Part shown: positions 1-64,000 of the stretch, piece after piece
How positions within the stretch are numbered: position 1 is the first letter of the stretch
Layout of the letters: each line of letters starts with the position of its first letter
Virus record (IMG/VR): IMGVR_UViG_3300037869_000009
Span: 10,094-74,093 of that record
Length of the DNA: 64,000 nt
Origin: a virus
Reading direction: 5' to 3' (one strand)
Made by a program: the position numbers and the translations under genes
Notes under the pieces: model-generated
Told to the model about the DNA's origin: nothing
Database searches by the model: none
What the model saw: the letters and a program-made list of their open reading frames with translations, nothing else

Positions 1-1546
1 GGTTGGTACCATCCCAGACCTTGATTCCTGCCTGGTCGCTCGCAATGACAACCGGGATTGAGTTCACACCCGTCTTCTGGCCAACCGATGGCGCAGTGCT
101 ACCGAGCCACTGATCAACCCATACCTTCGTAAGTTCGGGAGCATCTGACGCGTTTAGTCGACAAGTGCCACTCGTCCCACTCGTATATGCCGTCATGATG
201 ACGCGCATCTGGATCGCACCACCGACCATCTCGAGCCAAAAATATTGCGAGCCACCGGCAGACGTGCATGCGTATGAGTTGGCGCGCGTCCCGGGAACCT
301 GAAGCGTCACGAAGTTTGTAGAAAACCAGTTCGTGCCATCAAATGTGATTTGTGCTGAAAGAGTTCCATTGAGTGATGAGTTCTGACGCAACTGAAATCC
401 GACCGAACGCTTGCCCGCTAGGTTCGTGATAGTCAATGCATCGTTCAACGCACCAAAGGAACCGGACACCACTTCAGAGAATTGGTCATTCGCAAGTGTT
501 ACAGGTACCGACGATGACATGGCCTTCTGGCCAACTGCCCCCAGGTTCGGGGATAGTGTCACCACCACCGCGGGGTCCGCTGCCACTGCTGCGGTGCTGG
601 CTGCCTTGACAGCAGCAGTATTGGTGCCATCTGTCGTTTTGCTGAACCACGCCTGACCGATGACGTTGGGAACTTGATCGCTGGGCAACCCCACCGGGAT
701 AGACGATGCCAACGCTTTCAGGCCCACAGTGGGCGCCGTGCTTCCCCCTACCCAACTTGCGATGTTGATGGGAACCGTATTGTTCGGGCTGATAGCCACG
801 ACAAGTGCGGAGTCCGCGGCTGCAGCGGCTGTGGATGCTGCCTTGACCGTAGCGATGTTGGTGCCATCTGTGATCTTTCCAAACCATGCCGCTGCAGCGG
901 TGCCCGCGGCCCCCTGGCTGGCCGGCTGCGCCGTTGTACCCGTGGGGTCAGTACGAACTGGGTTCGTGGACGTACCCCCGGCCACGGCCCCTGCAGCGCT
1001 GGGAAGGGCTATGCCCATCACGGACAGGTTCTGTGTGGTGACCCCGGTGTTGTAATCGATCTGAACTTCGGACTTGACCGGAACCACCTGGTCTGAAGCA
1101 ATGTTGACGGCAATGGACTCCGCGGTGACCTGGGTCCCCAAATAGGGAAGCCGTGGTTGACCCACGGTCAACGTAGTGTAGACGCCATTGAATACGGGAC
1201 TGGTCCCGGTGATGGCCCACTTGACCCGGACCGCATCCCCATATTTCAGGTTCATCCGCAGCGTGCGGGTAGACAACGTGGCCGTGATTGCTGCAGCCGA
1301 TACGGTCTGCAGGATCGTAGTCAGGTCCCCGGGGTCTAGTTCTTCAAGAGTCAGGACCAAACTAAGAGACGTGCCGGTCACGGCCCCGGTCACGTTCATC
1401 GTAACCACGACAGACGTTAGCCCCAGGCCCGTGAACACCGATGATGTGCCGGTTACGACACCGGATAAAATCGCCGGGGCATGAATGGCTTGACGGCTGG
1501 AATGCAAAAGGACGTTCTGGGGCCCTAGAAAAAAAACGGCGCTCAT
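1..1546 (-). CDS. Repeat-rich (T/A/S/G/V) virion protein, possibly fibre or surface protein; 3'-partial, not in the ORF track
   Basis: Manual translation: ATG at 1546 overlaps the upstream TGA (ATGA); MSAVFFLGPQ... stays open to base 1; internal repeats WFGKITDGTNIATVKAAST / WFSKTTDGTNTAAVKAAST and GQKxxxxSxPVxxASDQ. Confidence 0.75.
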   Translation of the reverse strand, partial: MSAVFFLGPQNVLLHSSRQAIHAPAILSGVVTGTSSVFTGLGLTSVVVTMNVTGAVTGTSLSLVLTLEELDPGDLTTILQTVSAAAITATLSTRTLRMNLKYGDAVRVKWAITGTSPVFNGVYTTLTVGQPRLPYLGTQVTAESIAVNIASDQVVPVKSEVQIDYNTGVTTQNLSVMGIALPSAAGAVAGGTSTNPVRTDPTGTTAQPASQGAAGTAAAAWFGKITDGTNIATVKAASTAAAAADSALVVAISPNNTVPINIASWVGGSTAPTVGLKALASSIPVGLPSDQVPNVIGQAWFSKTTDGTNTAAVKAASTAAVAADPAVVVTLSPNLGAVGQKAMSSSVPVTLANDQFSEVVSGSFGALNDALTITNLAGKRSVGFQLRQNSSLNGTLSAQITFDGTNWFSTNFVTLQVPGTRANSYACTSAGGSQYFWLEMVGGAIQMRVIMTAYTSGTSGTCRLNASDAPELTKVWVDQWLGSTAPSVGQKTGVNSIPVVIASDQAGIKVWDGTN

Positions 1547-1989
1547 ACGTCCCTCGTAACCGTAAAGCCCGTGACCTGAAAACCAGAATACGAATAGGTG
1601 ATGGTCTTCTGCGCTACCACGGTTGTTCCATCAGTGATGCTGAACACCTTGATCTGCGCCGTAGAAGCTAGGTCACCGCTATAAGTGTAGGTGATGCGCT
1701 TGATCTCGAAGCTGTTCGATGTCTGGACCCAACGTTCTTGCGTAACCTTTCCACCGGTATACGTTGGCGTGTAGATCATCCCAACACGATTGGGCGCAAC
1801 CTCCAGCAGTTGTTCGTTCAGCGAATCGCGCCGGGGATCGTAGACCCCCAGTGCATCACGGAGTCTGAATGCATCTACTACGTACCGGATCCCACCCGCT
1901 GCGCTGGGATCATTGCCCGCGGTCCATGTCTCTAAGACGATTCCTTCATCATCGGATTCGCCTGGTTCCCTATCAGGCGTTTGGCCCAT
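1543..1989 (-). CDS. Hypothetical virion-module protein
   Basis: 148-aa ORF in a co-oriented structural block; beta-rich C-terminus. Confidence 0.7.
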   Translation of the reverse strand: MGQTPDREPGESDDEGIVLETWTAGNDPSAAGGIRYVVDAFRLRDALGVYDPRRDSLNEQLLEVAPNRVGMIYTPTYTGGKVTQERWVQTSNSFEIKRITYTYSGDLASTAQIKVFSITDGTTVVAQKTITYSYSGFQVTGFTVTRDV

Positions 1990-2533
1990 TCAAATCAGCC
2001 TTACGTGCGGCCCTGCGCCGTGGCCGGACGCTGGCGCCATTGTGTGGCGGTACCGATTCAACGGGTCCCGGCGCTTCGGACCGCGCTACTTCTTCGGCCT
2101 GGCGTTGCGCTTTGATGGACCCAAACTCTTCATCCCTATTCGCTTCACGTTCTCGCAGCGCCGCTGCGTTTCGCAACTCCGCTTCTTTGACCTGATGCAC
2201 AAGCTTCACGGCTGCAGCCATGCCTTGGGCATGACCGTGTTGGGTGATCGCTGCGATATGCGCATTCTTGGCCAACTGATCCACGACACCAACGGCCCGT
2301 GTTACCCACTCCTTCACCAACGAAGCGACTTCCAGATCTTTGATCACCCCTGATTCGAGATCCTGGTCCACTTGAATGTGAAGTGACTGCACCACACTGG
2401 CTGCCTGAATCAGTGCCTGTTCTGCCCCTTCACAACGCCGTGCTGCAGCAAGGCTAGCTTCCTGCACATCTTCTAACCGAAGACCGACGTCATGAATCAC
2501 ATCGGCTTTGAACACGGCCTTTTCAGCGCTCAC
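1973..2533 (-). CDS. Hypothetical coiled-coil protein
   Basis: 186-aa ORF tightly packed in the minus-strand operon. Confidence 0.7.
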   Translation of the reverse strand: MSAEKAVFKADVIHDVGLRLEDVQEASLAAARRCEGAEQALIQAASVVQSLHIQVDQDLESGVIKDLEVASLVKEWVTRAVGVVDQLAKNAHIAAITQHGHAQGMAAAVKLVHQVKEAELRNAAALREREANRDEEFGSIKAQRQAEEVARSEAPGPVESVPPHNGASVRPRRRAARKADLNGPNA

Positions 2534-2542
2534 GCGATCACC

Positions 2543-4090
2543 TTATCGGGTATAGGGAACAACGCAGATGACGTCATTGATTTTGAGCGCAAACTCAAAC
2601 TTCAACTGGCCATTTGCCAGCGATGTCCCCGGGTAGTAATCGTTGTTTGCAGCTGAGTTGGCGCCGGGCCGCAGCTTTTTTCCATTCAGATACACGTCAT
2701 AGTCATTGACGAAACTGCCCACAGACATGTCTGGAAGCTGTGCATTCAGGTTGGCGCCACCTGCTGCGCCACCAACATCGGTGTCAGCTCCCACGGTGCC
2801 CGTGAGCTCCGCATAGGTCGGGGTTCGCCTGCGGGACAGCGCCAGGGCTTTTAGAATACTGACTTCGGCACCGAAAACAGTTTCGAGATCCGACCATTCC
2901 GCGCTGGTATCCGACAGCTTGATCCCGTTGGTTTGAGCCCAGCTCGAACCGGCCTGATTGCCATCATCCAGGTACAGTTCACCAGCCCCTAAAACGCGGA
3001 AATCGGCGGAAGACGTGGTCCCAATCAGGCCCGCGGTAACCCCGATGTCGATCTCGGTTCCCCCGGTGTCCACCTTCAGCGAACCCAGGATGTCTACCGG
3101 GGCCGTGTTGTTGATGTCTACCAGGGCCCCGTTGAACTCGATTTCGTCGCCACCCGCAGCAGGCTTGACGGCAAAGACATCAACGCCCCCGGTGCTGTCC
3201 TGGAATGCAAACTTGTAGGTATCGTCAACGCGCCATTCGATGTGCTTCCCGGTCTGGCTCACGGCCCCGGATTGGTTGTCCACGGCATAGTCCAGACTCA
3301 CGGTCACGGACTGCGACATGTCCACGAATCCCGATTGCGAGATCCACGCTTGTTCGGGAAGGCTGTCGAAGTTTGTACGCGCTACGTATGCGTAGTTGAT
3401 GGACAACGATTCGATGTCGGCAACGGGGCACGCTTCGAGATCATCAAAGGTAGCGTTCTGACGAACGAAGCTCAGCTTTACGCGCCGGGCCCCAGACGTA
3501 TCGTTGAAAGCCAGCCCATCGGCCCCGGTACTTTCGTACTGCAGCAGCGCGAACACTTCGCGCCCACCACTTTCAACGATCTCCCCTGTTGCTGCGTTGC
3601 GAATCAGACACAAGTTCTTGGGGTCAACCGCGTTCTGGCCCGTGATTTCGATCAGTTCGTTCTGCGCAAAAGGACCCCCGTTCAGTGTGGAATGCGCCAC
3701 CACGGCGCCTTCGGTTCCTGCATTGAACGCAGCCACTTCGCTGGGTGTCTCGCTGCTGGCAACGGACAAGATCACGTAGTCCTGCGAAGCCGGGACCGCG
3801 ACATCAGTCAACATCGTGATGCGGCGCAGAATCTTCTGGGACTCGAGTTCATCCAGGTCCGAGTTCAGGGCCTGGATACCGCGCTTCTTCGAGTTGACTG
3901 TTGGGATGTCATCCCACCAGTTGCCAGCGGAGTCAGCCCAGATCGCACGCTTCAACTGCGAACGAATACCATTCAGATCGTCTTGAATATTTGCAGCCCC
4001 GGACTCCAGTGCTGACCCCACCGCTAGGGTGTCATCATAGGAATCCGAGTTGCGGATCTGGGTTTCTTGCCTGATGAACGTACGACCCAT
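2543..4090 (-). CDS. Putative virion structural protein
   Basis: 515 aa, acidic and G/A/S/D/T-rich; C-terminal VYLNG...DY...F.F.L..ND beta-domain of the kind seen in virion proteins; downstream of capsid genes. Confidence 0.7.
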   Translation of the reverse strand: MGRTFIRQETQIRNSDSYDDTLAVGSALESGAANIQDDLNGIRSQLKRAIWADSAGNWWDDIPTVNSKKRGIQALNSDLDELESQKILRRITMLTDVAVPASQDYVILSVASSETPSEVAAFNAGTEGAVVAHSTLNGGPFAQNELIEITGQNAVDPKNLCLIRNAATGEIVESGGREVFALLQYESTGADGLAFNDTSGARRVKLSFVRQNATFDDLEACPVADIESLSINYAYVARTNFDSLPEQAWISQSGFVDMSQSVTVSLDYAVDNQSGAVSQTGKHIEWRVDDTYKFAFQDSTGGVDVFAVKPAAGGDEIEFNGALVDINNTAPVDILGSLKVDTGGTEIDIGVTAGLIGTTSSADFRVLGAGELYLDDGNQAGSSWAQTNGIKLSDTSAEWSDLETVFGAEVSILKALALSRRRTPTYAELTGTVGADTDVGGAAGGANLNAQLPDMSVGSFVNDYDVYLNGKKLRPGANSAANNDYYPGTSLANGQLKFEFALKINDVICVVPYTR

Positions 4091-4099
4091 TCCAACAGT

Positions 4100-4264
4100 C
4101 TACCGCTTCAGTTCACGCACCTGGAATGGAACGGGTCTACGTTCTTCCTGGGTACCGCAGTTGTAGCAAACCCGCCGCAAACACTTTTCGTAGCGCAGCC
4201 ATATTCCCCATGTGTGGTGACCGCGAATCTTGCATCGCAAGCGTGCGAGCCACGTTTGCAGCAT
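4100..4264 (-). CDS. Small Cys/His protein (CxxxGHxW...CxxCG), below the ORF-track cutoff
   Basis: Manual translation MLQTWLARLRCKIRGHHTWGIWLRYEKCLRRVCYNCGTQEERRPVPFQVRELKR (54 aa) fills the gap between flanking genes. Confidence 0.5.
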   Translation of the reverse strand: MLQTWLARLRCKIRGHHTWGIWLRYEKCLRRVCYNCGTQEERRPVPFQVRELKR

Positions 4265-4270
4265 CGAACA

Positions 4271-4693
4271 TCAATCCTGTGGGGGTGATGGGGGCCTGCT
4301 ACTGGGTTCGCGCCGGGCTTCGGAAGTCACCCACTCCAACGTTCGGATCTCCAGCGCCAGCGCTTCGGATTCATGACGGAGCGAGATCTCGCGTTCCCCC
4401 AGCACCTGCGGAAGCACGACCTGGATAACGTGTTCCAGCGTACCCAGTAGGGTTGCCTTCAGCCCTTCGGTGGGGTCCGCATGAATGACTTCAGCCCGGG
4501 CCGCATGGGCATCCCACAGCCGCTGCAGGGTCCCAGTTTCCACCAGCCTACGCACCGCATTGGTAACGAGCTGGGGCGCTTCCCGGGCCACCGTGGTGGC
4601 TTCAGAAAGCGCCCCTTGAACTCTCGGTTGATCGTGGTCACGCAACACCCGCAGGCGCTCAATGGCAGCGACGATGGCCCGGGTGTCGTTCAC
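4271..4693 (-). CDS. Hypothetical protein
   Basis: 140-aa ORF, operon context. Confidence 0.65.
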   Translation of the reverse strand: MNDTRAIVAAIERLRVLRDHDQPRVQGALSEATTVAREAPQLVTNAVRRLVETGTLQRLWDAHAARAEVIHADPTEGLKATLLGTLEHVIQVVLPQVLGEREISLRHESEALALEIRTLEWVTSEARREPSSRPPSPPQD

Positions 4694-4696
4694 GGA

Positions 4697-5413
4697 TCAC
4701 TTCTTTGGGTGTCGTGAACGCTGCTGCGAAGCAACCTTGTTGGTGGGGTTTCCGTGCTCATCCAGGATGGCGGCGTGATCACCAGTGGTGCTGTCCGCGG
4801 TCGTTTCCTTCACGGTGGTGTCACTGGGAATGCCCGATTCGGTAAGTTCACGGACACGCTGCTGGATGCGCCGCTGTGCTTCAGCGCTTCGGGCTTCGCG
4901 CTCGCTGACCCGGCCCACGGGAACCACTCCCTGCTGGGTTTCGGCCTGCATGCGCAGTTCGGTCCCTTCGGGATCGGGATCAATCATCTGCCCGTCATCG
5001 GTGCGGTTCTTGGGATCCAGGTCCGCGATCCCAATGTTGCCTCCACCTGCATTGGTGGGCAGTCCGTTGGCATCGATGCGCTTGCGATTCTCCACCGCGT
5101 TCATGCGGTGCGGACGTCCAGCCGTGGCGCGTTCCACCTGTTCGGCTTCGTCTTCTTCAAGCTTCGTCGCTTCATCACGGGTGCAGACGTCAAAGAGTTT
5201 CTGGCTGTCAGAATCCAAATCGTTGTGGCGCAGTTCCTTCAACAACTCTGCCGTCTCGGGATTGACCAGATACCAACCCTTCGCAGCAAGGTATAGGGAA
5301 CCTTCGAACATGTAGCGCTTGATCCGGAAAACCCCGCGCTTGTCAGGTTTGATGCGGACCAACATGTCATTTGGACGCTGTTCCGCCACTTGCATCGGTG
5401 TCGCTGTTGCCAT
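4697..5413 (-). CDS. Hypothetical head-associated protein
   Basis: Charged ORF downstream of capsid genes; ATG at 5413 preferred over the track start 5434. Confidence 0.7.
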   Translation of the reverse strand: MATATPMQVAEQRPNDMLVRIKPDKRGVFRIKRYMFEGSLYLAAKGWYLVNPETAELLKELRHNDLDSDSQKLFDVCTRDEATKLEEDEAEQVERATAGRPHRMNAVENRKRIDANGLPTNAGGGNIGIADLDPKNRTDDGQMIDPDPEGTELRMQAETQQGVVPVGRVSEREARSAEAQRRIQQRVRELTESGIPSDTTVKETTADSTTGDHAAILDEHGNPTNKVASQQRSRHPKK

Positions 5414-5454
5414 GACTCGAAATCCTTTCAGCAAATCATCAGTATCCCCACCAA

Positions 5455-5491
5455 CAAAAAACCGCCAGCGCGCGTGTTAGACGGCTGGCGG
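5455..5491 (-). terminator. Intrinsic terminator after capsid/decoration genes
   Basis: Stem CCGCCAGC/GCTGGCGG followed on the minus strand by a T7 tract. Confidence 0.55.
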
Positions 5492-5520
5492 CTTCCACAC
5501 TGCAACCTGGGTGGCTTACG

Positions 5521-5823
5521 TCACGGCGCAGTGGTCAAAAGCGTGGCCCCACCCCGCGTGTTCTGAGTGGCCCGGGCTTCCACAATAACGGCCCGAATCT
5601 CATTGACCAGCGCTCGCAGTGCTGACATTTCACCTGCGGTAGGGGGATCCGAAAATGCCGTAAGGGCCGGCGTTGCAATGCTGGCTGCAGGAACCCCGCC
5701 CTTCAGAGTCGCAAGATCAGTGGCGATGTCGCGCAAGATCTGGGTGATATGCGGGATTCCACCGGAGCCACCCGGGACCATTCCAGAACCACCGGATGCA
5801 AAGTTCTTCGCAATCGCTGCCAT
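5521..5823 (-). CDS. Putative head fibre/decoration protein
   Basis: 100 aa, G/A-rich, second gene after the major capsid gene. Confidence 0.55.
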   Translation of the reverse strand: MAAIAKNFASGGSGMVPGGSGGIPHITQILRDIATDLATLKGGVPAASIATPALTAFSDPPTAGEMSALRALVNEIRAVIVEARATQNTRGGATLLTTAP

Positions 5824-5863
5824 TTGGGTATTCCTCTTGAAGTCTGAAGGGCCCGGTGGCGCT

Positions 5864-6205
5864 TTACAGCGCCATCACGATCACGCGGAATGTGGTCGCA
5901 CTAAGGTTGGTCGCATTTGGAACTTCGACGTCCGGCGCATCCGCAGCGTTGTTACTGTCGCCATGGAACACCTGTAGCTTGTCCGCCGCTTTATTGTAGG
6001 TAACGGAATAGCCCCCGGTGTTCTGCGGAACGACTCCCACGATTTCCAGGTTGCCTTTGCCCAGCGCTGCCCGATAGAGCGCCTGAAAGTTCGCGGTGCC
6101 ACCGGTTGGGTAGGCGCCATCGCCAGCAAACGACACCAGGTCATTGCGCTGGGGACCGAACTCCATATTGTTTTCTTTGACGATGGTGACCGTACCAAGT
6201 GCCAT
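5864..6205 (-). CDS. Putative capsid decoration protein
   Basis: Directly after the major capsid gene; F.GD..YPTGG motif recalled from head-decoration proteins. Confidence 0.6.
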   Translation of the reverse strand: MALGTVTIVKENNMEFGPQRNDLVSFAGDGAYPTGGTANFQALYRAALGKGNLEIVGVVPQNTGGYSVTYNKAADKLQVFHGDSNNAADAPDVEVPNATNLSATTFRVIVMAL

Positions 6206-6244
6206 GTTGATCTCCGTCCTGTGAACGCTGCGTTGCCGGTGCGA

Positions 6245-7198
6245 TCAGCCAACGCTGACGTTGGTAGCCTTCACCACTGCGGTTTCTTCGTAGAAGTTGA
6301 AGGCCAGCCGCATGCGGGCCACGATAATCAGAACGCCTTTTCGAATATCCTTATCGGTTTCAAACTGGATATTTCGATAAATCCCGATTGCGATGTTCTT
6401 GGGATTGGTCAGCAACACGTTCGTTGTGTCGCCACCGACACCCAGGTTTTCAGGGAACAGGGGAACGTCCACTACCGGGATGCCGCTGTAACCCACGGCT
6501 GCATCGGTCTGCAGCGCTGCGTCACCAATACCTGTCTGGCGATCCGAGATCGAATCACGGTAGTCCAGCTCTGCATCCATTGCAGTCATGAACCGCATGG
6601 CTGCCTTGTCGCCCAAGTAGGGGCTGGGCATCGTCTTGATCATGTCGCGGAGAATCGTCTTGTTCAGTGACGATCCACCTGCGTTGACGATATTGGACGT
6701 GGCTTTAGCCAGCATGCCATCAAACAACGCAAGGTAGTCATCGCTAGAAGTGGTATCCCCCTGGATCACCAGTTCATCGATGTCACGCGAAATGGCTTGC
6801 CCCATCATCTGCATGATCGTCTGACGCAACGCGTCTTTCTCGATTGAATCCTCCAATACGGAGTTGTTCAGATCGACTTCCGCTTTCACTTCCTTTGCAT
6901 CCAGTTCGATCTTCGACAGATCCACCTTGGCCCGGTCAGCCACCGCAAGCGCAGTAGCCTCATGCGCAGGACGCATGATGCGCGAACCAAACCGGATCTT
7001 CGGAATGGACACCTTCGGTGCCGACATCGGGACAACCGTAGCCAGTCCCAGGATCTTGCTTCGATCGATCAGGATGCGGATGAACCGCACCGCCTGTTGC
7101 TCTACCAAAAGTCCGCCACCGGTCAGGAGATCTGAAAGTGCCAGATCGGCCTTCTCCAGCAGCGATTTGTTATTCAAATGGATTGCGCCGTCTGCCAT
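6245..7198 (-). CDS. Major capsid protein (HK97 fold)
   Basis: 317 aa; GGLL..QQA.RFI, ..IELDAKEVKAEV.L...VLEDSIE, ...YSGIPV..VP.FP, LLTNPKNI..GI.R.I..E motifs; follows protease/scaffold. Confidence 0.9.
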   Translation of the reverse strand: MADGAIHLNNKSLLEKADLALSDLLTGGGLLVEQQAVRFIRILIDRSKILGLATVVPMSAPKVSIPKIRFGSRIMRPAHEATALAVADRAKVDLSKIELDAKEVKAEVDLNNSVLEDSIEKDALRQTIMQMMGQAISRDIDELVIQGDTTSSDDYLALFDGMLAKATSNIVNAGGSSLNKTILRDMIKTMPSPYLGDKAAMRFMTAMDAELDYRDSISDRQTGIGDAALQTDAAVGYSGIPVVDVPLFPENLGVGGDTTNVLLTNPKNIAIGIYRNIQFETDKDIRKGVLIIVARMRLAFNFYEETAVVKATNVSVG

Positions 7199-7293
7199 GT
7201 CTTCAATCTCCCTGAACTCACGGTGTGAGTATTCAACCTAACCGCCCCGCTCCACTTCGGGGCCTTTTGAACCGGGAACGTGGTGCAGTTACG

Positions 7294-8148
7294 TCAATCG
7301 AAAAACGATATTTCGGCTGGCGTGTTTTCCTTCGTGATCGGATCGTTCATATCCAAGGGCCACGAAACGGGCTTTGACTTCTGCGCGCGCACGCGTTCCT
7401 CTTCGGTCAGCTCCGAACGCACCTGGTTCGAGCCCGGTGCACTCGTGCTCATTTCGTCCAGGCGATCTTTCTGACGCTTCACGGCTTTGGTGAGCGATGC
7501 CAGACCTTCGGTCAGGGTAGTCAGAGTTGCCATCAACGCGGGGTCGGTCGCTGGCGCAGCCGGCACAGCTACAGACTTGGACGCTGGCTTCGTCGCTGCC
7601 TTTGCAGTCCCCTCGGTTGGCTCATCTTCATCGGTGGATTCCGTTGCCGGCGCTCCGGCAATCTCAGTCAAGAGTTCCACCAACATAGTGGTGGCTTGCT
7701 GAAGCTTGGCACTGCGAGCGGTGGATAACTTACGACCCGCCTTCACCGCAGGTTCTGGGGTAACTCCTGGCACTGCAGCCGGGGTGGCAGCCTGTGGAAT
7801 CAGGGCGCCCGTCAAAGCTGCGATGCCTTCCAAGGCCCGCTGCAGTTCAGTCGGGATAGGTGCAGCATCCGCAACAGTGGCTCCTTCAACTTCTTTAGTG
7901 ATTGCAGCTGCAGTGTCCTGCAATCCCTTCATGGCCTTCAAGAGTGCATCTTTTTTGGCGCCCTGTAGCTTCATGCCCGGATCCTTCTGTTCGTCGGTGG
8001 AAGCATCACGCTTCACCAGTAGAAACTTCCGTCTATTCGCGGGCCGGTCCACCACTGAAACTTCGTGAACAACGATTCCCGTGAGTTCGTGCGTTTCATC
8101 TTCAGCAGCCGCAAGTTCTGCCTTGATGACACCAGCTTTGCGCCGCAT
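7294..8148 (-). CDS. Capsid scaffold / protease-associated protein
   Basis: N-terminal ELTGIVVHEVSVVDRPANRRKFLLVK motif typical of prohead-protease-associated regions, then A/T/P-rich linker and coiled coil; precedes the capsid gene. Confidence 0.7.
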   Translation of the reverse strand: MRRKAGVIKAELAAAEDETHELTGIVVHEVSVVDRPANRRKFLLVKRDASTDEQKDPGMKLQGAKKDALLKAMKGLQDTAAAITKEVEGATVADAAPIPTELQRALEGIAALTGALIPQAATPAAVPGVTPEPAVKAGRKLSTARSAKLQQATTMLVELLTEIAGAPATESTDEDEPTEGTAKAATKPASKSVAVPAAPATDPALMATLTTLTEGLASLTKAVKRQKDRLDEMSTSAPGSNQVRSELTEEERVRAQKSKPVSWPLDMNDPITKENTPAEISFFD

Positions 8149-8216
8149 TGGATGATCACTCCCTTAGTTTTGAAAGGCTACGTGAGCACGATCCGCAGTC
8201 GCAAGGATGCAACGCG

Positions 8217-9017
8217 TCATGGTACTTCAGGTTTCTGGAATGGCTTCGCGTTGCGGTACGCAGCACCGCCGATGCTGAATCCGGTGAACTCACCTTTTTT
8301 GACCTGGTCCCAAAGGTCATCGTCAGCAACACGGATTGCCAACAGCCAGGTCCCTTTGGTGATGGTTTCTTCGCCCAACGTGAAGCCCACAGGTGCCAAA
8401 TAGCTTTCAAGAATCTTCAGTTTCCCGGTAACGATCTCGCTGTGCTGCTTTCCCAGGGCCTGGTAATGCTCCATGAAGCTGTGCGCTGCGGCCCGAATGG
8501 ACTCCGCGTTGTAAAAGTCCTTCTGGGAATCAACGGTGTCGGGTTCCAGCACCGCTCCCAACACGAACCGTTCTTCATCAGTTTTGAACAACTTCACATG
8601 GGTCAACGCTTTGTTGACCATTGCCTGTTCCGCCACGCTGACCGGCGCTTCCGGTTCCTGTGTTGGCTTCGCACGCTTCGAGATCACGCGGACGTTGGGA
8701 CCGTCCGCCAACGCTTCGGAAGTAGCGAAAACACCGGGGCCCAGGGGTGACACAAAGATTGTGGTGGCTGTATCCAGTGCAGCTTCAAGGGCGCCAATGC
8801 TGGGCAGTTCCAACACCCAGGCACCCTTTGCAATGCGCTGAATCTCGGCCATGTCAGGACCGTCCGAGTCCGACCACAGACTGGCGGGAAAGACGTAGGC
8901 AGTTTGACCTGACTCCCCCAGGGCCTTGGCTGCCACGATGACAGCCAAGTCTTCAGCTGATTCATCCACCGCGTGATCCCCTTCAGGCGTCACTGTCGCG
9001 ACCCCACTCCGGATCAA
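8217..9017 (-). CDS. XkdF-like prohead serine protease
   Basis: ERFVLGAVLEPDTVDSQKDF...IRAAAHSFM...QH...ILESYLAP...KGTWLLAIRV.DDDLWDQVKKGEFTGFSIGG. Confidence 0.85.
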   Translation of the reverse strand: MIRSGVATVTPEGDHAVDESAEDLAVIVAAKALGESGQTAYVFPASLWSDSDGPDMAEIQRIAKGAWVLELPSIGALEAALDTATTIFVSPLGPGVFATSEALADGPNVRVISKRAKPTQEPEAPVSVAEQAMVNKALTHVKLFKTDEERFVLGAVLEPDTVDSQKDFYNAESIRAAAHSFMEHYQALGKQHSEIVTGKLKILESYLAPVGFTLGEETITKGTWLLAIRVADDDLWDQVKKGEFTGFSIGGAAYRNAKPFQKPEVP

Positions 9018-9738
9018 CGGATTTGAAACGTCGGGTCTTTGGATCGTAGACGGCGCTATTCATGTCCATGGGCCACGCCGTCTTTTCAACAGTGGTTGGC
9101 GCAGACTTCGTGTCCGCCTTGGCTGTTGCGGTGACCGTGGTCTGTTCGCCTTCCAGCACGCGTTCCAGCTGCGCTTGCTGTGCGAGCAACCCGATCAAGC
9201 AACCGATTTTGTTGCGAACTTCCCAGGTGTCATCAGCACCTGGTTCAATCTTGATCGTCAAAACGCGGCTGATTTCGGCCAGCTTTTCAGCAGCCGGACC
9301 CTTCTGAATCGCTTCGCGGATGCCCTTGGCCAGGTCATGTTCCTGACCCTCCACCATCTTCACGAGCTCCGCCGTAGTATCGATGACCTGTTTCGAAATC
9401 GAATCCAGGTTCTGGATCGGCACTTCACGAACTTCCACTTCACGCTGCCAGGGGTCATTGGCAATCACCACCGGGATCACAATCGAAGTCGCTGTGTCTT
9501 CGAACAACTGCACCTTCAACACTTCGGCTGCAGCCTTCTTCAAGCTTTCCGGTAGGCCGTCCCCACGACTGATCATGGTCAGTAGGTCTTTGACCGTGAC
9601 TTGCTTGACCTGGGGTTGGTCAGCAGCCTGTTCACCAGCGAGCGCATCTGCGTCCGCTTTGAGCACCCGAAGACGTTCCTGAAGCGCTTGATCCATGAAT
9701 CGGGACCCTCCGAAATGGAGTAGACCCGATCCGTTCAT
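8983..9738 (-). CDS. Hypothetical scaffold-like head protein
   Basis: 251-aa helical acidic ORF between MuF and protease; C-terminal WPMDMN motif shared with the 7294-8148 product; start may be 9696. Confidence 0.6.
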   Translation of the reverse strand: MNGSGLLHFGGSRFMDQALQERLRVLKADADALAGEQAADQPQVKQVTVKDLLTMISRGDGLPESLKKAAAEVLKVQLFEDTATSIVIPVVIANDPWQREVEVREVPIQNLDSISKQVIDTTAELVKMVEGQEHDLAKGIREAIQKGPAAEKLAEISRVLTIKIEPGADDTWEVRNKIGCLIGLLAQQAQLERVLEGEQTTVTATAKADTKSAPTTVEKTAWPMDMNSAVYDPKTRRFKSVDPEWGRDSDA

Positions 9739-9746
9739 AGCGTCGC

Positions 9747-9772
9747 AAGTTGTCGCCCCGGGGCGACAACTT
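9747..9772. repeat. Dispersed palindrome copy 1 (AAGTTGTCGCCCCGGGGCGACAACTT)
   Basis: 26-bp perfect palindrome read directly. Confidence 0.95.
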
Positions 9773-9874
9773 AGATTAGGGTATGTGGGACGGGTGCCCC
9801 CGGGCTAGACGGCATGGAGAACAAAATCGTGCCCACCCTTGATAGCAGGGTTCATTGAATACAGGGGCACCCGT

Positions 9875-9898
9875 AGTTGTCGCCCCGGGGCGACAACT
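9875..9898. repeat. Dispersed palindrome copy 2 (AGTTGTCGCCCCGGGGCGACAACT)
   Basis: 24-bp perfect palindrome, 128 bp from copy 1. Confidence 0.95.
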
Positions 9899-10200
9899 CA
9901 CGGTGTCCAGACGCGTGGACCCGGGGGTGGCTCCCAAACCTGCCCATTCAGTTCAGCCCGCAATGCCTTCGGGAGTGCGTCCAGAATCCTTGACACTGAC
10001 CAGCCATGACCGGCGCGCAGTTCCCGGAACCAGCGTTCCAAGATTTTGAAACGACGCCGTGTCTCCTGTGCTGTCATTTGGCAAGGGTGTTCACGGTATG
10101 ACTGCGCAATGGTGGCGTGAAATGCAGCAAACACACGCGCATGTTTTGCGGTGTCTACCTGTCCCCGGGTCAACATCGCTTCCAACAGTTCGCATGCCAT
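9898..10200 (-). CDS. Hypothetical protein
   Basis: 100-aa ORF, operon context. Confidence 0.65.
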   Translation of the reverse strand: MACELLEAMLTRGQVDTAKHARVFAAFHATIAQSYREHPCQMTAQETRRRFKILERWFRELRAGHGWSVSRILDALPKALRAELNGQVWEPPPGPRVWTP

Positions 10201-10210
10201 AGGTCCGAGT

Positions 10211-11263
10211 TTAGACCGGTAAAACGGTGCTACGGCAATGACCGTGCAAGGGTGGGAAAATGGCTCCGATACCAGCCAACTGTTTGGGACTCTTTCCCTT
10301 GCTGAACTCGCCTACGTCATCGGCTTTGCCGTAACCACTTCGTGTCACAGTTGCGATCCGAACATTCTTTTCACCCTGTTTCACATACAGAATCCGATTC
10401 CCGTTCTGGTCCGTTCCTTCGTTGACCCAAGGACTGGCCTGGGTGATTTCTTCGGGGTCCTTCAGACTCGTGATCTTGTTGATGTGATTCATCGCGGTTT
10501 CAGTTGTAAACACTGTCCCGTGATAGAACCGGCATACATTCGAAGTCACTTCATCCAACACTGCCTGAAACACCCATTCCGTGATCCCGGCATCGTCAAA
10601 GGCCCCGAACTGCGAAAACGTCCGCGCATGGGTACTGAAGCTGTTAGCCACGACTCGCCAATAACTGGGTCCCCTGGACACACTGTTCCCCAGTGACGTC
10701 TGCAGCGACTTTCCGATCTCGATCGGCCCCTGTCCGGTCTGAAGTCCACGTTCCACAATCCCGCGGGCCCTGCCCGAGTGCCAATCGGCCCGGTTCCCAA
10801 GTTCATCGCGAACATAGTTCGTGGTGATTTGCCGAACCAACTTTTCAACCTTTCGATCGCGGGAAGACAGCTCCGCCCCGATCTCCATCTTGAAAGTGCG
10901 CTTCATGCTGGCCCGGGTAGCCTTGGCAAGCTTGGGCCCCTCGGACTCCAAGATGGCTGCGAACTTCGGGGGCACCGTGGCGATCTTCGCCTTCAGGATC
11001 CGGTTTGCTGCTTTCAGAACCTTGTCCACCTGACCATCCGTCATGCGGTCCCAGCTGACGTCAAGAGTATCCAGCGCAGCCTTCACGGCCCTGGCTTCGT
11101 CCCCGGCCACCGCGGCATTGATCCTGCGGGACAAGCGCTCCGTGATGACTACGAAGTCCGCGGCCTTCAAGGGGTCCAGCGCTTTGGTGATGTCTACCCG
11201 TAGCATCTGGGACGCAAGCTGTTCCGCAGCCAGGGCCCCAGACTGGTAGATCGCAACACTCAC
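10211..11263 (-). CDS. Head morphogenesis protein (SPP1 gp7 / MuF-like)
   Basis: FQAVLDEVTSNVCRFYHG and terminal FPPLHGHCRSTVLPV motifs; follows portal. Confidence 0.9.
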   Translation of the reverse strand: MSVAIYQSGALAAEQLASQMLRVDITKALDPLKAADFVVITERLSRRINAAVAGDEARAVKAALDTLDVSWDRMTDGQVDKVLKAANRILKAKIATVPPKFAAILESEGPKLAKATRASMKRTFKMEIGAELSSRDRKVEKLVRQITTNYVRDELGNRADWHSGRARGIVERGLQTGQGPIEIGKSLQTSLGNSVSRGPSYWRVVANSFSTHARTFSQFGAFDDAGITEWVFQAVLDEVTSNVCRFYHGTVFTTETAMNHINKITSLKDPEEITQASPWVNEGTDQNGNRILYVKQGEKNVRIATVTRSGYGKADDVGEFSKGKSPKQLAGIGAIFPPLHGHCRSTVLPV

Positions 11264-13257
11264 GTGGGCTGGACCATGGTGGCGAACACGTCCGCAGGAA
11301 TCTTGATCACTTCCGGTTCATCATCGTTATCATCCACCACAGTCACGGGTGGCTTCGCTGCCAGACGCGCTTCGCGCTCCCGTAGTTCGCAGCGTTTCGC
11401 TGCCACCGATTCTTCGATCTCCACGGCTTCGAGCTGGTCACGCAACTTCATCAACCGTGCTGCGTTCATCTTCAGCCGGCGCTTCGCGGTTGCAACGGCC
11501 CCCAGCGGTTCACCGATGCCTGAAGCTTCACCGGCTGTCGGGATATCGTTGTCATCGGTGACGTCCAACGGGATACCCGCAATCGTCATTGTGATGGGCT
11601 GTTCGGTCCAGTCCGCATCGATGCGGGGAAGCTCTGTGTGAAAGACACGGTCCGCAGCAATCACGCGCCCATCCTTCGGAACCAGGATCCCCACGCTGCT
11701 TAGCTTCGTAAGCGCTTCGGCCATCTCCAAGGGATCTGTGATGCGTGGACCATCGGAAACCAGCTTCCAATATTTGATCCCGAGTGCTGGAAGAATCATG
11801 CGATTCAGCGTGAAATCAGTGCTTAGTCGTTCGGGTCCAAAGACCTGCGTTTCTGCGAACTCCAGTGCGGCCTGTGCACTGGCTCGGTTGAAGTCACGGA
11901 TGTCACCACGAAGCATGCGGGGCAGCCGAAACGACATGCCTACTTTATCGATGTTGCGTTCATCGTAGTTTTGAAACAGCGCGTCTTTCATGTGCGCGTC
12001 TGTCAATGGTTTGATCTCGATCCTACAACGCCCCGAGTTTTCCAAGCCCATCATCGCTTGGATCGGTGGGGAGTCCGCTTCCAGGATCAGGATCTTGTGG
12101 AAGTTGCGCTTCCCCTTGATCTCACCTTCGATGAAGGACCGGATAGTCTTCACGGAATCGGCCTGCAGCCGTCCACCACTGACCGTGATCACCAGCGGTG
12201 GAATGGACTTATTTTCGAAGTAAGTGAAATTCACTTCTTCGGCATGGCGGGAGCCCAGCACTGAAATCAGATTCCCGATCCAACGCGGTACGCCATACGC
12301 GCTAGTCGCGCTGTGGATACGGAAGTGAATCACTTCGTTTGCTGCTACCGCCTTGGGTTCCTTCTTCTGTAGGCCCTTCAAATCGTCATAAGCTAGGCCG
12401 GTGCGTGCGCTGATGACCCTGGGGTCCCCAAACTCTTTGAACCACACAGGCTTCTGACCAGCCACGATCTGGATGAAGCGCCGGAACGTGCGATACACGG
12501 TCTGGGGCATGAATGTGATGGGGCCGCGCTGCACTACCTGCTGAACCGGGATGCGATCCACATCTTGTTCAACAAGGCGCACGGTATGGGCTGCCATCCC
12601 AACGAACTGCTGGGGCTTGCCAGCTGCGTTGCGCACCACCTCCCAGTAGCCGTTCCCGGTTGTCTCCATGTCGGCCCGGGTCCGATGGCGCAGCGTGACA
12701 AAACTGATGTCCGGGCATGCATACTCAAAAAACGATTCGGCCCGCGCGCGTTCGATACGCATGTCCCGCTTCAGCCGTTCGATCTCTGAATCCACTTCGG
12801 CTTCCGTGGGTTCATTGTCCTTGGCTTCGGGATCTCCTTCGCCTGACCGCAACAGCCGATCCAGAAACATTGCATCGCGAACCTTGTCCCGCGCGTCATC
12901 GGCATCCAGGTTGATCGTGGGTTCAAAGTGATGACCAAACCCATCAATGTTCGTGGCGTACGAATCGATATTTTGACGCAAGCTGTTCGAGTGCTCTAGC
13001 AGCTCGTAAAGGGTCTGAGGATCGAACGGCGGGGTCAGGTACCCATCCACCATTGCGAAGCCGGACGCTGCACTGGTGATGATGTTGGCGGGGTCATTGC
13101 TGGCACTGCTGGAAAGCGATGCAGAGTCTTTCCGGACCTGGGACTTACCTACCAGCTCGAAGCGATCGCCACCGCCGATGATGGTTGCTCGCACACGTTC
13201 AGTCAGATCATCGGTGGCATTCATCGCCACCGATGCTGCTTTCTCGCGCGCACCCAT
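11260..13257 (-). CDS. Portal protein (PBSX-like)
   Basis: 665 aa; D.ETTGNGYWEVVRN..GKP, ANEVIHFR, YGVPRWIG, ..F..KSIPPL.I.VSGG, SFRLPRML.G...DFNRASA motifs. Confidence 0.9.
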   Translation of the reverse strand: MGAREKAASVAMNATDDLTERVRATIIGGGDRFELVGKSQVRKDSASLSSSASNDPANIITSAASGFAMVDGYLTPPFDPQTLYELLEHSNSLRQNIDSYATNIDGFGHHFEPTINLDADDARDKVRDAMFLDRLLRSGEGDPEAKDNEPTEAEVDSEIERLKRDMRIERARAESFFEYACPDISFVTLRHRTRADMETTGNGYWEVVRNAAGKPQQFVGMAAHTVRLVEQDVDRIPVQQVVQRGPITFMPQTVYRTFRRFIQIVAGQKPVWFKEFGDPRVISARTGLAYDDLKGLQKKEPKAVAANEVIHFRIHSATSAYGVPRWIGNLISVLGSRHAEEVNFTYFENKSIPPLVITVSGGRLQADSVKTIRSFIEGEIKGKRNFHKILILEADSPPIQAMMGLENSGRCRIEIKPLTDAHMKDALFQNYDERNIDKVGMSFRLPRMLRGDIRDFNRASAQAALEFAETQVFGPERLSTDFTLNRMILPALGIKYWKLVSDGPRITDPLEMAEALTKLSSVGILVPKDGRVIAADRVFHTELPRIDADWTEQPITMTIAGIPLDVTDDNDIPTAGEASGIGEPLGAVATAKRRLKMNAARLMKLRDQLEAVEIEESVAAKRCELREREARLAAKPPVTVVDDNDDEPEVIKIPADVFATMVQPT

Positions 13258-13550
13258 CAGAATGACCTGGAGTCGAAGCCACCAAACCAGGCTTCAGGGA
13301 CTCCACTGGTGAACGCAGTGGTTCGGATACGCAGCTTTTTGCAAGCGTGCGGAACGGTGTAGAAGCCCGGCGCAGTAATGCCGCTGTGAACAGCTTGGTA
13401 ACGCGCCCCGTCCAGCGATATTTCAACGTCCAGCGTGGCGACGAAGGTCCCCATGATCTGGATCGTCTTCTCGACGTAGCCAGCAACTTCCTTCGGGGCC
13501 CCGGCTGCAACGGATGCGGGGACTGTCAAGGCTTTCAGTTCTGTCTTCAT
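13257..13550 (-). CDS. Hypothetical protein
   Basis: 97-aa ORF abutting the portal start. Confidence 0.65.
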   Translation of the reverse strand: MKTELKALTVPASVAAGAPKEVAGYVEKTIQIMGTFVATLDVEISLDGARYQAVHSGITAPGFYTVPHACKKLRIRTTAFTSGVPEAWFGGFDSRSF

Positions 13551-13722
13551 GTGACCCCTTTGGCTCCCGGCAATGTAACTCGGGTGCCAAACGGTGGGCC
13601 ACGGCGGCGCTGTGCGTACTCTTACAGCACTGCCAGTTGAAGCGTCCTTCCCCCCAGTTGACGCTACGCTGTCTTATCCGGGGCGCTCCATCTGGAACAG
13701 TGCAGATGGAGCGCCTTCCCCT

Positions 13723-14079
13723 TCAGGCACGCTTACTCTTCGTGGCGAGTTGACCCGCTGGGACACGTCCCCGGGGCGCTGGCGCCACTTCTTCATTCCG
13801 TTTACGCCCTTCCACGATCGCTTGACGAAGTGCTGGATCCACTGCGCCGGGAGTACGGCCTTTCATGGCCCGGAATCCTTTGTCCGAGCATGCCGCATCG
13901 ATGCGATCCCGAAGATTCAAGTCAGTGATGTAGCGATGCAAAGAGCTGTAGCCAACATCCAGGTGTTTGGCTGCAGCTTCTTTGTTTCCGCGGTGTTTGA
14001 CGATCGCACCCACGATCAAATCCGCCACGTGCTTGTCGCCCTTCACCAGTCGTAGCGCTTGAATCTTCGATACTGACAT
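13723..14079 (-). CDS. Fis-like HTH DNA-binding protein
   Basis: AIVKHRGNKEAAAKHLDVGYSSLHRYI HTH; GGAGG RBS supports ATG at 14079. Confidence 0.75.
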   Translation of the reverse strand: MSVSKIQALRLVKGDKHVADLIVGAIVKHRGNKEAAAKHLDVGYSSLHRYITDLNLRDRIDAACSDKGFRAMKGRTPGAVDPALRQAIVEGRKRNEEVAPAPRGRVPAGQLATKSKRA

Positions 14080-14100
14080 TCTCTTTACCTCCAAGGTCCA

Positions 14101-14120
14101 GTATCTCAGAACTGCGATAC
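14101..14120. promoter_or_regulatory. 20-bp operator copy (GTATCTCAGAACTGCGATAC)
   Basis: One mismatch to consensus GTATCYCAG-N4-GRGATAC; between the divergent HTH and sigma4 genes. Confidence 0.7.
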
Positions 14121-14195
14121 CGGATCAAGGCCAATCGATCCGTACGGGAAAACACCAGTATTGAACCGCAAAAAAGGTGGCTATTATGCGGAGTC

Positions 14196-14693
14196 ATGCG
14201 CGTCCCCGCATTCGCCTATCTCGCGTTCTATCGATCCCAGCACCCGACTCCGCGCCGGTCCCACCCGAAGCCAGCTCACAACCCGTGGGATGAACTGGAG
14301 TGGTGGCAGCACCCGGAAGCCATACGCGCCGTCAATGAACACCCCAACGGGATGACACTCGAAGAAATCGGGCGCCACATGGGGATCACTCGGGAACGGG
14401 TCAGGCAAGTGGAAGCCACCGCGCTACGGAAGCTGAAAGAATGCAGCGGGGATGAAGTGATCAACGTGGGCCGCTTCGCGGTTGCGATCCCGGACTGTGA
14501 GCGCTGCGACCAGCCCTACATCCGACGCAATGGACGTGACCGGCGCTGCGACTTATGCGAAGCCAAGCGCCGGAAGAACCGCAGATCCCGGGCCCACATC
14601 AGTCCAGCATTAGGCGTTGCACAGCGGACCGCACTTCATCCGCTGTCATCGTCCAGTGGTCATGTGGAAAGTGGCAGACATAGCGCAGCTTGA
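14196..14693 (+). CDS. Sigma70 region-4-only protein with C-terminal CxxC/CxxC
   Basis: GMTLEEIGRHMGITRERVRQVEATALRKLK = sigma region 4.2 HTH; no region 2. Confidence 0.8.
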   Translation: MRVPAFAYLAFYRSQHPTPRRSHPKPAHNPWDELEWWQHPEAIRAVNEHPNGMTLEEIGRHMGITRERVRQVEATALRKLKECSGDEVINVGRFAVAIPDCERCDQPYIRRNGRDRRCDLCEAKRRKNRRSRAHISPALGVAQRTALHPLSSSSGHVESGRHSAA

Positions 14694-14931
14694 ACGCCTG
14701 GAAGTGCTTCAGTGCCAACACATCGCCCACACAATGGGCAAGAATCGCTACCGCCAGCTGCGCCGGACCACTTCCGGAATACCCCCAGTCCAGACCCGTT
14801 GGCGACTTGCGCAACAGGTCCAGACGGGGGTTCAGGGCTTCTTCGTGAGTCGTGCCGGGCTGTGGCCCGGAGTGCAGGACCACGACACTGCAGCCCGTTA
14901 CGGAACGATGGCCGATGTATTCCACTGACAT
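14599..14931 (-). CDS. DUF6166-like protein
   Basis: SPTGLDWGYSGSGPAQLAVAILA motif (recalled family); ATG at 14931. Confidence 0.7.
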   Translation of the reverse strand: MSVEYIGHRSVTGCSVVVLHSGPQPGTTHEEALNPRLDLLRKSPTGLDWGYSGSGPAQLAVAILAHCVGDVLALKHFQAFKLRYVCHFPHDHWTMTADEVRSAVQRLMLD

Positions 14932-14944
14932 AGGGACCAAACGT

Positions 14945-15154
14945 TTACCGTCTGCAATCCCGCAGTCTATCCGCAATATCGTCCAAGTGCTTCGCCTGTT
15001 CGGCTTCAGCCCCTGCAGACCGTTCCAGGGCCCGCGCAATGCGCTCCATGATGTGGCCCGCATCATCCGCGGCTGCCCTTCCCGTGGGGGCCAGCGCGGC
15101 CCCCAGGCCAAAGGACAGGAACGCAACGAACCCGATTACTGCTGATTGCTTCAT
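14945..15154 (-). CDS. Small signal-peptide/membrane protein with coiled coil
   Basis: MKQSAVIGFVAFLSFGLGAALA hydrophobic N-terminus; promoter immediately upstream. Confidence 0.65.
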   Translation of the reverse strand: MKQSAVIGFVAFLSFGLGAALAPTGRAAADDAGHIMERIARALERSAGAEAEQAKHLDDIADRLRDCRR

Positions 15155-15164
15155 GCTATCGATT

Positions 15165-15184
15165 GTATCCCAGCTGCGGAATAC
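15165..15184 (-). promoter_or_regulatory. Operator copy in promoter ATTGCA-17-TACAAT
   Basis: GTATCCCAGCTGCGGAATAC; -10 lies 7 nt upstream of the ATG at 15154. Confidence 0.75.
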
Positions 15185-15252
15185 TGCAATGCCCCGGATG
15201 AAGTATTTGTTGGCACGATTCTGGGGGCCCGGGCCAGGGGATCCAGGGGGCC

Positions 15253-15267
15253 GATAGCTTAGCTATC
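15253..15267. repeat. GATAGC-TTA-GCTATC inverted motif copy 1
   Basis: Exact 15-mer, intergenic. Confidence 0.85.
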
Positions 15268-15401
15268 TGCGCCGGGGAAACAGACCGCTGAACGTCCCCA
15301 GATAGGGGCGATCACCAAATCGCCCAAAAACGAAGCTAAGTATATGAAATCATTCAGGACACCCCCGATCGCCAGATCGGCGATTCGGGGGATCACTTCG
15401 G

Positions 15402-15626
15402 TCAGACTTCGAAGGTCACCAGACCGGTCCGGTGGCTGACCACCGTGGTGGTCTGGGGCTCTACCCGAAGCTGGGCAGGGTCCAGGACCAGCATGGTCCC
15501 GGAGTCCGCCAAATCGGCGGTAACCACGAAGGCCACCCCGTCCCGGATCTCCCGGACTCGGACTCGAAGTTCCGAGGTACGGAAGCCACGGAGTCCGGAA
15601 GCGATAGCGTAGGTTTTGGTGTTCAT
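15402..15626 (-). CDS. Small early-type hypothetical protein
   Basis: MNTKTYAIASG... 74 aa, AAAGGAA RBS-like sequence upstream. Confidence 0.65.
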   Translation of the reverse strand: MNTKTYAIASGLRGFRTSELRVRVREIRDGVAFVVTADLADSGTMLVLDPAQLRVEPQTTTVVSHRTGLVTFEV

Positions 15627-15652
15627 GGGAGCGGTTCCTTTCGAGTGGTGAG

Positions 15653-15811
15653 TTAGCGTGCGGAGTTGGAAGCAAGCCACTTCACAGCGGCTGCGGGGTT
15701 CCTGCGCTGGCACTTGCTGCAGGGGTACACAACCCGTTCGCTGCAGAGTCCGCCACACAGGGGGCAGTGGCCGGACTTGATCTTGTTGATGGTGGTCTTC
15801 GCGGTGTTCAT
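15653..15811 (-). CDS. Small CxxC/CxxC protein
   Basis: MNTAKTTINKIKSGHCPLCGGLCSERVVYPCSKC...; follows a promoter cassette. Confidence 0.6.
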   Translation of the reverse strand: MNTAKTTINKIKSGHCPLCGGLCSERVVYPCSKCQRRNPAAAVKWLASNSAR

Positions 15812-15830
15812 CTTGCGTTCCCCTTGATTG

Positions 15831-15918
15831 ACTCGACTTCTAAAGAGTATCCCAGATCGGGGATACTGCATAGCCCCCTTCGCAACTATTTTCGAAGTGC
15901 TGGGGAACACTGCGAAAT
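15831..15918. repeat. ~88-bp promoter cassette, copy A (copy B at 16299-16387)
   Basis: Near-identical direct repeat, roughly 9 differences by eye. Confidence 0.9.
15847..15866 (-). promoter_or_regulatory. Operator copy (GTATCCCAGATCGGGGATAC)
   Basis: Consensus match; minus-strand -10 TACTCT. Confidence 0.85.
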
Positions 15919-15920
15919 GG

Positions 15921-16094
15921 TCACTTTTGTGTCCAGGGTTCGCTTCGCAACCGAGCCACGATCCCTTCAGCGGTTGCGCGGTAACAGACGCGAGTCCAGA
16001 ACTCGCCATCGATCCGGACTTCATACGCGGTGCGGTCCAGCACCCCGAACAAACCCCAGTTGTTGGGCACTTCCACGATTGTGATCTCTTTCAT
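15921..16094 (-). CDS. Small hypothetical protein (57 aa), not in the ORF track
   Basis: Manual translation MKEITIVEVPNNWGLFGVLDRTAYEVRIDGEFWTRVCYRATAEGIVARLRSEPWTQK. Confidence 0.55.
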   Translation of the reverse strand: MKEITIVEVPNNWGLFGVLDRTAYEVRIDGEFWTRVCYRATAEGIVARLRSEPWTQK

Positions 16095-16096
16095 GA

Positions 16097-16276
16097 CTAC
16101 TCCAGCACCACCACGTTTACAGGCAATGTGATCTCATTTAGGCGCCACCGGACCCACTGGTCAGGGGCCACTTCCCGGACGGTTCCACCACTTGCAAGTT
16201 CGTAGAACCGGAGTCCGATCCCATACGAGTTGACCACAGTTTCAATCCGCCCGTTTACCTTGATCTGCTTTGGCAT
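16097..16276 (-). CDS. Small hypothetical protein (59 aa), not in the ORF track
   Basis: Manual translation MPKQIKVNGRIETVVNSYGIGLRFYELASGG...VVVLE; GGGAG RBS; follows cassette B. Confidence 0.6.
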   Translation of the reverse strand: MPKQIKVNGRIETVVNSYGIGLRFYELASGGTVREVAPDQWVRWRLNEITLPVNVVVLE

Positions 16277-16298
16277 CTGCTGCGCTCCCGTTTGCTAC

Positions 16299-16387
16299 AC
16301 TCGACTTCTAAAGAGTATCCCAGTTCGGAGATACTGCATAGCCCCCAGCACCAACTATTTTCGAAGTGCTGGGGACCACTGCGGAAT
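16299..16387. repeat. ~88-bp promoter cassette, copy B
   Basis: Direct repeat of 15831-15918. Confidence 0.9.
16315..16334 (-). promoter_or_regulatory. Operator copy (GTATCCCAGTTCGGAGATAC)
   Basis: Consensus match. Confidence 0.85.
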
Positions 16388-16887
16388 CAGCGCAGCGTGA
16401 GCGCACCATATCGCGCCATCCCAGGCTTGCTGGGGTCGAAGATGTTTCCGCGCGCAAAGTTCTTTTCCGGGGCCTTCCAGCTAGCAGGCTTCAAAATGTC
16501 CCCAGTTTCCCGAACAATGAAGACCAGCACGCTTCTGCCAGTGCCGTGGATCGTCGCAATCCGGACGTACTTCGGACCGATCCTGTTGATCTCCACCGTG
16601 GCGTTCGGTCCCACGATCTCCTGCGCACGCTTCAGCCAGGCAGCCAAAGCCGTGTTGAAATCCGGGGCTGCATCCGGTGCGGACTCCGCTTCCGGGGCTT
16701 CTGGGAGCGCCACAGAAGGCGCCACCGCTGCGGACTGGGCAACCGCCGGGGCCGCTTCCAGACGGGCCTGCAGGGCCCTGCAGCGCGCCAGCAGCACGTC
16801 CCCCAGGACAATGTTCCCGGCAACGTAGGCTTTGCTGGCCTGGTCCGCGGTGGTCTGCAGTTCGGTCTGAAGTTCGTTGCGTTCCAT
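16387..16887 (-). CDS. Conserved phage early-type protein (GDILKPASWKAP...RGNI motif)
   Basis: KYVRI...SV..F...TGDILKPASWKAP...RGNIF motif recalled from many phage hypotheticals; ATG at 16887. Confidence 0.75.
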   Translation of the reverse strand: MERNELQTELQTTADQASKAYVAGNIVLGDVLLARCRALQARLEAAPAVAQSAAVAPSVALPEAPEAESAPDAAPDFNTALAAWLKRAQEIVGPNATVEINRIGPKYVRIATIHGTGRSVLVFIVRETGDILKPASWKAPEKNFARGNIFDPSKPGMARYGALTLR

Positions 16888-16921
16888 CTTGCTACCCCGT
16901 GATTGACTCGACTCCCTAATA

Positions 16922-16941
16922 GTATCCCAGATCTGGGATAC
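16922..16941 (-). promoter_or_regulatory. Operator copy in promoter TTGATT-17-TACTAT
   Basis: GTATCCCAGATCTGGGATAC (perfect palindrome) fills the -35/-10 spacer. Confidence 0.9.
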
Positions 16942-16987
16942 AATCAACAGGGTCCCCGATGTTTTTTTTTCGGGGACCCCGGAACGG

Positions 16988-17197
16988 TCACCACAAACCG
17001 ATCGCGAGTCCCGCGATCTTCGTGGCGTAGGTGGTGGGGCAAGCACGCTTGCCCAGACGTTCCATGGTGGAACGAACGTCCGCCATGAAGATGGGAAGGT
17101 TGTGGGCGTTGGTTGCCCACGTCCGGATGGAGTCGGACTCCACCTGGGAAAGGGCCGTGGTGAAGAAGATTTCTGCTTTGGTGCTGCGCTTGGCCAT
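16988..17197 (-). CDS. Small early-type hypothetical protein
   Basis: MAKRSTKAEIFF... 69 aa; followed by GC hairpin at ~16951-16980. Confidence 0.65.
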   Translation of the reverse strand: MAKRSTKAEIFFTTALSQVESDSIRTWATNAHNLPIFMADVRSTMERLGKRACPTTYATKIAGLAIGLW

Positions 17198-17233
17198 CGT
17201 TCGTTCCCCCGTGATTGACTCGACTTCTAAAGA

Positions 17234-17253
17234 GTATACCAGTACCGGGATAC
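17234..17253 (-). promoter_or_regulatory. Operator copy in promoter TTGAAT-17-TACTCT
   Basis: GTATACCAGTACCGGGATAC. Confidence 0.85.
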
Positions 17254-17318
17254 ATTCAAGCGCTCTGGTGACCTGGACTCCAATCTTTTTTTTCTTTTGT
17301 CCTACACGCAAACAGTCA

Positions 17319-17350
17319 TAGACAGTATCCCAGTCATGGGATACAATCAA
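17319..17350. promoter_or_regulatory. Overlapping bidirectional sigma70-like promoters sharing one operator (17325-17344)
   Basis: Plus strand TAGACA-17-TACAAT; minus strand TTGATT-17-TACTGT; operator GTATCCCAGTCATGGGATAC. Confidence 0.8.
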
Positions 17351-17423
17351 TGGAGTAGGGACAGGGAAGCGGGAACCGGAGCCGGACCCAGGGCACCTTG
17401 ACATTTTCTCAAGATGGCCCACA

Positions 17424-17708
17424 ATGGAAGGGAAGTATTTTCGAATGGATGCAGTTCAGGCGTTAGCGGATGCGCGGGGTTACGCGCTGGCTGGCCGTGT
17501 TCGATTCACGAAGCACGGAACCAACGAAATGAAGGCAGCATTCGCGGACGTGGATGACGTGATGAACGCCCTAATCAAGGGAACGCACTGTGGTCCCGGG
17601 GATCGTCCCGGACGCTGGAGAATCACGGGCCCGGACTTGTCCGGTACCCACGACCTGACTGTGGTGGTGGTATTCGAAAACGGTGTTCTTGTAGTCACAG
17701 TGTGGTGA
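17424..17708 (+). CDS. DUF4258-family (RelE-like fold) putative toxin
   Basis: GRVRFTKHGTNEM...DDVMNAL...RWRITGPDLSG..LTVVV pattern; start may be 17445. Confidence 0.75.
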   Translation: MEGKYFRMDAVQALADARGYALAGRVRFTKHGTNEMKAAFADVDDVMNALIKGTHCGPGDRPGRWRITGPDLSGTHDLTVVVVFENGVLVVTVW

Positions 17709-17713
17709 AACAA

Positions 17714-18184
17714 ATGGCAAAAACGAAGACGTGTGGACTGTGCAACACAGGGGTATGGCGACCCGTGGATCTCGACTTCACGCAAGCGATTGCCGGGATT
17801 AGCTTCGCTGCGGTGCTGCCTGCGGAACGGTGTTCGCACTGCGGGGAATCAGCACTTTCTCTACAAGTGATGAAAGCTTGGGAACTGGGGGTGGCGCAGC
17901 AACTGGGGGATCTCGCGATCAGGACCGGGGACGCGTTCCGGTTCATGCGGAAGTCCCTGGGTCTGTCCGGGGTGGCGCTGGCCAACCTGCTAGGGGTGGC
18001 TGCTGAGACTGTTTCGCGCTGGGAAAATGTGGCCCCCGATGCGCATGCGTTCGTGTTGCTGACCACGATGGTGGCCGATCGGATTGCCGGAACTAGTGCC
18101 ACGCGGGACCGCTTGCGGGCCACTGGGGGCACGCGTCCCTTGGAACCGGTTGCGGTTACCCTCCCCCGGCTGAAGGCTTCCTAG
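17714..18184 (+). CDS. MqsA-like antitoxin (Zn finger + XRE HTH)
   Basis: CGLC...CSHCGE N-terminal Zn finger; FRFMRKSLGLSGVALANLLGVAAETVSRWEN HTH; paired with DUF4258 gene. Confidence 0.8.
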   Translation: MAKTKTCGLCNTGVWRPVDLDFTQAIAGISFAAVLPAERCSHCGESALSLQVMKAWELGVAQQLGDLAIRTGDAFRFMRKSLGLSGVALANLLGVAAETVSRWENVAPDAHAFVLLTTMVADRIAGTSATRDRLRATGGTRPLEPVAVTLPRLKAS

Positions 18185-18251
18185 CGCCGCTGGGACCCGG
18201 GAATCGCGTCCCGGGTCTGCAGCCCCTGGGACGCCAGGGCTTCCGAGCCCC

Positions 18252-18266
18252 GATAGCTTAGCTATC
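18252..18266. repeat. GATAGC-TTA-GCTATC inverted motif copy 2
   Basis: Exact 15-mer, intergenic. Confidence 0.85.
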
Positions 18267-18359
18267 TGCCCCCTGGACTCCTGGAACCTGGTGGCACAAA
18301 GGCGTGCCAAATCTTTCTTCGGGACGGTTCACGAAATCTTCGTCTCCCCTGTTGTATTT

Positions 18360-18379
18360 GTATCTCAGTGGCGAGATAC
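18360..18379 (+). promoter_or_regulatory. Operator copy (GTATCTCAGTGGCGAGATAC)
   Basis: Consensus match upstream of 18416 gene. Confidence 0.85.
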
Positions 18380-18415
18380 TAGTATTCAGGCAGTAGGGAC
18401 ACCGGAGAAACGAAG

Positions 18416-18736
18416 ATGACCATCACGAAGACCCACGACCAACGCACCGTATACGCAGCTGAAACTGAACTCCCGGCATGGGCCCGCGGGTGGACCCAAT
18501 GTGACAACACCGGCGCCAGCTACAGCACGTATCTCGCGGAAGCGGACCGCGAACACTCGAAGGCTGACCTGCTGCAGATTGAAGCGGAAGCCAAGGCATT
18601 GCGCACCCGCGCACAGTGCGAAGCTGCACTAGCGGAACTAGGAGTCCGGGCCGGTGGAACGTGCGCATCGATGCGGAATATGTACGTCATCGTGAAGTAT
18701 GCGGACCTGTGGCCCCTTCGACAGGTCAGCAAGTAA
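18416..18736 (+). CDS. Small early-type hypothetical protein
   Basis: 106 aa; GGAGAAACGAAG-ATG leader shared with the 19401 gene. Confidence 0.7.
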   Translation: MTITKTHDQRTVYAAETELPAWARGWTQCDNTGASYSTYLAEADREHSKADLLQIEAEAKALRTRAQCEAALAELGVRAGGTCASMRNMYVIVKYADLWPLRQVSK

Positions 18737-18791
18737 GCCGGATTCCGGGGGTCCCGAACTGGGACCCCTGCATCGTCTCTGCCTACACCGC

Positions 18792-18806
18792 GATAGCTTA
18801 GCTATC
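18792..18806. repeat. GATAGC-TTA-GCTATC inverted motif copy 3
   Basis: Exact 15-mer, intergenic. Confidence 0.85.
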
Positions 18807-18888
18807 TGGCCCATCGATCCGAAGCGCCGGAAGCTCTGGACAATCGTGCCAAATCTATTTTCGAAAATCGTCTTCCGACCCGTTGTTA

Positions 18889-18908
18889 GTATCCCAGTTC
18901 CGGGATAC
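18889..18908 (+). promoter_or_regulatory. Operator copy in promoter TTGTTA-17-TACTCT
   Basis: GTATCCCAGTTCCGGGATAC followed by inverted copy of the conserved leader TCTTTAGAAGTCGGGTC. Confidence 0.9.
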
Positions 18909-18945
18909 TCTTTAGAAGTCGGGTCAGCAACAAAGGTAAACGAAG

Positions 18946-19254
18946 ATGGCAAATCAAATGAGCGGTGTAGTGCAGCTGGGTGGGCATATCGATGTGGGCC
19001 AATGCGAAACACTTGGCAGTGGCCGGGTGGTGTGTGACCTGTGGGCCGATGTGATTCCGCACTGGGGTCTGAAGCCCGTAGCCGGCGCACGGTGGCGTGT
19101 TGCACTCCTGGGAGCGAACAGCGTGGAAGAACTCCGCATCGAAGCCCGCAAGCGCATCGATGAACTTCGCACGGCATGCGCCCACGGTTTGATTGTCAGC
19201 TACCGGGGCCCCGCGGACCGCTATTACAGCCGGTTCTACACCCGCGAAATCTGA
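18946..19254 (+). CDS. Small early-type hypothetical protein
   Basis: 102 aa after promoter cassette; GC hairpin at ~19263-19281 follows. Confidence 0.7.
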   Translation: MANQMSGVVQLGGHIDVGQCETLGSGRVVCDLWADVIPHWGLKPVAGARWRVALLGANSVEELRIEARKRIDELRTACAHGLIVSYRGPADRYYSRFYTREI

Positions 19255-19344
19255 AAACGGATCGGGGGCCCAACGGCCCCCCGTTTGGACGGCTTCCCGA
19301 AGTCTGGAAACTATCTTCGGGAATCGGTCCGAATGCACTGGTTA

Positions 19345-19364
19345 GTATCTCAGTTCCGAGATAC
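19345..19364 (+). promoter_or_regulatory. Operator copy (GTATCTCAGTTCCGAGATAC), -10 TACATT
   Basis: Consensus match upstream of 19401 gene. Confidence 0.85.
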
Positions 19365-19400
19365 ATTTATATTGTCAGGTAGCGGAACGGAGAAACGAAG

Positions 19401-19622
19401 ATGACCAGCAACGAAATCAAGGCACTTGCGGCGCGAACCTCGGAAACCACGAGCCTTAGCCTGGACCGTCTTCGCAACCTGGTCCGCACGGCCCGCGAAT
19501 GCGTCAAGTCCCACGGTTACAACCGCGAAGAAGCAGCCTACGAAATGGGATGTGTGGCCGGTTTCGAAGACAACAGCCAGTGCTGCAGCGCGGTCCAACG
19601 CCTGATGCTAGCTGCGATGTGA
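19401..19622 (+). CDS. Small early-type hypothetical protein
   Basis: 73 aa with strong RBS. Confidence 0.7.
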   Translation: MTSNEIKALAARTSETTSLSLDRLRNLVRTARECVKSHGYNREEAAYEMGCVAGFEDNSQCCSAVQRLMLAAM

Positions 19623-19677
19623 AGAGTCCCTGGGGGCCCCGGAAGGCCCCCAGTTGAGTCCGAAGGAAGGTAGTACG

Positions 19678-19932
19678 ATGTCCAGCAACGATTGCCCACG
19701 GGGGCGCCAGACGGCCCTAGATGCAGCGGAGTTTGTACGATTCGCCAGCGCCGGGTCCCTGTCCGGAACGCCCACCGTGGCGTACCTGGAAGCCTTGTAT
19801 CGCAAGGTGATCCAGTGGTCAGAGCTGGTGTCTGACCACCTCTTGATCGCACAGCAGCGCGAAGAACGGGAGCGCCACGGCCACAATCCGCCGATCACCC
19901 TCCCGGATTCCATGCGGGAGCCCAAAAGGTGA
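19678..19932 (+). CDS. Hypothetical protein
   Basis: ATG at 19678 with GAAGG RBS. Confidence 0.6.
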   Translation: MSSNDCPRGRQTALDAAEFVRFASAGSLSGTPTVAYLEALYRKVIQWSELVSDHLLIAQQREERERHGHNPPITLPDSMREPKR

Positions 19933-19962
19933 CAAACCCGTGCGATCGGGTATGCCCAGGTC

Positions 19963-20235
19963 ATGAGATACCGGATCACAGCGAAGGTCTGGGCATCGGC
20001 GTTGAATGCCCAGTCTGTGCGAACCTACCCGGTCCCACGTGGCTATGACAGCTGGGAAGCATTTGATGCCGCATGGGCACCGCAGTTTCCCGCTTCAGAG
20101 CTTGGAAACAACAATGAAATCCACGACTTAACAGACGGTCAGGTAATAGACTTGATCATACGCTGGGGACGGGCATCGATCGAAGAAGGTCCAGACGGAA
20201 TCCGTACCCTGTGCTTCGAAAATGACTACGATTGA
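19963..20235 (+). CDS. Hypothetical protein
   Basis: 90-aa ORF, last of the plus-strand cassette block. Confidence 0.65.
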   Translation: MRYRITAKVWASALNAQSVRTYPVPRGYDSWEAFDAAWAPQFPASELGNNNEIHDLTDGQVIDLIIRWGRASIEEGPDGIRTLCFENDYD

Positions 20236-20307
20236 TTGTAGGTGCGAGTGACCTGCACATAGGGCCCGCTTCGCCAGCGGGCCCGCGTGCGCGCGCTTTC
20301 TCGGACC

Positions 20308-20322
20308 AATAGCTAAGCTATC
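20308..20322. repeat. GATAGC-TTA-GCTATC motif copy 4 (inverted, 1 mismatch)
   Basis: AATAGCTAAGCTATC in the convergent intergenic gap. Confidence 0.7.
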
Positions 20323-20414
20323 GCCCCCGGAAGCCAGAAGGCTGCGCCAGCAGAGTTCAGATCTTCCGAGTTCAGGGGACTTCAGGTGCGGGCCACACCA
20401 CGATCGCCACCGCT

Positions 20415-20648
20415 TCAGCTTCGAGGCTTTCGTGGCGGTGGACGCGTTGGCGCGGCGCTTACGCGGGACTGGGGATCGGTCCATTTCGCATTCTCATTGT
20501 CGACACCGGCCAGGAACGCTTCCCGGGCCAGCGTCTCCAAGATCGTAAGCTCCCCAACGGATAGCGCATCCGGGCTGCAGTGGCGTTCCAGGGCCAGCCC
20601 GATACGGGCGTTGTGAAGCGCCCTGCGGGCCGCACGCGGGACGGTCAC
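20415..20648 (-). CDS. Hypothetical protein
   Basis: 77 aa, GTGA-coupled to upstream small ORF. Confidence 0.55.
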   Translation of the reverse strand: MTVPRAARRALHNARIGLALERHCSPDALSVGELTILETLAREAFLAGVDNENAKWTDPQSRVSAAPTRPPPRKPRS

Positions 20649-20785
20649 AGGACCAGGTCCAGGGTACGGGTAAGAAGCTGGGCAGCCCGCACGATGCCCA
20701 CAGCGCTGGCCAGGGCCGCGATCGTGAAGCCCATTGCCAGCACCGCGATCACTTCCAGGAACCCGAACAAGAGATCGAAGACCAC
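20645..20785 (-). CDS. Small membrane protein (46 aa), not in the ORF track
   Basis: Manual translation MVFDLLFGFLEVIAVLAMGFTIAALASAVGIVRAAQLLTRTLDLVL; fills gap with GTGA overlap. Confidence 0.5.
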   Translation of the reverse strand: MVFDLLFGFLEVIAVLAMGFTIAALASAVGIVRAAQLLTRTLDLVL

Positions 20786-20794
20786 GTGGGGAGT

Positions 20795-21583
20795 TTACAC
20801 CGCAGTGGCTTCGTGGATCTCAGACGCTGCCAGTGCTGCAGCTACTTCGGGATACAGGTCATCGGGCAACGGGTGCCCGGTGGCGATGTATCGAAACTGT
20901 TTGCCGTGGCGCTCGCTGCGAAGCCACGGATTCGGTGCGTAGACCCAGCGCTGAATCGACACGTGGGCCCGCTCGAAGTCAGCCCTGGTGAGGTAGCCCC
21001 GGATCCGTAGCGTTCGGCACAGCTTCACTGCTGCAATCTTCCACGGGGTCAACTGGCGCGGCCCCGATGCGCCACCACTCATACCGTGGACTTCGAAGTC
21101 CGGAACCCATTCACGTTCGCTGTGCTCCCACCGTGGCGCCAGTTCGATCAACTCCCTGACCGGGAACTCCACAGGCCGTGGACGGTAGTCCCCATAGGAC
21201 CGAAGCATCGGCTTCCAATACACCCAGTCCGTTCCCGCGATGACCAGCAATCGGAGCTCACGCGCGATGCTGCACCAGGCCGAACTCTGGAGGTGGTCCG
21301 CCACCAACACGGCATGGACGTCCGGCCCGCGCTTGCTGAAGTCGGATGGACGCAAGGCTTGAAGCAATACTTCCGGATTCGCTTTCAACTTCGCTTGGAC
21401 TCCAACTTGTAGACCGGTCCCAGCATCCACCAGCAACAGATCCCAGCCGCTGCACTCCGGATAGACGCGATAGCCGAACGTCCGGGCCAGGGCCGTGAAC
21501 TCATCACAAAGCGCACTTTCCGTGGGGAAGCGTCGTTCAACTGCTGATAATCGTTCGCGTTTTCGCTTTACAGTCTGGCGCAC
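20795..21583 (-). CDS. Putative PD-(D/E)xK-fold nuclease-like protein
   Basis: E...YPE...WDLLLV...GVQAKL pattern (D...Q-x-K). Confidence 0.5.
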   Translation of the reverse strand: MRQTVKRKRERLSAVERRFPTESALCDEFTALARTFGYRVYPECSGWDLLLVDAGTGLQVGVQAKLKANPEVLLQALRPSDFSKRGPDVHAVLVADHLQSSAWCSIARELRLLVIAGTDWVYWKPMLRSYGDYRPRPVEFPVRELIELAPRWEHSEREWVPDFEVHGMSGGASGPRQLTPWKIAAVKLCRTLRIRGYLTRADFERAHVSIQRWVYAPNPWLRSERHGKQFRYIATGHPLPDDLYPEVAAALAASEIHEATAV

Positions 21584-21684
21584 GCCGATGACCCCCCAAT
21601 AAAAATCACTTGATCACTCACGCTCTTTCGATGCAGAACCCCGGCCACGACTCCCATAGGTATCTGTAGAAAGGGGTCCCGTAG

Positions 21685-22077
21685 ATGAGCATTGAATCAG
21701 AACGGCTGTTGACTGAAGCCGATATCGCGAAGCTGTGCAGTGTGGGCCGAAGCAAAGCCTACCAGATCATGAAGTCGATTCCGGATCACGTAGTCATCGG
21801 CACGGGTCCACGTCCAATGCTGCGGGTGCCGATGTGGGGTTTTCAACGTTGGACTGAAGCAGGCGGAGACAAGTCAGCATGCGAAAACTACTCAGAGTCA
21901 AAGGCAGCCCATATTGGTATTGCGAAGGACGAAACTGGAACGGAGATCCATACCGCCGCACTACCAAACAAACGGATGAAACCAAGGCCCGCGAAGTTGC
22001 CGAACGAATCGCAGCCGAAGAATCTCTTCCCACGCCTGATTACTACTCGCTCTATGACGCGTGCGCAGCGCTCCTAG
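21685..22077 (+). CDS. Excisionase-like HTH protein
   Basis: LLTEADIAKLCSVGRSKAYQIM...LRVP..GF.RW, directly upstream of and overlapping the integrase. Confidence 0.75.
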   Translation: MSIESERLLTEADIAKLCSVGRSKAYQIMKSIPDHVVIGTGPRPMLRVPMWGFQRWTEAGGDKSACENYSESKAAHIGIAKDETGTEIHTAALPNKRMKPRPAKLPNESQPKNLFPRLITTRSMTRAQRS

Positions 22078-22991
22078 TGGACAAGCAAGAATGTCGCGCA
22101 AGTGCAGCATCGATCCAGATTGTCACTGACAAGCTGACCCGAGTCATGCAGCACTTCGGGCCACAACGTGACACCCAAACACTTACGGACGATGACATCA
22201 AAGAATACATCATTGCCCGTCGTAAACACGTCTACAGGGGAAGGCCCATCAGCGATGCCACGATCCGGAAAGAGATCGGAAGGTTGTTCGAAGCGCTGCG
22301 ATTCGCGAAGCGAAAGAAGAAGTGGGCCGGTGAAATCGAGCAACTGCGAATGCCAAGGATGTTGGCACCGGATCAACCGAAGAAGCGTTATCTTCGCGAA
22401 GCGGAATACATAGCGATTCTTGAGCACATCCCGATCAAGCGCCGGGACTACATCGTGATGTGGTGCCACACCGGGGCGCGTTACAGTGAGCTGTTTCGCA
22501 TCGAAGCACAGCACATCGACGAATCGGATCCCAGCAAACCCCGTGTGTACTTGACCGGACGAAAGGGCCGGGTGGAATACAAAGAACGTTGGGTCCCTTT
22601 GTCCGCTGATGCGCTCGAAATCGTGACTGAACGTGCAAAACGCTTCCCCACAGGCCCACTGTTCCCAGACCTGTGGCACAACACGCACGTTCGGAAAGCG
22701 CTGGCCAAAGCTTGTCAACGCGTTGGTGTTCCGCCCTGTAGTCCCAACGATCTGCGCCGCACGTTCGCAACCTGGTATGGGCGCGTTGGGAAGAAGGAAG
22801 ACTTGAAAGCGATGATGGGCCACAGCCCATCATCGAAGCTGGTGGATCACGTCTATCGCCAGCTCCATGCGGACACCGGTTATGAACAGATTCAAGGGTT
22901 CCCGGCACGGCCCCCAATGGGACCACCGCCCTATCAGTACCGGCGCAGAAATCCGATCAATCCGGGGGACGGCGCTTCATTGGGCGCATGA
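21879..22991 (+). CDS. int: Tyrosine integrase
   Basis: HTGARYSE (R), GRKGR (K), NDLRRTFATW (x-x-x-R), MMGHS (H), HVY (Y); N-terminal arm-binding-like region. Confidence 0.9.
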   Translation: MRKLLRVKGSPYWYCEGRNWNGDPYRRTTKQTDETKAREVAERIAAEESLPTPDYYSLYDACAALLVDKQECRASAASIQIVTDKLTRVMQHFGPQRDTQTLTDDDIKEYIIARRKHVYRGRPISDATIRKEIGRLFEALRFAKRKKKWAGEIEQLRMPRMLAPDQPKKRYLREAEYIAILEHIPIKRRDYIVMWCHTGARYSELFRIEAQHIDESDPSKPRVYLTGRKGRVEYKERWVPLSADALEIVTERAKRFPTGPLFPDLWHNTHVRKALAKACQRVGVPPCSPNDLRRTFATWYGRVGKKEDLKAMMGHSPSSKLVDHVYRQLHADTGYEQIQGFPARPPMGPPPYQYRRRNPINPGDGASLGA

Positions 22992-23052
22992 TCAGCCACC
23001 ACATGAAAGCGATGTAGATCACCAACCCGATTTCTTCAGCGTCCATTTCGTA

Positions 23053-23089
23053 AAAGGGCCAGTCACTTGTCCAAGGTGACTGGCCCTTT
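23053..23089. terminator. Probable bidirectional intrinsic terminator
   Basis: 14-bp stem AAAGGGCCAGTCAC/GTGACTGGCCCTTT between convergent genes. Confidence 0.75.
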
Positions 23090-23168
23090 CCCTATCGCCA
23101 ATGAGTTCCGCAGGCAGAAACCACTATCCGTGTCAGCCACCGCAGAATACCCGGGGTCCATTGCGAAG

Positions 23169-23405
23169 TCATCCGCGTTCCACCTGATAAAGGGACCTGC
23201 AATCCGGGCACGTGTTTTCCCGCAGGTAGGTGGCTGACATGGGCGCTAGCAAGTCCCAGCCGCGCCGTGGTTTGACCCGTTTACAAAGCGATGCGGTATC
23301 GATGCCACCACCAGGTTTGTGGCCTTCCGCGGTCAGCTTGCGAATATGCCACTTGCCACTGGGTGGCTGGGCTTCACAGAAGCTGAACTCAATGGTGGGG
23401 GTCAT
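23169..23405 (-). CDS. Hypothetical Cys/His protein
   Basis: 78 aa, WH...SLC...CPDC. Confidence 0.65.
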   Translation of the reverse strand: MTPTIEFSFCEAQPPSGKWHIRKLTAEGHKPGGGIDTASLCKRVKPRRGWDLLAPMSATYLRENTCPDCRSLYQVERG

Positions 23406-23794
23406 CGTTTGCGCAGAGGGTGTAACTCCACGTAATAGTCCTGTTGCGTGAGTTCAGCAACGTATTGGCGAACCGCTGCAGCCAGCAACACGTCCGGTTT
23501 GTAACCCAAGCATTCGGACCACTTCACAGCCCTTTCAAGAGTCAACTTCTGTTGCCCCGATTCGATCACGTGATAGTTCGATGCATGATGCACACCTAGC
23601 AGTGACGCAAACCGCTTCTTCTTCAATCCACTTTTGCGGCGCAACGCTCGCAACATCGACGGTACGGGCAACTTCGGATCAACGGGCGGATGTGTTCGTG
23701 GCGGTGTCCGAGGCTGAAGCGTGATGCACGGATGTTCCACAGAACCCGGGCTGGGATCTTTCAAAACGCGTTCTTCAATGGGGCCGCGCATCAT
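23402..23794 (-). CDS. XRE-family HTH regulator
   Basis: LRALRRKSGLKKKRFASLLGV...YHVIESGQQKLTLERAVKWSECLG. Confidence 0.75.
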   Translation of the reverse strand: MMRGPIEERVLKDPSPGSVEHPCITLQPRTPPRTHPPVDPKLPVPSMLRALRRKSGLKKKRFASLLGVHHASNYHVIESGQQKLTLERAVKWSECLGYKPDVLLAAAVRQYVAELTQQDYYVELHPLRKR

Positions 23795-23797
23795 ATT

Positions 23798-24298
23798 TCA
23801 ACCTCGATCACGTTGTTCTACGAACGCCGCATATTCATCCGCCGTCATCCCTAACCATTCATGAAGTTCCATGTTGTTGCTGGGATCCGATTCATGCCAC
23901 GCATCAATCGCATCATCGATGTCTTCGGGTGCCACCTTTTGGAGCCACGTAAACATGGACCCCGCTTCAGCGAAGCGTTCAACATGCGGACCGCGATGAT
24001 CGGGATGCAACTTGCAAACAAACGTGACCCTAGCGATCAACGTGGGTGGCACCTTGGGACGTGGAATCAACACGATGCCATTGATGTCATCATCACGAAG
24101 TCCGGGAGTTCGCATCACAGTCCCACGATTGTTGATTTCGAACCCGACATTGATCCCGGGAATCGTCGCTTCAACTTCGGCACCGCAGATGGTGCGATCA
24201 TCAGTTCGCGCTGGTTTTGACACGGTTCCCGATCCCCAGTGATTCAAGCCAGCAGTCCAGGTACCAGTACAACCACTCCCACAGGTAATGTTCTTCAA
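23798..24298 (-). CDS. Hypothetical protein
   Basis: 166 aa; C-terminal LHEWLGMTADEYAAFV motif. Confidence 0.65.
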   Translation of the reverse strand: MKNITCGSGCTGTWTAGLNHWGSGTVSKPARTDDRTICGAEVEATIPGINVGFEINNRGTVMRTPGLRDDDINGIVLIPRPKVPPTLIARVTFVCKLHPDHRGPHVERFAEAGSMFTWLQKVAPEDIDDAIDAWHESDPSNNMELHEWLGMTADEYAAFVEQRDRG

Positions 24299-24343
24299 GC
24301 CCTTCAGACAGCAGTAGCGGTGGTGACACTGTTTGCGTAACTG

Positions 24344-24730
24344 TCATCTGCGCCCACCAATGTGTTGCAACAAACAGTCCAGATGCCAAGAGCTTGGATA
24401 CTCGCTTTCTCCCATGGCGGTGATGCGCAGTCCCTGGGACTCCACGTCAAAACCTTTTATGCAGCGAATGCATCGATCATCAGCCTTCGGCCTAGCGGTG
24501 TGATGATCACGATCACAGATCGGCGCTTTCCAACTGGGTCCAAACCACTTCACGGTTTGTGACGTCAGCAACATCCGCGCTTCCATGCGTTGCAAGTTGA
24601 TGATGTAGCGCGACAGCGCGTAACGCGTGGCGCACCACAGGAGTAATCCGCCTGCGAACAGGCCCGCGAAGAACCAACCCGACAGTTGGATATACGTGAT
24701 CGTTGACGTGCATGTAAATGCAGCTGTCAT
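24344..24730 (-). CDS. Membrane-anchored Cys-containing hypothetical protein
   Basis: One hydrophobic segment plus CxxC. Confidence 0.55.
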   Translation of the reverse strand: MTAAFTCTSTITYIQLSGWFFAGLFAGGLLLWCATRYALSRYIINLQRMEARMLLTSQTVKWFGPSWKAPICDRDHHTARPKADDRCIRCIKGFDVESQGLRITAMGESEYPSSWHLDCLLQHIGGRR

Positions 24731-24827
24731 CGCTGCGCCCCATCAGATGCAGCAGCGTTCCCAAGTTCAGTGATCTTCGCCCATGTTGCGGGATCATCGA
24801 ACTTCGCAGCGATGCCAGATGTCATCG

Positions 24828-25040
24828 TCATAGTTCGGACCCGTGAACGCGACAATCACCCGAAATGAACCAACCCCAGCGCGTCCCATCGCCACCACGT
24901 CCGCGTCCATAATGGTTATCGATGACAGCGCAACTGCATCCCTGTTCCCGAGCTTCGATGCTACCGGGAGCCAACACGGGTTCGAAGTCGTGGCCCACGG
25001 GGTGCACATGGCTGCTGTGCCCGCAGATCTTGCACTTCAT
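24828..25040 (-). CDS. Conserved small Cys-rich phage protein
   Basis: PGS.EA..QGCSC.V.DN..GRG...FIS..C.VH motif. Confidence 0.7.
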   Translation of the reverse strand: MKCKICGHSSHVHPVGHDFEPVLAPGSIEAREQGCSCAVIDNHYGRGRGGDGTRWGWFISGDCRVHGSEL

Positions 25041-25444
25041 GGTGCGCCCCGTTCATCCGCGATCCGGATGCTATCGTCTGCTGCCTGCAGCAATGCAGCA
25101 TCGCTACGGGTGTCTTCCGGTGGAACGATGGCGAAGATACGGGCGCCCGATGCCAACTCATGCGGTGGGTTCCCAATCAACGGGACCAGAAACGTGGGTT
25201 CCCCCAGCGTGGACGTTACCGCTTCACCTGGGACCCGTTGGTGAACCACGGGGGCCCGCAGTCCCCATGCCGTGATGATGTCGAGATCGGCGCGCACCGC
25301 GGGGCGCAGCAACTCCGTTCCCGCGGGTGGAACCCTGAAGTGCAGCGTGACGATGCGCCACAACCCGAAGGCCGGAATCACAGCCGCTGGGCAGATGTCC
25401 GGTTCCGATTCCGACGTCAGATATTTTGCCCGGCGCCTAACCAC
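25037..25444 (-). CDS. Hypothetical protein
   Basis: GTG at 25444 coupled to the upstream stop; track start 25636 overlaps another gene. Confidence 0.5.
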   Translation of the reverse strand: MVRRRAKYLTSESEPDICPAAVIPAFGLWRIVTLHFRVPPAGTELLRPAVRADLDIITAWGLRAPVVHQRVPGEAVTSTLGEPTFLVPLIGNPPHELASGARIFAIVPPEDTRSDAALLQAADDSIRIADERGAP

Positions 25445-25707
25445 TAGTGACTTTCTGCCTTCCCGCAGACAGCACAGCCCCCACAGCTGGGCATCGCTGA
25501 ACCCCAATCCATCGTGATGTAAGCCACATTGCAGCTGTGGCGATTGCACCAGATCTGCAGCCCGTGAGCGGTGCGAATCACTGCCAGCCGCGCAAACTCT
25601 TCCATGGATCGTGACGGCGGTTTTTCGGCCCCGCATCTAGCGCAGTGCAGATACATGCCACGCTGGTCCAACGGAACGCTGGAACGGCCATCGATCTGCG
25701 CGGTCAT
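25444..25707 (-). CDS. Conserved Cys-rich phage protein
   Basis: LHCARC.AE.P...EFARL.V..T.HGLQIWC.RH..NV motif; ATG at 25707. Confidence 0.7.
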   Translation of the reverse strand: MTAQIDGRSSVPLDQRGMYLHCARCGAEKPPSRSMEEFARLAVIRTAHGLQIWCNRHSCNVAYITMDWGSAMPSCGGCAVCGKAESH

Positions 25708-25985
25708 GGCACTTTGTCCTTCGTGGTCAGAATGCCCTGGTAGTTCGGCACCGGTTCCGGGGTGGTGATCCAGACGTCGCCATGTTGCTGCAGCGCCATC
25801 ATGATCGTGAGTGGTGATTCTAGTTCCAGATGTCCGGTGGTCCTGAACTCGAAGCCCTGTTTCAAAGCGGCGCAGCACGCGCTTTCATAGAGCTGCAGCG
25901 CTTCCTTGATCTTGACCAGTAGTTCAGGGGCCGCAACATCGGGCCCGCAGGCATGAAGCAAACGAAGTTTCAACGGTTCGATCAT
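25704..25985 (-). CDS. Hypothetical protein
   Basis: 93 aa, ATGA-coupled. Confidence 0.6.
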   Translation of the reverse strand: MIEPLKLRLLHACGPDVAAPELLVKIKEALQLYESACCAALKQGFEFRTTGHLELESPLTIMMALQQHGDVWITTPEPVPNYQGILTTKDKVP

Positions 25986-26326
25986 GGCCGAACTTCCCCC
26001 ATCATGATCGCCATCGCCCGCAGCAGCGCAGGTGGTGGGGACTCCGGTCTGATCACGATCATCACGGTTTCGTAAAGCGCATCGCGGTCCGCTTCGGCAC
26101 GCATCAGATACGAATCCAGGGCACCGCGTTCTTCGGCATTCACGGATTGGTCATCGATGCGGGCCGTCATTTCATCCAGCGTGTTCACAAACACCGTGGC
26201 TGCCAGCTTCGTAGCCGTGAAGTCTTCCATGGGTTCCCGCGGGAAGGACTCCAGGAGTCTGGCCCCAATGGCCTGTGCACAGAGTCCGCGCCCCACGGCC
26301 AAGCGCCGTGTCAGACCCTTGGTCAT
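25982..26326 (-). CDS. Hypothetical protein
   Basis: ATG at 26326, ATGA-coupled. Confidence 0.6.
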   Translation of the reverse strand: MTKGLTRRLAVGRGLCAQAIGARLLESFPREPMEDFTATKLAATVFVNTLDEMTARIDDQSVNAEERGALDSYLMRAEADRDALYETVMIVIRPESPPPALLRAMAIMMGEVRP

Positions 26327-26670
26327 TTGGACCCCCTGGGAAGCGTTTGCTCGAAGTGCTCCCACTGCGGGCCCACGGTCCTGAAGTCCTTGAAGCGCCC
26401 GTCCCGGGCCAGCAGGCGCAGCGCCAGATTGTTGCCGGGTCCGAGCTGGTTCAGCACCCAGCCCACGCATGGGTATTCGGCACCGACAGGGCTTTCGTGG
26501 CATGCCATGGCGCGCAGTTCCCCGGGCAGCAGCGCGCCTATGGCCCCCGGTTCCGCAATGGTGCAGCGCAATGCTTCATGCTTTTCAGCATCGTAGCCCC
26601 CGGGGATGTCGCGTTCCGGAACCACGCTACGCTTCCAGGGACACGCTTTGCATTGCACGTTGCGGTTCAT
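26323..26670 (-). CDS. DUF6283-like protein
   Basis: CKACPWK...MACH...CVGW motif. Confidence 0.7.
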   Translation of the reverse strand: MNRNVQCKACPWKRSVVPERDIPGGYDAEKHEALRCTIAEPGAIGALLPGELRAMACHESPVGAEYPCVGWVLNQLGPGNNLALRLLARDGRFKDFRTVGPQWEHFEQTLPRGSK

Positions 26671-26942
26671 GCCTGCGGATCTCCAGGGGGGTCTTTCCAA
26701 TCCAGCACAGCTTTACGTTTCACGAGCTCGTGAAATACGTCCTGCATGGTGTCCGGGGGCACCGTGGCGGATGCCCCGATTGCAAGTTGACCATCTGGCA
26801 TTCTAGAAAAGCAGACGACAGCGACTCCACAGGGCAACGATGGCGTGGGTCCTGTACCTTCCAAAAGTTCGATAAACTTCGCTGCTAGATCCCCCAGGAG
26901 TGCTGAAGGTTTGTGGATTTCGTTGGGGTCCTTCATCGTCAT
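26667..26942 (-). CDS. Hypothetical protein
   Basis: 91 aa, ATGA-coupled. Confidence 0.6.
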   Translation of the reverse strand: MTMKDPNEIHKPSALLGDLAAKFIELLEGTGPTPSLPCGVAVVCFSRMPDGQLAIGASATVPPDTMQDVFHELVKRKAVLDWKDPPGDPQA

Positions 26943-27508
26943 GGAATGAGCTCCAAGGCGCTAACTGGAACAAACACGGCTGTGGCTTCAACTCCATCCA
27001 ACACAACCCGGATGGTGTTTCCTTCGACCCAGGACACCGAACCAAGATTCCCAGCCCGTGCCGGGAACTGATCTTCTGTGATGCGGACACGGTTCCCGAT
27101 TTGAAACACTCCGCGTGGCTGCGAAGTAGCCCATTCGTAGATCCAGAACGGGGGCCTATCGGGAAGCGTGTGCTTCGACTTCGTACCGATGCGATTACAG
27201 ATACAACACTGAACGAGTCGAACCGATTCAAAGGGTATCACTTCGAGTTCAGCAACGGCGCCGTTGTGGACACAGTCCCGCGATGCCGCGATGGGGCCCA
27301 GCTTCTGTTCCAAGGCGTCACGAAACGCTTTGACGATGCCTTCCCGGATATCGATTTCGAGCTGGGGTCCAGGTTCCTGGGGCCGCAACGGGATCTGATA
27401 CGGGGACCCATGTTTGCAGCCCACGGACAGGGTCCGGTGCAGGGACCCCACAAACTCTTCTTCGACACGCCACCACAAATGGAGTTCGCCTAGAGTCACA
27501 ACGTTCAT
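26939..27508 (-). CDS. Hypothetical protein with C-terminal SH3/KOW-like domain
   Basis: FQIGNRVRIT...GSVSWVEGNTIRVVLDG. Confidence 0.6.
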   Translation of the reverse strand: MNVVTLGELHLWWRVEEEFVGSLHRTLSVGCKHGSPYQIPLRPQEPGPQLEIDIREGIVKAFRDALEQKLGPIAASRDCVHNGAVAELEVIPFESVRLVQCCICNRIGTKSKHTLPDRPPFWIYEWATSQPRGVFQIGNRVRITEDQFPARAGNLGSVSWVEGNTIRVVLDGVEATAVFVPVSALELIP

Positions 27509-28263
27509 GGGACCCCCGGGGCAACGCGCTCCACGTTGCTGATGTCCGTGAAGCCTTCGGAGCCGTCATCCGTTTTGATCTGAACTTCGGTGCCCCTGAT
27601 CTCCGTCACCGTGGCGATTTGGCCCCCGTAGGACCCCAGCTTTGCGTTGATTTTGACGCGCTCCCCCGGGGCAACGTGCAGTTGCGCCACCAGGCGTTCC
27701 GCAACCTTCATCGCGGCTTCAAGCGATGGCGCCAACACAGGCGGAACTGCCCCCGGTGGTACGTAGATCATCCAGCCGTCCGCTTTGGGCTGCACCGCAG
27801 CAGCTTGGCCCCCGTACCAATACATTGAAGTGGTGTGAGTCCAATACGGGGGCAAGGACTCCGGTTCGGGTTCCGTACCCGGTTTGTCATACGTGGTTTC
27901 GGGTTCCGGGAAGTTGTGGACGTGACCGTCTGCTAGCGAAGTGTCGCCATTGCATTCGGACCACTTCGAACCGCAGACCGTGCAACGCAGTTCCATGATT
28001 CGACGTCTATAGGCTTCGCGCCGTTCCGGAACGATGACGGTTGCGAGATGAACCGGGGGTCCCTGGACCGGTGTGGCCCACAGCACCGCGGGCTTCGCTT
28101 CGGTTCCGAGAACCGAGCTGTAACGCGTATTTTCTAGTAATCCGATTCGCTCACAAATAGCACACCGCACCACGAAATACGTAGAGCTGCTATCCGTAAT
28201 GCTGAACCACTGCACTTTGCTGTGATTACATTCCAATGGCGCCCCCTGGAAGTGAGGCAACAT
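27505..28263 (-). CDS. Hypothetical protein with Zn ribbons and C-terminal KOW-like domain
   Basis: CAICE, CTVCG; PGERVKINAKLGSYGGQIATVTEI. Confidence 0.6.
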   Translation of the reverse strand: MLPHFQGAPLECNHSKVQWFSITDSSSTYFVVRCAICERIGLLENTRYSSVLGTEAKPAVLWATPVQGPPVHLATVIVPERREAYRRRIMELRCTVCGSKWSECNGDTSLADGHVHNFPEPETTYDKPGTEPEPESLPPYWTHTTSMYWYGGQAAAVQPKADGWMIYVPPGAVPPVLAPSLEAAMKVAERLVAQLHVAPGERVKINAKLGSYGGQIATVTEIRGTEVQIKTDDGSEGFTDISNVERVAPGVP

Positions 28264-28424
28264 TCATAAGTGTTGCGTAGCGGGAACTGCACTTTTTTGT
28301 TTGCGAGTGGACGTCTAGCTTTGGGAACCGATTGCGGCGCCACTCCTGAGTTACCGGAACGGGAGTCAACCGGAATCGTGGCGAGCTAGTGCTCCGAAGG
28401 GTTGTCAATACGGAACACTGGGGT

Positions 28425-28444
28425 TTGTCGCCCCGGGGCGACAA
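28425..28444. repeat. Dispersed palindrome copy 3 (TTGTCGCCCCGGGGCGACAA)
   Basis: 20-bp perfect core, intergenic. Confidence 0.95.
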
Positions 28445-28703
28445 CTTTCCTGTGAACTGAGATACAACCGCGTAGGGGCCCCTGGCAGCCTCCAGAAGGG
28501 CCGCACGGTTTGGGACAGGTTCTGCTACGGACTGCGGGTCAAACGGGGCACAGGGGCCAGGTCGGGGCCGATGACATCCGCGCTGGGCTCCACGGTTCCC
28601 CAGGACTCGGACCGCAGCGCTGCAGCACCGGAACCCCCCGGAACGTGTATCGATGCGCCGTGTATTACAACTAGTGATCACCCCCCAAGGGGAATATGCG
28701 AGC

Positions 28704-28729
28704 CAGTTGTCGCCCCGGGGCGACAACTG
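28704..28729. repeat. Dispersed palindrome copy 4 (CAGTTGTCGCCCCGGGGCGACAACTG)
   Basis: 26-bp perfect palindrome, intergenic. Confidence 0.95.
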
Positions 28730-29104
28730 ATTTTGTATGCGGGGCAGATGCGGACCAGATGATTTGGGATGGGGCCCGGATGGAAGGCTGTCCGGGGATG
28801 TATCGGGGTGGGCGCGTTGTGGAAAGTATATGTACCCAGTAAGTGACCCAGGCCGGGGCCTACCTGCACCCCACTGTGCGAAAAATACCCCCCTCCCCCC
28901 TGCCCTGTGGTGACACGGCCTATGCCATGCCGAGTCTCCGCGTTTTCTCCGAAGCCGAGCACTGACACGTACGCCTTTCCGCGGAGAAACCACGGCTGCG
29001 CTAGCGCTCGCATACGGACGTGGACCGGGCCGCATGGATTGTCTTCCCCCTTTGCTTCGCTACACCGACCCTCGTAACGCAACGTACCCATTCATGTTTT
29101 CGAG

Positions 29105-29152
29105 TGGCGACCCCAGGCGGATTTGAACCGCCGTTTACGGCGTGAGAGACCG
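29105..29152 (-). other. 3' half of a tRNA-Glu(CTC)-like sequence; candidate attP core
   Basis: Minus strand CGGT-CTCTCAC-GCCG...GGCGG-TTCAAAT-CCGCC-TGGGGTCG-CCA: anticodon loop, perfect T-arm, acceptor 3' side with CCA; no matching 5' acceptor strand or D-arm. Confidence 0.7.
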
Positions 29153-29822
29153 ATGCTCCAACTATTTCCTGTGGAGTTACGGCTACTTGGACAGGCGTCA
29201 AAAACACTTTCAGTCCGAGTTCCCCCTTTCTCCTGACCACGGTGGAGTCAATGATTTGATTTGTCATACATACGTGGGTGCAGTGTGGACGGGGGTGTTG
29301 ACTTAGGCAGCGGTGCATTTTGTGGTTCCAAGTGATCGAGGCGTTTGGTATTCACGGGGGGTGTTTGGACGGTGGGGGTTTGCCGGGTCAAACAGTGCAG
29401 TTCGGTGCAGTTCCAGCTGTTGGTACCACGTCAGCGCGCATCCCTGTGGTGCGCCAGGATCGATGCCATGCATATCCCTGCCTGGGAGTCCTTGGACTCC
29501 TGTGATGCGTCCCAGCCCCGGGAACACCATGACCCGATACGTTGTCCCTGGATCTGGGCACAACCGGTTTTCAAAGTTCCGTGGACAAACCTTCAGCAAT
29601 CCTGGGGGTCCGGTTCCCTGGGGGGTCAATCCCGGTCCCGCGGGACCGGGTTCCCTGTAGCGCTGGTGTTCCTGTGTTCCGTTCCCGTGGGTGGTCCTTG
29701 TTCCCCATGGGTACCTAGACGTGTTGGCCCCTACGGGGCTGCACTTCGTTCCGTGGGTTCCATGTCCCTGTGGTCAGAGTCCCCATCGCCCCTGGGTTCA
29801 CCGGGACTGGCGGGGGGTGGTC

Positions 29823-30254
29823 ATGGATAAACGCGAACGCGCTCCACTAGCGGTGCCCTGTGCCTGCGGAACTGTGCCCACGATTCATGTGGAACCCGAT
29901 TTCGCGACTTGGGTGCAGTGCATGGACTGCGGGGTTGCTGCATTTGCGGGAGCCCCCGAACTGATGAAGGACAAGCCCCATGTGGTGCGCTGCTGGAACG
30001 CGCTGCAGAACTACTTGCGGGCCGCTAGCTGGGGGGCCGCTGCAGAAGAAGTGCTGAACTGCGCCTGTGGGGACCGCGCCGCAGTGCACAGCGGGCCCGG
30101 GTCAGCTCACGTGAGCTGCAATAGCTGCGGGGTGGCTGCGCTGGGGGGTCACGATCTCGGGGCCGTGAAGCGGCGCTGGAACCGACTTCAGCAAGCGCTT
30201 CGGGCAGCGGGCTGGGATCAACCCAGTGTCCGGAAGCCCGATGGGGATACCTGA
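29823..30254 (+). CDS. Tandem Lar-like Zn-ribbon protein (2 domains)
   Basis: Two CACG-x13-CxxCG-x~15-WN units; ATG at 29823. Confidence 0.65.
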   Translation: MDKRERAPLAVPCACGTVPTIHVEPDFATWVQCMDCGVAAFAGAPELMKDKPHVVRCWNALQNYLRAASWGAAAEEVLNCACGDRAAVHSGPGSAHVSCNSCGVAALGGHDLGAVKRRWNRLQQALRAAGWDQPSVRKPDGDT

Positions 30255-30505
30255 TGACAACCAGCGATCCCAAAGACCCCGCATCAACCGGCGCTGCGCA
30301 GATTCTGGAACTGTCGCGGTGCGCCTGTGGAGCCCAGTCCGGGCTGGGGGCCACCGCATTCGGTACCGCATATGTGCAGTGCCGGAACTGTGGAGTAGCG
30401 GCCCACGGCACGGGGCGCGATATCGGAGCCGCGGTGCAGCGCTGGACCGAACTCCAGGACGCGCTGCGGTCCGCGGGCTGGCATGGCTTCAAAGGGATCC
30501 AATGA
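30254..30505 (+). CDS. Lar-like Zn-ribbon protein (third paralogous domain)
   Basis: CACG...VQCRNCGVAA...AVQRW..LQ.ALRSAGW. Confidence 0.65.
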   Translation: MTTSDPKDPASTGAAQILELSRCACGAQSGLGATAFGTAYVQCRNCGVAAHGTGRDIGAAVQRWTELQDALRSAGWHGFKGIQ

Positions 30506-30726
30506 ATCCGCTTCGGACCACACCACCGCTATGCGAGGCATGCTCCATGGGGGCCAGCGCTTGCCAGGCCGTGGGCTACACGAGCTGTACGGACCGGCGC
30601 CGCTACTGGGATCAAGGCTACGTGGCTGCGTTACGACGCATCCAGAAACTGACTTCGGAACTGTCCCCGGATGCCCTTTGGTTCGCGGCCCGAGAAGCAT
30701 CCCGGAACAGGCACTTCAAACCGTGA
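30502..30726 (+). CDS. Hypothetical protein
   Basis: ATGA-coupled, 74 aa. Confidence 0.55.
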   Translation: MNPLRTTPPLCEACSMGASACQAVGYTSCTDRRRYWDQGYVAALRRIQKLTSELSPDALWFAAREASRNRHFKP

Positions 30727-30935
30727 AAGCGGCCCGCAACATCTATGGGGGACAGGTGCTTCAACTCCGCTTGGATGACGAACTGGCCAGCGCCATAACG
30801 CGCCACAGGGATGAACTGGAACGCCGCATGGGAGCCCCCGGGGTCGAAATCACGCTGGCTGCAGCCGTCCGAGCGTTGATCAAGCAAGGGCTGGAAGCTG
30901 AACAGAAGCGAGCACTACGCAAGGCGAAACGATGA
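30723..30935 (+). CDS. Ribbon-helix-helix DNA-binding protein
   Basis: VLQLRLDDELASAITR...TLAAAVRALIKQGLE; GTG start coupled to the upstream stop. Confidence 0.65.
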   Translation: MKAARNIYGGQVLQLRLDDELASAITRHRDELERRMGAPGVEITLAAAVRALIKQGLEAEQKRALRKAKR

Positions 30936-30965
30936 CTACCGCAAAATATCCGGACTGGGGGGCCC

Positions 30966-31187
30966 ATGACACGAACAACGAAACGGATCTGGGACAACGG
31001 CGGTTGGCGCAACTACGCAATGGTTCCCGTGGCTGCGGAGTTCTGCCCGGAGTGCCGGACCCTACGGGGCGAGTTCCACGATGGTTGCGGTGAAGAGATC
31101 TGCCCCCGATGCGAAGCACAGGTGTTGAGCTGCGATTGCGTCTACTACGAAGACGATCCGAAGCACGATCTACGGGATGCCGAATGA
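30966..31187 (+). CDS. Cys-rich conserved phage protein
   Basis: CPEC...GEFH.GC.EE.CP.C..Q..SC.C motif. Confidence 0.7.
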   Translation: MTRTTKRIWDNGGWRNYAMVPVAAEFCPECRTLRGEFHDGCGEEICPRCEAQVLSCDCVYYEDDPKHDLRDAE

Positions 31188-31504
31188 CGGAACCACTTCA
31201 CGGTGGCCCCATCGAACTGGTTCCCAGGGCCCCGCACTTCCGGAACCGTTGTGACGAATGCGTGTTCCTGGGTCACTTCGATGGCTTCGATCTTTGGCTC
31301 CACAGGATGGGTGGGGCTCCATCGCTGCGGGTGCAGTTCAGGGATTCGCCCTATGGCTTCGCTTCCTGCACCATCGCCAGCGCTGCGGAAGCCCGATTGT
31401 CGGACTACGTGCTGGAAGGGGCGGACCCCGATGTCATGGACCGCGTCCACCACGCGCTTCGACTCGCTTACCTTATCTGCATCGACGAAGACCACATTCT
31501 ATGA
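31184..31504 (+). CDS. Hypothetical protein
   Basis: CDEC.FLG motif, ATGA-coupled. Confidence 0.6.
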   Translation: MTEPLHGGPIELVPRAPHFRNRCDECVFLGHFDGFDLWLHRMGGAPSLRVQFRDSPYGFASCTIASAAEARLSDYVLEGADPDVMDRVHHALRLAYLICIDEDHIL

Positions 31505-31728
31505 CCGTCCTGGACTTCGAAATCATCACGTTTCGCCCCGGTGACCGCGTGGTCTGGAACCGCACGAAGGCCAGATGGGCCGCGCTACATAGCCCGCGTG
31601 GCACCGTGCTGGGGTTCACCAAGGTGGGACTCATCAGGGTTCAACTCGACGGGGGCCGCATCGTGGCGCTTCCGCAACGTCGATTGAAGTTGTCGCCCCG
31701 GGGCGACAACTCCGGGGCCCGCTCATGA
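31501..31728 (+). CDS. Small SH3-like protein; C-terminus encoded by palindrome copy 5
   Basis: FRPGDRVVW...GTV.GFT..GLIRVQLDG; ends KLSPRGDNSGARS. Confidence 0.6.
   Translation: MTVLDFEIITFRPGDRVVWNRTKARWAALHSPRGTVLGFTKVGLIRVQLDGGRIVALPQRRLKLSPRGDNSGARS
31688..31711. repeat. Dispersed palindrome copy 5
   Basis: 24-bp perfect palindrome inside the 3' end of a CDS. Confidence 0.95.
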
Positions 31729-32195
31729 CATCGAAGTGGGAGCAAATAATGGCGGACACGTTGGCGGAGTCCGGCCCCGGGAACCCGGAACTGATTGACG
31801 AAGCCAAATGCAGGGCCATCGCTGAAGCCATCTTGAAGCGTTACGAAGATTCGGGGGAGTCACTGGATCACAACGCGATAGCCCGGGACCTTCGAATCGA
31901 ACTCTATCCCCATCTCAAAGCTGCGGGGCCCTACGCTGCCCAAGCATTTGTGGGCCCCATAATCAAAGAGTTCGGGAAGCGCCGTGCGGAAGCCCATCGC
32001 ATGGAGGAAATCGCATTCATGACTGTGGGTCCCGATGAACTGGGGGACCCCGTGGGTGCAACGCATCGATGCCCGAACTGTGGCGAACTCCACGACGTCA
32101 TCAACTCAGACATTCTTCACGCCATCAAATGCCCGCGGAGCGGTGACCTATACCTGGTCGGGATCCGGGGCCAAGTCATCAACAAGCGCTCATGA
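31725..32195 (+). CDS. Hypothetical protein with C-terminal Zn ribbon
   Basis: CPNCGE.H...CP..G..YLVG. Confidence 0.65.
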   Translation: MTSKWEQIMADTLAESGPGNPELIDEAKCRAIAEAILKRYEDSGESLDHNAIARDLRIELYPHLKAAGPYAAQAFVGPIIKEFGKRRAEAHRMEEIAFMTVGPDELGDPVGATHRCPNCGELHDVINSDILHAIKCPRSGDLYLVGIRGQVINKRS

Positions 32196-32557
32196 CACGA
32201 ACCATGGTCCAGACCGGGACTCCACAATGGGTCCTGGATTCGGTGCGCACCACAGTCAACGAAGCTATCGAATACATCGCTTCGGATACAGCGATGCATG
32301 AACCCCCGTTGTTTGGGATGAAGAAGATCAAGGACCCCAACTTCATCGCTGCGCTAGTGGCGAAGACGGTACAGTGCGCCATGAAAGCCGGTCACCGCTT
32401 CGATGTTGGTGCGCTGCGCAGCTTCAACGCCGTGGCGTTCCCAGACGATGCCCCCGATCACGCATTGATCACTGCCATCACGGTGGATGACGAAGCGGGG
32501 TCCACGAATGTCGAAATCCTTTACGACGCGACACGCGCGATTCAGCATCGCCCATGA
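32192..32557 (+). CDS. Hypothetical protein
   Basis: ATGA-coupled, 121 aa. Confidence 0.6.
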   Translation: MTRTMVQTGTPQWVLDSVRTTVNEAIEYIASDTAMHEPPLFGMKKIKDPNFIAALVAKTVQCAMKAGHRFDVGALRSFNAVAFPDDAPDHALITAITVDDEAGSTNVEILYDATRAIQHRP

Positions 32558-32832
32558 AAAAAGTCACGTTCGGCCCCGAAGGCAAATACGAGTCCCAGGT
32601 GCGCAAGGTGATGGACCAGACCGGGGCCCAAACCGTGGTGCTGCTGGTTATCAACGGGAAGAAAGGAACCGGGCTATCGGCACGGCACCGTACCGGTGGC
32701 CTGACCCCCAAAGAACAGGTGGGGTTGCTGCGGGGCATGGCGCTGGCCATGGACGAAGGCAACGCGCTGTCCGGGGCCAGCTTCGAGATTCCCGATAGCG
32801 ATGCTGAACCACCGAAGGGTTACGACGCGTGA
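32554..32832 (+). CDS. Conserved phage hypothetical protein
   Basis: GPEGKY...VVLLVING.KGTG.S pattern. Confidence 0.65.
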   Translation: MKKVTFGPEGKYESQVRKVMDQTGAQTVVLLVINGKKGTGLSARHRTGGLTPKEQVGLLRGMALAMDEGNALSGASFEIPDSDAEPPKGYDA

Positions 32833-33041
32833 CGATCGATGACGATCGAGATCCCGATTTCGCGCCCGTTCATCCCGATGACCCCACGGTGATGGTCCAC
32901 GCGGGCCACAACACGCGGCTAGGTGTCGTGATGCTGAAAGTGGGTGAAAAAGTGTTTTACATGTCTCCAAACCATGCCGAAGGCTTCGCACGGGAACTGA
33001 TGGACCATGCACGTCAAGCCCGATCAACGCATGGGACCTGA
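32829..33041 (+). CDS. Hypothetical protein
   Basis: Coupled, 70 aa. Confidence 0.6.
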   Translation: MTIDDDRDPDFAPVHPDDPTVMVHAGHNTRLGVVMLKVGEKVFYMSPNHAEGFARELMDHARQARSTHGT

Positions 33042-33043
33042 CG

Positions 33044-33352
33044 ATGCCGCGTCCGCTGACTCCAAAGGGGGCAAGGCTTCGAGACATGATTTTGGCGCAC
33101 CCAACCGCGACATACATGGAGCTATCGGCCCTGTTGGCTGCTGAAGGCTACGAATCGATTCGACCCAACATGTTTACGCATGCGCGCCACGCGCTTCGGG
33201 CCGAAGGCTTCGAGATCCCAGATATCCCGAAGGGACAACCATCGCAGTTGCGGAACCGGCCACCGCTGAAACCGAAAAAGGTCCCGATGGTGTGGCCCCG
33301 TGATGAACGCAAACGGTGCCCCACCTGTGGCCAAGTCGTGAAGGACCCATGA
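33044..33352 (+). CDS. Putative DNA-binding protein with terminal CPTCG
   Basis: Basic, helical N-terminus. Confidence 0.55.
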   Translation: MPRPLTPKGARLRDMILAHPTATYMELSALLAAEGYESIRPNMFTHARHALRAEGFEIPDIPKGQPSQLRNRPPLKPKKVPMVWPRDERKRCPTCGQVVKDP

Positions 33353-33648
33353 CCGCACCGAACTGGCATGACTTGACAGGCAACGAACAGCAGGCCGTGA
33401 TCCATCACGCTTTGCTTGCGGTGCTGCGCACGTTGCGGTCCGAGCTCCCGCGGGAATGGCTCCAACACATTTCGTTCGGGACCATGTGCTGGATGACTGC
33501 GGACCCCACGAAGTGCACGGCCCGATTCACGGATCACACCGTGGCCACGGCGCCAAACGACATTGAAATATCGGCACGGATCGCATTGCAAGCGCTGCTG
33601 CAGTCCATGGATGCAGGCATCAAAGAAACCGTGATGGATCCCCGATGA
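33349..33648 (+). CDS. Hypothetical protein
   Basis: ATGA-coupled. Confidence 0.6.
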   Translation: MTAPNWHDLTGNEQQAVIHHALLAVLRTLRSELPREWLQHISFGTMCWMTADPTKCTARFTDHTVATAPNDIEISARIALQALLQSMDAGIKETVMDPR

Positions 33649-33866
33649 CGTGGACCACTGAACCCAGCTTGGACAAGCTACCGGACATCTTGCTGGGTCC
33701 CCGGCCCGGTGGATGCACGGTCCGCGCCTTCGTGCCCTTCAGTCACCAGGGCCGCTTCCAATGCACGGTGCCAATCTGGGTGCCCGACATCGATACCGGG
33801 ACCGCAATCGTTGTGTATCTCGAAGATGGGAAGCCGGTGACCCTGTTGCGGGATCTGGTGTCCTAG
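33645..33866 (+). CDS. Hypothetical protein
   Basis: ATGA-coupled, 73 aa. Confidence 0.55.
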   Translation: MTWTTEPSLDKLPDILLGPRPGGCTVRAFVPFSHQGRFQCTVPIWVPDIDTGTAIVVYLEDGKPVTLLRDLVS

Positions 33867-33906
33867 ACCGCGTCCCCGCTGATGCTGCTGCTGGAGACAC
33901 CGAACG

Positions 33907-34224
33907 ATGCCGTGGACTGAACCGAAGCCGTGGTGGAAGAACCGCTTCAAGCGCTTGCTCTACTTACAGGTGGTGCTGCACTGCGCCATGTCTGCTGTAG
34001 CACTGTATTCGATCATCTTTGGCAACGGCATGCCCCCTGTAGCCACCGCGATCCAGCTCGTTTTTTTGTGGATTCAAATGGCCATCCACGTACTGGCTAC
34101 GAACAATCTCGGGGACCACGTCCGGGAGCTCCACCGCTTCTACGCCGTCACCATGGATGACCACACGCAACAGCTACAAGCGTTACAGCGGTCAGCACCG
34201 CGGAGCGATCACGATGTCCAATGA
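33907..34224 (+). CDS. Two-TM membrane protein
   Basis: Two hydrophobic helices. Confidence 0.6.
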   Translation: MPWTEPKPWWKNRFKRLLYLQVVLHCAMSAVALYSIIFGNGMPPVATAIQLVFLWIQMAIHVLATNNLGDHVRELHRFYAVTMDDHTQQLQALQRSAPRSDHDVQ

Positions 34225-34301
34225 ACCGGAGTGGTCAGCCTCGAAGGTCAAAGCCGATGTGTTGAAGCGGCACGTGAAGACGTCATGAATGGGGTCAAGT
34301 C

Positions 34302-34505
34302 ATGAACGAAGCGCAGCAATGGGAATACATAACGCTTACCAGCGCGGTGACCGATGCAGCACTGAACCGCTTGGGTAAGCAAGGCTGGGAACTGGTCAGC
34401 GTGATCATCGCCCCGCAGCAAGGCAACGCACCCCCGGGGCGAACGCTCTACTTCAAGCGGTTACTTGGCTTCGAGCGCTGGTCCGCCAGCGATGCCGCGA
34501 AATGA
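34302..34505 (+). CDS. DUF4177-like protein
   Basis: QWEY.....LN.LG.QGWELVSV......YFKR. Confidence 0.75.
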   Translation: MNEAQQWEYITLTSAVTDAALNRLGKQGWELVSVIIAPQQGNAPPGRTLYFKRLLGFERWSASDAAK

Positions 34506-34894
34506 CGGAGCCCCGTAGCGCGATCGATGACGCGGTCCTGGCTGCCATGGTGCTGGCCGTGAAGTCCACCTTCGTGAAGCTGATGGGGGCCAAGGAAGCA
34601 CAGCGCATCTTCAAAATGAAGACAGCCCGTGATCGCCAATCGTATCGGCTCACGATGGCGCGACTCCTACGCAAGGCCATCCACTCCGGTAAGTACCCCA
34701 TCGATGCCGGGGCGCTACGCATCATAGGGATCGGGGCCCCCGATGACGTTCCTGATGCTGCCCCGGTGCGCGCCATTGAGCTAGACGAAGAAAATCGCCT
34801 GTTCGGGGTGCGCTTCGACGTCGAAGACGATAGCGGACCCGATGACGAAGTGTTGGTTACCGTCGAAATGGACAACGATGGACCACGATCTTGA
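34502..34894 (+). CDS. Hypothetical protein
   Basis: ATGA-coupled, 130 aa. Confidence 0.6.
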   Translation: MTEPRSAIDDAVLAAMVLAVKSTFVKLMGAKEAQRIFKMKTARDRQSYRLTMARLLRKAIHSGKYPIDAGALRIIGIGAPDDVPDAAPVRAIELDEENRLFGVRFDVEDDSGPDDEVLVTVEMDNDGPRS

Positions 34895-35093
34895 AATCGA
34901 ACTAGCGGTGGCCAAAGACGCGTCCCGCAGGGACCGCTACCGCACCGTACTGTTCATCGCTGCATCACTAGCGCTCTGCGTTGCCGTGACGCTACCGAAC
35001 CGGTTGCCCGTGCATTGGCCCAGCGTGATTTACGGCTTCTACATCGGATGCATAGCGCACTGGTGGCTTGCCATCGCAGGGGACCATCGATAA
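34878..35093 (+). CDS. Small two-TM membrane protein
   Basis: ATG at 34878; two hydrophobic segments. Confidence 0.55.
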   Translation: MDHDLEIELAVAKDASRRDRYRTVLFIAASLALCVAVTLPNRLPVHWPSVIYGFYIGCIAHWWLAIAGDHR

Positions 35094-35746
35094 TGGCCGA
35101 TGCCTTCATCCACACCGTAACGCCATGGGACCGGGACCCCGGTACCGAAGGGGCGCTGGACAAGTCCGGAACCCTGTTGATCCATCCCGCGGAGTGGTGG
35201 GCACAGTTCAGCCAAAGCGAAATCGCAATGTTCTGTGTTCGCCACGGCATCTACTGCGTACCCACCACTGAACTGGTGGATTGGTTGCGAACCGAACTCG
35301 AAGCGCCGGCAATCGAGATCGGTTCCGGCAACGGGGTGCTGGCCAATGCGCTGGGCATCGCTGCCACGGACTCCATGATGCAGCTGGACCCCGTAATCAA
35401 AGCGCAATACTACGATGCAGCGGGACAGCCTACGATTCAATACGGACCCAACGTGAAGCGCATGGCTGCTGATGAAGCGGTGCGCTTCTACAAGCCCCGC
35501 ACCGCGCTGGCGTGCTGGGTGACCCACAAGTTCAGGCCCCATGAAGAGTGGCGTGAAGGTAATCAATACGGAGTCAAAGAAGAAGCCATCTTGAAGCGGG
35601 CCCGCTACGTCTTCGTAGGCAACGAAAACGTGCACCGGGGCAAGCCCATCCTGGAACTGAAGCACCGCCACCACCACTTCCCGTGGCTGGTGTCGCGAAG
35701 CATGACCGAAGCACCCAACTTCATCGGAATATGGGAAAAGCGATGA
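35093..35746 (+). CDS. SAM-dependent methyltransferase-like protein
   Basis: AIEIGSGNGVLANAL motif I; ATG at 35093. Confidence 0.65.
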   Translation: MADAFIHTVTPWDRDPGTEGALDKSGTLLIHPAEWWAQFSQSEIAMFCVRHGIYCVPTTELVDWLRTELEAPAIEIGSGNGVLANALGIAATDSMMQLDPVIKAQYYDAAGQPTIQYGPNVKRMAADEAVRFYKPRTALACWVTHKFRPHEEWREGNQYGVKEEAILKRARYVFVGNENVHRGKPILELKHRHHHFPWLVSRSMTEAPNFIGIWEKR

Positions 35747-36159
35747 CTCCAAATCCAGCTACAGATCTATTTCTGGACTATGACGAATCGATTGCATTCG
35801 CGATGCAACGGACCGGGTTACCGCAGACGTTGATCGAACAAGTCGATAGGGCCCAAAGCATCTACTTCGTGCTGTGCGGCATCACCGCCGAAGATCCCGA
35901 GATCTATCCGGAGATCAACTTTGCAGAACTCCGGAAACGTCATGCCGACCTGTTGCCGCAACGTGGCAGAGACGGACTTTTCAACATGTCCTTCGACGCT
36001 GAAGCCGTGTTCATGATCCGATACGGATTGCCGTGGCCAGCATCGGGAACCGTGATCGAAGCGTTCACGGCATTCCAGGAAACGCGGGGCATCACGGACC
36101 ACGGGGCCGCTGAAATCTATCGTAAATGGGTTCAGGAATGGGTCCCGCCACAGGACTAG
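35743..36159 (+). CDS. Hypothetical protein
   Basis: ATGA-coupled, acidic. Confidence 0.6.
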   Translation: MTPNPATDLFLDYDESIAFAMQRTGLPQTLIEQVDRAQSIYFVLCGITAEDPEIYPEINFAELRKRHADLLPQRGRDGLFNMSFDAEAVFMIRYGLPWPASGTVIEAFTAFQETRGITDHGAAEIYRKWVQEWVPPQD

Positions 36160-36199
36160 CGACCCTTGGACCCCGAAGGGCCACACTGGGTATGCTGGT

Positions 36200-36454
36200 T
36201 TGGTGCCCTCCCGAATCGTTACGCATGCTAAACGGAGGACATCATTGACATTTGAACAGTTCGCGGAGCACTACGCTTCATACGGCTCCGATCACCCCTA
36301 TTGGCGTCCGGGCCAGTTCGTGTTCAACGTGCTTCAAAACCACAGACCCGATCTCGCGGACCAGCTGCGCGGTACCAACCTGGACCCCTTCCACCGAAGC
36401 GACTTGATCCCAGCCACAATGGTTTGGCTGAAGAACAACTGGGACATTTCCTAG
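36200..36454 (+). CDS. Hypothetical protein
   Basis: WR.GQ..FNVL...RPDLA..L.GT.LDPF motif seen in phage hypotheticals. Confidence 0.6.
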   Translation: MVPSRIVTHAKRRTSLTFEQFAEHYASYGSDHPYWRPGQFVFNVLQNHRPDLADQLRGTNLDPFHRSDLIPATMVWLKNNWDIS

Positions 36455-36550
36455 ACCAAATCGTGGCGCATCGCAGCACACCTGCAAACACCACAAATGC
36501 ACTTTGCGACCGCTCATCACTGAGATACTGTGCAGCGGGTGACGAAACCC

Positions 36551-37078
36551 ATGAAATGCGTGAACTGCGGGGCTCGGTTCACAACCGAGAACGCGATAGC
36601 GTTCGATGCCAGCACCGGGAAGCGTGTATCACGGGGCAATCAAAAAGTTGGAGTCGGTGACATGGGCCCGTGCCGCAACTGTGGCGAAGTCCTGATCTTC
36701 GATGGCCATCGCCTGCGGGAACCGCATCGTGCGGAATGGAACACACTACCAGGCTATATCCAGCTAGCCTTGATCAAAACCAGCCGCATGCTGGCAGCGG
36801 AGCGCCGGAAGCGCTTGAAGGCAAAGGAACCGGTTCCGATCACGGCACCCCTGAAGTGTCCGCGATGCGCGGTCCCATTTGACAACGCGTTGTGCCAGAA
36901 CGCGAGTGGCGACACACCGGGCACCGGATGCATGGGGTTGTGCAAGCGTTGTGGCGAAATGTTGGTGTTTGAGTCCAGCACCGTGATTCGCAGCGCCGGA
37001 CCACTTGAAATGGCTAGAGCGCCACGCGAGCTGTCGGAATGGAGCAAAGAGATCAAGGCCATGCGAAAACAGAACTGA
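36551..37078 (+). CDS. Tandem duplicated Zn-ribbon protein
   Basis: Two CxxC-x~25-CxxCGE.L.F units. Confidence 0.65.
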   Translation: MKCVNCGARFTTENAIAFDASTGKRVSRGNQKVGVGDMGPCRNCGEVLIFDGHRLREPHRAEWNTLPGYIQLALIKTSRMLAAERRKRLKAKEPVPITAPLKCPRCAVPFDNALCQNASGDTPGTGCMGLCKRCGEMLVFESSTVIRSAGPLEMARAPRELSEWSKEIKAMRKQN

Positions 37079-37079
37079 A

Positions 37080-37385
37080 ATGGCCTTCGATGAACCCAAA
37101 CTGTTCGTGATCTACAGGCACACCCCGAAGCACCCCGAAGCCGTGGTGGTGCGCCGCTTCGATCTGGTTTCCGATGGCACCGGGGGTGCAGTCGGGAAGC
37201 AGCGTGGCGATGACAAGGTGTTTACGTCGCTAGACAAAGCCAGGGGCTGGCTTCAACGCGTCCATCCCGACTTGGAAAAGACAACCCGTATCGATACCGA
37301 CCACTTCACTGTGGTGGAAAGCTGGACCACGTGGACACCTATCGCGACGATGCCGCTACTCAGTATTCCAGTTCAGAGAACATAG
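37080..37385 (+). CDS. Conserved phage hypothetical protein
   Basis: F.IY..TP.HP...VVRRF...E.W pattern. Confidence 0.65.
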   Translation: MAFDEPKLFVIYRHTPKHPEAVVVRRFDLVSDGTGGAVGKQRGDDKVFTSLDKARGWLQRVHPDLEKTTRIDTDHFTVVESWTTWTPIATMPLLSIPVQRT

Positions 37386-37756
37386 ACCACTGCGCCCAAG
37401 CGATCCGCAAAACACTGGTGGACCACAGCTGCGGTGGGTTCATCGTGGTGGTCAGCCCCGATGGCGCTGCATCGTTCAGTGAGTCCCCACCATGGGCTGG
37501 GATTCGTATCGAAGCCGAAGACAGTGGTCAAATCGTATTGCACTTCGATGCCCGAACCGTTGACCAAATCGAGTCAGCGTTACACTTCCTGACTTCAATC
37601 ACGCACTACTGCTTTCAGTTCGGGGGCCTGTTCCGCCACTTCGTGGAGCAATGCAGGGCCACGCTGAAAGAAGCCGGCATTGACCCCGGTGACGATGCAG
37701 CGGACAGCGATGAACTCGTGCTGTTCAGCCCCGTGGACAAAACCAAGGGGAACTGA
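37331..37756 (+). CDS. Hypothetical protein
   Basis: 141-aa ORF in the plus-strand block. Confidence 0.55.
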   Translation: MDTYRDDAATQYSSSENIDHCAQAIRKTLVDHSCGGFIVVVSPDGAASFSESPPWAGIRIEAEDSGQIVLHFDARTVDQIESALHFLTSITHYCFQFGGLFRHFVEQCRATLKEAGIDPGDDAADSDELVLFSPVDKTKGN

Positions 37757-38163
37757 TGACCACCGATAAAGTTTTCGCACAGGCAGTGGCCACCACGGTT
37801 TGCAACGTGATGAAGTGCAACGTAATGGTGAAAGCCTACGTTCCTGATACGGAACTGATCCTGGCAGTGGCGCGCAACGAAGTCCCCACGTACCAAATAA
37901 TCCGGACCCCGCTGGCCCCAGGCATGGCGCCAGACGAAATCATGGAAGCCGTAGTCCAGCAAGTCATGGTGGCGCTACCCCTGAAAAACGATTCACTGGA
38001 ACGCAACGTCAGAGTTCGAACCTGTGAGCACGAATGGACACGATCAAACCTCGGAAGTGGACCCGATGGCTACGTGGCGCAATGCGCGAAATGCTTGCGG
38101 ATGGCGGACTACCTGACGTCAAGCGCCACTTTCGAACTGTGGGGCCCAGCACTGAACCACTGA
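37756..38163 (+). CDS. Hypothetical protein with C-terminal CxH...CxxC
   Basis: Coupled ORF. Confidence 0.55.
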   Translation: MTTDKVFAQAVATTVCNVMKCNVMVKAYVPDTELILAVARNEVPTYQIIRTPLAPGMAPDEIMEAVVQQVMVALPLKNDSLERNVRVRTCEHEWTRSNLGSGPDGYVAQCAKCLRMADYLTSSATFELWGPALNH

Positions 38164-38510
38164 CGTTCCCGGTGGTGTCGCTACGTGAGTTCAGGATCAA
38201 GCATTGCACCGTGACGATGCGCGAGATCCCCACGGAGTGGCCGGACTCCGCATACAACAACGTGGAAATCAGCGTGGAACTTCAGGTCCCGAACATCAAC
38301 GAACCCCACAACCTGATCCGGACCCGGTTCGTTCAAGTCATGACCCGGGGTATCTGGGAAGGGATGCAGGCACGCAGCAACTTCGGAATCACGGAACCGC
38401 TATCGATGGCACGCGCCGTGATCCGGGACCAAATCGTCCACGCCTTGGCTCATGAGGTAGACGAATGGTTGACGGTCAACGGGATTCGCTGCGCGCCACA
38501 ACATCAGTGA
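38034..38510 (+). CDS. Hypothetical protein
   Basis: HALAHEVDEWL.V.G motif; long overlap with the previous ORF makes the start uncertain. Confidence 0.55.
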   Translation: MDTIKPRKWTRWLRGAMREMLADGGLPDVKRHFRTVGPSTEPLTFPVVSLREFRIKHCTVTMREIPTEWPDSAYNNVEISVELQVPNINEPHNLIRTRFVQVMTRGIWEGMQARSNFGITEPLSMARAVIRDQIVHALAHEVDEWLTVNGIRCAPQHQ

Positions 38511-38727
38511 CCCCCTTGTGTGGTAGCGCCGGCACAAACGCGGTCCAGTCAGCCTTCAGTGTCCATTTCTCCATCAACTCACGGTGCGGGATCTGGATCA
38601 CTTCAACGGCGCCGTGGCACCGCACCGTGATTACAAACGAATCCGAAAGCAAATCCACTTCGGTGTAGACGCATTGAACCTTGAATCCGCACACCGCACA
38701 GGTTGGTACCGGAAAATCCACGTTCAA
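38476..38727 (-). CDS. Hypothetical Cys protein
   Basis: P.CAVC...V.CHG; convergent with the plus block. Confidence 0.6.
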   Translation of the reverse strand: MNVDFPVPTCAVCGFKVQCVYTEVDLLSDSFVITVRCHGAVEVIQIPHRELMEKWTLKADWTAFVPALPHKGVTDVVARSESR

Positions 38728-38957
38728 CCTGCACTCCCCGCGGGTGGTACCACGACGTAGCGCCGGCCCTGTCGCTGGATGACCTTGCGAACTTCGAGCT
38801 CCACCAAAGCACGCTTCAGTCTGATTTCACAGAGCCCCGTGGAACCAAGCTCACGGAAAGTCGAAGGCCCGTGCTGCTTCAGGTATTCATGAACGCTGAA
38901 GCGGGCCATGGAGTGTTCTTCGGACACCGTTCGTTTCCGCAACGTCATTATTTCCAT
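38724..38957 (-). CDS. Small winged-HTH-like protein
   Basis: VHEYLKQHGP.TF.EL...ALVELE.RK.I...GRRY. Confidence 0.55.
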   Translation of the reverse strand: MEIMTLRKRTVSEEHSMARFSVHEYLKQHGPSTFRELGSTGLCEIRLKRALVELEVRKVIQRQGRRYVVVPPAGSAG

Positions 38958-38996
38958 CGTACCGCCAGGTTGGCTTCGAGTTCAGCAATACCCAAT

Positions 38997-39020
38997 AGTT
39001 GTCGCCCCGGGGCGACAACT
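38997..39020. repeat. Dispersed palindrome copy 6
   Basis: 24-bp perfect palindrome 2 nt after a stop codon. Confidence 0.95.
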
Positions 39021-39022
39021 GG

Positions 39023-39232
39023 TCAACGCGTGCGCTTCGCTCGCTCGCTCCACAGATACTGTGCCTTCCGAGCATGGGTGATCATCATCAACGCAAACAG
39101 AGCTAGTACCCACAAGGGTTCATGCTTCGCTGCCAGCAGCGCGGTGGCCCCGCTATAGGCCAGCGCGAAGAAGACGTGGAATCCGGGGACGTTATCCAGC
39201 TTGCAGTCACTTGGACCCATCAGTTGAACCAT
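39023..39232 (-). CDS. Small membrane protein
   Basis: Two hydrophobic segments. Confidence 0.5.
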   Translation of the reverse strand: MVQLMGPSDCKLDNVPGFHVFFALAYSGATALLAAKHEPLWVLALFALMMITHARKAQYLWSERAKRTR

Positions 39233-39844
39233 TCAAGCAACCACTGGGGGCCGATGCATATATGGCATTGGGTACAAAGGCGCGATCGGAAGTAGCGCAG
39301 CAACAAGCGCTGTGGCTACCTGCAAGGGCCCCGTGGTCATCGTATTGAGACGACGTCCCACGGTATCGATCTGCACTTCAGGCGGACTGCACAAGTCACG
39401 AAGCCAGGACTCAAACGCTGGCAGTGACCAGCGATCCGGTAACCACTGCGCCCCGAACACATCCCGTGGCACATGCATGGCGTTCCGATGATATGCGATG
39501 CGTTCATCCAGTTCTTCGTCTAACTCGAAACCCAGGAAAAATAGCGTCCAAATCCCCTTGGCCCTGCTGCGGGCCCGGGCCCGCGCATCCACAACTGTGG
39601 CAGCTCTACGAACCAACTTCGGACCAGCCCATTGCGCAGTCTTCGGAAACAAGCGGGCCATGAAATCACCACCACCACGTTCATCTAGAATATCGGTGTC
39701 CCACCATTTCAGACGTTCGGGGTCAGCTGATTTCTCACCAGCCCATGCCACCATGAACTGCAGTGCGAGTATGGAATCAAGCTCGCCAGCATCATGAACC
39801 ACGTTCCGCTGAACTGGCGTGGTCAACCAATCAGTCTTTGGCAT
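39233..39844 (-). CDS. brxE: BrxE-family (BREX type 6-like) protein
   Basis: LDSILALQFMVAWAGE...RLKWW.TD..DE.GG.D...RL.P.T..WA...AA..VD....LF.LGFELDE.LDER matches my recollection of myxobacterial BREX-6 BrxE; no other brx genes nearby. Confidence 0.7.
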   Translation of the reverse strand: MPKTDWLTTPVQRNVVHDAGELDSILALQFMVAWAGEKSADPERLKWWDTDILDERGGGDFMARLFPKTAQWAGPKLVRRAATVVDARARARSRAKGIWTLFFLGFELDEELDERIAYHRNAMHVPRDVFGAQWLPDRWSLPAFESWLRDLCSPPEVQIDTVGRRLNTMTTGPLQVATALVAALLPIAPLYPMPYMHRPPVVA

Positions 39845-40310
39845 GTGCCCTCTTCAGCCGGCGCTTCTGTTCCGCCAAGTAGATTTCAAAAGCCCTGTCT
39901 TTGTTGTGGGCGAAAAAGTGGGCTCGGGCCGCATCACTTCCATAGGTGTTGGAAGCGCCATGTATTGCCACTAGATCCAGATCAAACTTGAACGCGCTGC
40001 CTTCATCAAGTGCTATCTCCCACCACATAGCAAAGTTGCGAAGCTGTTCTTCATACGTTGGAAACCGCGCCACGAATACTTCGGTGTGTTCCGAACTTGG
40101 AACATCAGCACTACGTACGAAGTGCAACAGAATCGGGAACTCACCATCACACCTATATCTGTCATCGCGTCCGCCATCATCCATCCAGACATCGTGCGCC
40201 GGCCCATCAGGGCCGAACTCGGACAACACGCGGTGGGCCGCATAGACATACGCCTTCGACGGTTCCTCATGCGACTTCGGAACCGGTAAGTTGCGGGCCT
40301 TGACCCTCAT
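39831..40310 (-). CDS. Hypothetical protein
   Basis: 159 aa, operon context. Confidence 0.6.
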   Translation of the reverse strand: MRVKARNLPVPKSHEEPSKAYVYAAHRVLSEFGPDGPAHDVWMDDGGRDDRYRCDGEFPILLHFVRSADVPSSEHTEVFVARFPTYEEQLRNFAMWWEIALDEGSAFKFDLDLVAIHGASNTYGSDAARAHFFAHNKDRAFEIYLAEQKRRLKRAHAKD

Positions 40311-40876
40311 GCTGCCTTCTTCACAGCCACAACCTTGGCCCGGGACCGTTCATAGGCACGGCGCCACGTAGCCTTTGCACGTGCATAGCGTTTGGGATCG
40401 GCTTTGATGCGCTGATGCCTGGCCTTTGCAGTAGCCTTACTACGCGCAATGCTTTTCGCCCTATACACGGGATCGCGATGGTAGCGAGCAAAGCTGTAGG
40501 CCCGAACATAGGCCCGCTTGCGCTCCATTGCATCCGCACTCATGCGGGACCGATACACCTTAGCCTTAGCAAGCACGTCCTGTTTGTGGCGCTGGTAGTA
40601 ACACCGATCATACTCCCGTCGTCGCGCGACCCATGCAGGATCACAACGCTTCCCCGCGTAGTAGATACGTCGATCACATCGGGCCGCGCCGTTGAGCTCA
40701 CGTGCTTCCTGAACCCTACCCCGTAACACGCTGTGACGGCATTCCAAGGCGCAAACAATATCAGCGATGCGCCAGCTCAACGTTGCAAACTCTTCATTGA
40801 GTTCTTCACGAAGATTCGTCCAGCTCATTGGAACCCCCACTAGATCCCCGCCTGGTAGTAATATTCGATACGCCAC
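40307..40876 (-). CDS. Arg/Lys/Tyr-rich helical repeat protein (HNH N-terminal-like, no nuclease)
   Basis: RREYDRCYYQRHKQDVLAKAKVYR-type repeats. Confidence 0.55.
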   Translation of the reverse strand: MAYRILLPGGDLVGVPMSWTNLREELNEEFATLSWRIADIVCALECRHSVLRGRVQEARELNGAARCDRRIYYAGKRCDPAWVARRREYDRCYYQRHKQDVLAKAKVYRSRMSADAMERKRAYVRAYSFARYHRDPVYRAKSIARSKATAKARHQRIKADPKRYARAKATWRRAYERSRAKVVAVKKAA

Positions 40877-41436
40877 TCATGGCCACAGCCACCGAAGCCG
40901 GCATCATCATCAATGCAGCGGTGCAGGTAGTGAGCACGCGCTGCCCAGATGCCTTGATCTACGTGGCGCTTCCCACACTTCGGGCAGTTCAGATGACAGA
41001 ACGTGATGGTTTCAAACCCATACGCTATCGCGTTATCGGTGCAATGCACGGTGCCACGGGACCCCAGTAGCGGGAAGCTGAACACCTGGGTGACGTGGTC
41101 ATGGTGTTGAAGCTCCCGCAAGTGGTCCAGCATGGCAATGTTACGCTTAGGTCCAGCGACAACGCGCCCATACGTAGACCACTCCGCACGGAACGGAATC
41201 ACTTCGTGTCCCAGTTCCTTTGCCAACCTAGCCGCAATGGTATCGGCACCCCGGGCAGCGCCATGAATCACGATGGACCCCGGTGGTAGCGCTGCAAGGG
41301 GGCGACGAATCGCAGCTTCATCGGTCCAGTCCCGAGACCCAGTCACCACTACCGCGGGCACCTGCAGCGGTAGTGGTAGCTGAATCCACTTCGACACAAA
41401 AGGCTTCCGTTTACGTGCTGCGCTCACGCTATGCAC
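40840..41436 (-). CDS. YspA/DUF2493-type SLOG protein with C-terminal Zn ribbon
   Basis: VVVTGSRDW...VIHGAARGADTIA...W..YG..AGP.RN..ML; then CPKCG..H...H..HRC...CGHEW. Confidence 0.8.
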   Translation of the reverse strand: MHSVSAARKRKPFVSKWIQLPLPLQVPAVVVTGSRDWTDEAAIRRPLAALPPGSIVIHGAARGADTIAARLAKELGHEVIPFRAEWSTYGRVVAGPKRNIAMLDHLRELQHHDHVTQVFSFPLLGSRGTVHCTDNAIAYGFETITFCHLNCPKCGKRHVDQGIWAARAHYLHRCIDDDAGFGGCGHEWRIEYYYQAGI

Positions 41437-41833
41437 AGGTTGCCGCTACTGCACCAATAGGCGCCAGCTGGCGCGCAACACGCATCGCGGTCCCTTCCAC
41501 GAAATCCTGATCGATGTCACCTCGAAATGGGCCCGGGATGTAGGCGTGCGCTGCACCACATTCAATGAGCTGGACCCCAGGCATGCGACCCACGGCCCGT
41601 ACATCTAACAGTGATGCCGGTGTCGGTTCATCGATCCAGATCCAGGAGTGCGGAACCCCGGCCATTATGCCGTCCACTACCCGGCTGTAGATGCCAACGC
41701 TCTGCAGTATATTGGAAATGATCCGGGTAACTTCGTAGACCCGGACATCTTCATCAATCGCGCAAAGCACCATATTGGACAGCCGGTGTGCTTCACGGTG
41801 CAGCTTCGGGAACTGCAGCTGTGATGATTGCAT
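41429..41833 (-). CDS. Transglutaminase/papain-like fold, possibly inactive
   Basis: V.G......HSWI..D pattern; no obvious catalytic Cys. Confidence 0.4.
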   Translation of the reverse strand: MQSSQLQFPKLHREAHRLSNMVLCAIDEDVRVYEVTRIISNILQSVGIYSRVVDGIMAGVPHSWIWIDEPTPASLLDVRAVGRMPGVQLIECGAAHAYIPGPFRGDIDQDFVEGTAMRVARQLAPIGAVAATCA

Positions 41834-41875
41834 TTGGTGTCAACGCCCCCCTTCAACCTTTGGTTATGGCCACCC

Positions 41876-42349
41876 TTATGCGACCCGCTTGAAAGTACGC
41901 TTCCCAGCGCGCTTCTTACGGCTCAACCACGTTTCATGCCAAACCACGTGCTTCGCCTTGCAAGAATCGCAACGAACTCCATCAACATCTGGGGCCTTAC
42001 AATCAACGCATTGCCCTGCTTCCTTGCGTTCTGCATAGAGTCGCTTCGATAACTCGCGTCCATAGATGCGATGGGTCTTGCACTCAACGTATTTGTGACC
42101 ACCTAGCTTCCACGTCTTATCAACACATCGAATGCAAAGCCCTGCTTTCGTCTGCGCCTTACGCCACTTCATTTGAGTCAATGCCCATAACTCACGGCAC
42201 GTTCCACAATGCAAATACTCTGACCGATTGATACCATCGCATGCCTGGCAACGCTTCACGGTCTGGGTGCGCTTCCCAGACTCAATGACCCGTAACGGTG
42301 CAGAAGGTGGCTTCACTGACTTCCATATCGCTGTCGCTATTGATGGCAT
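41876..42349 (-). CDS. Cys-rich Zn-binding repeat protein
   Basis: KAGLCIRC...C..H / KEAGQCVDC...RCDSC repeats. Confidence 0.65.
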   Translation of the reverse strand: MPSIATAIWKSVKPPSAPLRVIESGKRTQTVKRCQACDGINRSEYLHCGTCRELWALTQMKWRKAQTKAGLCIRCVDKTWKLGGHKYVECKTHRIYGRELSKRLYAERKEAGQCVDCKAPDVDGVRCDSCKAKHVVWHETWLSRKKRAGKRTFKRVA

Positions 42350-42376
42350 TCCTGTTATCCTTTCGTTCCCCCCAGT

Positions 42377-42820
42377 CTACGACTTCAGTCCCCCAAGGCA
42401 GCGCTCACGAAACCCGTTCAATAGTTCAGCGGCCCGCGTAAACCCCACCTGCAACGTAAGCTCACATAAATCGCGTTCTTCGGGACTGCGGACCACGAAC
42501 CCGTTCACTTCAAGCGCTTGATCGTGGACATGGGTTGCGCGCTCACGTCGCTTCACCGCTACTTCCGGCATTATTTCCTGCGGTGCCGGGATCTCTACCC
42601 CGGGCTTCGCAAGGTAGTTCTTATCTACCTTCGTCCTTCGACCCCTTCGACCCCCAGGAGGGACCGGCTGGCCGGCTTTGCGCGCCTTCCTCCGGTCCGT
42701 GGTGCGCACCACATGAACTAGGCCCGGGGTTATCTTCAGTCCCGCCTTCTTCGCGGCTGCCACAACTTCTGCAGCGGGTACATTGAAGGGATACTTCCGC
42801 ACGAACTCTGATTTTGACAT
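42377..42820 (-). CDS. Basic nucleoid-associated-like protein
   Basis: MSKSEFVR...AAEVVAAAKKAGLKIT..LVHVVR and C-terminal L.L.VGF.RA.ELL..FR; resembles myxobacterial small basic proteins (recollection). Confidence 0.55.
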   Translation of the reverse strand: MSKSEFVRKYPFNVPAAEVVAAAKKAGLKITPGLVHVVRTTDRRKARKAGQPVPPGGRRGRRTKVDKNYLAKPGVEIPAPQEIMPEVAVKRRERATHVHDQALEVNGFVVRSPEERDLCELTLQVGFTRAAELLNGFRERCLGGLKS

Positions 42821-42933
42821 CTGCCCACGAATCCTTCGTGTATTCGCGTTGTGGGCTAGGGGCCCCACAACCATTTCCGGCATTCGCCGATTCTGTGGGC
42901 CTTATCGCATGTCCGTGGAATGGTCTAGTTTTT

Positions 42934-43497
42934 TTAGGCAGCCACGTCCCGATGGGTAGCCTGATGTGGGTGATCGGCCCCCCGGTCAACAAAGAGTTTT
43001 AGTTGCGCAGGGGGCCCAGGTTCATCAGATGGCTGGTCCTGGGATAGTTCAATAGGACCATAGGCCCGGTCCGCCACGGCTGACGCATACTTCATTTGTT
43101 GCACCGTGGACGATCCCACCTCCGTGGCGCCCAAGTTCATGGCCCCCAGACGGGAAGCTAGGATTTGGTCCCTGAGATCCAGCCACCGCTTGCGCCGTTC
43201 GGACTGCAGCGCATCGCGAACCCGGGCAGCGTAGTTCCGAACGCTGGCGTGGGTACGCTGCAATGCCGCTAGCTCGCGTTGCGTGGCTTCGTGGCGCCCC
43301 TTCTCTTCGTGGAACCAGGTCCGTACCTGGGTCAGCATGGCGTCCATGGAGCGCATCGCAGCCACCTCCAAAGCCAGGGCCGCGCGTTCCCGCTTCACGG
43401 GTTCAAGCTCCGTAGTCAGTTGCCCGTTTTCGATTCGAAGCGCTGCCACTTCGGCTTCGAGCTGCGCAACACGGTATTGCATCGCCTGATATTTCAC
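42934..43497 (-). CDS. Coiled-coil hypothetical protein
   Basis: Heptad-rich N-terminal two-thirds. Confidence 0.65.
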   Translation of the reverse strand: MKYQAMQYRVAQLEAEVAALRIENGQLTTELEPVKRERAALALEVAAMRSMDAMLTQVRTWFHEEKGRHEATQRELAALQRTHASVRNYAARVRDALQSERRKRWLDLRDQILASRLGAMNLGATEVGSSTVQQMKYASAVADRAYGPIELSQDQPSDEPGPPAQLKLFVDRGADHPHQATHRDVAA

Positions 43498-43560
43498 GTC
43501 CGCCTACCCTCCCGGGAGCCACCGCGGTCCCAACAAACCAATGGGAGTCAAGGCCCGATT

Positions 43561-46257
43561 TCAGCCAAGAACTTGGACCCCGATACGGGCAGCGGTACGG
43601 CCCCCAATCAAGAGGTGGTGAAGCTTGCGGCCCACCTCCCGTGCAATCCACGAAGCCATCAGACGATCGCCTGTATGGGCTTCAGGAGTGTAGTCCAACA
43701 TTTCAGCGTGCCACTCTTCGAAGTCTTCGCAGACGTTCTGTTCCACGATACCCCGGAACACCGTGGGCATGATCCAGCGGGCCGCTTCCATCTCCGCTGC
43801 CATGGACGCCACCCCGAATCTGGGGTCCGCCTTCTGAGCCCCCGTGGTGAATGGGATCACGGGCACCACCGCTGTCATCGCTTCGCGTGCCAACTCCACG
43901 ATGTGCTGCTGGACACCATTGTTCTCGACAGCCACGAACCCCTTGAAACGAACGCCGTGGCTAACGACGCGTTCCAGCAACTCCGTGGCGCCCCACCTCC
44001 CGGACTCCAGCCACAACGGTTGACGGGTCCCATCGGGGTGAATGAACAACGTGAAGATCGACGTGTTGGCACCGGTCACCCTGCGGGAGCCGATGTCCAC
44101 AGCACTGATGACCACGCATCGTTCCGGTACGAACTCGAGTTCAGCAACGGGACCCACCCCTTTGCCACGTGCCTTGCATGACGTAATGAATGCAGGCTTG
44201 AAGATGAGATCACCTTCATCCCTGGGTTCGCACATAAAAACACGTGCGAACTCCAGTGAACCCGATACTTTTTCGAACTCTTTGATCCGCGATTCGGGCC
44301 AACGCTGTGGCCACGCAGACTTCATCACAACACGCTTGTTGCCCTGCGCATCCGTGATCTCACGCGCCAACCTGATGGGGCGCTTGATCATGTGCCAACC
44401 GCGTTCCTTTGTGAGCTCGTTTGCGAGATCCCGGGGGTGCCATGCGTTGGTGCAAAACGCGACCATGGCATTGGTCGTGGTGCGAGGTAACACCGTGGTG
44501 CGAAACCACTTCGATGCCTTACGGCGCTGGACTTCGGTGTCCGTGATCTCTCCGTTCAAGAGATCGTCCACGATCAAGAGATCGACACGTGCACCAACCA
44601 CGTTGCTACTATTGTAACCAACCGCCGTAATCGATGCTTCTTTGGCAAAAGTGAGACGCTGGACTGTAATGCTAACGTCCTGCCAGACGTCGCCACGCCT
44701 GAGATCCGGGAACACGTGGTGCAGTTCTTCAGACGTCTCTATGTACTTTTTGATAGCACTAAGAGTGTTGCGTGCCTTCTCCTGGCTATGGTTCAGGATC
44801 ATCACGCGTAGATTGGGATTGCGTCCGAGCTCCCACAGCACACGCCCGATCGCCAGCTGATTAGTGTTGTGCGTAACGGTGTAGTGGCGCCCCGCCAGAT
44901 AGGTATGATCGTCGGAGTCCACCGCGATGCACCGTGCTGGTTCGGTAGGAATCCTGCGGATGGCAGCGACAGCCTTCCAGCGCTGCTTCCCACCAACACG
45001 ATCCGCATCACCCAGCTTCTGGCGATCCAACTTGCGCCGTAGCTTGAAGACAGGTTCACGCGCCGTGAACGTGATGCGGTACCGCTTCCCCACCACGCGC
45101 CCATCCAACACAGCGTCCGATGCCACCATCGAAGCCTTGAACCCCAATGACCTGATCAACTCCAACGCGCCGGTGGCCAGCTGTTCATTGCAGACACAGA
45201 GTTCAACCCTGGAACTGCCACCCGATGACCCATTGCTGATGGAACCATCGGTGTCCAGCAGGCCGGCTAGCAGCTCCCTACGGTCAGCCTCAGCAGCCCG
45301 CAGGTATTGGGCCGGGATGCATTTGCGACCCTTCCCGAGCACACCCAGCAAGCGCAACCTGCGCCTGGTGCGGCCCCACTGATCACCCAGCGTTCCCTGT
45401 CTGATGTGACTGCGCCCACTGTCGGCATGGTCTGGCCTACCACCGACCAACGAAATGCAACGATCCCAGATGAAGCGATCCGATTCCGCGAACACCAACG
45501 CTGCGCTATTGGAAATACCATCACCCAACCAGGCGCCCAACACATAGGGATGAATCGGCAACCGGTGCCGGGCATGCTGCACCGGTCCACACACCGGAAC
45601 GCGCCACCGAAACCGATCGTCACTTTCCCGTAACCCGGTATCCAGCATGTGCTGAGTAGTCACAATCCGAGCCCCGGCCCTACCTCCACCGCGTGAACTC
45701 GACAGCTTGGCGAGCCACTGGTGTTCGGCATCAGCAAGCAACGTGGCGCCGTCTTCAAAGACCACTTCAAACATGTCGCCCAACGCCACCGGTGATGCAT
45801 AGGTGACATTACAGGGGAACCCATCGCCACCGAAGACCCTGTCACCAGCGCGCAGGGCCCCCATGGTCCGCCACCCATCTGGTGTCGGGATCTCGGTATG
45901 CACAGCCAGACGCTTCCCGGACTCCGGATGCGCAAGCACCACAATCTTACGATGCTTCGTCAGCGCTGCCTGGATCTCGACATGAAACGGCAACTGTTCG
46001 ATGGGTTTCCGTGTCTCTTCGTCGCGCAACACGTATTCACAAAACGCGTTGACGTTTTCACGACAACGCTGGAACACCAGGGCCCTGGCTTCAAGGGCCC
46101 TGGCCTGCAACTCCACGGGGTCCAGGTCAGTTGAGATTGCTTCGAGTGCTCCCGATCCCAGGTGCGAGTTCTGCAGGATCGTCGGGTTCAGGTGGTTCTG
46201 ATTCGCTGCTGGAATCTGAAAGTGCTCTGACTTCAACCGGCCCGCTTTGACTCTCAT
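43561..46257 (-). CDS. terL: Terminase large subunit with intein
   Basis: Walker A AHPESGK|T split by intein; Walker B LLIVDD; motif III FCTNAWHP.DL; nuclease SAVD.G, VENNG, HTGD..MA; ATG 46257 preferred. Confidence 0.9.
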   Translation of the reverse strand: MRVKAGRLKSEHFQIPAANQNHLNPTILQNSHLGSGALEAISTDLDPVELQARALEARALVFQRCRENVNAFCEYVLRDEETRKPIEQLPFHVEIQAALTKHRKIVVLAHPESGKRLAVHTEIPTPDGWRTMGALRAGDRVFGGDGFPCNVTYASPVALGDMFEVVFEDGATLLADAEHQWLAKLSSSRGGGRAGARIVTTQHMLDTGLRESDDRFRWRVPVCGPVQHARHRLPIHPYVLGAWLGDGISNSAALVFAESDRFIWDRCISLVGGRPDHADSGRSHIRQGTLGDQWGRTRRRLRLLGVLGKGRKCIPAQYLRAAEADRRELLAGLLDTDGSISNGSSGGSSRVELCVCNEQLATGALELIRSLGFKASMVASDAVLDGRVVGKRYRITFTAREPVFKLRRKLDRQKLGDADRVGGKQRWKAVAAIRRIPTEPARCIAVDSDDHTYLAGRHYTVTHNTNQLAIGRVLWELGRNPNLRVMILNHSQEKARNTLSAIKKYIETSEELHHVFPDLRRGDVWQDVSITVQRLTFAKEASITAVGYNSSNVVGARVDLLIVDDLLNGEITDTEVQRRKASKWFRTTVLPRTTTNAMVAFCTNAWHPRDLANELTKERGWHMIKRPIRLAREITDAQGNKRVVMKSAWPQRWPESRIKEFEKVSGSLEFARVFMCEPRDEGDLIFKPAFITSCKARGKGVGPVAELEFVPERCVVISAVDIGSRRVTGANTSIFTLFIHPDGTRQPLWLESGRWGATELLERVVSHGVRFKGFVAVENNGVQQHIVELAREAMTAVVPVIPFTTGAQKADPRFGVASMAAEMEAARWIMPTVFRGIVEQNVCEDFEEWHAEMLDYTPEAHTGDRLMASWIAREVGRKLHHLLIGGRTAARIGVQVLG
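44866..45912 (-). mobile_element. Intein (349 aa) with LAGLIDADG homing endonuclease, class-3 signature
   Basis: Starts R-LAVHTEIPTPDGW, block B ADAEHQW, PYVLGAWLGDG, ELLAGLLDTDGS, block F RCIAVDS.DH.YLAG, ends VTHN|T. Confidence 0.9.
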
Positions 46258-47086
46258 CTGACACACCCCATCGACGCAGCATGCCAACACCCAACTGAAG
46301 CCACTTCGCAGCGTGCTCCGGTGACAGCGCCCCACCCGTTGCGCCTTCCACATCGTCATCGCCCACGGGGTGCCCCATGGCCAAGCGTTCGGCCTGCAGC
46401 GCCATCTTGCTGGCTTCGGTGCCAAGCTTCGTCAGCACCGCCAGCTTCTGCATGAAGCTGATTCCTTCCTTCAGGGTCAGGTCCGTGGACTCGTCTTCCA
46501 GCAACTTGCGAAGCCTGGGCATCAGGGCCTTTGCCCCGGCCAGCAGTTCGCCAGTGACGTCCGCCAACTCCGTAGCGTTCCGACGTGCCCGCTTGATAAG
46601 CTTGCCCTCTTCGGATCGTGTAAGCGCTGCATCGCGCTGCGATGCCTTACGCGTCTTTTCGCGCTCCACCATCAACGCCATGTTGCGTTGCGTACTGGCT
46701 TCAGGTGTCGCGAGTTCAGCCGCTGTAGGAATCGGTGGTTCTGCCACGACTTCGGCACCACGTACTGCAGCTTCTTCAGCTTCGGCCCGCATCTTCCGGG
46801 CCAGCACCTTGTCCGCTTCCAGGAGTTCGGACACCGGGGGGCGCCCCTGTCGTGGCCAACCCTTGTTCCATGCGATGCTGGCCCGGTTCCTGGGGCACCC
46901 CATCAAGGCAGCGACTTTGACGATCTGACCGGGATGCTTGCGGTAGGTTTCGATCCAGCGTTCCCACTCCGCATCACTGACCCGCTTTGGGATACCTGCG
47001 GTGGGTGACCGGAAGCCCCCACGCAACGGCTTCGGTTTTTCTTCGTCCACGGACCCGAGTTTGCGACGCGTTGCAGGCCCTGTCAC
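46127..47086 (-). CDS. Probable terminase small subunit
   Basis: N-terminal HTH-like region (W..G.W) and helical body directly upstream of terL. Confidence 0.6.
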   Translation of the reverse strand: MTGPATRRKLGSVDEEKPKPLRGGFRSPTAGIPKRVSDAEWERWIETYRKHPGQIVKVAALMGCPRNRASIAWNKGWPRQGRPPVSELLEADKVLARKMRAEAEEAAVRGAEVVAEPPIPTAAELATPEASTQRNMALMVEREKTRKASQRDAALTRSEEGKLIKRARRNATELADVTGELLAGAKALMPRLRKLLEDESTDLTLKEGISFMQKLAVLTKLGTEASKMALQAERLAMGHPVGDDDVEGATGGALSPEHAAKWLQLGVGMLRRWGVSDESQSGPVEVRALSDSSSESEPPEPDDPAELAPGIGSTRSNLN

Positions 47087-47418
47087 TTCCGTGGCGGTGA
47101 CGTGGTCCTAGTCCGGGGCCTGACTGAGCTCCGGTTCTCCGCGGGCATCTGGACCCCGGGCACGGGCTTAGACGGCCCTACAGACGGTTGCTCCGGTGCC
47201 GGGGGAACAATGCTTTCGATAAATGCACGTCCCAGTTCCTGTGACATCTGGCGCACTTCGTGGGTTTCCTGGTTGTCCGCAGTGGCCTTTGCAAGGGCGG
47301 CTGCAATGCGTTCCCCAGCCCACATAATCGAAATCGCGATAGCCCGGGTATTGGTGCCACAGCCCTTTGTGACCTGCTGCACCATCGTTTGGAATGTGGG
47401 CAACTTGGGGGTCGTCAT
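47083..47418 (-). CDS. Hypothetical protein
   Basis: 111 aa, coupled. Confidence 0.6.
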   Translation of the reverse strand: MTTPKLPTFQTMVQQVTKGCGTNTRAIAISIMWAGERIAAALAKATADNQETHEVRQMSQELGRAFIESIVPPAPEQPSVGPSKPVPGVQMPAENRSSVRPRTRTTSPPRK

Positions 47419-47423
47419 GCGTT

Positions 47424-48446
47424 CTACCTACCCCCACCGATACGCGCAATCGCAAGTTCGCAGTACGCAGAATTCAATTCACAACCAAACCACTGACGTC
47501 CGAGCTGTTCAGCAACTAAGCCGGTAGTACCTGAACCAAAAAACGGATCAAGTACGGCACCGCCACGGGGAGCACCCGCGAGTATGCAGCGCTCCACCAA
47601 CTTGGGTGGCATCGTTGCGAAATGCGCACCCTTGTACGGCTGCGGTGTAACCGTCCAGACGGTGCGCACGTTGCGCGATTCTTTGTTACCTACCGCGTTT
47701 GTCGCAAGCCTGCGCGATGCAGATGTACCGGAACCGAACTTGAATGCAGCGTCTTCGTAGTCGCGACATTTTGGGATTCCGACACACGCATCTTTCATGG
47801 TTGACACGGACACCGGCTCCCGCACAGCGTCCGAATCAAAATAGTACCGAGCATTCTTCGCCAGCAAAAACACGTATTCGTGCGCTTTAGTTGGTCGATC
47901 CCGACAACTCTCCGGCATCGGGTTGGGCTTGTGCCAAATGATATCGCTGCGCAGGTACCAGCCATCCGCTTGCAATGCGAACGCGACTCGCCACGGGATG
48001 CCAATCAAATCCTTGGGCTTGCAACCAACGGATAGCTCAATGCGCCGCGGCTCAAACCGAGCGCGCCCATTGGCACGCGCCGCTGCTGCGATCCTAGTCA
48101 CTTCATCCGTTGGATGACCCAACCTAGTGGAAGACGGCCCCCCGCCACTCCCCTTCGTTGTACTGGCGTAGGAGTCACCCAGGTTGAGAAACAGCGTGCC
48201 GTCGTCGCGCAGCACGCGCCTCACCTCGCGAAAGACATCGACAAGCTTCGCCACATATTCATCAGGGCTGCGCTCCAATCCAATCTGTTCCGTATGACCA
48301 TAATCGCGTAGGCCAAAATACGGTGGACTTGTCACGCAACAAGCAAAAGTCTGTGCGGGCAACGTCAACAAAGTGTTGCGACAATCGCCTACCACGCACC
48401 GGTTTAGTCCGAAGTGAGCGAACAGATTTTTTGCAGCAATCCGCAC
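47424..48446 (-). CDS. Solitary N4-C/N6-A DNA methyltransferase (beta class)
   Basis: VTSPPY (motif IV) before VLDPFFGSGTT (motif I); IIWHKPNPMPES..DR. Confidence 0.92.
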   Translation of the reverse strand: MRIAAKNLFAHFGLNRCVVGDCRNTLLTLPAQTFACCVTSPPYFGLRDYGHTEQIGLERSPDEYVAKLVDVFREVRRVLRDDGTLFLNLGDSYASTTKGSGGGPSSTRLGHPTDEVTRIAAAARANGRARFEPRRIELSVGCKPKDLIGIPWRVAFALQADGWYLRSDIIWHKPNPMPESCRDRPTKAHEYVFLLAKNARYYFDSDAVREPVSVSTMKDACVGIPKCRDYEDAAFKFGSGTSASRRLATNAVGNKESRNVRTVWTVTPQPYKGAHFATMPPKLVERCILAGAPRGGAVLDPFFGSGTTGLVAEQLGRQWFGCELNSAYCELAIARIGGGR

Positions 48447-48488
48447 CCATCACCTCTTCGGCCGCATGAACCTTACACAACGCATACA

Positions 48489-48857
48489 TCAAGGGTACGT
48501 CATAGGCGCCGCTAACCCGTGCTGCAGCAACTCTTCATTCAGGGAAATGCCTTGCCCATCAGGCGCCCACACTTCGACAAGCCATCGCCCGTATTTTTCT
48601 TTGAGCTTGGCCTTGTAGCTGCGCAACAACATCTGGCCGGCGCGGGCATCAAACCAGCGCTGCACAAATGCAGTGGCAGCCTGGCCCTGCAACCGCATCG
48701 CTCCAACCACTTCGGGAGTATTGACCCCAAGCAACCGGACCCGTGTAACGGCCCGCACTTCGAATCCAAGATCAATATCAAGATCGAAGGTGTCACCATC
48801 AACAACCCTGCGCAGGCTTGCGCGGTAGTCATAGGCTGGACCATGGGGCGTTGTCAT
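48489..48857 (-). CDS. Thermonuclease (SNase-like)
   Basis: RVVDGDT.D..IDLGF...RVRL.GVNTPE...KYGRWL. Confidence 0.85.
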   Translation of the reverse strand: MTTPHGPAYDYRASLRRVVDGDTFDLDIDLGFEVRAVTRVRLLGVNTPEVVGAMRLQGQAATAFVQRWFDARAGQMLLRSYKAKLKEKYGRWLVEVWAPDGQGISLNEELLQHGLAAPMTYP

Positions 48858-48863
48858 TGAATA

Positions 48864-49514
48864 TCACCTTTTGCGAAGTGGAAACCTGACTGCATCGGAC
48901 TTCAATCGGATCACGTTGTATCCCATGAGGTGTTCCAAAGACGCACCGAAGTCATGAGGATCAAAGGTCCGATAGTCCGCAGGTTCGGTGCCGATGCGCA
49001 ACACCAGGTGAAGCACTGCCAACAGTTCCCGATTCGGAATCGATGGAACCGCCGTCATGGGCTGTCCGCTACAGCGCCCTTCCAGGAAGGGGTAGCGGTC
49101 CGGTGCAAAGAAGTTGCCCCCGTAGCCCGGGAGCTGCACCCCGTTACCCTCCGCACCCCCATGCAAGGCACGCCACAGGTGGACCAGGTACCAATACCCA
49201 TCGGACCCACCCCCAGGGCAATCGAGCTCCAATCGACGGGCCAGCGTATGCAGTCCGAAGCGCAACCGGTAACCCCGGTTCCGAACCGGGAACAGGTCCC
49301 GGGCTTCCGCCAACGCCACGAAGACGATGCGAAGCAGTAGCGTGCGCAACCCATCCGTGACTTCGCCACTGGCCACAGCAGCATCCAGCGCGGTGCGCCC
49401 ATCGCGATCGGCTGCTTCATCAAAGCTGCGGACCAGCAGTTCCAAGGCTTCCAACAACTGACCTTGCCAACGGCGCATCGTGGCGTGGTCCCAGCCGCTG
49501 TCAGGCGCGTTCAT
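48864..49514 (-). CDS. Isolated N-terminal domain of an Eco57I/type IIG- or DISARM DrmMI-like methylase (no catalytic motifs)
   Basis: GL.TLLLRIVF...AEAR.L.P, L..L.R..HGG, LPGYGG.FF.PDRYPFLEGR, Y..FD...FG..LE.L; stops before any SAM-binding or NPPY motif. Confidence 0.65.
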   Translation of the reverse strand: MNAPDSGWDHATMRRWQGQLLEALELLVRSFDEAADRDGRTALDAAVASGEVTDGLRTLLLRIVFVALAEARDLFPVRNRGYRLRFGLHTLARRLELDCPGGGSDGYWYLVHLWRALHGGAEGNGVQLPGYGGNFFAPDRYPFLEGRCSGQPMTAVPSIPNRELLAVLHLVLRIGTEPADYRTFDPHDFGASLEHLMGYNVIRLKSDAVRFPLRKR

Positions 49515-50316
49515 CACGGACCCGTTTGTATCGACAGCCCCGGCACGATAACACCTTGCCAGCAGCAAGGTGCCCAGCAGCGATCAACCGTTCGCGCCCA
49601 CACCTGCAGCGGCAACGGTAACCGTGACGGGGCTTCTTTCCGAACCGCACTGCGCAAACCACGATCCAGAACCCAACCTGTGTACCGGTGGCGATGTTGA
49701 TCTGTTTGCGGGGTCCGATCCCTCTTGCGCGCCGCTCCCGCATTCTCTGCACCCGACGTGCTTCTACAGGGGTAGTCCCAAACTTGGCAGCCAATCGCTG
49801 TTCGGCCTGGGTGCGGCCAAACTTCAATCTACATGCGTCGGTGCAATGCACCGCGGCCCGCGTGCGAACCGGGCAGAACAACACTTCGCAGTTACGACAG
49901 CAACAAACCCAGCGATCAGAATCGCGCTCTGCCCGCTTCAACCGTGCATGTTGCCGTTGCGCAGAAGCACGGGCCTTGTGGGGATTGGATGCGCGCCAAT
50001 GCAACGCGTACTGCCTGAGCCATTCCCTACGATTCGCTAGACGTTCTTCAAGGACGATCTCCACATCGTGCTGACGATGGCTGTATTCCCTGAACTCTTC
50101 GTGGATCTCCGCACGAAGGTCACTCCAGCGCGTCCGCTGACTTCGGCCAACACGAGACACGTTCCGGAAGTCATCAACAACTTCGTCACGTACCGCGCCC
50201 CCGGGGCTGGGTGACGGTGGTAGTAGTACCCAACGCGCCTTGGGCCCGTAAACAAGTGCGCCATCTACCCAATGCCAGCCAGCGTCCCATGACGCACCTG
50301 CATGGGGTGCCGTCAT
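49501..50316 (-). CDS. Cys-rich putative DNA-binding protein (homing-endonuclease-type accessory domains)
   Basis: C..C...F.P......C...CR and G..VG.W.V......C.C.CG......L..G...SC.GC; no HNH core. Confidence 0.55.
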   Translation of the reverse strand: MTAPHAGASWDAGWHWVDGALVYGPKARWVLLPPSPSPGGAVRDEVVDDFRNVSRVGRSQRTRWSDLRAEIHEEFREYSHRQHDVEIVLEERLANRREWLRQYALHWRASNPHKARASAQRQHARLKRAERDSDRWVCCCRNCEVLFCPVRTRAAVHCTDACRLKFGRTQAEQRLAAKFGTTPVEARRVQRMRERRARGIGPRKQINIATGTQVGFWIVVCAVRFGKKPRHGYRCRCRCGRERLIAAGHLAAGKVLSCRGCRYKRVRDERA

Positions 50317-50783
50317 TCCGAGTCCTGAAGCGCAATGATCAAACCTCCATCTGGCTGCGGAGTGCACTTCAAAAACATCGGCACGGTCCGGGCTTTCTTC
50401 ACATTCTCCGCAGACACCACAACGGGTCCATCATGTTCAGCCAGCACCATCATCAGCATCGATAGTGCCGCTTGATTCGTGGCTTCGGCCCGGAACTGCG
50501 CCTTCTGCTTACGGGCCAACTTGGCTTCGCGAGCCCTGCGGTGCTTCCGGTTCACGGGCTGTTCAGACTGTCGCCCCGGGGCGACAGCTTGACGGGCCTG
50601 CTGTTCAAGGTCCCGGTACGCTGCCAAACTCATGAAGTCGCCACGGTCCGTGCACATTCCGACTTCGGGATTGCCGGGATCGCAGGGGTGCCACTCGCCC
50701 TTCACAAAGGACGGCACCACAGGGTTCGGCAACGCTGCCATGTCCCGCAACATCATCACGTGGTTTTCGGATTCAGATTGCAT
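50313..50783 (-). CDS. Hypothetical protein
   Basis: 156 aa; contains palindrome variant. Confidence 0.6.
   Translation of the reverse strand: MQSESENHVMMLRDMAALPNPVVPSFVKGEWHPCDPGNPEVGMCTDRGDFMSLAAYRDLEQQARQAVAPGRQSEQPVNRKHRRAREAKLARKQKAQFRAEATNQAALSMLMMVLAEHDGPVVVSAENVKKARTVPMFLKCTPQPDGGLIIALQDSE
50568..50587. repeat. Dispersed palindrome copy 7, compensatory variant (CTGTCGCCCCGGGGCGACAG)
   Basis: 20-bp perfect palindrome within a CDS; flanks changed symmetrically (T/A to C/G). Confidence 0.85.
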
Positions 50784-50789
50784 ATCCCC

Positions 50790-51149
50790 TCATTCACCGA
50801 TCCGTTCCAGCACCACGGTGGGTTGCCGACTCGCATAGGTACGCAGCACGTGGTCACGATTGAGATCCAATTCGCCGAACACCACCACCCGATCCCCGGG
50901 GCCCAGTAGCTGCAGCATTGCATCATCGCGGATGACCCGGGCTTGCGTGATGCGCTTCGACGCATTGGCCGGGGTATGGACCACAATCGGAACCAGACCG
51001 CTGCAGCGTGCCTGACGTACCGCTGCGGACTGTGCCCCGAAGGGGTCCCCATCCGTGATGACCCAGGTTCCCGCGGGAAGGGCCTGGACGTAGTCCCGGA
51101 CCCGCTGCTGGTCACTCCACGTCATCGAACCCAGAACCAGTACCTTCAC
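50790..51149 (-). CDS. Divergent second SLOG/DUF2493-like protein
   Basis: MKVLVLGSMTWSD...LP....VITDG...GA pattern. Confidence 0.55.
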   Translation of the reverse strand: MKVLVLGSMTWSDQQRVRDYVQALPAGTWVITDGDPFGAQSAAVRQARCSGLVPIVVHTPANASKRITQARVIRDDAMLQLLGPGDRVVVFGELDLNRDHVLRTYASRQPTVVLERIGE

Positions 51150-51499
51150 CGCTTGGCCTTGGCCTTCTTCGCGGTAAGCTTCGTACGCGTACGCGCCGCG
51201 CCGCGCTTCGACGCAACACCGTTCCCAGCCACTAGATAGCGCAGCTTCGACGCTTCACGCATCGATGTAACGTCGTGGGTCAATCGCGACACATCATGAA
51301 TCAGCTTTGCATTCTCGGACTCCAGGAACGCGACGCGTGCCACCATCACGTTCCACTCATCCACCACCGATACGCAGACCTTCCTTTGTACATCGGTCAT
51401 GTTGATAAGGTGATCCCGCATGAGATCGATCATGGGCCCCCCAGGTCTGTAATACACTTCGGTATCCAACTTCGGTGCCGTAAAAACGATTTGGTTCAT
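51146..51499 (-). CDS. Coiled-coil hypothetical protein
   Basis: ATG 51499, ATGA-coupled. Confidence 0.55.
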   Translation of the reverse strand: MNQIVFTAPKLDTEVYYRPGGPMIDLMRDHLINMTDVQRKVCVSVVDEWNVMVARVAFLESENAKLIHDVSRLTHDVTSMREASKLRYLVAGNGVASKRGAARTRTKLTAKKAKAKR

Positions 51500-52074
51500 G
51501 GTGATGTCCCTTCGAGTTCGTGCCCGTGTTGCAACCATCCCGACCTGACCCGACGCGCGAACAACTCGACATAGGGCCCACCAGGTAGCAGACGTTCCGC
51601 AATCTCATAGATGCGGTCAGGCTTCGAGCTGTGTTCCTGCACCGGTGCCTGGAACGATGACCTAACGCTGCGGTCCTGGACCTGGACGCGTCCCCTGGTC
51701 CCAATCAGACACACTTCGTGGCTGGCCCTAACGTAATGCCCCATTCCGATGTGTTGCTTCCCATGCTTCGTCAACTTCTCCCACACCACTTCGGACTTCA
51801 GCGTGAAGCCCCAGAACCGCATGACATCTAGCGCTTCCTGTTGCATCGCAGCAACGCGCCACAGCATCAACATGCAATCGTCAGCCAGTGGTGGCAGCGG
51901 GAACCGGACGATCTGATCCACCGTCATGCACGGATAGTGCTTCTCTGCGCCGCGTCCGGGACCCTGGACCTTGTCACTGAACTTCCACGGTGGGTCAGCC
52001 AGCAACACTTTCGCTGGGGACTGAGCGGGCCCGGCGCCGATCACGCTTGGCACGCTTGGCAGCGCGCTTAGCAT
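51496..52074 (-). CDS. MT-A70-family methyltransferase
   Basis: LLADPPW...HY.CMT...I...P....DC.L.LW...WGF..KS..VW.K...G.GHY.R..HE.CLIG.RG. Confidence 0.9.
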   Translation of the reverse strand: MLSALPSVPSVIGAGPAQSPAKVLLADPPWKFSDKVQGPGRGAEKHYPCMTVDQIVRFPLPPLADDCMLMLWRVAAMQQEALDVMRFWGFTLKSEVVWEKLTKHGKQHIGMGHYVRASHEVCLIGTRGRVQVQDRSVRSSFQAPVQEHSSKPDRIYEIAERLLPGGPYVELFARRVRSGWLQHGHELEGTSP

Positions 52075-52723
52075 CGCTGCGTTCCCGTTGCTCCCGTTCG
52101 GCTTCGTCTGCAAGCTCCCGGCTACGACCCTCATAGATCACTTCCACCTTTCCAGCGATGGCCTTGCGCTGCTGCGCGGTGCCGTGCCCGTATTTGCAGA
52201 GCCCCACCATGGTGCAGGCGAACGCATCGCTTTCGTTGTCATCCGCAGCATCAAAGGCCCAGCGCTTCCACACCTCACGCATCATCGTGTTCTTCTCGGA
52301 ATGCCCTTGATCCGTAGCGAATACCTTCAACGTGTTGGGCGGGACATTGAGCATTACGAACCGCATCACGTGGCGCAACTTGAAGAGTTCCAACTTCAAC
52401 GCCCCGTGAGCCATCCCAAGTGAATGGGCCTGGTTCGACGCGAACCCGGCGCCTTCGAACACCCAGACTTCAGGGGCCAACGCACGGCCCCGTAACCACT
52501 CCACGAAGTGCTGTAACCCTGCCACCATCTCTTCCAGGCGCAGCAGCCCGGTGGTCTTCGGCTTCAACACGGTGTGATACAAAACCTGCGGTGCCAAGTC
52601 TTTGGGATCCGAGCTAGTACCGCATACCGCTACAAGTCCGGTGCCTGTGAGCGAGACATCGATCCCAGCCACCACCAGTGCCGTGGTCCGTGGCGCTTCA
52701 AGCGTTTGCGCCTTGACCCTCAC
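51995..52723 (-). CDS. RuvC-like Holliday junction resolvase
   Basis: VAGIDVSLTGTG, VFEG, P.TLK.FAT..G...K, DDNE.DAF. Confidence 0.85.
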   Translation of the reverse strand: MRVKAQTLEAPRTTALVVAGIDVSLTGTGLVAVCGTSSDPKDLAPQVLYHTVLKPKTTGLLRLEEMVAGLQHFVEWLRGRALAPEVWVFEGAGFASNQAHSLGMAHGALKLELFKLRHVMRFVMLNVPPNTLKVFATDQGHSEKNTMMREVWKRWAFDAADDNESDAFACTMVGLCKYGHGTAQQRKAIAGKVEVIYEGRSRELADEAEREQRERSDAKRAAKRAKRDRRRARSVPSESVAG

Positions 52724-54690
52724 GCTGCGGACTCCAGACGTAACACCGATGAATCGTCACCACGTTCAATGATCAAGCGGTGCGGGAGCTGGTCCAGCAA
52801 CGCCTGGTCATGGCTCACCACGAACGCCTGTTCCAGACCCACGGACCCCAGCATGGAGTGGAACACCCGGGCCAGCGCTTCCCGGTTCTCTGAATCCAGG
52901 GGCCCAAAGGGTTCATCGATCGTGGACCACGCCACTGGGGTCCCCCTGACTTCGCGAAGCATCGCAGATGCCGCTAGCCGCAACGCGGACGCCACCAGTA
53001 CCCTGGCACCACCTGACTTGGCCTTGACGTCTTCGATTTCACCGCATCGATCGTCAACCAAGATCTCCAGTTCATCACTGAACTTGGGCCCCCGTGCGGC
53101 ATCGCACTTCGGGCACTTCTTTTCGCGCTGCCCCACATAGGCATAGCCACATTCCAAACACAGCGGGGCCAAGTCTTTGGTGGGGCGCTCCCATGCGAAC
53201 TCAAGCGATAGCCCACTGTCCTGCAGCAGTTCATTCGCGGACGCTTCGAGCTGCGAAATGTGGACACGTGCGATGCGTGCCGGGACCCCCGTGGGCCCCA
53301 GCGCCTTCTGCATCAGCGCCACCACACGGGCTTCACGTTCGGCGGTAGCCACGTCCCCTTCGAGCTGGACCACGCGCTTGCGATGCCCGCCATCAGACGC
53401 AAGCTTCTGTTGCAACGCGGCCCCTTCGCGCTGCGCTGCATCGTATTCGAGTTGCGCCCTATCGCGCTGCGCCATCAGATCCGCTACTTCGTGTAGCAGG
53501 TCACTGATGCCAGACTCCGTGTAGCCCTGCACCACAGCAGCCAACTCTTTGCCGCGCTTGACCGCTGCATTGTAGGTGCCAGCTTGCTGGTCCAACTCCC
53601 GCAACTGCGCATCCACGGGGCGCACAGCCTGGAACCCTTCATCGTAGGCATCCTGTGCGGCCTTCAGTTCGGCTTCTGCTTCGCGGTGCAGTGCCACGAA
53701 CTGGTCCACGTTGGCACCCACCTGGTTGGCCACGGGGCACGCTTCGCACATCACGGGGCACACCCCATCGAACCCAGTGGTGGTCAGCGCCCCTAGTTCT
53801 TTCAACCGTTCCTTCTTCTGTTCCCTACGCAATCTGAGCTGGGCCAACGCTTCACGTGCCACAACCACGGCCTGTGCCACATCGGACCTGGAAGCCAGCA
53901 ACGGCTTCAGCGTTGCTACGGTGCGCCGCAACTCCCGCAGTTCAGCAAACGCCTTGCCCAAGGCATCGGGGTCCGGACGATCTTCGATCTCTTCCGCGAA
54001 TCCCGCGATGATGGCTCGCACTTCAGCGGCCCGATTCTGGTGCTTCGTGAACTCCGCTTCGGCCAGTGCAATCTGATGGACGTCCATCAACATTCCTTTG
54101 ACCGTAGCCAATGCAACACGGGCTTCAGACAGCCGCTGTTGCGCAGCACGGGCCCGTTCTGTGGCCCGCTTCGCTGCTAGGGTCCAGCGCTCCATGCGCA
54201 ACCATGCCGCGATCACTTCGCGCCGTTTCCCGGTGCGCATGCCCACGATGCTTTCGATGTCATCCTGTCGGAAGTCCACCGTGGCCACGTAGTCATCGAA
54301 GCTGACCCCAAGATGCTGGATCAAGAACTGCTGCGCTGCGGTACCCCGCATGGACTCCGCTTCACCCCGCATCACGGTCAGCACCGTGGCTGCACCACGC
54401 TTGCGATGGCGTCGCACAATCAAGTCACCCACCTGAACTTCAACGGTGCAGGCTTCCTGTGTGCTGTTGATAATGTCATCGTCCAGCCGCTTGCGGTGGA
54501 CCCCGAACAGACACCACCCGATGGCTTCGATCAATGCGGTCTTCCCGGCCCAGTTCGAACGCCTGGGGTTGCTGCGGTACCGCGCCACCACAGCGATGGG
54601 GCCCGCGGGAAGGTGCAGGTTGACCTGGTCCCGGAACGGCATCCAGCCCTGAATCATGAGCCGATCAATGCGCGACATCGGGAACCCCAT
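52720..54690 (-). CDS. sbcC: SbcC/Rad50-like ATPase
   Basis: N.AGKT Walker A, coiled coils with CP..C hook, KSGG signature, IDEPFGPLD Walker B/D-loop, VSHD. Confidence 0.9.
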   Translation of the reverse strand: MGFPMSRIDRLMIQGWMPFRDQVNLHLPAGPIAVVARYRSNPRRSNWAGKTALIEAIGWCLFGVHRKRLDDDIINSTQEACTVEVQVGDLIVRRHRKRGAATVLTVMRGEAESMRGTAAQQFLIQHLGVSFDDYVATVDFRQDDIESIVGMRTGKRREVIAAWLRMERWTLAAKRATERARAAQQRLSEARVALATVKGMLMDVHQIALAEAEFTKHQNRAAEVRAIIAGFAEEIEDRPDPDALGKAFAELRELRRTVATLKPLLASRSDVAQAVVVAREALAQLRLRREQKKERLKELGALTTTGFDGVCPVMCEACPVANQVGANVDQFVALHREAEAELKAAQDAYDEGFQAVRPVDAQLRELDQQAGTYNAAVKRGKELAAVVQGYTESGISDLLHEVADLMAQRDRAQLEYDAAQREGAALQQKLASDGGHRKRVVQLEGDVATAEREARVVALMQKALGPTGVPARIARVHISQLEASANELLQDSGLSLEFAWERPTKDLAPLCLECGYAYVGQREKKCPKCDAARGPKFSDELEILVDDRCGEIEDVKAKSGGARVLVASALRLAASAMLREVRGTPVAWSTIDEPFGPLDSENREALARVFHSMLGSVGLEQAFVVSHDQALLDQLPHRLIIERGDDSSVLRLESAA

Positions 54691-54886
54691 CGCGTTGAAG
54701 CGGCGCCATCTCCACCGTCATAGTGGGATGCGTCAACCCGTCCCGACTCCTGAACCCAAAGCGTTGGTTACACTCCGCGCACTTCACTTCCAGATGAACG
54801 ATCCACCCTTCGGGTTGATCATCGGAATCTGTAAACGTGTTGAAAGTGACCATGGCTTCGAACTCGCCAGTATGTGGACAAGACAT
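54665..54886 (-). CDS. Small Zn-ribbon hypothetical protein
   Basis: C.H..F...V...CAEC...F.F. Confidence 0.6.
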   Translation of the reverse strand: MSCPHTGEFEAMVTFNTFTDSDDQPEGWIVHLEVKCAECNQRFGFRSRDGLTHPTMTVEMAPLQRDGVPDVAH

Positions 54887-55446
54887 CAGAACCCCACGTC
54901 ATCCAGGATCTGCAGACACCCCTGAAGCGCTTCACCCACCACGGGATCGCGCTGCGCTTCGTCACCGAACCAGCTGCGAACTTCGTCCCGTTCATCTACG
55001 CGCTGCTGACCCTTTGCCTTGGCTTCAGGGGCAGCGCTGCGGTCCGGGATGATGATGGGGGTTAGCGACACAGCAGCGGCGCCACGGGCCCGCAGGGCCT
55101 TCACCATCTCGGTTCCATCGAAGCCGGCCCGTTCCGAACGCGCCAACCTGGGGGCCAGCTTCACGAACGCGCCCCGGACATCCCGACCATCGTCCAGTTC
55201 CATCTTGATCACGTTGGCCGTGGTGAGCTCCACGAACCGAACCCCCGTGGGTACCGCTACGGGCACCGCTTCGGGGGCCACCGCTGGCTTCGCGGCCCGC
55301 TTCTTCCGTGTCTTCGGAGCACCCTTCTTCCACAAGCCCGCTGGAAACAGCGGTTCCTGATCCATCAAATCCGATTCGATCGGCGAAGCCAGCACTTGCT
55401 CGGTGATCTCGATCTCCATCTTTGGTTTGCGGGTGCGCAATGGCAT
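54886..55446 (-). CDS. Hypothetical protein (SbcD C-terminal-like)
   Basis: DVRGAFVKL region; lies between SbcD and SbcC. Confidence 0.5.
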   Translation of the reverse strand: MPLRTRKPKMEIEITEQVLASPIESDLMDQEPLFPAGLWKKGAPKTRKKRAAKPAVAPEAVPVAVPTGVRFVELTTANVIKMELDDGRDVRGAFVKLAPRLARSERAGFDGTEMVKALRARGAAAVSLTPIIIPDRSAAPEAKAKGQQRVDERDEVRSWFGDEAQRDPVVGEALQGCLQILDDVGF

Positions 55447-55670
55447 TGCAGTCCCTTCTGAACTACGTGGGTCCCCTGAACGACCGGGGACCCCCTCACA
55501 ACTTCAATCAATCCTTGTCGCCACCGGGCTGTGCAGGCTGCGCCGGTTGTTCGCGCGTTTCCGTGGTCCGAGTCGTAGTCTCGGTTTCCTTTTGTTCAGA
55601 CGACTTCGAATCCGGCTGTTCGTTCTGCTTTTGCTGACCCATTTCTTCGATCCTTCTGTTGGTTCAGAAA

Positions 55671-55985
55671 TCATCGCAACCTGACCGTGCAAGCTTTGCC
55701 GCACCCCGTGGAGCCACCACAACACACCACGCCGGCAACGGCGCTGCCATCAACGCCACGTGCCCGGAAACCAGTGTGCTGCCAGTCCTGACGGCCACAG
55801 CCCCACAACTCAAACCCAGTGAACTGGATGGCAGTGAAACCGTGCGCTTCCAGTACGCGCCGGGACTCCGCTTCATCAGTCTTTGGGCCCAAGCAACCGC
55901 CCCCCGATGCCATGATCCCAAGGACCACGATCACACCCACCAAAATCAACACTTCCAGCAACGATGTGGTTCCGCATTGACGCAT
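55671..55985 (-). CDS. Conserved phage membrane protein with prepilin-like N-terminus
   Basis: G-TTSLLEVLILVGVIVVLGIMA, then VLEAHGFT.I..TG....C...D...TGF.A..V.G..C.G...K..T.R; ATG 55985. Confidence 0.7.
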   Translation of the reverse strand: MRQCGTTSLLEVLILVGVIVVLGIMASGGGCLGPKTDEAESRRVLEAHGFTAIQFTGFELWGCGRQDWQHTGFRARGVDGSAVAGVVCCGGSTGCGKACTVRLR

Positions 55986-55989
55986 AGCC

Positions 55990-56742
55990 TTAGATCTCCG
56001 CAATGGTGTAACCCTTGCCTTGCGCCGCATCGTCCGTGCTGAAGCTGGCCGGTGATCCCGGAATCACCACGTTGACGCCACCGACCTGGACAACCTGGGG
56101 TTTGTGGTAGTGCCCATTGACCACTAGGTCTGGCTGTAGCGCTGCGATTCGTTCCAGCGGAAGGTCCAGATCCCTGCCCCGCGACAGCTCCACGGTTTCG
56201 GATCCCAGCTTGGCACCTGGCACCGTCATGTGACCCATCACCACCAGCTTATAGTTGGCCTTTTTTCGCATCGCAGCCGCACTGAAAGCCTGGTCCAGCA
56301 AGTCCACGAACAGGGGTTGCGCTGCTTCGACTTGGGACCGCGCCACGTAGGGCAACGCCAGAAACACAACGCGGTGATCCGGAAACGCCACGGTGCCGGG
56401 CAACTCGAAGATATGTTTGTTGCCGTCGTTCTCGAAGGCCACCCGTGCCGGGGTCAGCGTAGTCAGGGGGCCCGCAACTTCCACAACGTCATGGTTCCCA
56501 GCAATCGCCACCAGTGTCCGAGTCGCCCCCAGCTTACGAAACGCATCGATGATGTCCGCTGCATACTGGGACTGCAGCATGTGCCCGGGATCGCACGCAT
56601 CACCTGCGAACGCGACAACATCCACTTCTTCAACAGCGGCTGCCTGCTGCACCACATCCAAGTAGCGCAACAGTTCGGGGCGCCGTGGCACACCCAGGGT
56701 ATGCGCGTCCAGATGCCAATCCGATGTGAAAAGAACTCGCAT
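55990..56742 (-). CDS. sbcD: SbcD/Mre11-like metallophosphoesterase nuclease
   Basis: SDWH, AGD..D, GNHD, MGH, GHYH, PGS motifs. Confidence 0.92.
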   Translation of the reverse strand: MRVLFTSDWHLDAHTLGVPRRPELLRYLDVVQQAAAVEEVDVVAFAGDACDPGHMLQSQYAADIIDAFRKLGATRTLVAIAGNHDVVEVAGPLTTLTPARVAFENDGNKHIFELPGTVAFPDHRVVFLALPYVARSQVEAAQPLFVDLLDQAFSAAAMRKKANYKLVVMGHMTVPGAKLGSETVELSRGRDLDLPLERIAALQPDLVVNGHYHKPQVVQVGGVNVVIPGSPASFSTDDAAQGKGYTIAEI

Positions 56743-56972
56743 CAGAAGGTCCCGTTGCCACCGTTGGTTTCAAACTCCATCCACGCCACCAAAAAAGCCT
56801 TTTGCAGACGTTGCTTACAAGCCAGCCCAGCTTCGCCCGGCATCATAGCCGTGCACATTGCATCAAGAGCCCGCTTGTATGCATGGGCCAACCGGTTCTT
56901 AGTGATGTCCGTTCCCTTCCAGTCATCGGGAACGTGGAGTTCCGTACGCCAATCAATCTGCGGTTCATCCAT
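56742..56972 (-). CDS. Hypothetical protein
   Basis: 76 aa, coupled. Confidence 0.55.
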   Translation of the reverse strand: MDEPQIDWRTELHVPDDWKGTDITKNRLAHAYKRALDAMCTAMMPGEAGLACKQRLQKAFLVAWMEFETNGGNGTF

Positions 56973-57576
56973 TGGCCACCCGCTTCAATGACTGAAGTGC
57001 ATCCACCAACGCATTACTGAGTTCCACCATCTGATCCGCCGTACCGCCACGATCGGGATGACACCGCAACGCACATGCTTTATAGGCCAACCGGATCTCT
57101 GCTTCGGTGGGCTCGCGACTTGAGATGCCCAGCACATCTCGCCACGTGCATTTACCAGCATCGGCCGGCAACGCGTTGAACCCTAAATAAGCTCGATCAA
57201 CGATATATGTTGCACCGCAACGTTCAATACTGCGGAGCCCTTCCAATGCATATCCCACAGCCCGCAGGTTGGCACGCACGGTATCCCAACGATCGCACGC
57301 GATAACCTGCGGGCTGCGCCTGCGTACCCAATACACCGCCACCCCGGCATCCCCAGGTTCACGGCTATCCGCGTATGGAAACCCGTCCCGCTTTATCGGT
57401 ACGTTGGTAGAAATCACGACGTCACTACGGCTGACCCCCATCAGACGCAACGTCTTCAGAACTTCATCACGCGCCCGCGCAAATGGTACCTGGTACCTGC
57501 CACGTGCCGGATGTGGCGTCCGATCCCATCCCAGTGGCCAGTCCAGCGGGTATGCATTGATTCCTTCAACTGGCAT
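56965..57576 (-). CDS. J-domain (DnaJ-type) protein, C-terminal J domain
   Basis: AYPL.WP.GW.RT N-terminus; WRDVLGI...IR.AY...HPDRGG. Confidence 0.85.
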   Translation of the reverse strand: MPVEGINAYPLDWPLGWDRTPHPARGRYQVPFARARDEVLKTLRLMGVSRSDVVISTNVPIKRDGFPYADSREPGDAGVAVYWVRRRSPQVIACDRWDTVRANLRAVGYALEGLRSIERCGATYIVDRAYLGFNALPADAGKCTWRDVLGISSREPTEAEIRLAYKACALRCHPDRGGTADQMVELSNALVDALQSLKRVANG

Positions 57577-58717
57577 TGCGTCCCGCATCCTTATCCACAG
57601 CGGTGTTGACGTCATCCAGCAACTGATTCAGCACATCAGGATTCTGGGACAGGAACGCCACAGCCCGGTTTTCGCCCTGCCATTTATGCTTGCGCCACGT
57701 GATCCAGGAACCCGCCACGCCCACGACATCCACAGCCCTGCCCACCATCAATGCGTCGCGTGCGGTATCGAAGCCAGGGGGGCTGAACTTTCCGTTAGAC
57801 AGATGGAAGATCGCGTTGGAGTCGCGACCATCCATGTGACCCACCTTGCTTTTATAGATGCGCATTCGGTGACGGAAACCAATGATGTTTTCCGGTTTCT
57901 CTTCGCCGTCATAAAGAGGCTTCATCTTCGTGACTCGGACCAATAAGGATGCATCGAACAGCAGCGCTGCACCGCCCTTCACTTTCCAGTCATCCTGTTT
58001 GGAAAATGGGCTATCCGGTGCTTCGTCACGTTCCTGTGCCACCAGAACCAAGGCACAGTCCGCGGCTGCCAACAGCGGAACCAGATGGTCCAGCCATGCC
58101 TGATTCATGGCTGCGCGTTGGCGTCCCCAATGACCTTTCGCCATCTCTTCACCGCCACCCTGGTCTTTCAAAATGCGCTCAAGTTCCCGTGCTGGAACCA
58201 GCTTGTTGATGCTGTCTACAACGCAGATCGAACGAATATAAGGTTGATCTTTCTTTGTCTCCACCACCCACTTCAGGAACCGATCCACGTTATCCACGGT
58301 TTCTTCGTAGGTTCGCGGACGCACTGACATCAAATTGGGACGCTGTTCGAGATCACCCATCAGCTCCGATGCGAACTCGCGACCAGTTGCGAACTCCGCA
58401 TCCACCAGCGCTGCCATATGTCCCCCGTCTGCGAAGGACCGCAGCCAACCCAGAACTGCCGCCGTCTTCCCGTGGTGCGTGGGACCGTGCACCGTGGTGA
58501 TGCGCCGGATCGGAAGGCCACCGATCCGAACTGCCCGATTGAAGTCAGGAAAAATGGTACGAACTGATTCCACTGAATCCAACGTGTCAGCAGCACGGGC
58601 CCAGCCCTTCGGTAGCGCAAGGGTCTTCCGCACGGGTGGTGGCAGCGTCCCCGCCTCCACTGCATTCGGTGGTGCCTGTTCTTCGGGAGGCACCGTGGCT
58701 GCTTTGCGTCTGGGCAT
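57566..58717 (-). CDS. recA: RecA-like recombinase
   Basis: GG.P..RITTVHGPTHHGKT, VDAE, VVDSI..LVP, Q.R, GG.AL.F.AS. Confidence 0.9.
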   Translation of the reverse strand: MPRRKAATVPPEEQAPPNAVEAGTLPPPVRKTLALPKGWARAADTLDSVESVRTIFPDFNRAVRIGGLPIRRITTVHGPTHHGKTAAVLGWLRSFADGGHMAALVDAEFATGREFASELMGDLEQRPNLMSVRPRTYEETVDNVDRFLKWVVETKKDQPYIRSICVVDSINKLVPARELERILKDQGGGEEMAKGHWGRQRAAMNQAWLDHLVPLLAAADCALVLVAQERDEAPDSPFSKQDDWKVKGGAALLFDASLLVRVTKMKPLYDGEEKPENIIGFRHRMRIYKSKVGHMDGRDSNAIFHLSNGKFSPPGFDTARDALMVGRAVDVVGVAGSWITWRKHKWQGENRAVAFLSQNPDVLNQLLDDVNTAVDKDAGRNAS

Positions 58718-58918
58718 CTAAATCTCTCGTGCCGTCCTAGTAAACACACTCACGAACACCACGTATTCGTCATCAATCAGCTGCACACCGGCCCGAAACT
58801 TCAAGTCATACATGATTCCGTCTTCGAGATTCGGATGTTCGTCACACACCTTGTCCAGGAACTTGTCCAGCTCGATATGGCACGCACTACGATTGACCAT
58901 CACCTCAGACTTAGACAT
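58718..58918 (-). CDS. Hypothetical protein
   Basis: 66 aa, coupled. Confidence 0.55.
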   Translation of the reverse strand: MSKSEVMVNRSACHIELDKFLDKVCDEHPNLEDGIMYDLKFRAGVQLIDDEYVVFVSVFTRTAREI

Positions 58919-58929
58919 ATAGCCCGCTC

Positions 58930-60348
58930 TCAGAATGGGATTTCGTCACCCTGTTCCAGGCCACAGGTGGTGCAAGTTCCAGCTTCCACGGGGCCGCTGC
59001 AGCTGAAACACACGTCATCCGTAACGGATGCCGCTGGCGCGGCTGGTACGGATGCCTGTGGTGCTACGGCCTGCGGTTCAGGCTCCGCATCCACTTCATA
59101 TTTGGCACCGCACTTCGGGCATTCCGTGGCCGTGACTGCCATCGGCGTTTTGCAGTCATCACAAGGAATCATTTCCACTTCGGGCTGTAGCGGTGGTGCC
59201 GGTGGATCCACACGCTTGCGCCGTGTCTGACTCCCAGCTGGCGCAGACGCTGCCTGTGGTGCGCTGGTACCGGGGCGCTGCACTGCCCGCGTTGCAGGGC
59301 CTGCAGCCGGTGCATTTCCGTTTGGCTTCGCTACTACAGGGGCGGTGCCGTTGCTGGGGCGCTGCACTGCCCGCGTTGTTGGAGTTGCAACGGTGGAACG
59401 CTGCGCTTGTCCAGGACTGGCCGCAGGCCGTATCTTCGGGCGCTCCCCAGTGCAAAGCGCCATCCGAACGTTTTGGTCTTCGCTGAAGATCTCATCAAGC
59501 GGGAGTTCAACTTGCGCCGCTGCTTCGAACGCAGCCCTGATTTTCTCCATGTCACCATCTTGCGGAACCGTGTGGCGTACTGGGTCCGGATACTCTTCCG
59601 AAGTAATGAGCGCAAAGATCTCATCGGTGCATTCCAAACCTTCCGCCTTGTAAACTGAGTAAGCATTCATTGGGGAAGCTGCGCGCTTGTCATACTCCCA
59701 CCTAAATGGGTAAGGACGTAGCAATGGGTCACCCGCTTCTTCCCCCAGCATTTTCAGTTGCTGCGCAATAACCTCACCCATCTTACGCCCGAGTAAACCG
59801 GACTCCCTGGTCAACATCACGCCACTACCTATGTCTTCGTGGTCCACCACCACAAAGATGTACTCTTGTTTGGCATCCAGAGAATGCCCAAAGTTCTGGC
59901 GCCCACGCTTTGTCAGCCCGGACAGCTCGCCCCGTGACCAACTTTCCACACTGCTGTCCTTCGGGTTTTTCCACATGAAGATCGAGTCTTCCAATCCGAT
60001 ATGGTCAGCACGCCGCAACCACTCCCGAAGTAATAGAAACGGATCACGATCCGGAAGCACGCGCAAAATGCCGCTGGATTTGTCGCGAAAATGCTGCTGC
60101 CCCGTGATGGTTTCAGGGTCCGGTGACACAAAACGAAGGAACCGCATGAATCGCTTCGGGGGTCCGCCACGATTGTCCTTGTCTTCCTGGACATCAATCA
60201 TGTTGAACTGATGTGCATAGTAGGACAGTGGCGTGACCGCGGTGTGTAACCACACTGTCTTCTCTTTGTCATCCTTCCAGTTCTTCAGCCACTGGCCACC
60301 GCCAAACCGCTCCCGTGTCTTCTGTACGAATGCACCGATCCCTGGCAT
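58930..60348 (-). CDS. Candidate single-stranded-DNA-binding protein with P/A-rich linker and C-terminal Zn ribbons
   Basis: Aromatic-rich N-terminal domain, CxxC pairs, acidic ...GDEIPF tail typical of SSBs; next to RecA. Confidence 0.55.
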   Translation of the reverse strand: MPGIGAFVQKTRERFGGGQWLKNWKDDKEKTVWLHTAVTPLSYYAHQFNMIDVQEDKDNRGGPPKRFMRFLRFVSPDPETITGQQHFRDKSSGILRVLPDRDPFLLLREWLRRADHIGLEDSIFMWKNPKDSSVESWSRGELSGLTKRGRQNFGHSLDAKQEYIFVVVDHEDIGSGVMLTRESGLLGRKMGEVIAQQLKMLGEEAGDPLLRPYPFRWEYDKRAASPMNAYSVYKAEGLECTDEIFALITSEEYPDPVRHTVPQDGDMEKIRAAFEAAAQVELPLDEIFSEDQNVRMALCTGERPKIRPAASPGQAQRSTVATPTTRAVQRPSNGTAPVVAKPNGNAPAAGPATRAVQRPGTSAPQAASAPAGSQTRRKRVDPPAPPLQPEVEMIPCDDCKTPMAVTATECPKCGAKYEVDAEPEPQAVAPQASVPAAPAASVTDDVCFSCSGPVEAGTCTTCGLEQGDEIPF

Positions 60349-60349
60349 G

Positions 60350-61003
60350 TCAGACCTTCCTTCCCACGAAGCCGTCCGCAATACGGTTCAACTGCCTACC
60401 TCGTTCGCTCCATGCATCCTTCAATCCTTCAAGCGCCCTAAAGGTCCCGTGCATTTCGGCCTTACGGTTTTCAATTGACTGCCACTGGTCGCCCCAGTTC
60501 CCGATCACGCGGTCCTGGATTTCCTGCAGCGTAGGTGCCTTGGCTGACCCCCCAGATGCCTTCAATGCAGACTTTTCGGACTCCAGCTGTTCACGTGCCG
60601 TGGACCGCATCACTTCGAGCTCACGATCCATTTCAGCGCTGAACTTCAGGTCCGCGATCTTGGCAACACGTGACAACCGGATGGCGTCATAGTAGTTGCG
60701 GCCCGCATTATCCACAGCCCTGATCACTACCCCGTATTCAGCGGTGGCTTCACCCAACGTGAGTTCATCGGTCAAGCGCTTGTAAGACGACTGAACGTCA
60801 ATGCGTAGGATGTCATTTACAACGTGACCCCACGGTGCCGGAAATACTCCGGACGCTGGTTCATCCGTAGGTTGCTGCGCTACCGCTGGGTGAGGCTTGG
60901 GCCCCGAAGGGGGTTCCCCGGATGCCTGCACCTGTGGTGGCGGTTCTGGGTTGTCGCCCCGGGGCGACAACTGGTCATCGACACGTCTACGCCGTGTTGC
61001 CAT
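60350..61003 (-). CDS. Hypothetical coiled-coil protein
   Basis: 217 aa; N-terminal DQLSPRGDN encoded by palindrome copy 8. Confidence 0.65.
   Translation of the reverse strand: MATRRRRVDDQLSPRGDNPEPPPQVQASGEPPSGPKPHPAVAQQPTDEPASGVFPAPWGHVVNDILRIDVQSSYKRLTDELTLGEATAEYGVVIRAVDNAGRNYYDAIRLSRVAKIADLKFSAEMDRELEVMRSTAREQLESEKSALKASGGSAKAPTLQEIQDRVIGNWGDQWQSIENRKAEMHGTFRALEGLKDAWSERGRQLNRIADGFVGRKV
60950..60971. repeat. Dispersed palindrome copy 8 (GTTGTCGCCCCGGGGCGACAAC)
   Basis: 22-bp perfect palindrome inside the 5' end of a CDS. Confidence 0.95.
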
Positions 61004-61048
61004 AGTTCCTTTCCAGCGATCCCGTGGACCGCTTCTATCTATTGGGAG

Positions 61049-63508
61049 TCAGCTACGAAATCCGGCGAACAAAGGTAGATCATCGATCTTGTTTTTGTTC
61101 TTCGCACACAGTTCGGCGAAGACACGGGCCTTACGCTGCTGCGTAGTTTCGACCCAGCCCACATCGGGAAACGCTGCAGCCAACACACGTGCGCTGGCTG
61201 GGTAAATCCGGTTGTCCCAATAGTACCTGCGATCGATGCGCTCCAACGCACCAGGATCCGTGGCCGGAACAGCATCCAGCGTAGTTCCCTGTCGCCCCAC
61301 GACTAGATACGCTACCCGGGATCCTTCCCTGATCTCTTCACCCCTGGCAGCCAGCACGATGGCCACACGAACGTGTGCCGGTTGCGCCTGCAGATCTCGG
61401 GATGCGCCGCACCTGGGACACTTATCGGGTCCATCGACTTCGACGCCACCGAAGTCATAACCGCAGCGCACCTTGCGCCGGTCCATGGCTTTGCAGGCAC
61501 GCCCCGAATAGCGTTGCCGATACTCGGACAGCGCCTTCACGGACTGTGTCACCACGATGTCTTCAACTGCCAAGTCCCCCGTCAACACGCGGTCCTGCCA
61601 GCGCTGCACAAACGCCTGAAGCTCTGCCACCGGGGGCACTGCGGGCCCCAACAACATGCCAATCAGTTCGCGTTGCATCCGCCGCGCAATGCGAACCGCA
61701 TCACCACGCTTGTACTCCAGCCCCTTCACTTCGGGCTTTTTATCAGCGCTAACCGCCTTGCCCTTGTAGACACTGAACGCGCCTGCGTACCGCTTCGCCG
61801 TGACCAACACCAATCTGCGGAACGTCTTTTCAAACTCCAGTTTGAAGTGACATTCCGTAGCACCCAGTTGCCGCGCTAGGGCTCCCCATTCCGCATTCAA
61901 TTCGTTGACTACAACTTCAAACGCTTCGCGCCGGCCCGCTGCAAATATGCTGTCGGTATCCCCGTAGAACGGATCCAGACCGTGGAGCTTGGCACGGTCA
62001 GCGACATGGTGAATCAACCACGCGCCAGTCTTCGTGACCCCTTCGGCAACGTCACGGCAAAAGAAGCGGGTGAAGTTGGACCCCACGATCCCATAGAAAC
62101 TATTGGCAACGATTTTGAATGCACTTGAAAGCCGTTTGTAGTGGTCACTTTCAGGACTCCCGGGGTCCGCTGCATCTGCCTTCCGGGTGTACTCCCCACG
62201 CTTCGTAACCAGCTGGTCCAGCGCCAGCGGAAGCATGCCCCGCTGCGCCTTTGAAAACTTCACCGGTGCCTGATCAAACGGAAGTCTGCAGGCCCCACCC
62301 ACGGGGTCCGGTGCATCCGCGGGAATCATGGTTTCTGGGGACATATTCAGCGTGCGAATGATGCTGGGATACAGAGAAGCAAAGTCCGCCACGTGGACGT
62401 CTTCCACGATGCCAATCCGGGTGGGCTCCATGACGTAGGCGCCTTTGTACGGAGTCCCGATGTGCTCATGCTTCGTGGGCCAGCGGTGCCCGTGCTGGGC
62501 CCCCAGCTTCAACAGGAAGCCGTCCCCTTGCTGGCTGGCCATCAGACTGCGGCTATCCGGTAGACAGCTCGTGATGTGGCACACCGCCAAATGCAAAGCC
62601 ACATATCCTGTCTTAGCTTCAATGCGTGGCAGAAGTGCGGTGTCCTTCCGGTTGTAAGTCATCAGTAGGCGCCGGGACTCGCCCCCCTTCAACCAGGCTT
62701 CCCAGGTGTAGCGCGCATCAAAATCGTCCTTGCCCTCCCCAAGCGTGTGCATGGCAACGTCCTGCAGCTTGAACGATGCTTTTTCGTCCCCGGACTCATG
62801 CGCATGCATGTTGTATTTGCGGAACACTTCGAGGTGATCCAACCAACACCACCGGTTCCACTGCGGGACGCGTCCCCTGGGCCTGCAGTCCAGGTGAGTG
62901 GCGCGCGCCATGATCACTGGGAAATCGAAGCCATCCCCGTTCCACGCAAGTAGGACGTCGGTTTCCCGCGCTGCAGCTAGGAACCCTTCGATCAAGTAAC
63001 GTTCCGCTGCATCGGTGTCGCAACGCAGCCAATCCCAGTGTTCATTTCCACAATGGTCCAGAAAGGCCCACGACAACACGCGGGCTTCGCCAGCCCGGGC
63101 CTGGCTGAACGTTTTCCTAGAATCCGTTTCGATGTCGAACCAACCCAGTCGTGGGGTGGGCGACACGACGTGAATCGGGGAGTCAGTCAGGAAGCGGCGC
63201 AGCGGATTGACGTCTGCTTCAAGAATCGGGACGGGAGGCTGACCCGAACGGCGCGCGCCTTCCTGGATGCGTTCACAGATATCGCGCCGGTCCCACCGGT
63301 TCCTGAAATCAACTCTGGTGTATCGGCCCTGTGACTGCAGTCCGATCACCTGTCGCATGCGCTGCAGGTCACCACGATCGGAATCATCCAAGTCCAGAAA
63401 GAACGCGGCCCACTTCGCTGGCAACACACGAACGGTGGTGACTTCTTCGTGGCGTTCAACCAGGTGGACCGTATCCCGGTCCACCCAGCCGCTGACAAGC
63501 TCGATCAT
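61049..63508 (-). CDS. Family B DNA polymerase
   Basis: Exo DIETDS, WNGDGFD, YN..D; pol DFASLYPSII, KIVANSFYG, YGDTDS. Confidence 0.95.
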   Translation of the reverse strand: MIELVSGWVDRDTVHLVERHEEVTTVRVLPAKWAAFFLDLDDSDRGDLQRMRQVIGLQSQGRYTRVDFRNRWDRRDICERIQEGARRSGQPPVPILEADVNPLRRFLTDSPIHVVSPTPRLGWFDIETDSRKTFSQARAGEARVLSWAFLDHCGNEHWDWLRCDTDAAERYLIEGFLAAARETDVLLAWNGDGFDFPVIMARATHLDCRPRGRVPQWNRWCWLDHLEVFRKYNMHAHESGDEKASFKLQDVAMHTLGEGKDDFDARYTWEAWLKGGESRRLLMTYNRKDTALLPRIEAKTGYVALHLAVCHITSCLPDSRSLMASQQGDGFLLKLGAQHGHRWPTKHEHIGTPYKGAYVMEPTRIGIVEDVHVADFASLYPSIIRTLNMSPETMIPADAPDPVGGACRLPFDQAPVKFSKAQRGMLPLALDQLVTKRGEYTRKADAADPGSPESDHYKRLSSAFKIVANSFYGIVGSNFTRFFCRDVAEGVTKTGAWLIHHVADRAKLHGLDPFYGDTDSIFAAGRREAFEVVVNELNAEWGALARQLGATECHFKLEFEKTFRRLVLVTAKRYAGAFSVYKGKAVSADKKPEVKGLEYKRGDAVRIARRMQRELIGMLLGPAVPPVAELQAFVQRWQDRVLTGDLAVEDIVVTQSVKALSEYRQRYSGRACKAMDRRKVRCGYDFGGVEVDGPDKCPRCGASRDLQAQPAHVRVAIVLAARGEEIREGSRVAYLVVGRQGTTLDAVPATDPGALERIDRRYYWDNRIYPASARVLAAAFPDVGWVETTQQRKARVFAELCAKNKNKIDDLPLFAGFRS

Positions 63509-64000
63509 GCGGCGCCGGAGCGCACGAACTCAGTTGTCAGGCCAATCAAATCACGGCCCTTGGTTTTCACCGCAATCCGTAGAAACACATCGTCCCCGAT
63601 CTCGATCTCTGCGTACGCATTGGCGTGATGCATCGTGACCTTGCCAGCGCTAACCAGCAGAGCGCCGGTATTGGCGTCCTTGAACGGAACTTCACGAACC
63701 TTGCCATCCAACTGCGTCAACAGGGTGACCCGGTTCTCAGCTGCAGGTGCGGCCAGCTTAGCTCCCGCTGGGGCCGGCTTCGCAACTCCATTGGCCCGCG
63801 CTTTCGTCGGTGGCTTGATCTCCGCCGCTTTGCGCTCCACCTCACGAGCTGGGGCACCAGCCTTCGCATCGGCCAACAGCTGTTTCTTCTTCGCGCCTTC
63901 TTCGAGCCCCGCGATCGTCTTCAGCTTGCGGAACCCGACGTCCAAGAACTCTTGCTTCGTGAACTGTTCCACGATCTGGACCATCTGATAAGCCGTCTGC
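63505..64000 (-). CDS. Hypothetical protein, 5'-partial
   Basis: Frame stays open (...QTAYQMVQIV) past the window end. Confidence 0.6.
   Translation of the reverse strand, partial: QTAYQMVQIVEQFTKQEFLDVGFRKLKTIAGLEEGAKKKQLLADAKAGAPAREVERKAAEIKPPTKARANGVAKPAPAGAKLAAPAAENRVTLLTQLDGKVREVPFKDANTGALLVSAGKVTMHHANAYAEIEIGDDVFLRIAVKTKGRDLIGLTTEFVRSGAA

Follow-up and report, generated by a model that had tools for sequence, protein, structure and literature searches.

An intact gene for a homologue of BrxE, a protein of BREX type 6 systems, lies on the minus strand of a phage genome sampled from a soil metagenome. The DNA analysed here (the window) is a stretch of 64,000 nt that corresponds to bases 10094-74093 of the IMG/VR record IMGVR_UViG_3300037869_000009, which is 107,034 bp in full and 98% complete according to CheckV. 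The gene and its immediate surroundings in window coordinates are as follows:

38997..39020, no strand: perfect 24-bp GC-rich palindrome directly after the 69-aa ORF, with no T-tract
39023..39232, minus strand: 69-aa ORF with two hydrophobic segments and no Pfam match
39233..39844, minus strand: orphan BrxE homologue, intact, 203 aa, with an ATG start (NF033448, 167 bits; PADLOC, 2e-38)
39831..40310, minus strand: 159-aa ORFan directly upstream of BrxE, with no Pfam or PADLOC match
40307..40876, minus strand: 189-aa basic ORF further upstream of BrxE, overlapping its neighbour by 4 nt
40840-41436, minus strand: YAcAr/SLOG-family protein of 198 aa (PF10686, 6.3e-14), three genes upstream of BrxE

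The gene block to which BrxE belongs runs leftward, is tightly coupled and has BrxE close to its end; it is located downstream of the terminase and adjoins a convergent block of small genes. The 3' end of the 159-aa ORFan overlaps the BrxE start by 14 nt, and the two reading frames are therefore probably translationally coupled; the 4-nt overlap follows further upstream, and on the downstream side the ATG of the 69-aa ORF, the last gene of the block, abuts the BrxE stop codon (TGAATG). A Shine-Dalgarno-like sequence, AGAGGG, precedes the BrxE ATG. Scans for consensus promoters and terminators around the block returned signals at background level only. The palindrome at 38997-39020 is probably where the transcription unit ends and could be either a terminator hairpin or a protein-binding site. 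The 159-aa ORFan has no homologue but itself among 5.8 billion proteins, and the SLOG domains represented three genes upstream of BrxE bind nucleotide-derived ligands. Two candidate assignments in this neighbourhood were rejected: the two ORFs upstream of BrxE as divergent versions of BrxA (hhalign probability 0.3), and a tblastn match between the C-terminus of PglX and an upstream ORF (E 0.04), which amounts to a 31-residue charged helix.

Identity, predicted fold and orphan status

The phage ORF is a genuine member of the BrxE family by sequence, by its residues and by its predicted fold. It scores 167.1 bits against the NCBIfam equivalog model NF033448 (BREX_6_BrxE), covering model positions 4-181 of 182 and exceeding the curated cutoff of 80 bits; the broader model NF033447 (BrxE_fam) gives 116 bits and the PADLOC BrxE model an E value of 2e-38. 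Matches were absent from the local Pfam copy and from PHROGs, and precomputed annotation assigns the phage protein and all its relatives to PF26412 (BrxE). A preliminary description of the locus had proposed a BrxE-like protein from short motifs in the translation. The reading frame is real, the motifs AWAGE, RLKWW, GGGD and LFFLGFELDEE are all present in its 203 residues, and the profile searches bear the assignment out. Every column that is invariant in an alignment of 47 sequences is retained, and judged by the family motifs AWAGE, RLGWW.TD, LGF..DE and the C-terminal YP.P the phage copy belongs with the rest. Operon-borne copies have 57 columns with conservation of 80% or more, and the phage copy keeps 51 of them, which lies within the cellular range (49-57, median 54.5). 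At two conserved positions its changes are non-conservative (G46K, which falls in the RLGWW motif, and D96K), and the N-terminus is longer than in relatives. With a pI of 6.43 and a net charge of -1 (family median pI 6.06) the protein is near neutral, which rules out an acidic DNA mimic of the Ocr type.

AlphaFold2, supplied with the family alignment, predicts a mostly helical protein with high confidence (pLDDT 92.3, pTM 0.88). Among the AFDB clusters, the significant matches of this model are exclusively BrxE-family members or unnamed look-alikes (TM 0.58-0.76, E 3e-7 to 6e-4). Foldseek found no match in the PDB, a sequence-profile search of the PDB returned chance-level DOT1L rows only, and a feature search of the ESM Atlas gave no usable match. 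The exhaustive aligner VIA-align ranks residues 69-395 of Salmonella PglX (8c45_A) first, a weak match (Z 4.7, rmsd 4.2, 159 residues aligned), followed by HsdM-type chains with Z scores of 3.8, 3.0, 2.7 and 2.4, below the reliability range; a shape search of the ESM Atlas puts an N6_Mtase/Eco57I cluster first at a TM of 0.35, which is again below that range. PglX carries an N-terminal helical bundle ahead of its methyltransferase core (PMC11341690), and the corresponding region of gamma-class N6-adenine methyltransferases (PglX 8c45; HsdM 2okc, 3ufb and 3khk) is all helical, as BrxE is mostly predicted to be. A profile comparison of BrxE with the N-terminus of BREX-6 PglX found no relation (hhalign probability 0.1), and the resemblance to PglX and HsdM may serve as a lead only, with no homology claimed. 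The predicted complex of a Polyangiaceae BrxA (from L024) with the phage BrxE scored 0.01 against a mark of 0.32, a result that is uninformative either way.

BrxE is the only BREX gene of this phage. The preliminary description had noted no other in 64 kb, and this extends to the entire 107,034-bp record: profile searches found neither PglZ (PF08665) nor MmeI_Mtase/PglX (PF20473), neither BrxB (PF08747) nor the BrxC/PglY N-terminal family (PF19557), nor BrxA (PF08849), the last in a search run without a positive control. A tblastn search of the record with all six proteins from the complete BREX-6 operon of L001 matched BrxE alone, at 46% identity. A complete BREX operon elsewhere in the phage, which would have spoken against the orphan reading, is thus absent from a record that is nearly complete. 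Since no other BREX gene is present, the phage cannot form a BREX system on its own. The equivalog model presupposes a gene that opens a BREX operon and has brxA next after it, and the phage gene stands outside that context; with neither PglZ/PglX nor BrxA/BrxB/BrxC present, the locus likewise falls outside BREX type 6. Because the operon context is absent, the phage protein is to be regarded as a family member by sequence, with no functional equivalence implied.

The phage and its host

The phage encodes a portal, a large terminase, a family B DNA polymerase (PolB), a UvsX-like recombinase and SbcC, in addition to an N6/N4 DNA methyltransferase, an MT-A70 methyltransferase and a tyrosine integrase; it is probably a temperate tailed phage, with a GC content of 58.2%. 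The following features of the window bear on its lifestyle and its dealings with host defences:

21879-22991, plus strand: tyrosine integrase (PF00589, 1.1e-11)
about 29105-29152: 3' half of a tRNA ending in CCA, about 6 kb from the integrase
43561-46425, minus strand: large terminase, 954 aa
47424-48446, minus strand: orphan DNA methyltransferase, N6_N4_Mtase (8.7e-53)
48489-48857, minus strand: staphylococcal-nuclease-like protein
48864-49568, minus strand: stand-alone DrmMI/type IIG piece, 234 aa (PADLOC)
51496-52134, minus strand: orphan DNA methyltransferase, MT-A70 (6.7e-27)

Both orphan methyltransferases and the nuclease-like protein are located between the terminase and SbcC, and from their annotations they plausibly make up an anti-restriction cluster. 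The terminase itself contains an internal insert at residues 381-457 that matches Pfam Hom_end, and its PHROG matches fall on both sides of this insert, an arrangement consistent with an intein.

Many relatives of the portal protein occur on contigs of 100-118 kb, and the closest long relative shares 62% portal identity. A single-protein scan of viral contigs with TerL found no relatives, and a megablast of 12 kb against GenBank phages gave a single 89-bp match at chance level. Only two portal relatives carry a name, being binned to Myxococcales and Deltaproteobacteria MAGs, and of 101 Myxococcota genomes sampled one contains a close portal relative, a number that does not allow phyla to be contrasted. 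The 3' half of the tRNA was used as a further probe: its 48 nt found no match in 301 Myxococcota genomes, its 34-nt core none in 121 genomes, and the tRNA-half probes none in 101 Acidobacteriota genomes or in five other BrxE-bearing genomes. Because no genome tried gave a positive, the probe is uninformative on the host. The preliminary description had seen in BrxE a hint of a Myxococcota host; that hint persists in the ancestry of the gene and in the two MAG-binned portal relatives, but receives no support from the 58% GC content of the phage, about ten points below that of the donor clade, or from the tRNA probes.

Ancestry and distribution of BrxE

BrxE proteins form a small family: a set of 1.84 billion proteins contains 304 representative clusters at E <=0.001. 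The 80 loci found in species genomes comprise 49 from Myxococcota (24 of them named Polyangiaceae), eight from Cyanobacteriota, seven from Pseudomonadota and four from Acidobacteriota, in keeping with the preliminary statement that BrxE is common in myxobacteria. At about 77 of these 80 loci BrxE is followed directly by BrxA, BrxB and BrxC, and by PglX and PglZ too where the contig allows. The median spacing between the BrxE stop and the BrxA start is about 15 nt; at 42 of 74 loci it does not exceed 20 nt, and often the two genes overlap by 4 nt. In cells, BrxE is an obligate member of the BREX operon. What it does there is still called unknown in the literature (bioRxiv 10.1101/2025.10.09.681413), and the preliminary characterization of a poorly understood subunit holds.

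Several cellular and metagenomic loci depart from the standard arrangement or add to it. In L035, a Polyangiaceae MAG, the BREX-6 locus at 10028-13587 has BrxC right after BrxE, with BrxA and BrxB undetectable, a variant that could reveal which partners BrxE needs. Directly upstream of the BREX-6 operon of L001, at 5513-9810, lie an OLD-family ATPase/TOPRIM protein and a UvrD-type helicase; this Gabija-like pair and the operon form a defence island. Two metagenomic BrxE homologues of 323 aa, P0034 and P0011, carry a SAP motif N-terminal to the BrxE domain, with scores of 26.4 and 20.4 bits, of which one lies above the Pfam cutoff of 23.9. This fusion, possibly of the Rosetta-stone kind, offers a modest hint that DNA is where BrxE acts.

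A maximum-likelihood tree of 75 BrxE proteins places the phage copy inside a clade of 24 sequences of the Polyangiaceae/Sorangium type (SH-aLRT 96); on this tree the donor clade is Polyangiaceae, and thus myxobacterial. The best identity of any relative to the phage protein is <=49%, and its terminal branch, at 1.15 substitutions per site against a median of 0.21, is about five-fold longer. Composition likewise sets the gene apart from its cellular kin: its GC of 56.4% and GC3 of 55.9% match the phage, whereas Polyangiaceae BrxE genes have 65-75% GC and 76-93% GC3. The idea of a captured gene therefore stands as to direction, given the Polyangiaceae ancestry, but not as a recent event, given the low identity, the long branch and the fully ameliorated GC. 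Since the gene has been ameliorated and has travelled far along its own branch, yet has kept 51 of 57 conserved columns, it looks old and selectively maintained, neither a fresh capture nor a decaying remnant. The nearest metagenomic homologues, P0084 and P0085, sit on contigs of 1.2-1.4 kb, and their neighbourhoods are uninformative.

Two further orphan copies were found. A pattern scan of IMG/VR recovered one more viral BrxE, at 49% identity, on an 84-kb record (L006); the region around it encodes a terminase, an HNH-like protein, two DNA methyltransferases, a helicase and SbcD, contains no other BREX gene, and shares no sequence with the window phage besides BrxE. The other copy, 86% identical to that of L006, lies on a 5.8-kb contig binned to a Polyangiaceae MAG (L007), without BrxA and next to an XRE repressor and a large serine recombinase. 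L006 (9105-10547) and L007 (3207-4658) share a 1,455-bp module at 87% nucleotide identity in otherwise unrelated flanks; it consists of the end of an HNH-endonuclease-like gene and the orphan BrxE, and may be a mobile cassette.

How the three orphan copies are related bears on how often such a gene arose. The free tree places the L006/L007 pair deeper in a Sorangium-like subclade, apart from the window copy. A single clade of all three is not rejected by the AU test (p 0.78), and the tree constrained to contain it is better by 10.3 log-likelihood units; independent capture by the two phages is accordingly not claimed. The window copy shares six otherwise rare residues with the L006/L007 pair; among 21 clade members the median is three. 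That one orphan lineage has moved between unrelated mobile backbones appears no less likely than separate captures. The upstream genes may also hint, weakly, at a shared origin of the cassette: those at all three loci (window 40307-40876, L007:3180-4037, L006:8940-9926) start with M[ST]W[TR]NLREEL, in the window as MSWTNLREEL; the pairwise matches (E 6e-5 and 3e-4) are weak and extend over only 16-21 residues.

Among the closer relatives of the window phage the gene is patchy. BrxE is missing from all 21 portal-related viral records scanned, of which 12 are at least 90% complete; the L006 record, which served as positive control, scored 168.6 bits. Two complete relatives conserve TerL, SbcC and a few other genes, and none of the small genes at about 31-43.5 kb, the neighbours of BrxE included. 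The phage BrxE thus behaves as an accessory gene, as anti-defence accessory genes do.

Possible roles of a stand-alone BrxE

Because BrxE in cells is so closely tied to BREX-6, a BREX-related role for the phage protein is the parsimonious starting point. Its observed identity, orphan status, intactness, ancestry and accessory behaviour, taken together with the operon linkage of its cellular relatives, make action on a host BREX-6 system the most economical inference. We tentatively favour counter-defence by subunit mimicry, to which we would give a little less than an even chance; the broader anti-BREX reading of the preliminary description is plausible from the same context and is held with equal reserve. 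The phage would keep a stand-alone BrxE descended from a Polyangiaceae-type host gene and produce it during infection or from the prophage; the protein would displace the host BrxE in the BREX complex, or bind up the partner of BrxE, and, having diverged (e.g. G46K and D96K), would not sustain exclusion of the phage. Binding to a BREX-6 component, the identity of that component and an inhibitory effect are the inferred parts of this scheme. The conserved core, kept as in cellular copies, fits a fully functional BrxE as well as a poisoned one. The argument assumes that the host carries BREX-6, which is its main gap, the phage lying with its 58% GC below the 65-72% of the donor clade.

A more specific version of counter-defence we consider possible but closer to one chance in three than to an even one: unrelated phages and mobile elements of Polyangiaceae-like hosts would pass among themselves a lineage of orphan BrxE genes that is dedicated to anti-BREX-6 action and would poison or hijack the complex from within. 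Recurrence is thin, amounting to three orphan copies for which a single origin is compatible with the AU test.

The phage protein shares with the BREX-6 BrxE of Sorangium spp. and Polyangiaceae MAGs the family, the length class, the invariant residues and the predicted fold (TM 0.76). However, the cellular protein heads an operon, whereas the phage copy stands alone, with its low identity, long branch and phage-like GC. The known anti-BREX factors are Ocr of phage T7 (PMC7261183, PMC11341690), the SAM lyase of phage T3 (bioRxiv 10.1101/2023.02.27.530186) and OrbA of phage ICP1 (bioRxiv 10.1101/2020.12.16.423150). The phage BrxE would share with all three the accessory role of escaping BREX, as proposed here, and orbA, like the phage BrxE, is variably present among related phages. 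Yet the three are unrelated to it in sequence and none derives from a BREX subunit, and BrxE is neither a DNA mimic (pI 6.4) nor a SAM-degrading enzyme. The nearest conceptual precedent, by analogy, would be the antitoxin mimic that ICP1 directs against DarTG, a phage-encoded mimic of a host defence component (PMC11481870). The logic is the same, in that a phage homologue of one defence component neutralises the system to which that component belongs; the mimicked antitoxin, however, has a defined neutralising role, and for BrxE neutralisation is putative.

Four other explanations account for parts of the evidence. The one that survives best, though we regard it as unlikely, holds that the BrxE fold has a general activity, for instance the binding of a small ligand or of some feature in DNA or the nucleoid, that serves phage replication or regulation independently of BREX. 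The biochemical function of BrxE being unknown (bioRxiv 10.1101/2025.10.09.681413), such an activity is conceivable, and the SAP DNA-tethering motif fused to BrxE in two homologue clusters points to a generic DNA-associated role; the long separate history in a phage background and neighbours that are ORFans without a defence link would be natural on this account. Against it, BrxE in cells hardly ever occurs apart from a BREX operon, and a family of this size that is absent from the 21 related phages is a poor fit to a phage housekeeping role.

Lambda Ral is a precedent for enhanced host methylation. In a similar fashion, a functional phage BrxE could steer the host BREX-6 towards methylating phage DNA and so mark the phage as self. 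We rate this hijack of methylation somewhat below the BREX-independent role. A core conserved to the cellular level is what a protein working within the complex would be expected to have, the phage already invests in DNA methylation with its two orphan methyltransferases, and two shape searches weakly rank N-terminal regions of N6-adenine methyltransferases first. Those fold matches nevertheless lie below the reliability range of the tools, the profile comparison with PglX offers them no backing, and the host would already supply a BrxE of its own.

Lysogenic conversion is more doubtful still. Here a prophage-borne BrxE would tune the host BREX, so that the phage's own unmethylated DNA is tolerated at integration or the exclusion of competitors is strengthened. 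The tyrosine integrase, the XRE repressor and large serine recombinase beside the L007 copy, and the location of the gene at the end of an operon next to the convergent block of small genes are compatible with this; its position inside a coupled block downstream of the terminase is unlike that of an isolated moron with its own promoter and terminator. The possibility that BrxE is a functionless passenger, the hitch-hiking cargo of a mobile cassette with decay yet to come, is very improbable: mobility alone could spread BrxE, as the L006/L007 module with its HNH-endonuclease-like gene illustrates, but the window copy is intact, has a ribosome-binding site and has kept its conserved core through complete GC amelioration and 1.15 substitutions per site, by which point neutral sequence would have decayed.

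From the definition of BREX type 6 onwards BrxE has been without a known function, and the exclusion of phage DNA by BREX has likewise yet to be explained. A phage that keeps this single subunit under selection makes possible a direct test of BrxE as a control point of BREX. If an orphan BrxE lineage does serve as a dedicated anti-BREX-6 gene, no earlier anti-defence protein would have come from a structural subunit of BREX, and the phage protein would be a natural tool for finding the partner and the role of BrxE. Should it inhibit or redirect BREX, it would represent a new class of counter-defence, in which a subunit of a methylation-based system is mimicked, beside Ocr, SAM lyase and OrbA.

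A second lone piece of a methylation-based defence protein is encoded about 9 kb from BrxE. The PADLOC models for DrmMI (the DISARM methyltransferase) and for type IIG enzymes match this 234-aa ORF over profile positions ~245-446 only (E 1.5e-30); the catalytic part is absent, and Pfam gives no match. An hhalign comparison of the BrxE profile with the fragment (48864-49568) found no relation between the two. Together with the two methyltransferases the fragment fits an anti-defence repertoire, which proves nothing about BrxE. Other orphan pieces of defence systems in phages, this DrmMI fragment among them, merit the same attention.

What the first reader, a model, noticed from the sequence alone, without database searches (positions are those of the whole stretch)
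48864..49514. Clean, stand-alone N-terminal domain of an RM/DISARM-type methylase: possible decoy subunit
Seen: motifs GL.TLLLRIVF.A.AEAR.L.P and LPGYGG.FF.PDRYPFLEGR, ending just after a degenerate (F)G..(L)E.L segment, with its own stop and tight packing between neighbours; no SAM-binding or NPPY motif follows in any frame I read. Recollection: this region precedes the catalytic core in Eco57I/type IIG and DISARM DrmMI-like methylases. Inference: together with the orphan BrxE, the phage may use truncated pieces of host defence complexes as dominant-negative inhibitors, an anti-defence strategy worth testing.
Basis: partly seen in the sequence, partly recalled or inferred. Interest (0 to 1): 0.7.

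Follow-up and report, generated by a model that had tools for sequence, protein, structure and literature searches.

The report
Phage keeps only a methylase's front domain
An uncultured 107-kb phage, and five other phage contigs, carry a small intact gene that keeps only the helical front domain of a large bacterial DNA adenine methylase. It is always coupled to a zinc-ribbon gene and is under purifying selection, which makes it a credible but untested candidate for interfering with host restriction-type defences.

Summary
Window 48864-49514 (-) encodes a 216-aa protein that matches only the segment before the catalytic core of DrmMI/type IIG methylases (PADLOC E 1e-30). No gamma-class catalytic domain exists anywhere in the 107-kb phage.

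With a 111-sequence alignment it folds confidently (pLDDT 94). The 12 best solved matches are the N-terminal or pre-catalytic helical domains of HsdM, MmeI, PglX/BrxX, DrdV and LlaBIII.

It is not a decaying fragment:
- Six phage contigs form one clade (support 99).
- dN/dS is about 0.2.
- Four of the six proteins stop at the same point.
- The last parental motif (VEQIG.VYE) has been rebuilt into a clade-specific FDPH.FG...E.

It is not truly stand-alone. In all six loci a basic, 13-cysteine zinc-ribbon gene overlaps its start. These two genes are the only ones shared by all six loci. Five loci add a small basic third gene.

The DISARM label is not specific. The closest full-length relatives are solitary methylases of high-GC genomes, including Sorangium, with no DISARM or BREX neighbours.

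The decoy or anti-restriction function is plausible but untested. The homologous HsdM domain controls the methylate-or-restrict choice and is the site of lambda Ral sensitivity. The scan had not found this protein before on other DNA.

The parts
48864..49514 (-). Gene for a 216-aa domain-only protein: the HsdM_N-type helical N-terminal domain of a DrmMI/type IIG-like gamma N6-adenine methylase, with no catalytic or target-recognition part.
   Evidence: PADLOC DrmMI E 1.3e-30 and PHROG 25988 E 1.2e-26. AF2 pLDDT 94.3, pTM 0.90. The top 12 VIA-align hits are the NTD or helical domains of HsdM, PacII, MmeI, PglX, DrdV and LlaBIII. ESM Atlas TM is 0.87-0.91 to the same domain in bacterial methylases.
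49501..50319 (-). Upstream partner gene: a basic (pI 10.8), 13-Cys zinc-ribbon protein. It is 271 aa from Met17; the open frame runs to a GTG at 50367. It has no known family.
   Evidence: Homologues of 41-47% identity lie immediately upstream of, and overlap, the domain gene in all six loci. Pfam gives no hit; the C-terminal ribbon weakly matches PHROG 374 HNH-endonuclease, E 2e-4. dN/dS is 0.16-0.25. pI and Cys count are.
49501..49514 (-). A 14-nt overlap between the stop of the zinc-ribbon gene and the start of the domain gene (translational coupling).
   Evidence: Overlaps of 10-17 nt occur at the same junction in L002, L005, L007 and L008.

Best explanation
Shown: the gene encodes only the helical N-terminal domain (HsdM_N type) of a large gamma-class N6-adenine DNA methylase of the DrmMI/type IIG/MmeI-like family. 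A phage lineage captured this piece once, from methylases in which the domain is N-terminal. The truncation point has been kept and the gene is under purifying selection. It travels between otherwise unrelated phage genomes as a cassette with a basic zinc-ribbon gene and usually a small basic third gene. The last parental motif, which in full-length enzymes begins the catalytic domain, has been rebuilt into a new clade-specific motif, so the protein has a function of its own. Inferred, at about 40%: the domain works as a protein-protein interaction module. Together with the probably DNA-binding zinc-ribbon partner, it engages host enzymes built on the same methylase scaffold (type I, IIG/IIL, ISP, BREX PglX, DISARM DrmMI or solitary relatives). 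It would then disturb their choice between methylating and restricting incoming DNA. This could happen by dominant-negative titration of a partner or of the enzyme's own N-terminal-domain contacts, or in a Ral-like way by pushing the enzyme towards methylation.
For: Identity and fold. No catalytic half anywhere in the phage. There are six phage loci (window, L002, L003, L005, L007, L008) forming one clade with SH-aLRT 99, nested with N-terminal-type methylases that include Sorangium P0006/P0009. Four of the six proteins stop 1-6 residues after SDAVR. dN/dS is 0.19-0.23 at unsaturated dS for the domain gene and 0.16-0.21 for the zinc-ribbon gene. The core parental residues are kept (R62, F65, E70, R115, G120, FDPxRYPFLEG). 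The 98-99% conserved E187 and Y193 of the parents are replaced in every phage copy, and H187, P186, F184 and D180 are clade-invariant. The cassette is the only block shared by all six loci; TerL and most neighbours are not shared. It sits among orphan phage methylases in the window, L002 and L005, and within 1-4 genes of Acb2/Tad1-hairpin genes in L003 and L005. [quoted passage not shown]
Against: No experiment and no computed interaction links the protein to any host enzyme. The host is unknown. The closest full-length relatives are solitary methylases with no recognised nuclease (MmeI_N) domain or defence partner nearby, so the advantage of inhibiting them is unclear. The segment that packs on the catalytic domain in the parents has been remodelled, which argues against docking on a methylase core the way the cis domain does. 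The fold-match Z scores of 8-9 lie in the range the tool warns can arise for helical proteins; the case rests on all 12 top hits falling at the homologous position plus the sequence profiles. The methylase neighbourhood fits a role in the phage's own methylation equally well.
Confidence: 0.4

Rival explanations
1. Accessory subunit of the phage's own DNA-modification module. The helical domain and the DNA-binding zinc-ribbon protein would regulate or target one of the phage's orphan methylases (MT-A70, N6_N4), for example timing or directing self-methylation before packaging.
For: The cassette lies among phage methylase genes just upstream of the packaging genes. In the window these are MT-A70 at 51496-52134 and N6_N4 at 47424-48446. 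In L002, MT-A70 is immediately downstream. In L005, a small NPPY methylase lies two genes downstream. MT-A70 is the only other gene shared with L002 (61% identity) and L003 (36%). In type I enzymes this domain tunes methylation behaviour (PMC12707154).
Against: The neighbouring methylases differ in class from locus to locus (beta-class MT-A70, ParB-N6_N4, a gamma-class mini-methylase, a C5 fragment). None is present in all loci, and the L005 methylase has no counterpart in the other loci. In the searches run here the domain turned up only in gamma-class methylases. No methylase family was detected among the L007 ORFs scanned (the 98-aa ORF and the contig-end ORFs were not scanned).
Confidence: 0.25
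2. Exapted scaffold with a role unrelated to restriction-modification. The helical domain would be one subunit of a phage DNA-bound complex (zinc-ribbon protein plus small basic protein) acting in late transcription, replication-to-packaging transition or recombination.
For: Both partners are strongly basic (pI 10.2-11.7), with 13 Cys in the zinc-ribbon protein. The position is between the recombination genes (SbcC-like, RuvC-like) and the terminase. The rebuilt C-terminal motif shows neofunctionalisation.
Against: The cassette moves between unrelated phage backbones like an accessory gene set, not a core function. It is absent from 50,697 catalogued phage records. The parental surface motifs are retained.
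Confidence: 0.25
3. A decaying remnant of a captured methylase gene (pseudogene fragment).
For: Many short bacterial hits in the exhaustive search are frameshifted or contig-end fragments of full-length genes.
Against: There are six intact copies at 39-79% identity. dN/dS is about 0.2. The stop position is shared. A clade-specific conserved motif exists. The AF2 fold is confident. The only frameshift is in a nanopore assembly.
Confidence: 0.03
4. One half of a split methylase whose catalytic half is encoded elsewhere in the phage.
For: L005 has a 216-aa NPPY methylase two genes downstream.
Against: No PF02384 or PF07669 match occurs in the 98%-complete 107-kb genome. The L005 methylase is not related to the parental catalytic domain beyond motif level and is absent from the other loci.
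Confidence: 0.02

Closest known systems
N-terminal helical domain of type I methylase subunit HsdM (e.g. EcoKI, PDB 2ar0; also 3khk, 2okc, 3lkd, 5ybb, 7bst)
   Same: Best structural matches: Z 9.1-7.4 with 130-144 residues aligned, at the homologous position just before the catalytic domain. This domain governs the methylate-or-restrict choice and Ral sensitivity (PMC12707154).
   Different: The phage protein is a separate polypeptide with no catalytic domain. Sequence identity is only 9-13%. The terminal motif leading into the catalytic domain is rebuilt.
DrmMI / type IIG (MmeI-like) methylases: PADLOC PDLC02638, PDLC02643 and PDLC03618; nearest full-length relatives are Sorangium DNA methyltransferases P0006 and P0009
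   Same: Clear sequence homology: E 1e-30 to the profile, 37% identity to P0006 residues 23-203. Shares R62, E70, R115 and the FDPxRYPFLEG core. The phage clade nests with these N-terminal-type enzymes.
   Different: Lacks the methylase, target-recognition and C-terminal domains (about 800-1100 residues). No DISARM genes are nearby, and the nearest relatives are themselves solitary.
N-terminal domain of BREX PglX/BrxX (PDB 8c45, residues 1-235) and helical connector of MmeI (5hr4, 161-301) and DrdV (7lo5, 143-294)
   Same: Same fold class and position (Z 8.2, 8.7 and 7.1). The BrxX domain is proposed as the interface to other BREX proteins and as a cis-regulatory element (PMC11842806, PMC12839542).
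   Different: There is no detectable sequence relationship to PglX in this region; the PglX profiles match only the catalytic part of the parents.
Lambda Ral (restriction alleviation protein)
   Same: A phage factor that acts through the HsdM N-terminal domain to shift a host type I enzyme towards methylation (PMC12707154). It is a functional precedent for targeting this domain.
   Different: Ral is an unrelated 67-aa protein. A Ral-like action of the present protein is only a hypothesis.
Orphan antitoxin-like counter-defence genes of T4-like phages against DarTG1 (PMC11825919)
   Same: The general idea that phages carry an orphan piece of a bacterial defence or toxin system and use it against that system.
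   Different: There a whole enzyme subunit is used and its activity has been shown. Here a non-catalytic domain is kept and no activity is shown.

Membership tests
HsdM_N-type helical N-terminal domain of gamma-class N6-adenine DNA methylases | Sequence match to the segment immediately preceding the catalytic core | tested here: met
   PADLOC DrmMI positions 246-446 of 935, E 1.3e-30. Aligns to P0024 residues 238-429 and P0006 residues 23-203, while N6_Mtase starts near residue 535 in the long parents.
HsdM_N-type helical N-terminal domain of gamma-class N6-adenine DNA methylases | Compact, mostly helical fold superposable on solved N-terminal domains | tested here: met
   AF2 pLDDT 94.3. The 12 best of 48,161 chains are all this domain in HsdM, PacII, MmeI, PglX, DrdV and LlaBIII, with Z 9.1-5.5. 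Z is moderate for a helical protein; the consistent position of the hits is the argument.
HsdM_N-type helical N-terminal domain of gamma-class N6-adenine DNA methylases | Terminal LDVEQIG.VYE.LL motif leading into the catalytic domain | tested here: not met
   E187 (98% conserved in parents) is His in all phage copies. Y193 (99% conserved) is Leu, Phe or His. Only G190 and E194 are kept.
DrmMI (DISARM class 1 methylase) / type IIG restriction-methylase | SAM-binding and NPPY catalytic domain | tested here: not met
   No methylase family is detected in the protein (one sub-threshold ankyrin match only). No PF02384 or PF07669 match in the whole phage.
DrmMI (DISARM class 1 methylase) / type IIG restriction-methylase | Target recognition domain (MmeI_TRD) and C-terminal region | tested here: not met
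   The protein ends at residue 216, at the domain boundary.
DrmMI (DISARM class 1 methylase) / type IIG restriction-methylase | Gene neighbourhood with drmA, drmB, drmC and drmD | tested here: not met
   The neighbours are a zinc-ribbon gene, SNase and orphan methylases; the four upstream ORFs gave no DISARM hit in PADLOC. The nearest full-length relatives also lack such neighbours.
DNA-mimic anti-restriction proteins (Ocr/ArdA type) | Strongly acidic surface imitating DNA | tested here: not met
   pI is 7.1 in the window copy and 4.9-5.4 in the others, with D+E of 12-14%. There is no PHROG or Pfam match to Ocr or ArdA.

The most novel reading that the evidence does not exclude
Phages have domesticated the free N-terminal 'decision' domain of host methylase-scaffold enzymes, delivered with a DNA-binding zinc-ribbon partner, as a new class of anti-restriction factor. 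It would act in trans on type I, IIG, BREX or DISARM-like enzymes, either by dominant-negative titration or by a Ral-like shift to methylation. This would be the first anti-RM protein derived from the methylase itself.
Probability: 0.3. Interest if true: 0.8.

Novelty: new variant of a known kind. Interest (0 to 1): 0.58.

Why it matters
The N-terminal helical domain of type I, IIG, BREX and DISARM methylases is the least understood part of these enzymes. In EcoKI it controls whether unmodified DNA is methylated or restricted. In BrxX it is proposed to be the contact to the rest of BREX. A phage-selected, soluble, stand-alone copy would be a natural probe for what that domain binds. If it alleviates restriction, it would add a new mechanism (a piece of the defence enzyme used against it) to the anti-RM repertoire. 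It would also add a sequence family that can be searched for in other phages. If it instead serves the phage's own methylases, it would show that beta-class orphan methylases can use borrowed regulatory subunits.

Tried and rejected
- Single-sequence AF2 gave an unusable model (pLDDT 39.6). It was replaced by the alignment-based model.
- Foldseek against PDB and BFVD gave nothing significant. The best hits were MmeI at E 1.4 and a Siphoviridae adenine methylase at E 0.21.
- Sequence and profile searches of PDB found nothing.
- Complex prediction of the domain with the zinc-ribbon partner returned 'no answer' (score 0.00, controls not run). It is not used as evidence either way.
- Scans of IMG/VR with the domain protein and the zinc-ribbon profile, and of GTDB genome contigs with the zinc-ribbon profile, found no further relatives and no prophage copies. 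One alignment was too divergent to scan with.
- tblastn against 50,697 catalogued phages gave one distant 31% hit for the domain and none for the zinc-ribbon protein. Megablast of the 12-kb neighbourhood gave only a 114-bp hit.
- The C-terminal extension of P0003/P0004 is absent from this phage. It proved to be a fused copy of a separate downstream gene present in L005, L007 and L008.
- The L005 NPPY mini-methylase was considered as a split catalytic half and rejected.
- Pfam, PADLOC and the ESM Atlas feature search gave no family for the zinc-ribbon protein.
- No Acb2/Tad1 gene is in this phage.
- Earlier scan notes hold no look-alike of this protein.

Full report
**1. The observation**

The window is bases 10094-74093 of a 107,034-bp IMG/VR virus record estimated to be 98% complete. 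The upstream ORF (49501-50367) overlaps the start by 14 nt, and the downstream SNase-like gene (48489-48857) begins 6 nt after the stop.

Pfam shows no methylase family. PADLOC profiles of DrmMI (E 1.3e-30, profile positions 246-446 of 935) and of type IIG enzymes (E 1.8e-19) match end to end, as does PHROG 25988 (E 1.2e-26, positions 240-435 of 1429). No N6_Mtase or Eco57I catalytic domain exists anywhere in the phage genome. The methylase two genes downstream is the unrelated N6_N4 family, and an MT-A70 methylase lies four genes upstream.

**2. What the domain is**

Full-length relatives are 1000-1450-aa proteins carrying Eco57I, MmeI_Mtase, MmeI_TRD and often a weak MmeI_N match. In the long forms the homologous segment is internal: residues 238-429 of P0024, between MmeI_N and the start of N6_Mtase near residue 535. 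In a shorter subgroup, including Sorangium methylases P0006 and P0009, it is the true N-terminus (residues 23-203 of P0006, 37% identity).

An exhaustive HMMER search found 1585 proteins at E<=0.001. Almost all are long methylases. The short bacterial hits I inspected are frameshifted or contig-end fragments.

Modelled with a 111-sequence alignment, the protein folds with pLDDT 94.3 and pTM 0.90 into a compact, mainly helical domain with a small hairpin. In an all-against-representatives structural search the 12 best chains are all the N-terminal or pre-catalytic helical domain of gamma-class adenine methylases:
- HsdM of EcoKI (Z 9.1) and five other type I systems
- PacII
- MmeI 161-301 (Z 8.7)
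- PglX/BrxX 1-235 (Z 8.2)
- DrdV 143-294
- LlaBIII 713-861

These Z values are moderate for a helical protein. The argument is that every top hit falls at the homologous position, together with the sequence profiles. The ESM Atlas shape search gives TM 0.87-0.91 to the same domain in bacterial methylases.

**3. It is a conserved phage gene, not a remnant**

Homologues occur in five other phage-like contigs:
- L002 (P0003): contig also carries terminase, portal, Mu F, MT-A70 and ParB-methylase genes.
- L003 (P0004): a nanopore assembly with a one-base frameshift at a CCC run.
- L005 (P0060).
- L007.
- L008.

On a tree with 100 parental domains the four phage sequences then in hand (window, L002, L003, L005) form one clade (SH-aLRT 99) on a long stem. 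The clade sits within a group of N-terminal-type methylases that includes the Sorangium enzymes (quick IQ-TREE search, midpoint root; L007 and L008 were found later and group with L002 by identity). A single capture followed by loss of everything after the N-terminal domain is the simplest reading.

Four of the six proteins stop 1-6 residues after the shared SDAVR. In L002 and L003 the reading frame continues into a homologue of a separate small basic gene. That gene lies immediately downstream in L005, L007 and L008 and is absent from the window phage.

For pairs with unsaturated dS (0.67-0.76), dN/dS is 0.19-0.23. Deeper pairs give 0.08-0.54 with saturated dS.

Column by column, the parental core is kept (R62, F65, A69, E70, R115, G120, G133, FDPxxxPFLEG). 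The last parental motif, S.R.LDVEQIG.VYE.LL, begins the catalytic domain in full-length enzymes. In the phage clade it is systematically rebuilt into D...FDPH.FG...E.LMG. The 98-99% conserved Glu and Tyr are lost in every copy, and a new His, Pro, Phe and Asp are invariant within the clade. That is the signature of a new constraint, not of decay.

**4. It is part of a cassette**

In all six loci the gene is preceded by, and overlaps by 10-17 nt, a 230-271-aa protein of 41-47% identity to the window copy. That protein has 13 cysteines in CxxC-type ribbons and a pI of 10.2-10.8. It has no Pfam or PADLOC family. Its last ribbon weakly resembles a module of phage HNH-endonuclease proteins (PHROG 374, E 2e-4). 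Its dN/dS (0.16-0.25) equals that of the domain gene.

A comparison of 20 window proteins with the other loci shows that only the two cassette genes are shared by all. MT-A70 is shared with L002 and L003. TerL and the rest are not shared. GC content differs as well: 58% here against 66-70% in the others. The cassette therefore moves between unrelated phage backbones like an accessory module.

Its surroundings are orphan methylases of varying class in the window, L002 and L005. In L003 and L005, Acb2/Tad1-hairpin genes lie within 1-4 genes. None is present in this phage.

**5. How it may work**

Established knowledge from the papers read:
- In EcoKI, the roughly 150-residue N-terminal domain of HsdM holds both the preference for maintenance over de novo methylation and the sensitivity to lambda Ral. 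Mutations there that speed first-strand methylation often abolish restriction (PMC12707154, section 24).
- The BrxX N- and C-terminal domains are proposed to be cis-inhibitory and to contact BrxC and BrxZ (PMC11842806).

A free copy of such a domain, kept by selection in phages beside a probable DNA-binding partner, is therefore a reasonable candidate for acting in trans on host enzymes of this scaffold. It could titrate a partner or the enzyme's own N-terminal-domain contacts, or push the enzyme towards methylation. I give this about 40%.

Several points argue against it or leave it open:
- Nothing here tests binding.
- The host is unknown.
- The nearest full-length relatives (P0006, P0068, P0125) are solitary methylases with no DISARM or BREX genes nearby. 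They lie in 73% GC genomes rich in Ser/Thr kinases, so 'DISARM-type' is a profile label rather than a context.
- The remodelled terminal motif argues against docking on a methylase core the way the cis domain does.

Two rivals each get about 25%. The first is a regulatory or targeting subunit for the phage's own methylases. The second is an exapted scaffold in a DNA-bound phage complex unrelated to restriction. Decay and a split methylase are effectively excluded.

**6. Comparison and novelty**

The protein is a member of the HsdM_N-type domain family by sequence and fold, apart from its rebuilt terminal motif. It is not a DrmMI or type IIG enzyme, because the catalytic domain, the target-recognition domain and the system context all fail. 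It is not a DNA mimic (pI 4.9-7.1).

The same phage's orphan BrxE (earlier finding e1-5360739) is said there to have its closest relatives in Sorangium and Polyangia. That matches the affinity of this domain, but I did not test it.

The idea that phages reuse orphan pieces of defence systems has precedent (PMC11825919). In the papers and catalogues I searched I found no case of a non-catalytic methylase domain kept with a zinc-ribbon partner. I rate it a new variant of a known kind, with moderate to good interest that depends on an experiment.

Noticed in passing
L002:5958-6974 and L003:9622-10813: In two of the six phage loci the domain gene is fused in frame to a homologue of the small basic gene that is separate in L005 (5852-6079), L007 (2376-2732) and L008. 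This natural gene fusion argues that the second and third cassette proteins work together.
   Followed up: partly
L005:6076-6726: A 216-aa mini gamma-class adenine methylase (YTP, EPSAGRGAL and NPPY motifs; weak Pfam RrnaAD hit) lies two genes after the domain gene. It has no counterpart in the window phage or the other loci.
   Followed up: yes
L003:7658-7873 and L005:7058-7273: Acb2/Tad1-hairpin (anti-CBASS/anti-Thoeris sponge family) genes lie within a few genes of the cassette in two loci. This suggests an anti-defence neighbourhood. None is present in the window phage.
   Followed up: partly
window 50790-51149 (-): A 119-aa ORF with only a marginal PADLOC hit (Csx15/20/peptidase, E 8e-4) and no Pfam or PHROG family. 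Two further ORFs with no family (50313-50783 and 51146-51538) sit between the cassette and the MT-A70 gene.
   Followed up: no
window 51995-54690 (-): RuvC-like resolvase (PHROG 159, E 2e-22) and SbcC-like ATPase (PHROG 77, E 1e-33) lie directly upstream of the methylase/cassette block, so the cassette sits at the recombination-to-packaging junction.
   Followed up: no
ESM Atlas clusters (rows 2, 6, 7): Three clusters of short bacterial proteins (211-317 aa, 53-120 members each; Actinomycetota, Verrucomicrobiota) have the same fold and no Pfam family. They could be bacterial stand-alone copies of the domain or metagenomic gene fragments.
   Followed up: no
window 43561-46425 (-): The large terminase ORF is 954 aa and visibly interrupted by an intein-like insert with LAGLIDADG-type sequence.
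   Followed up: no
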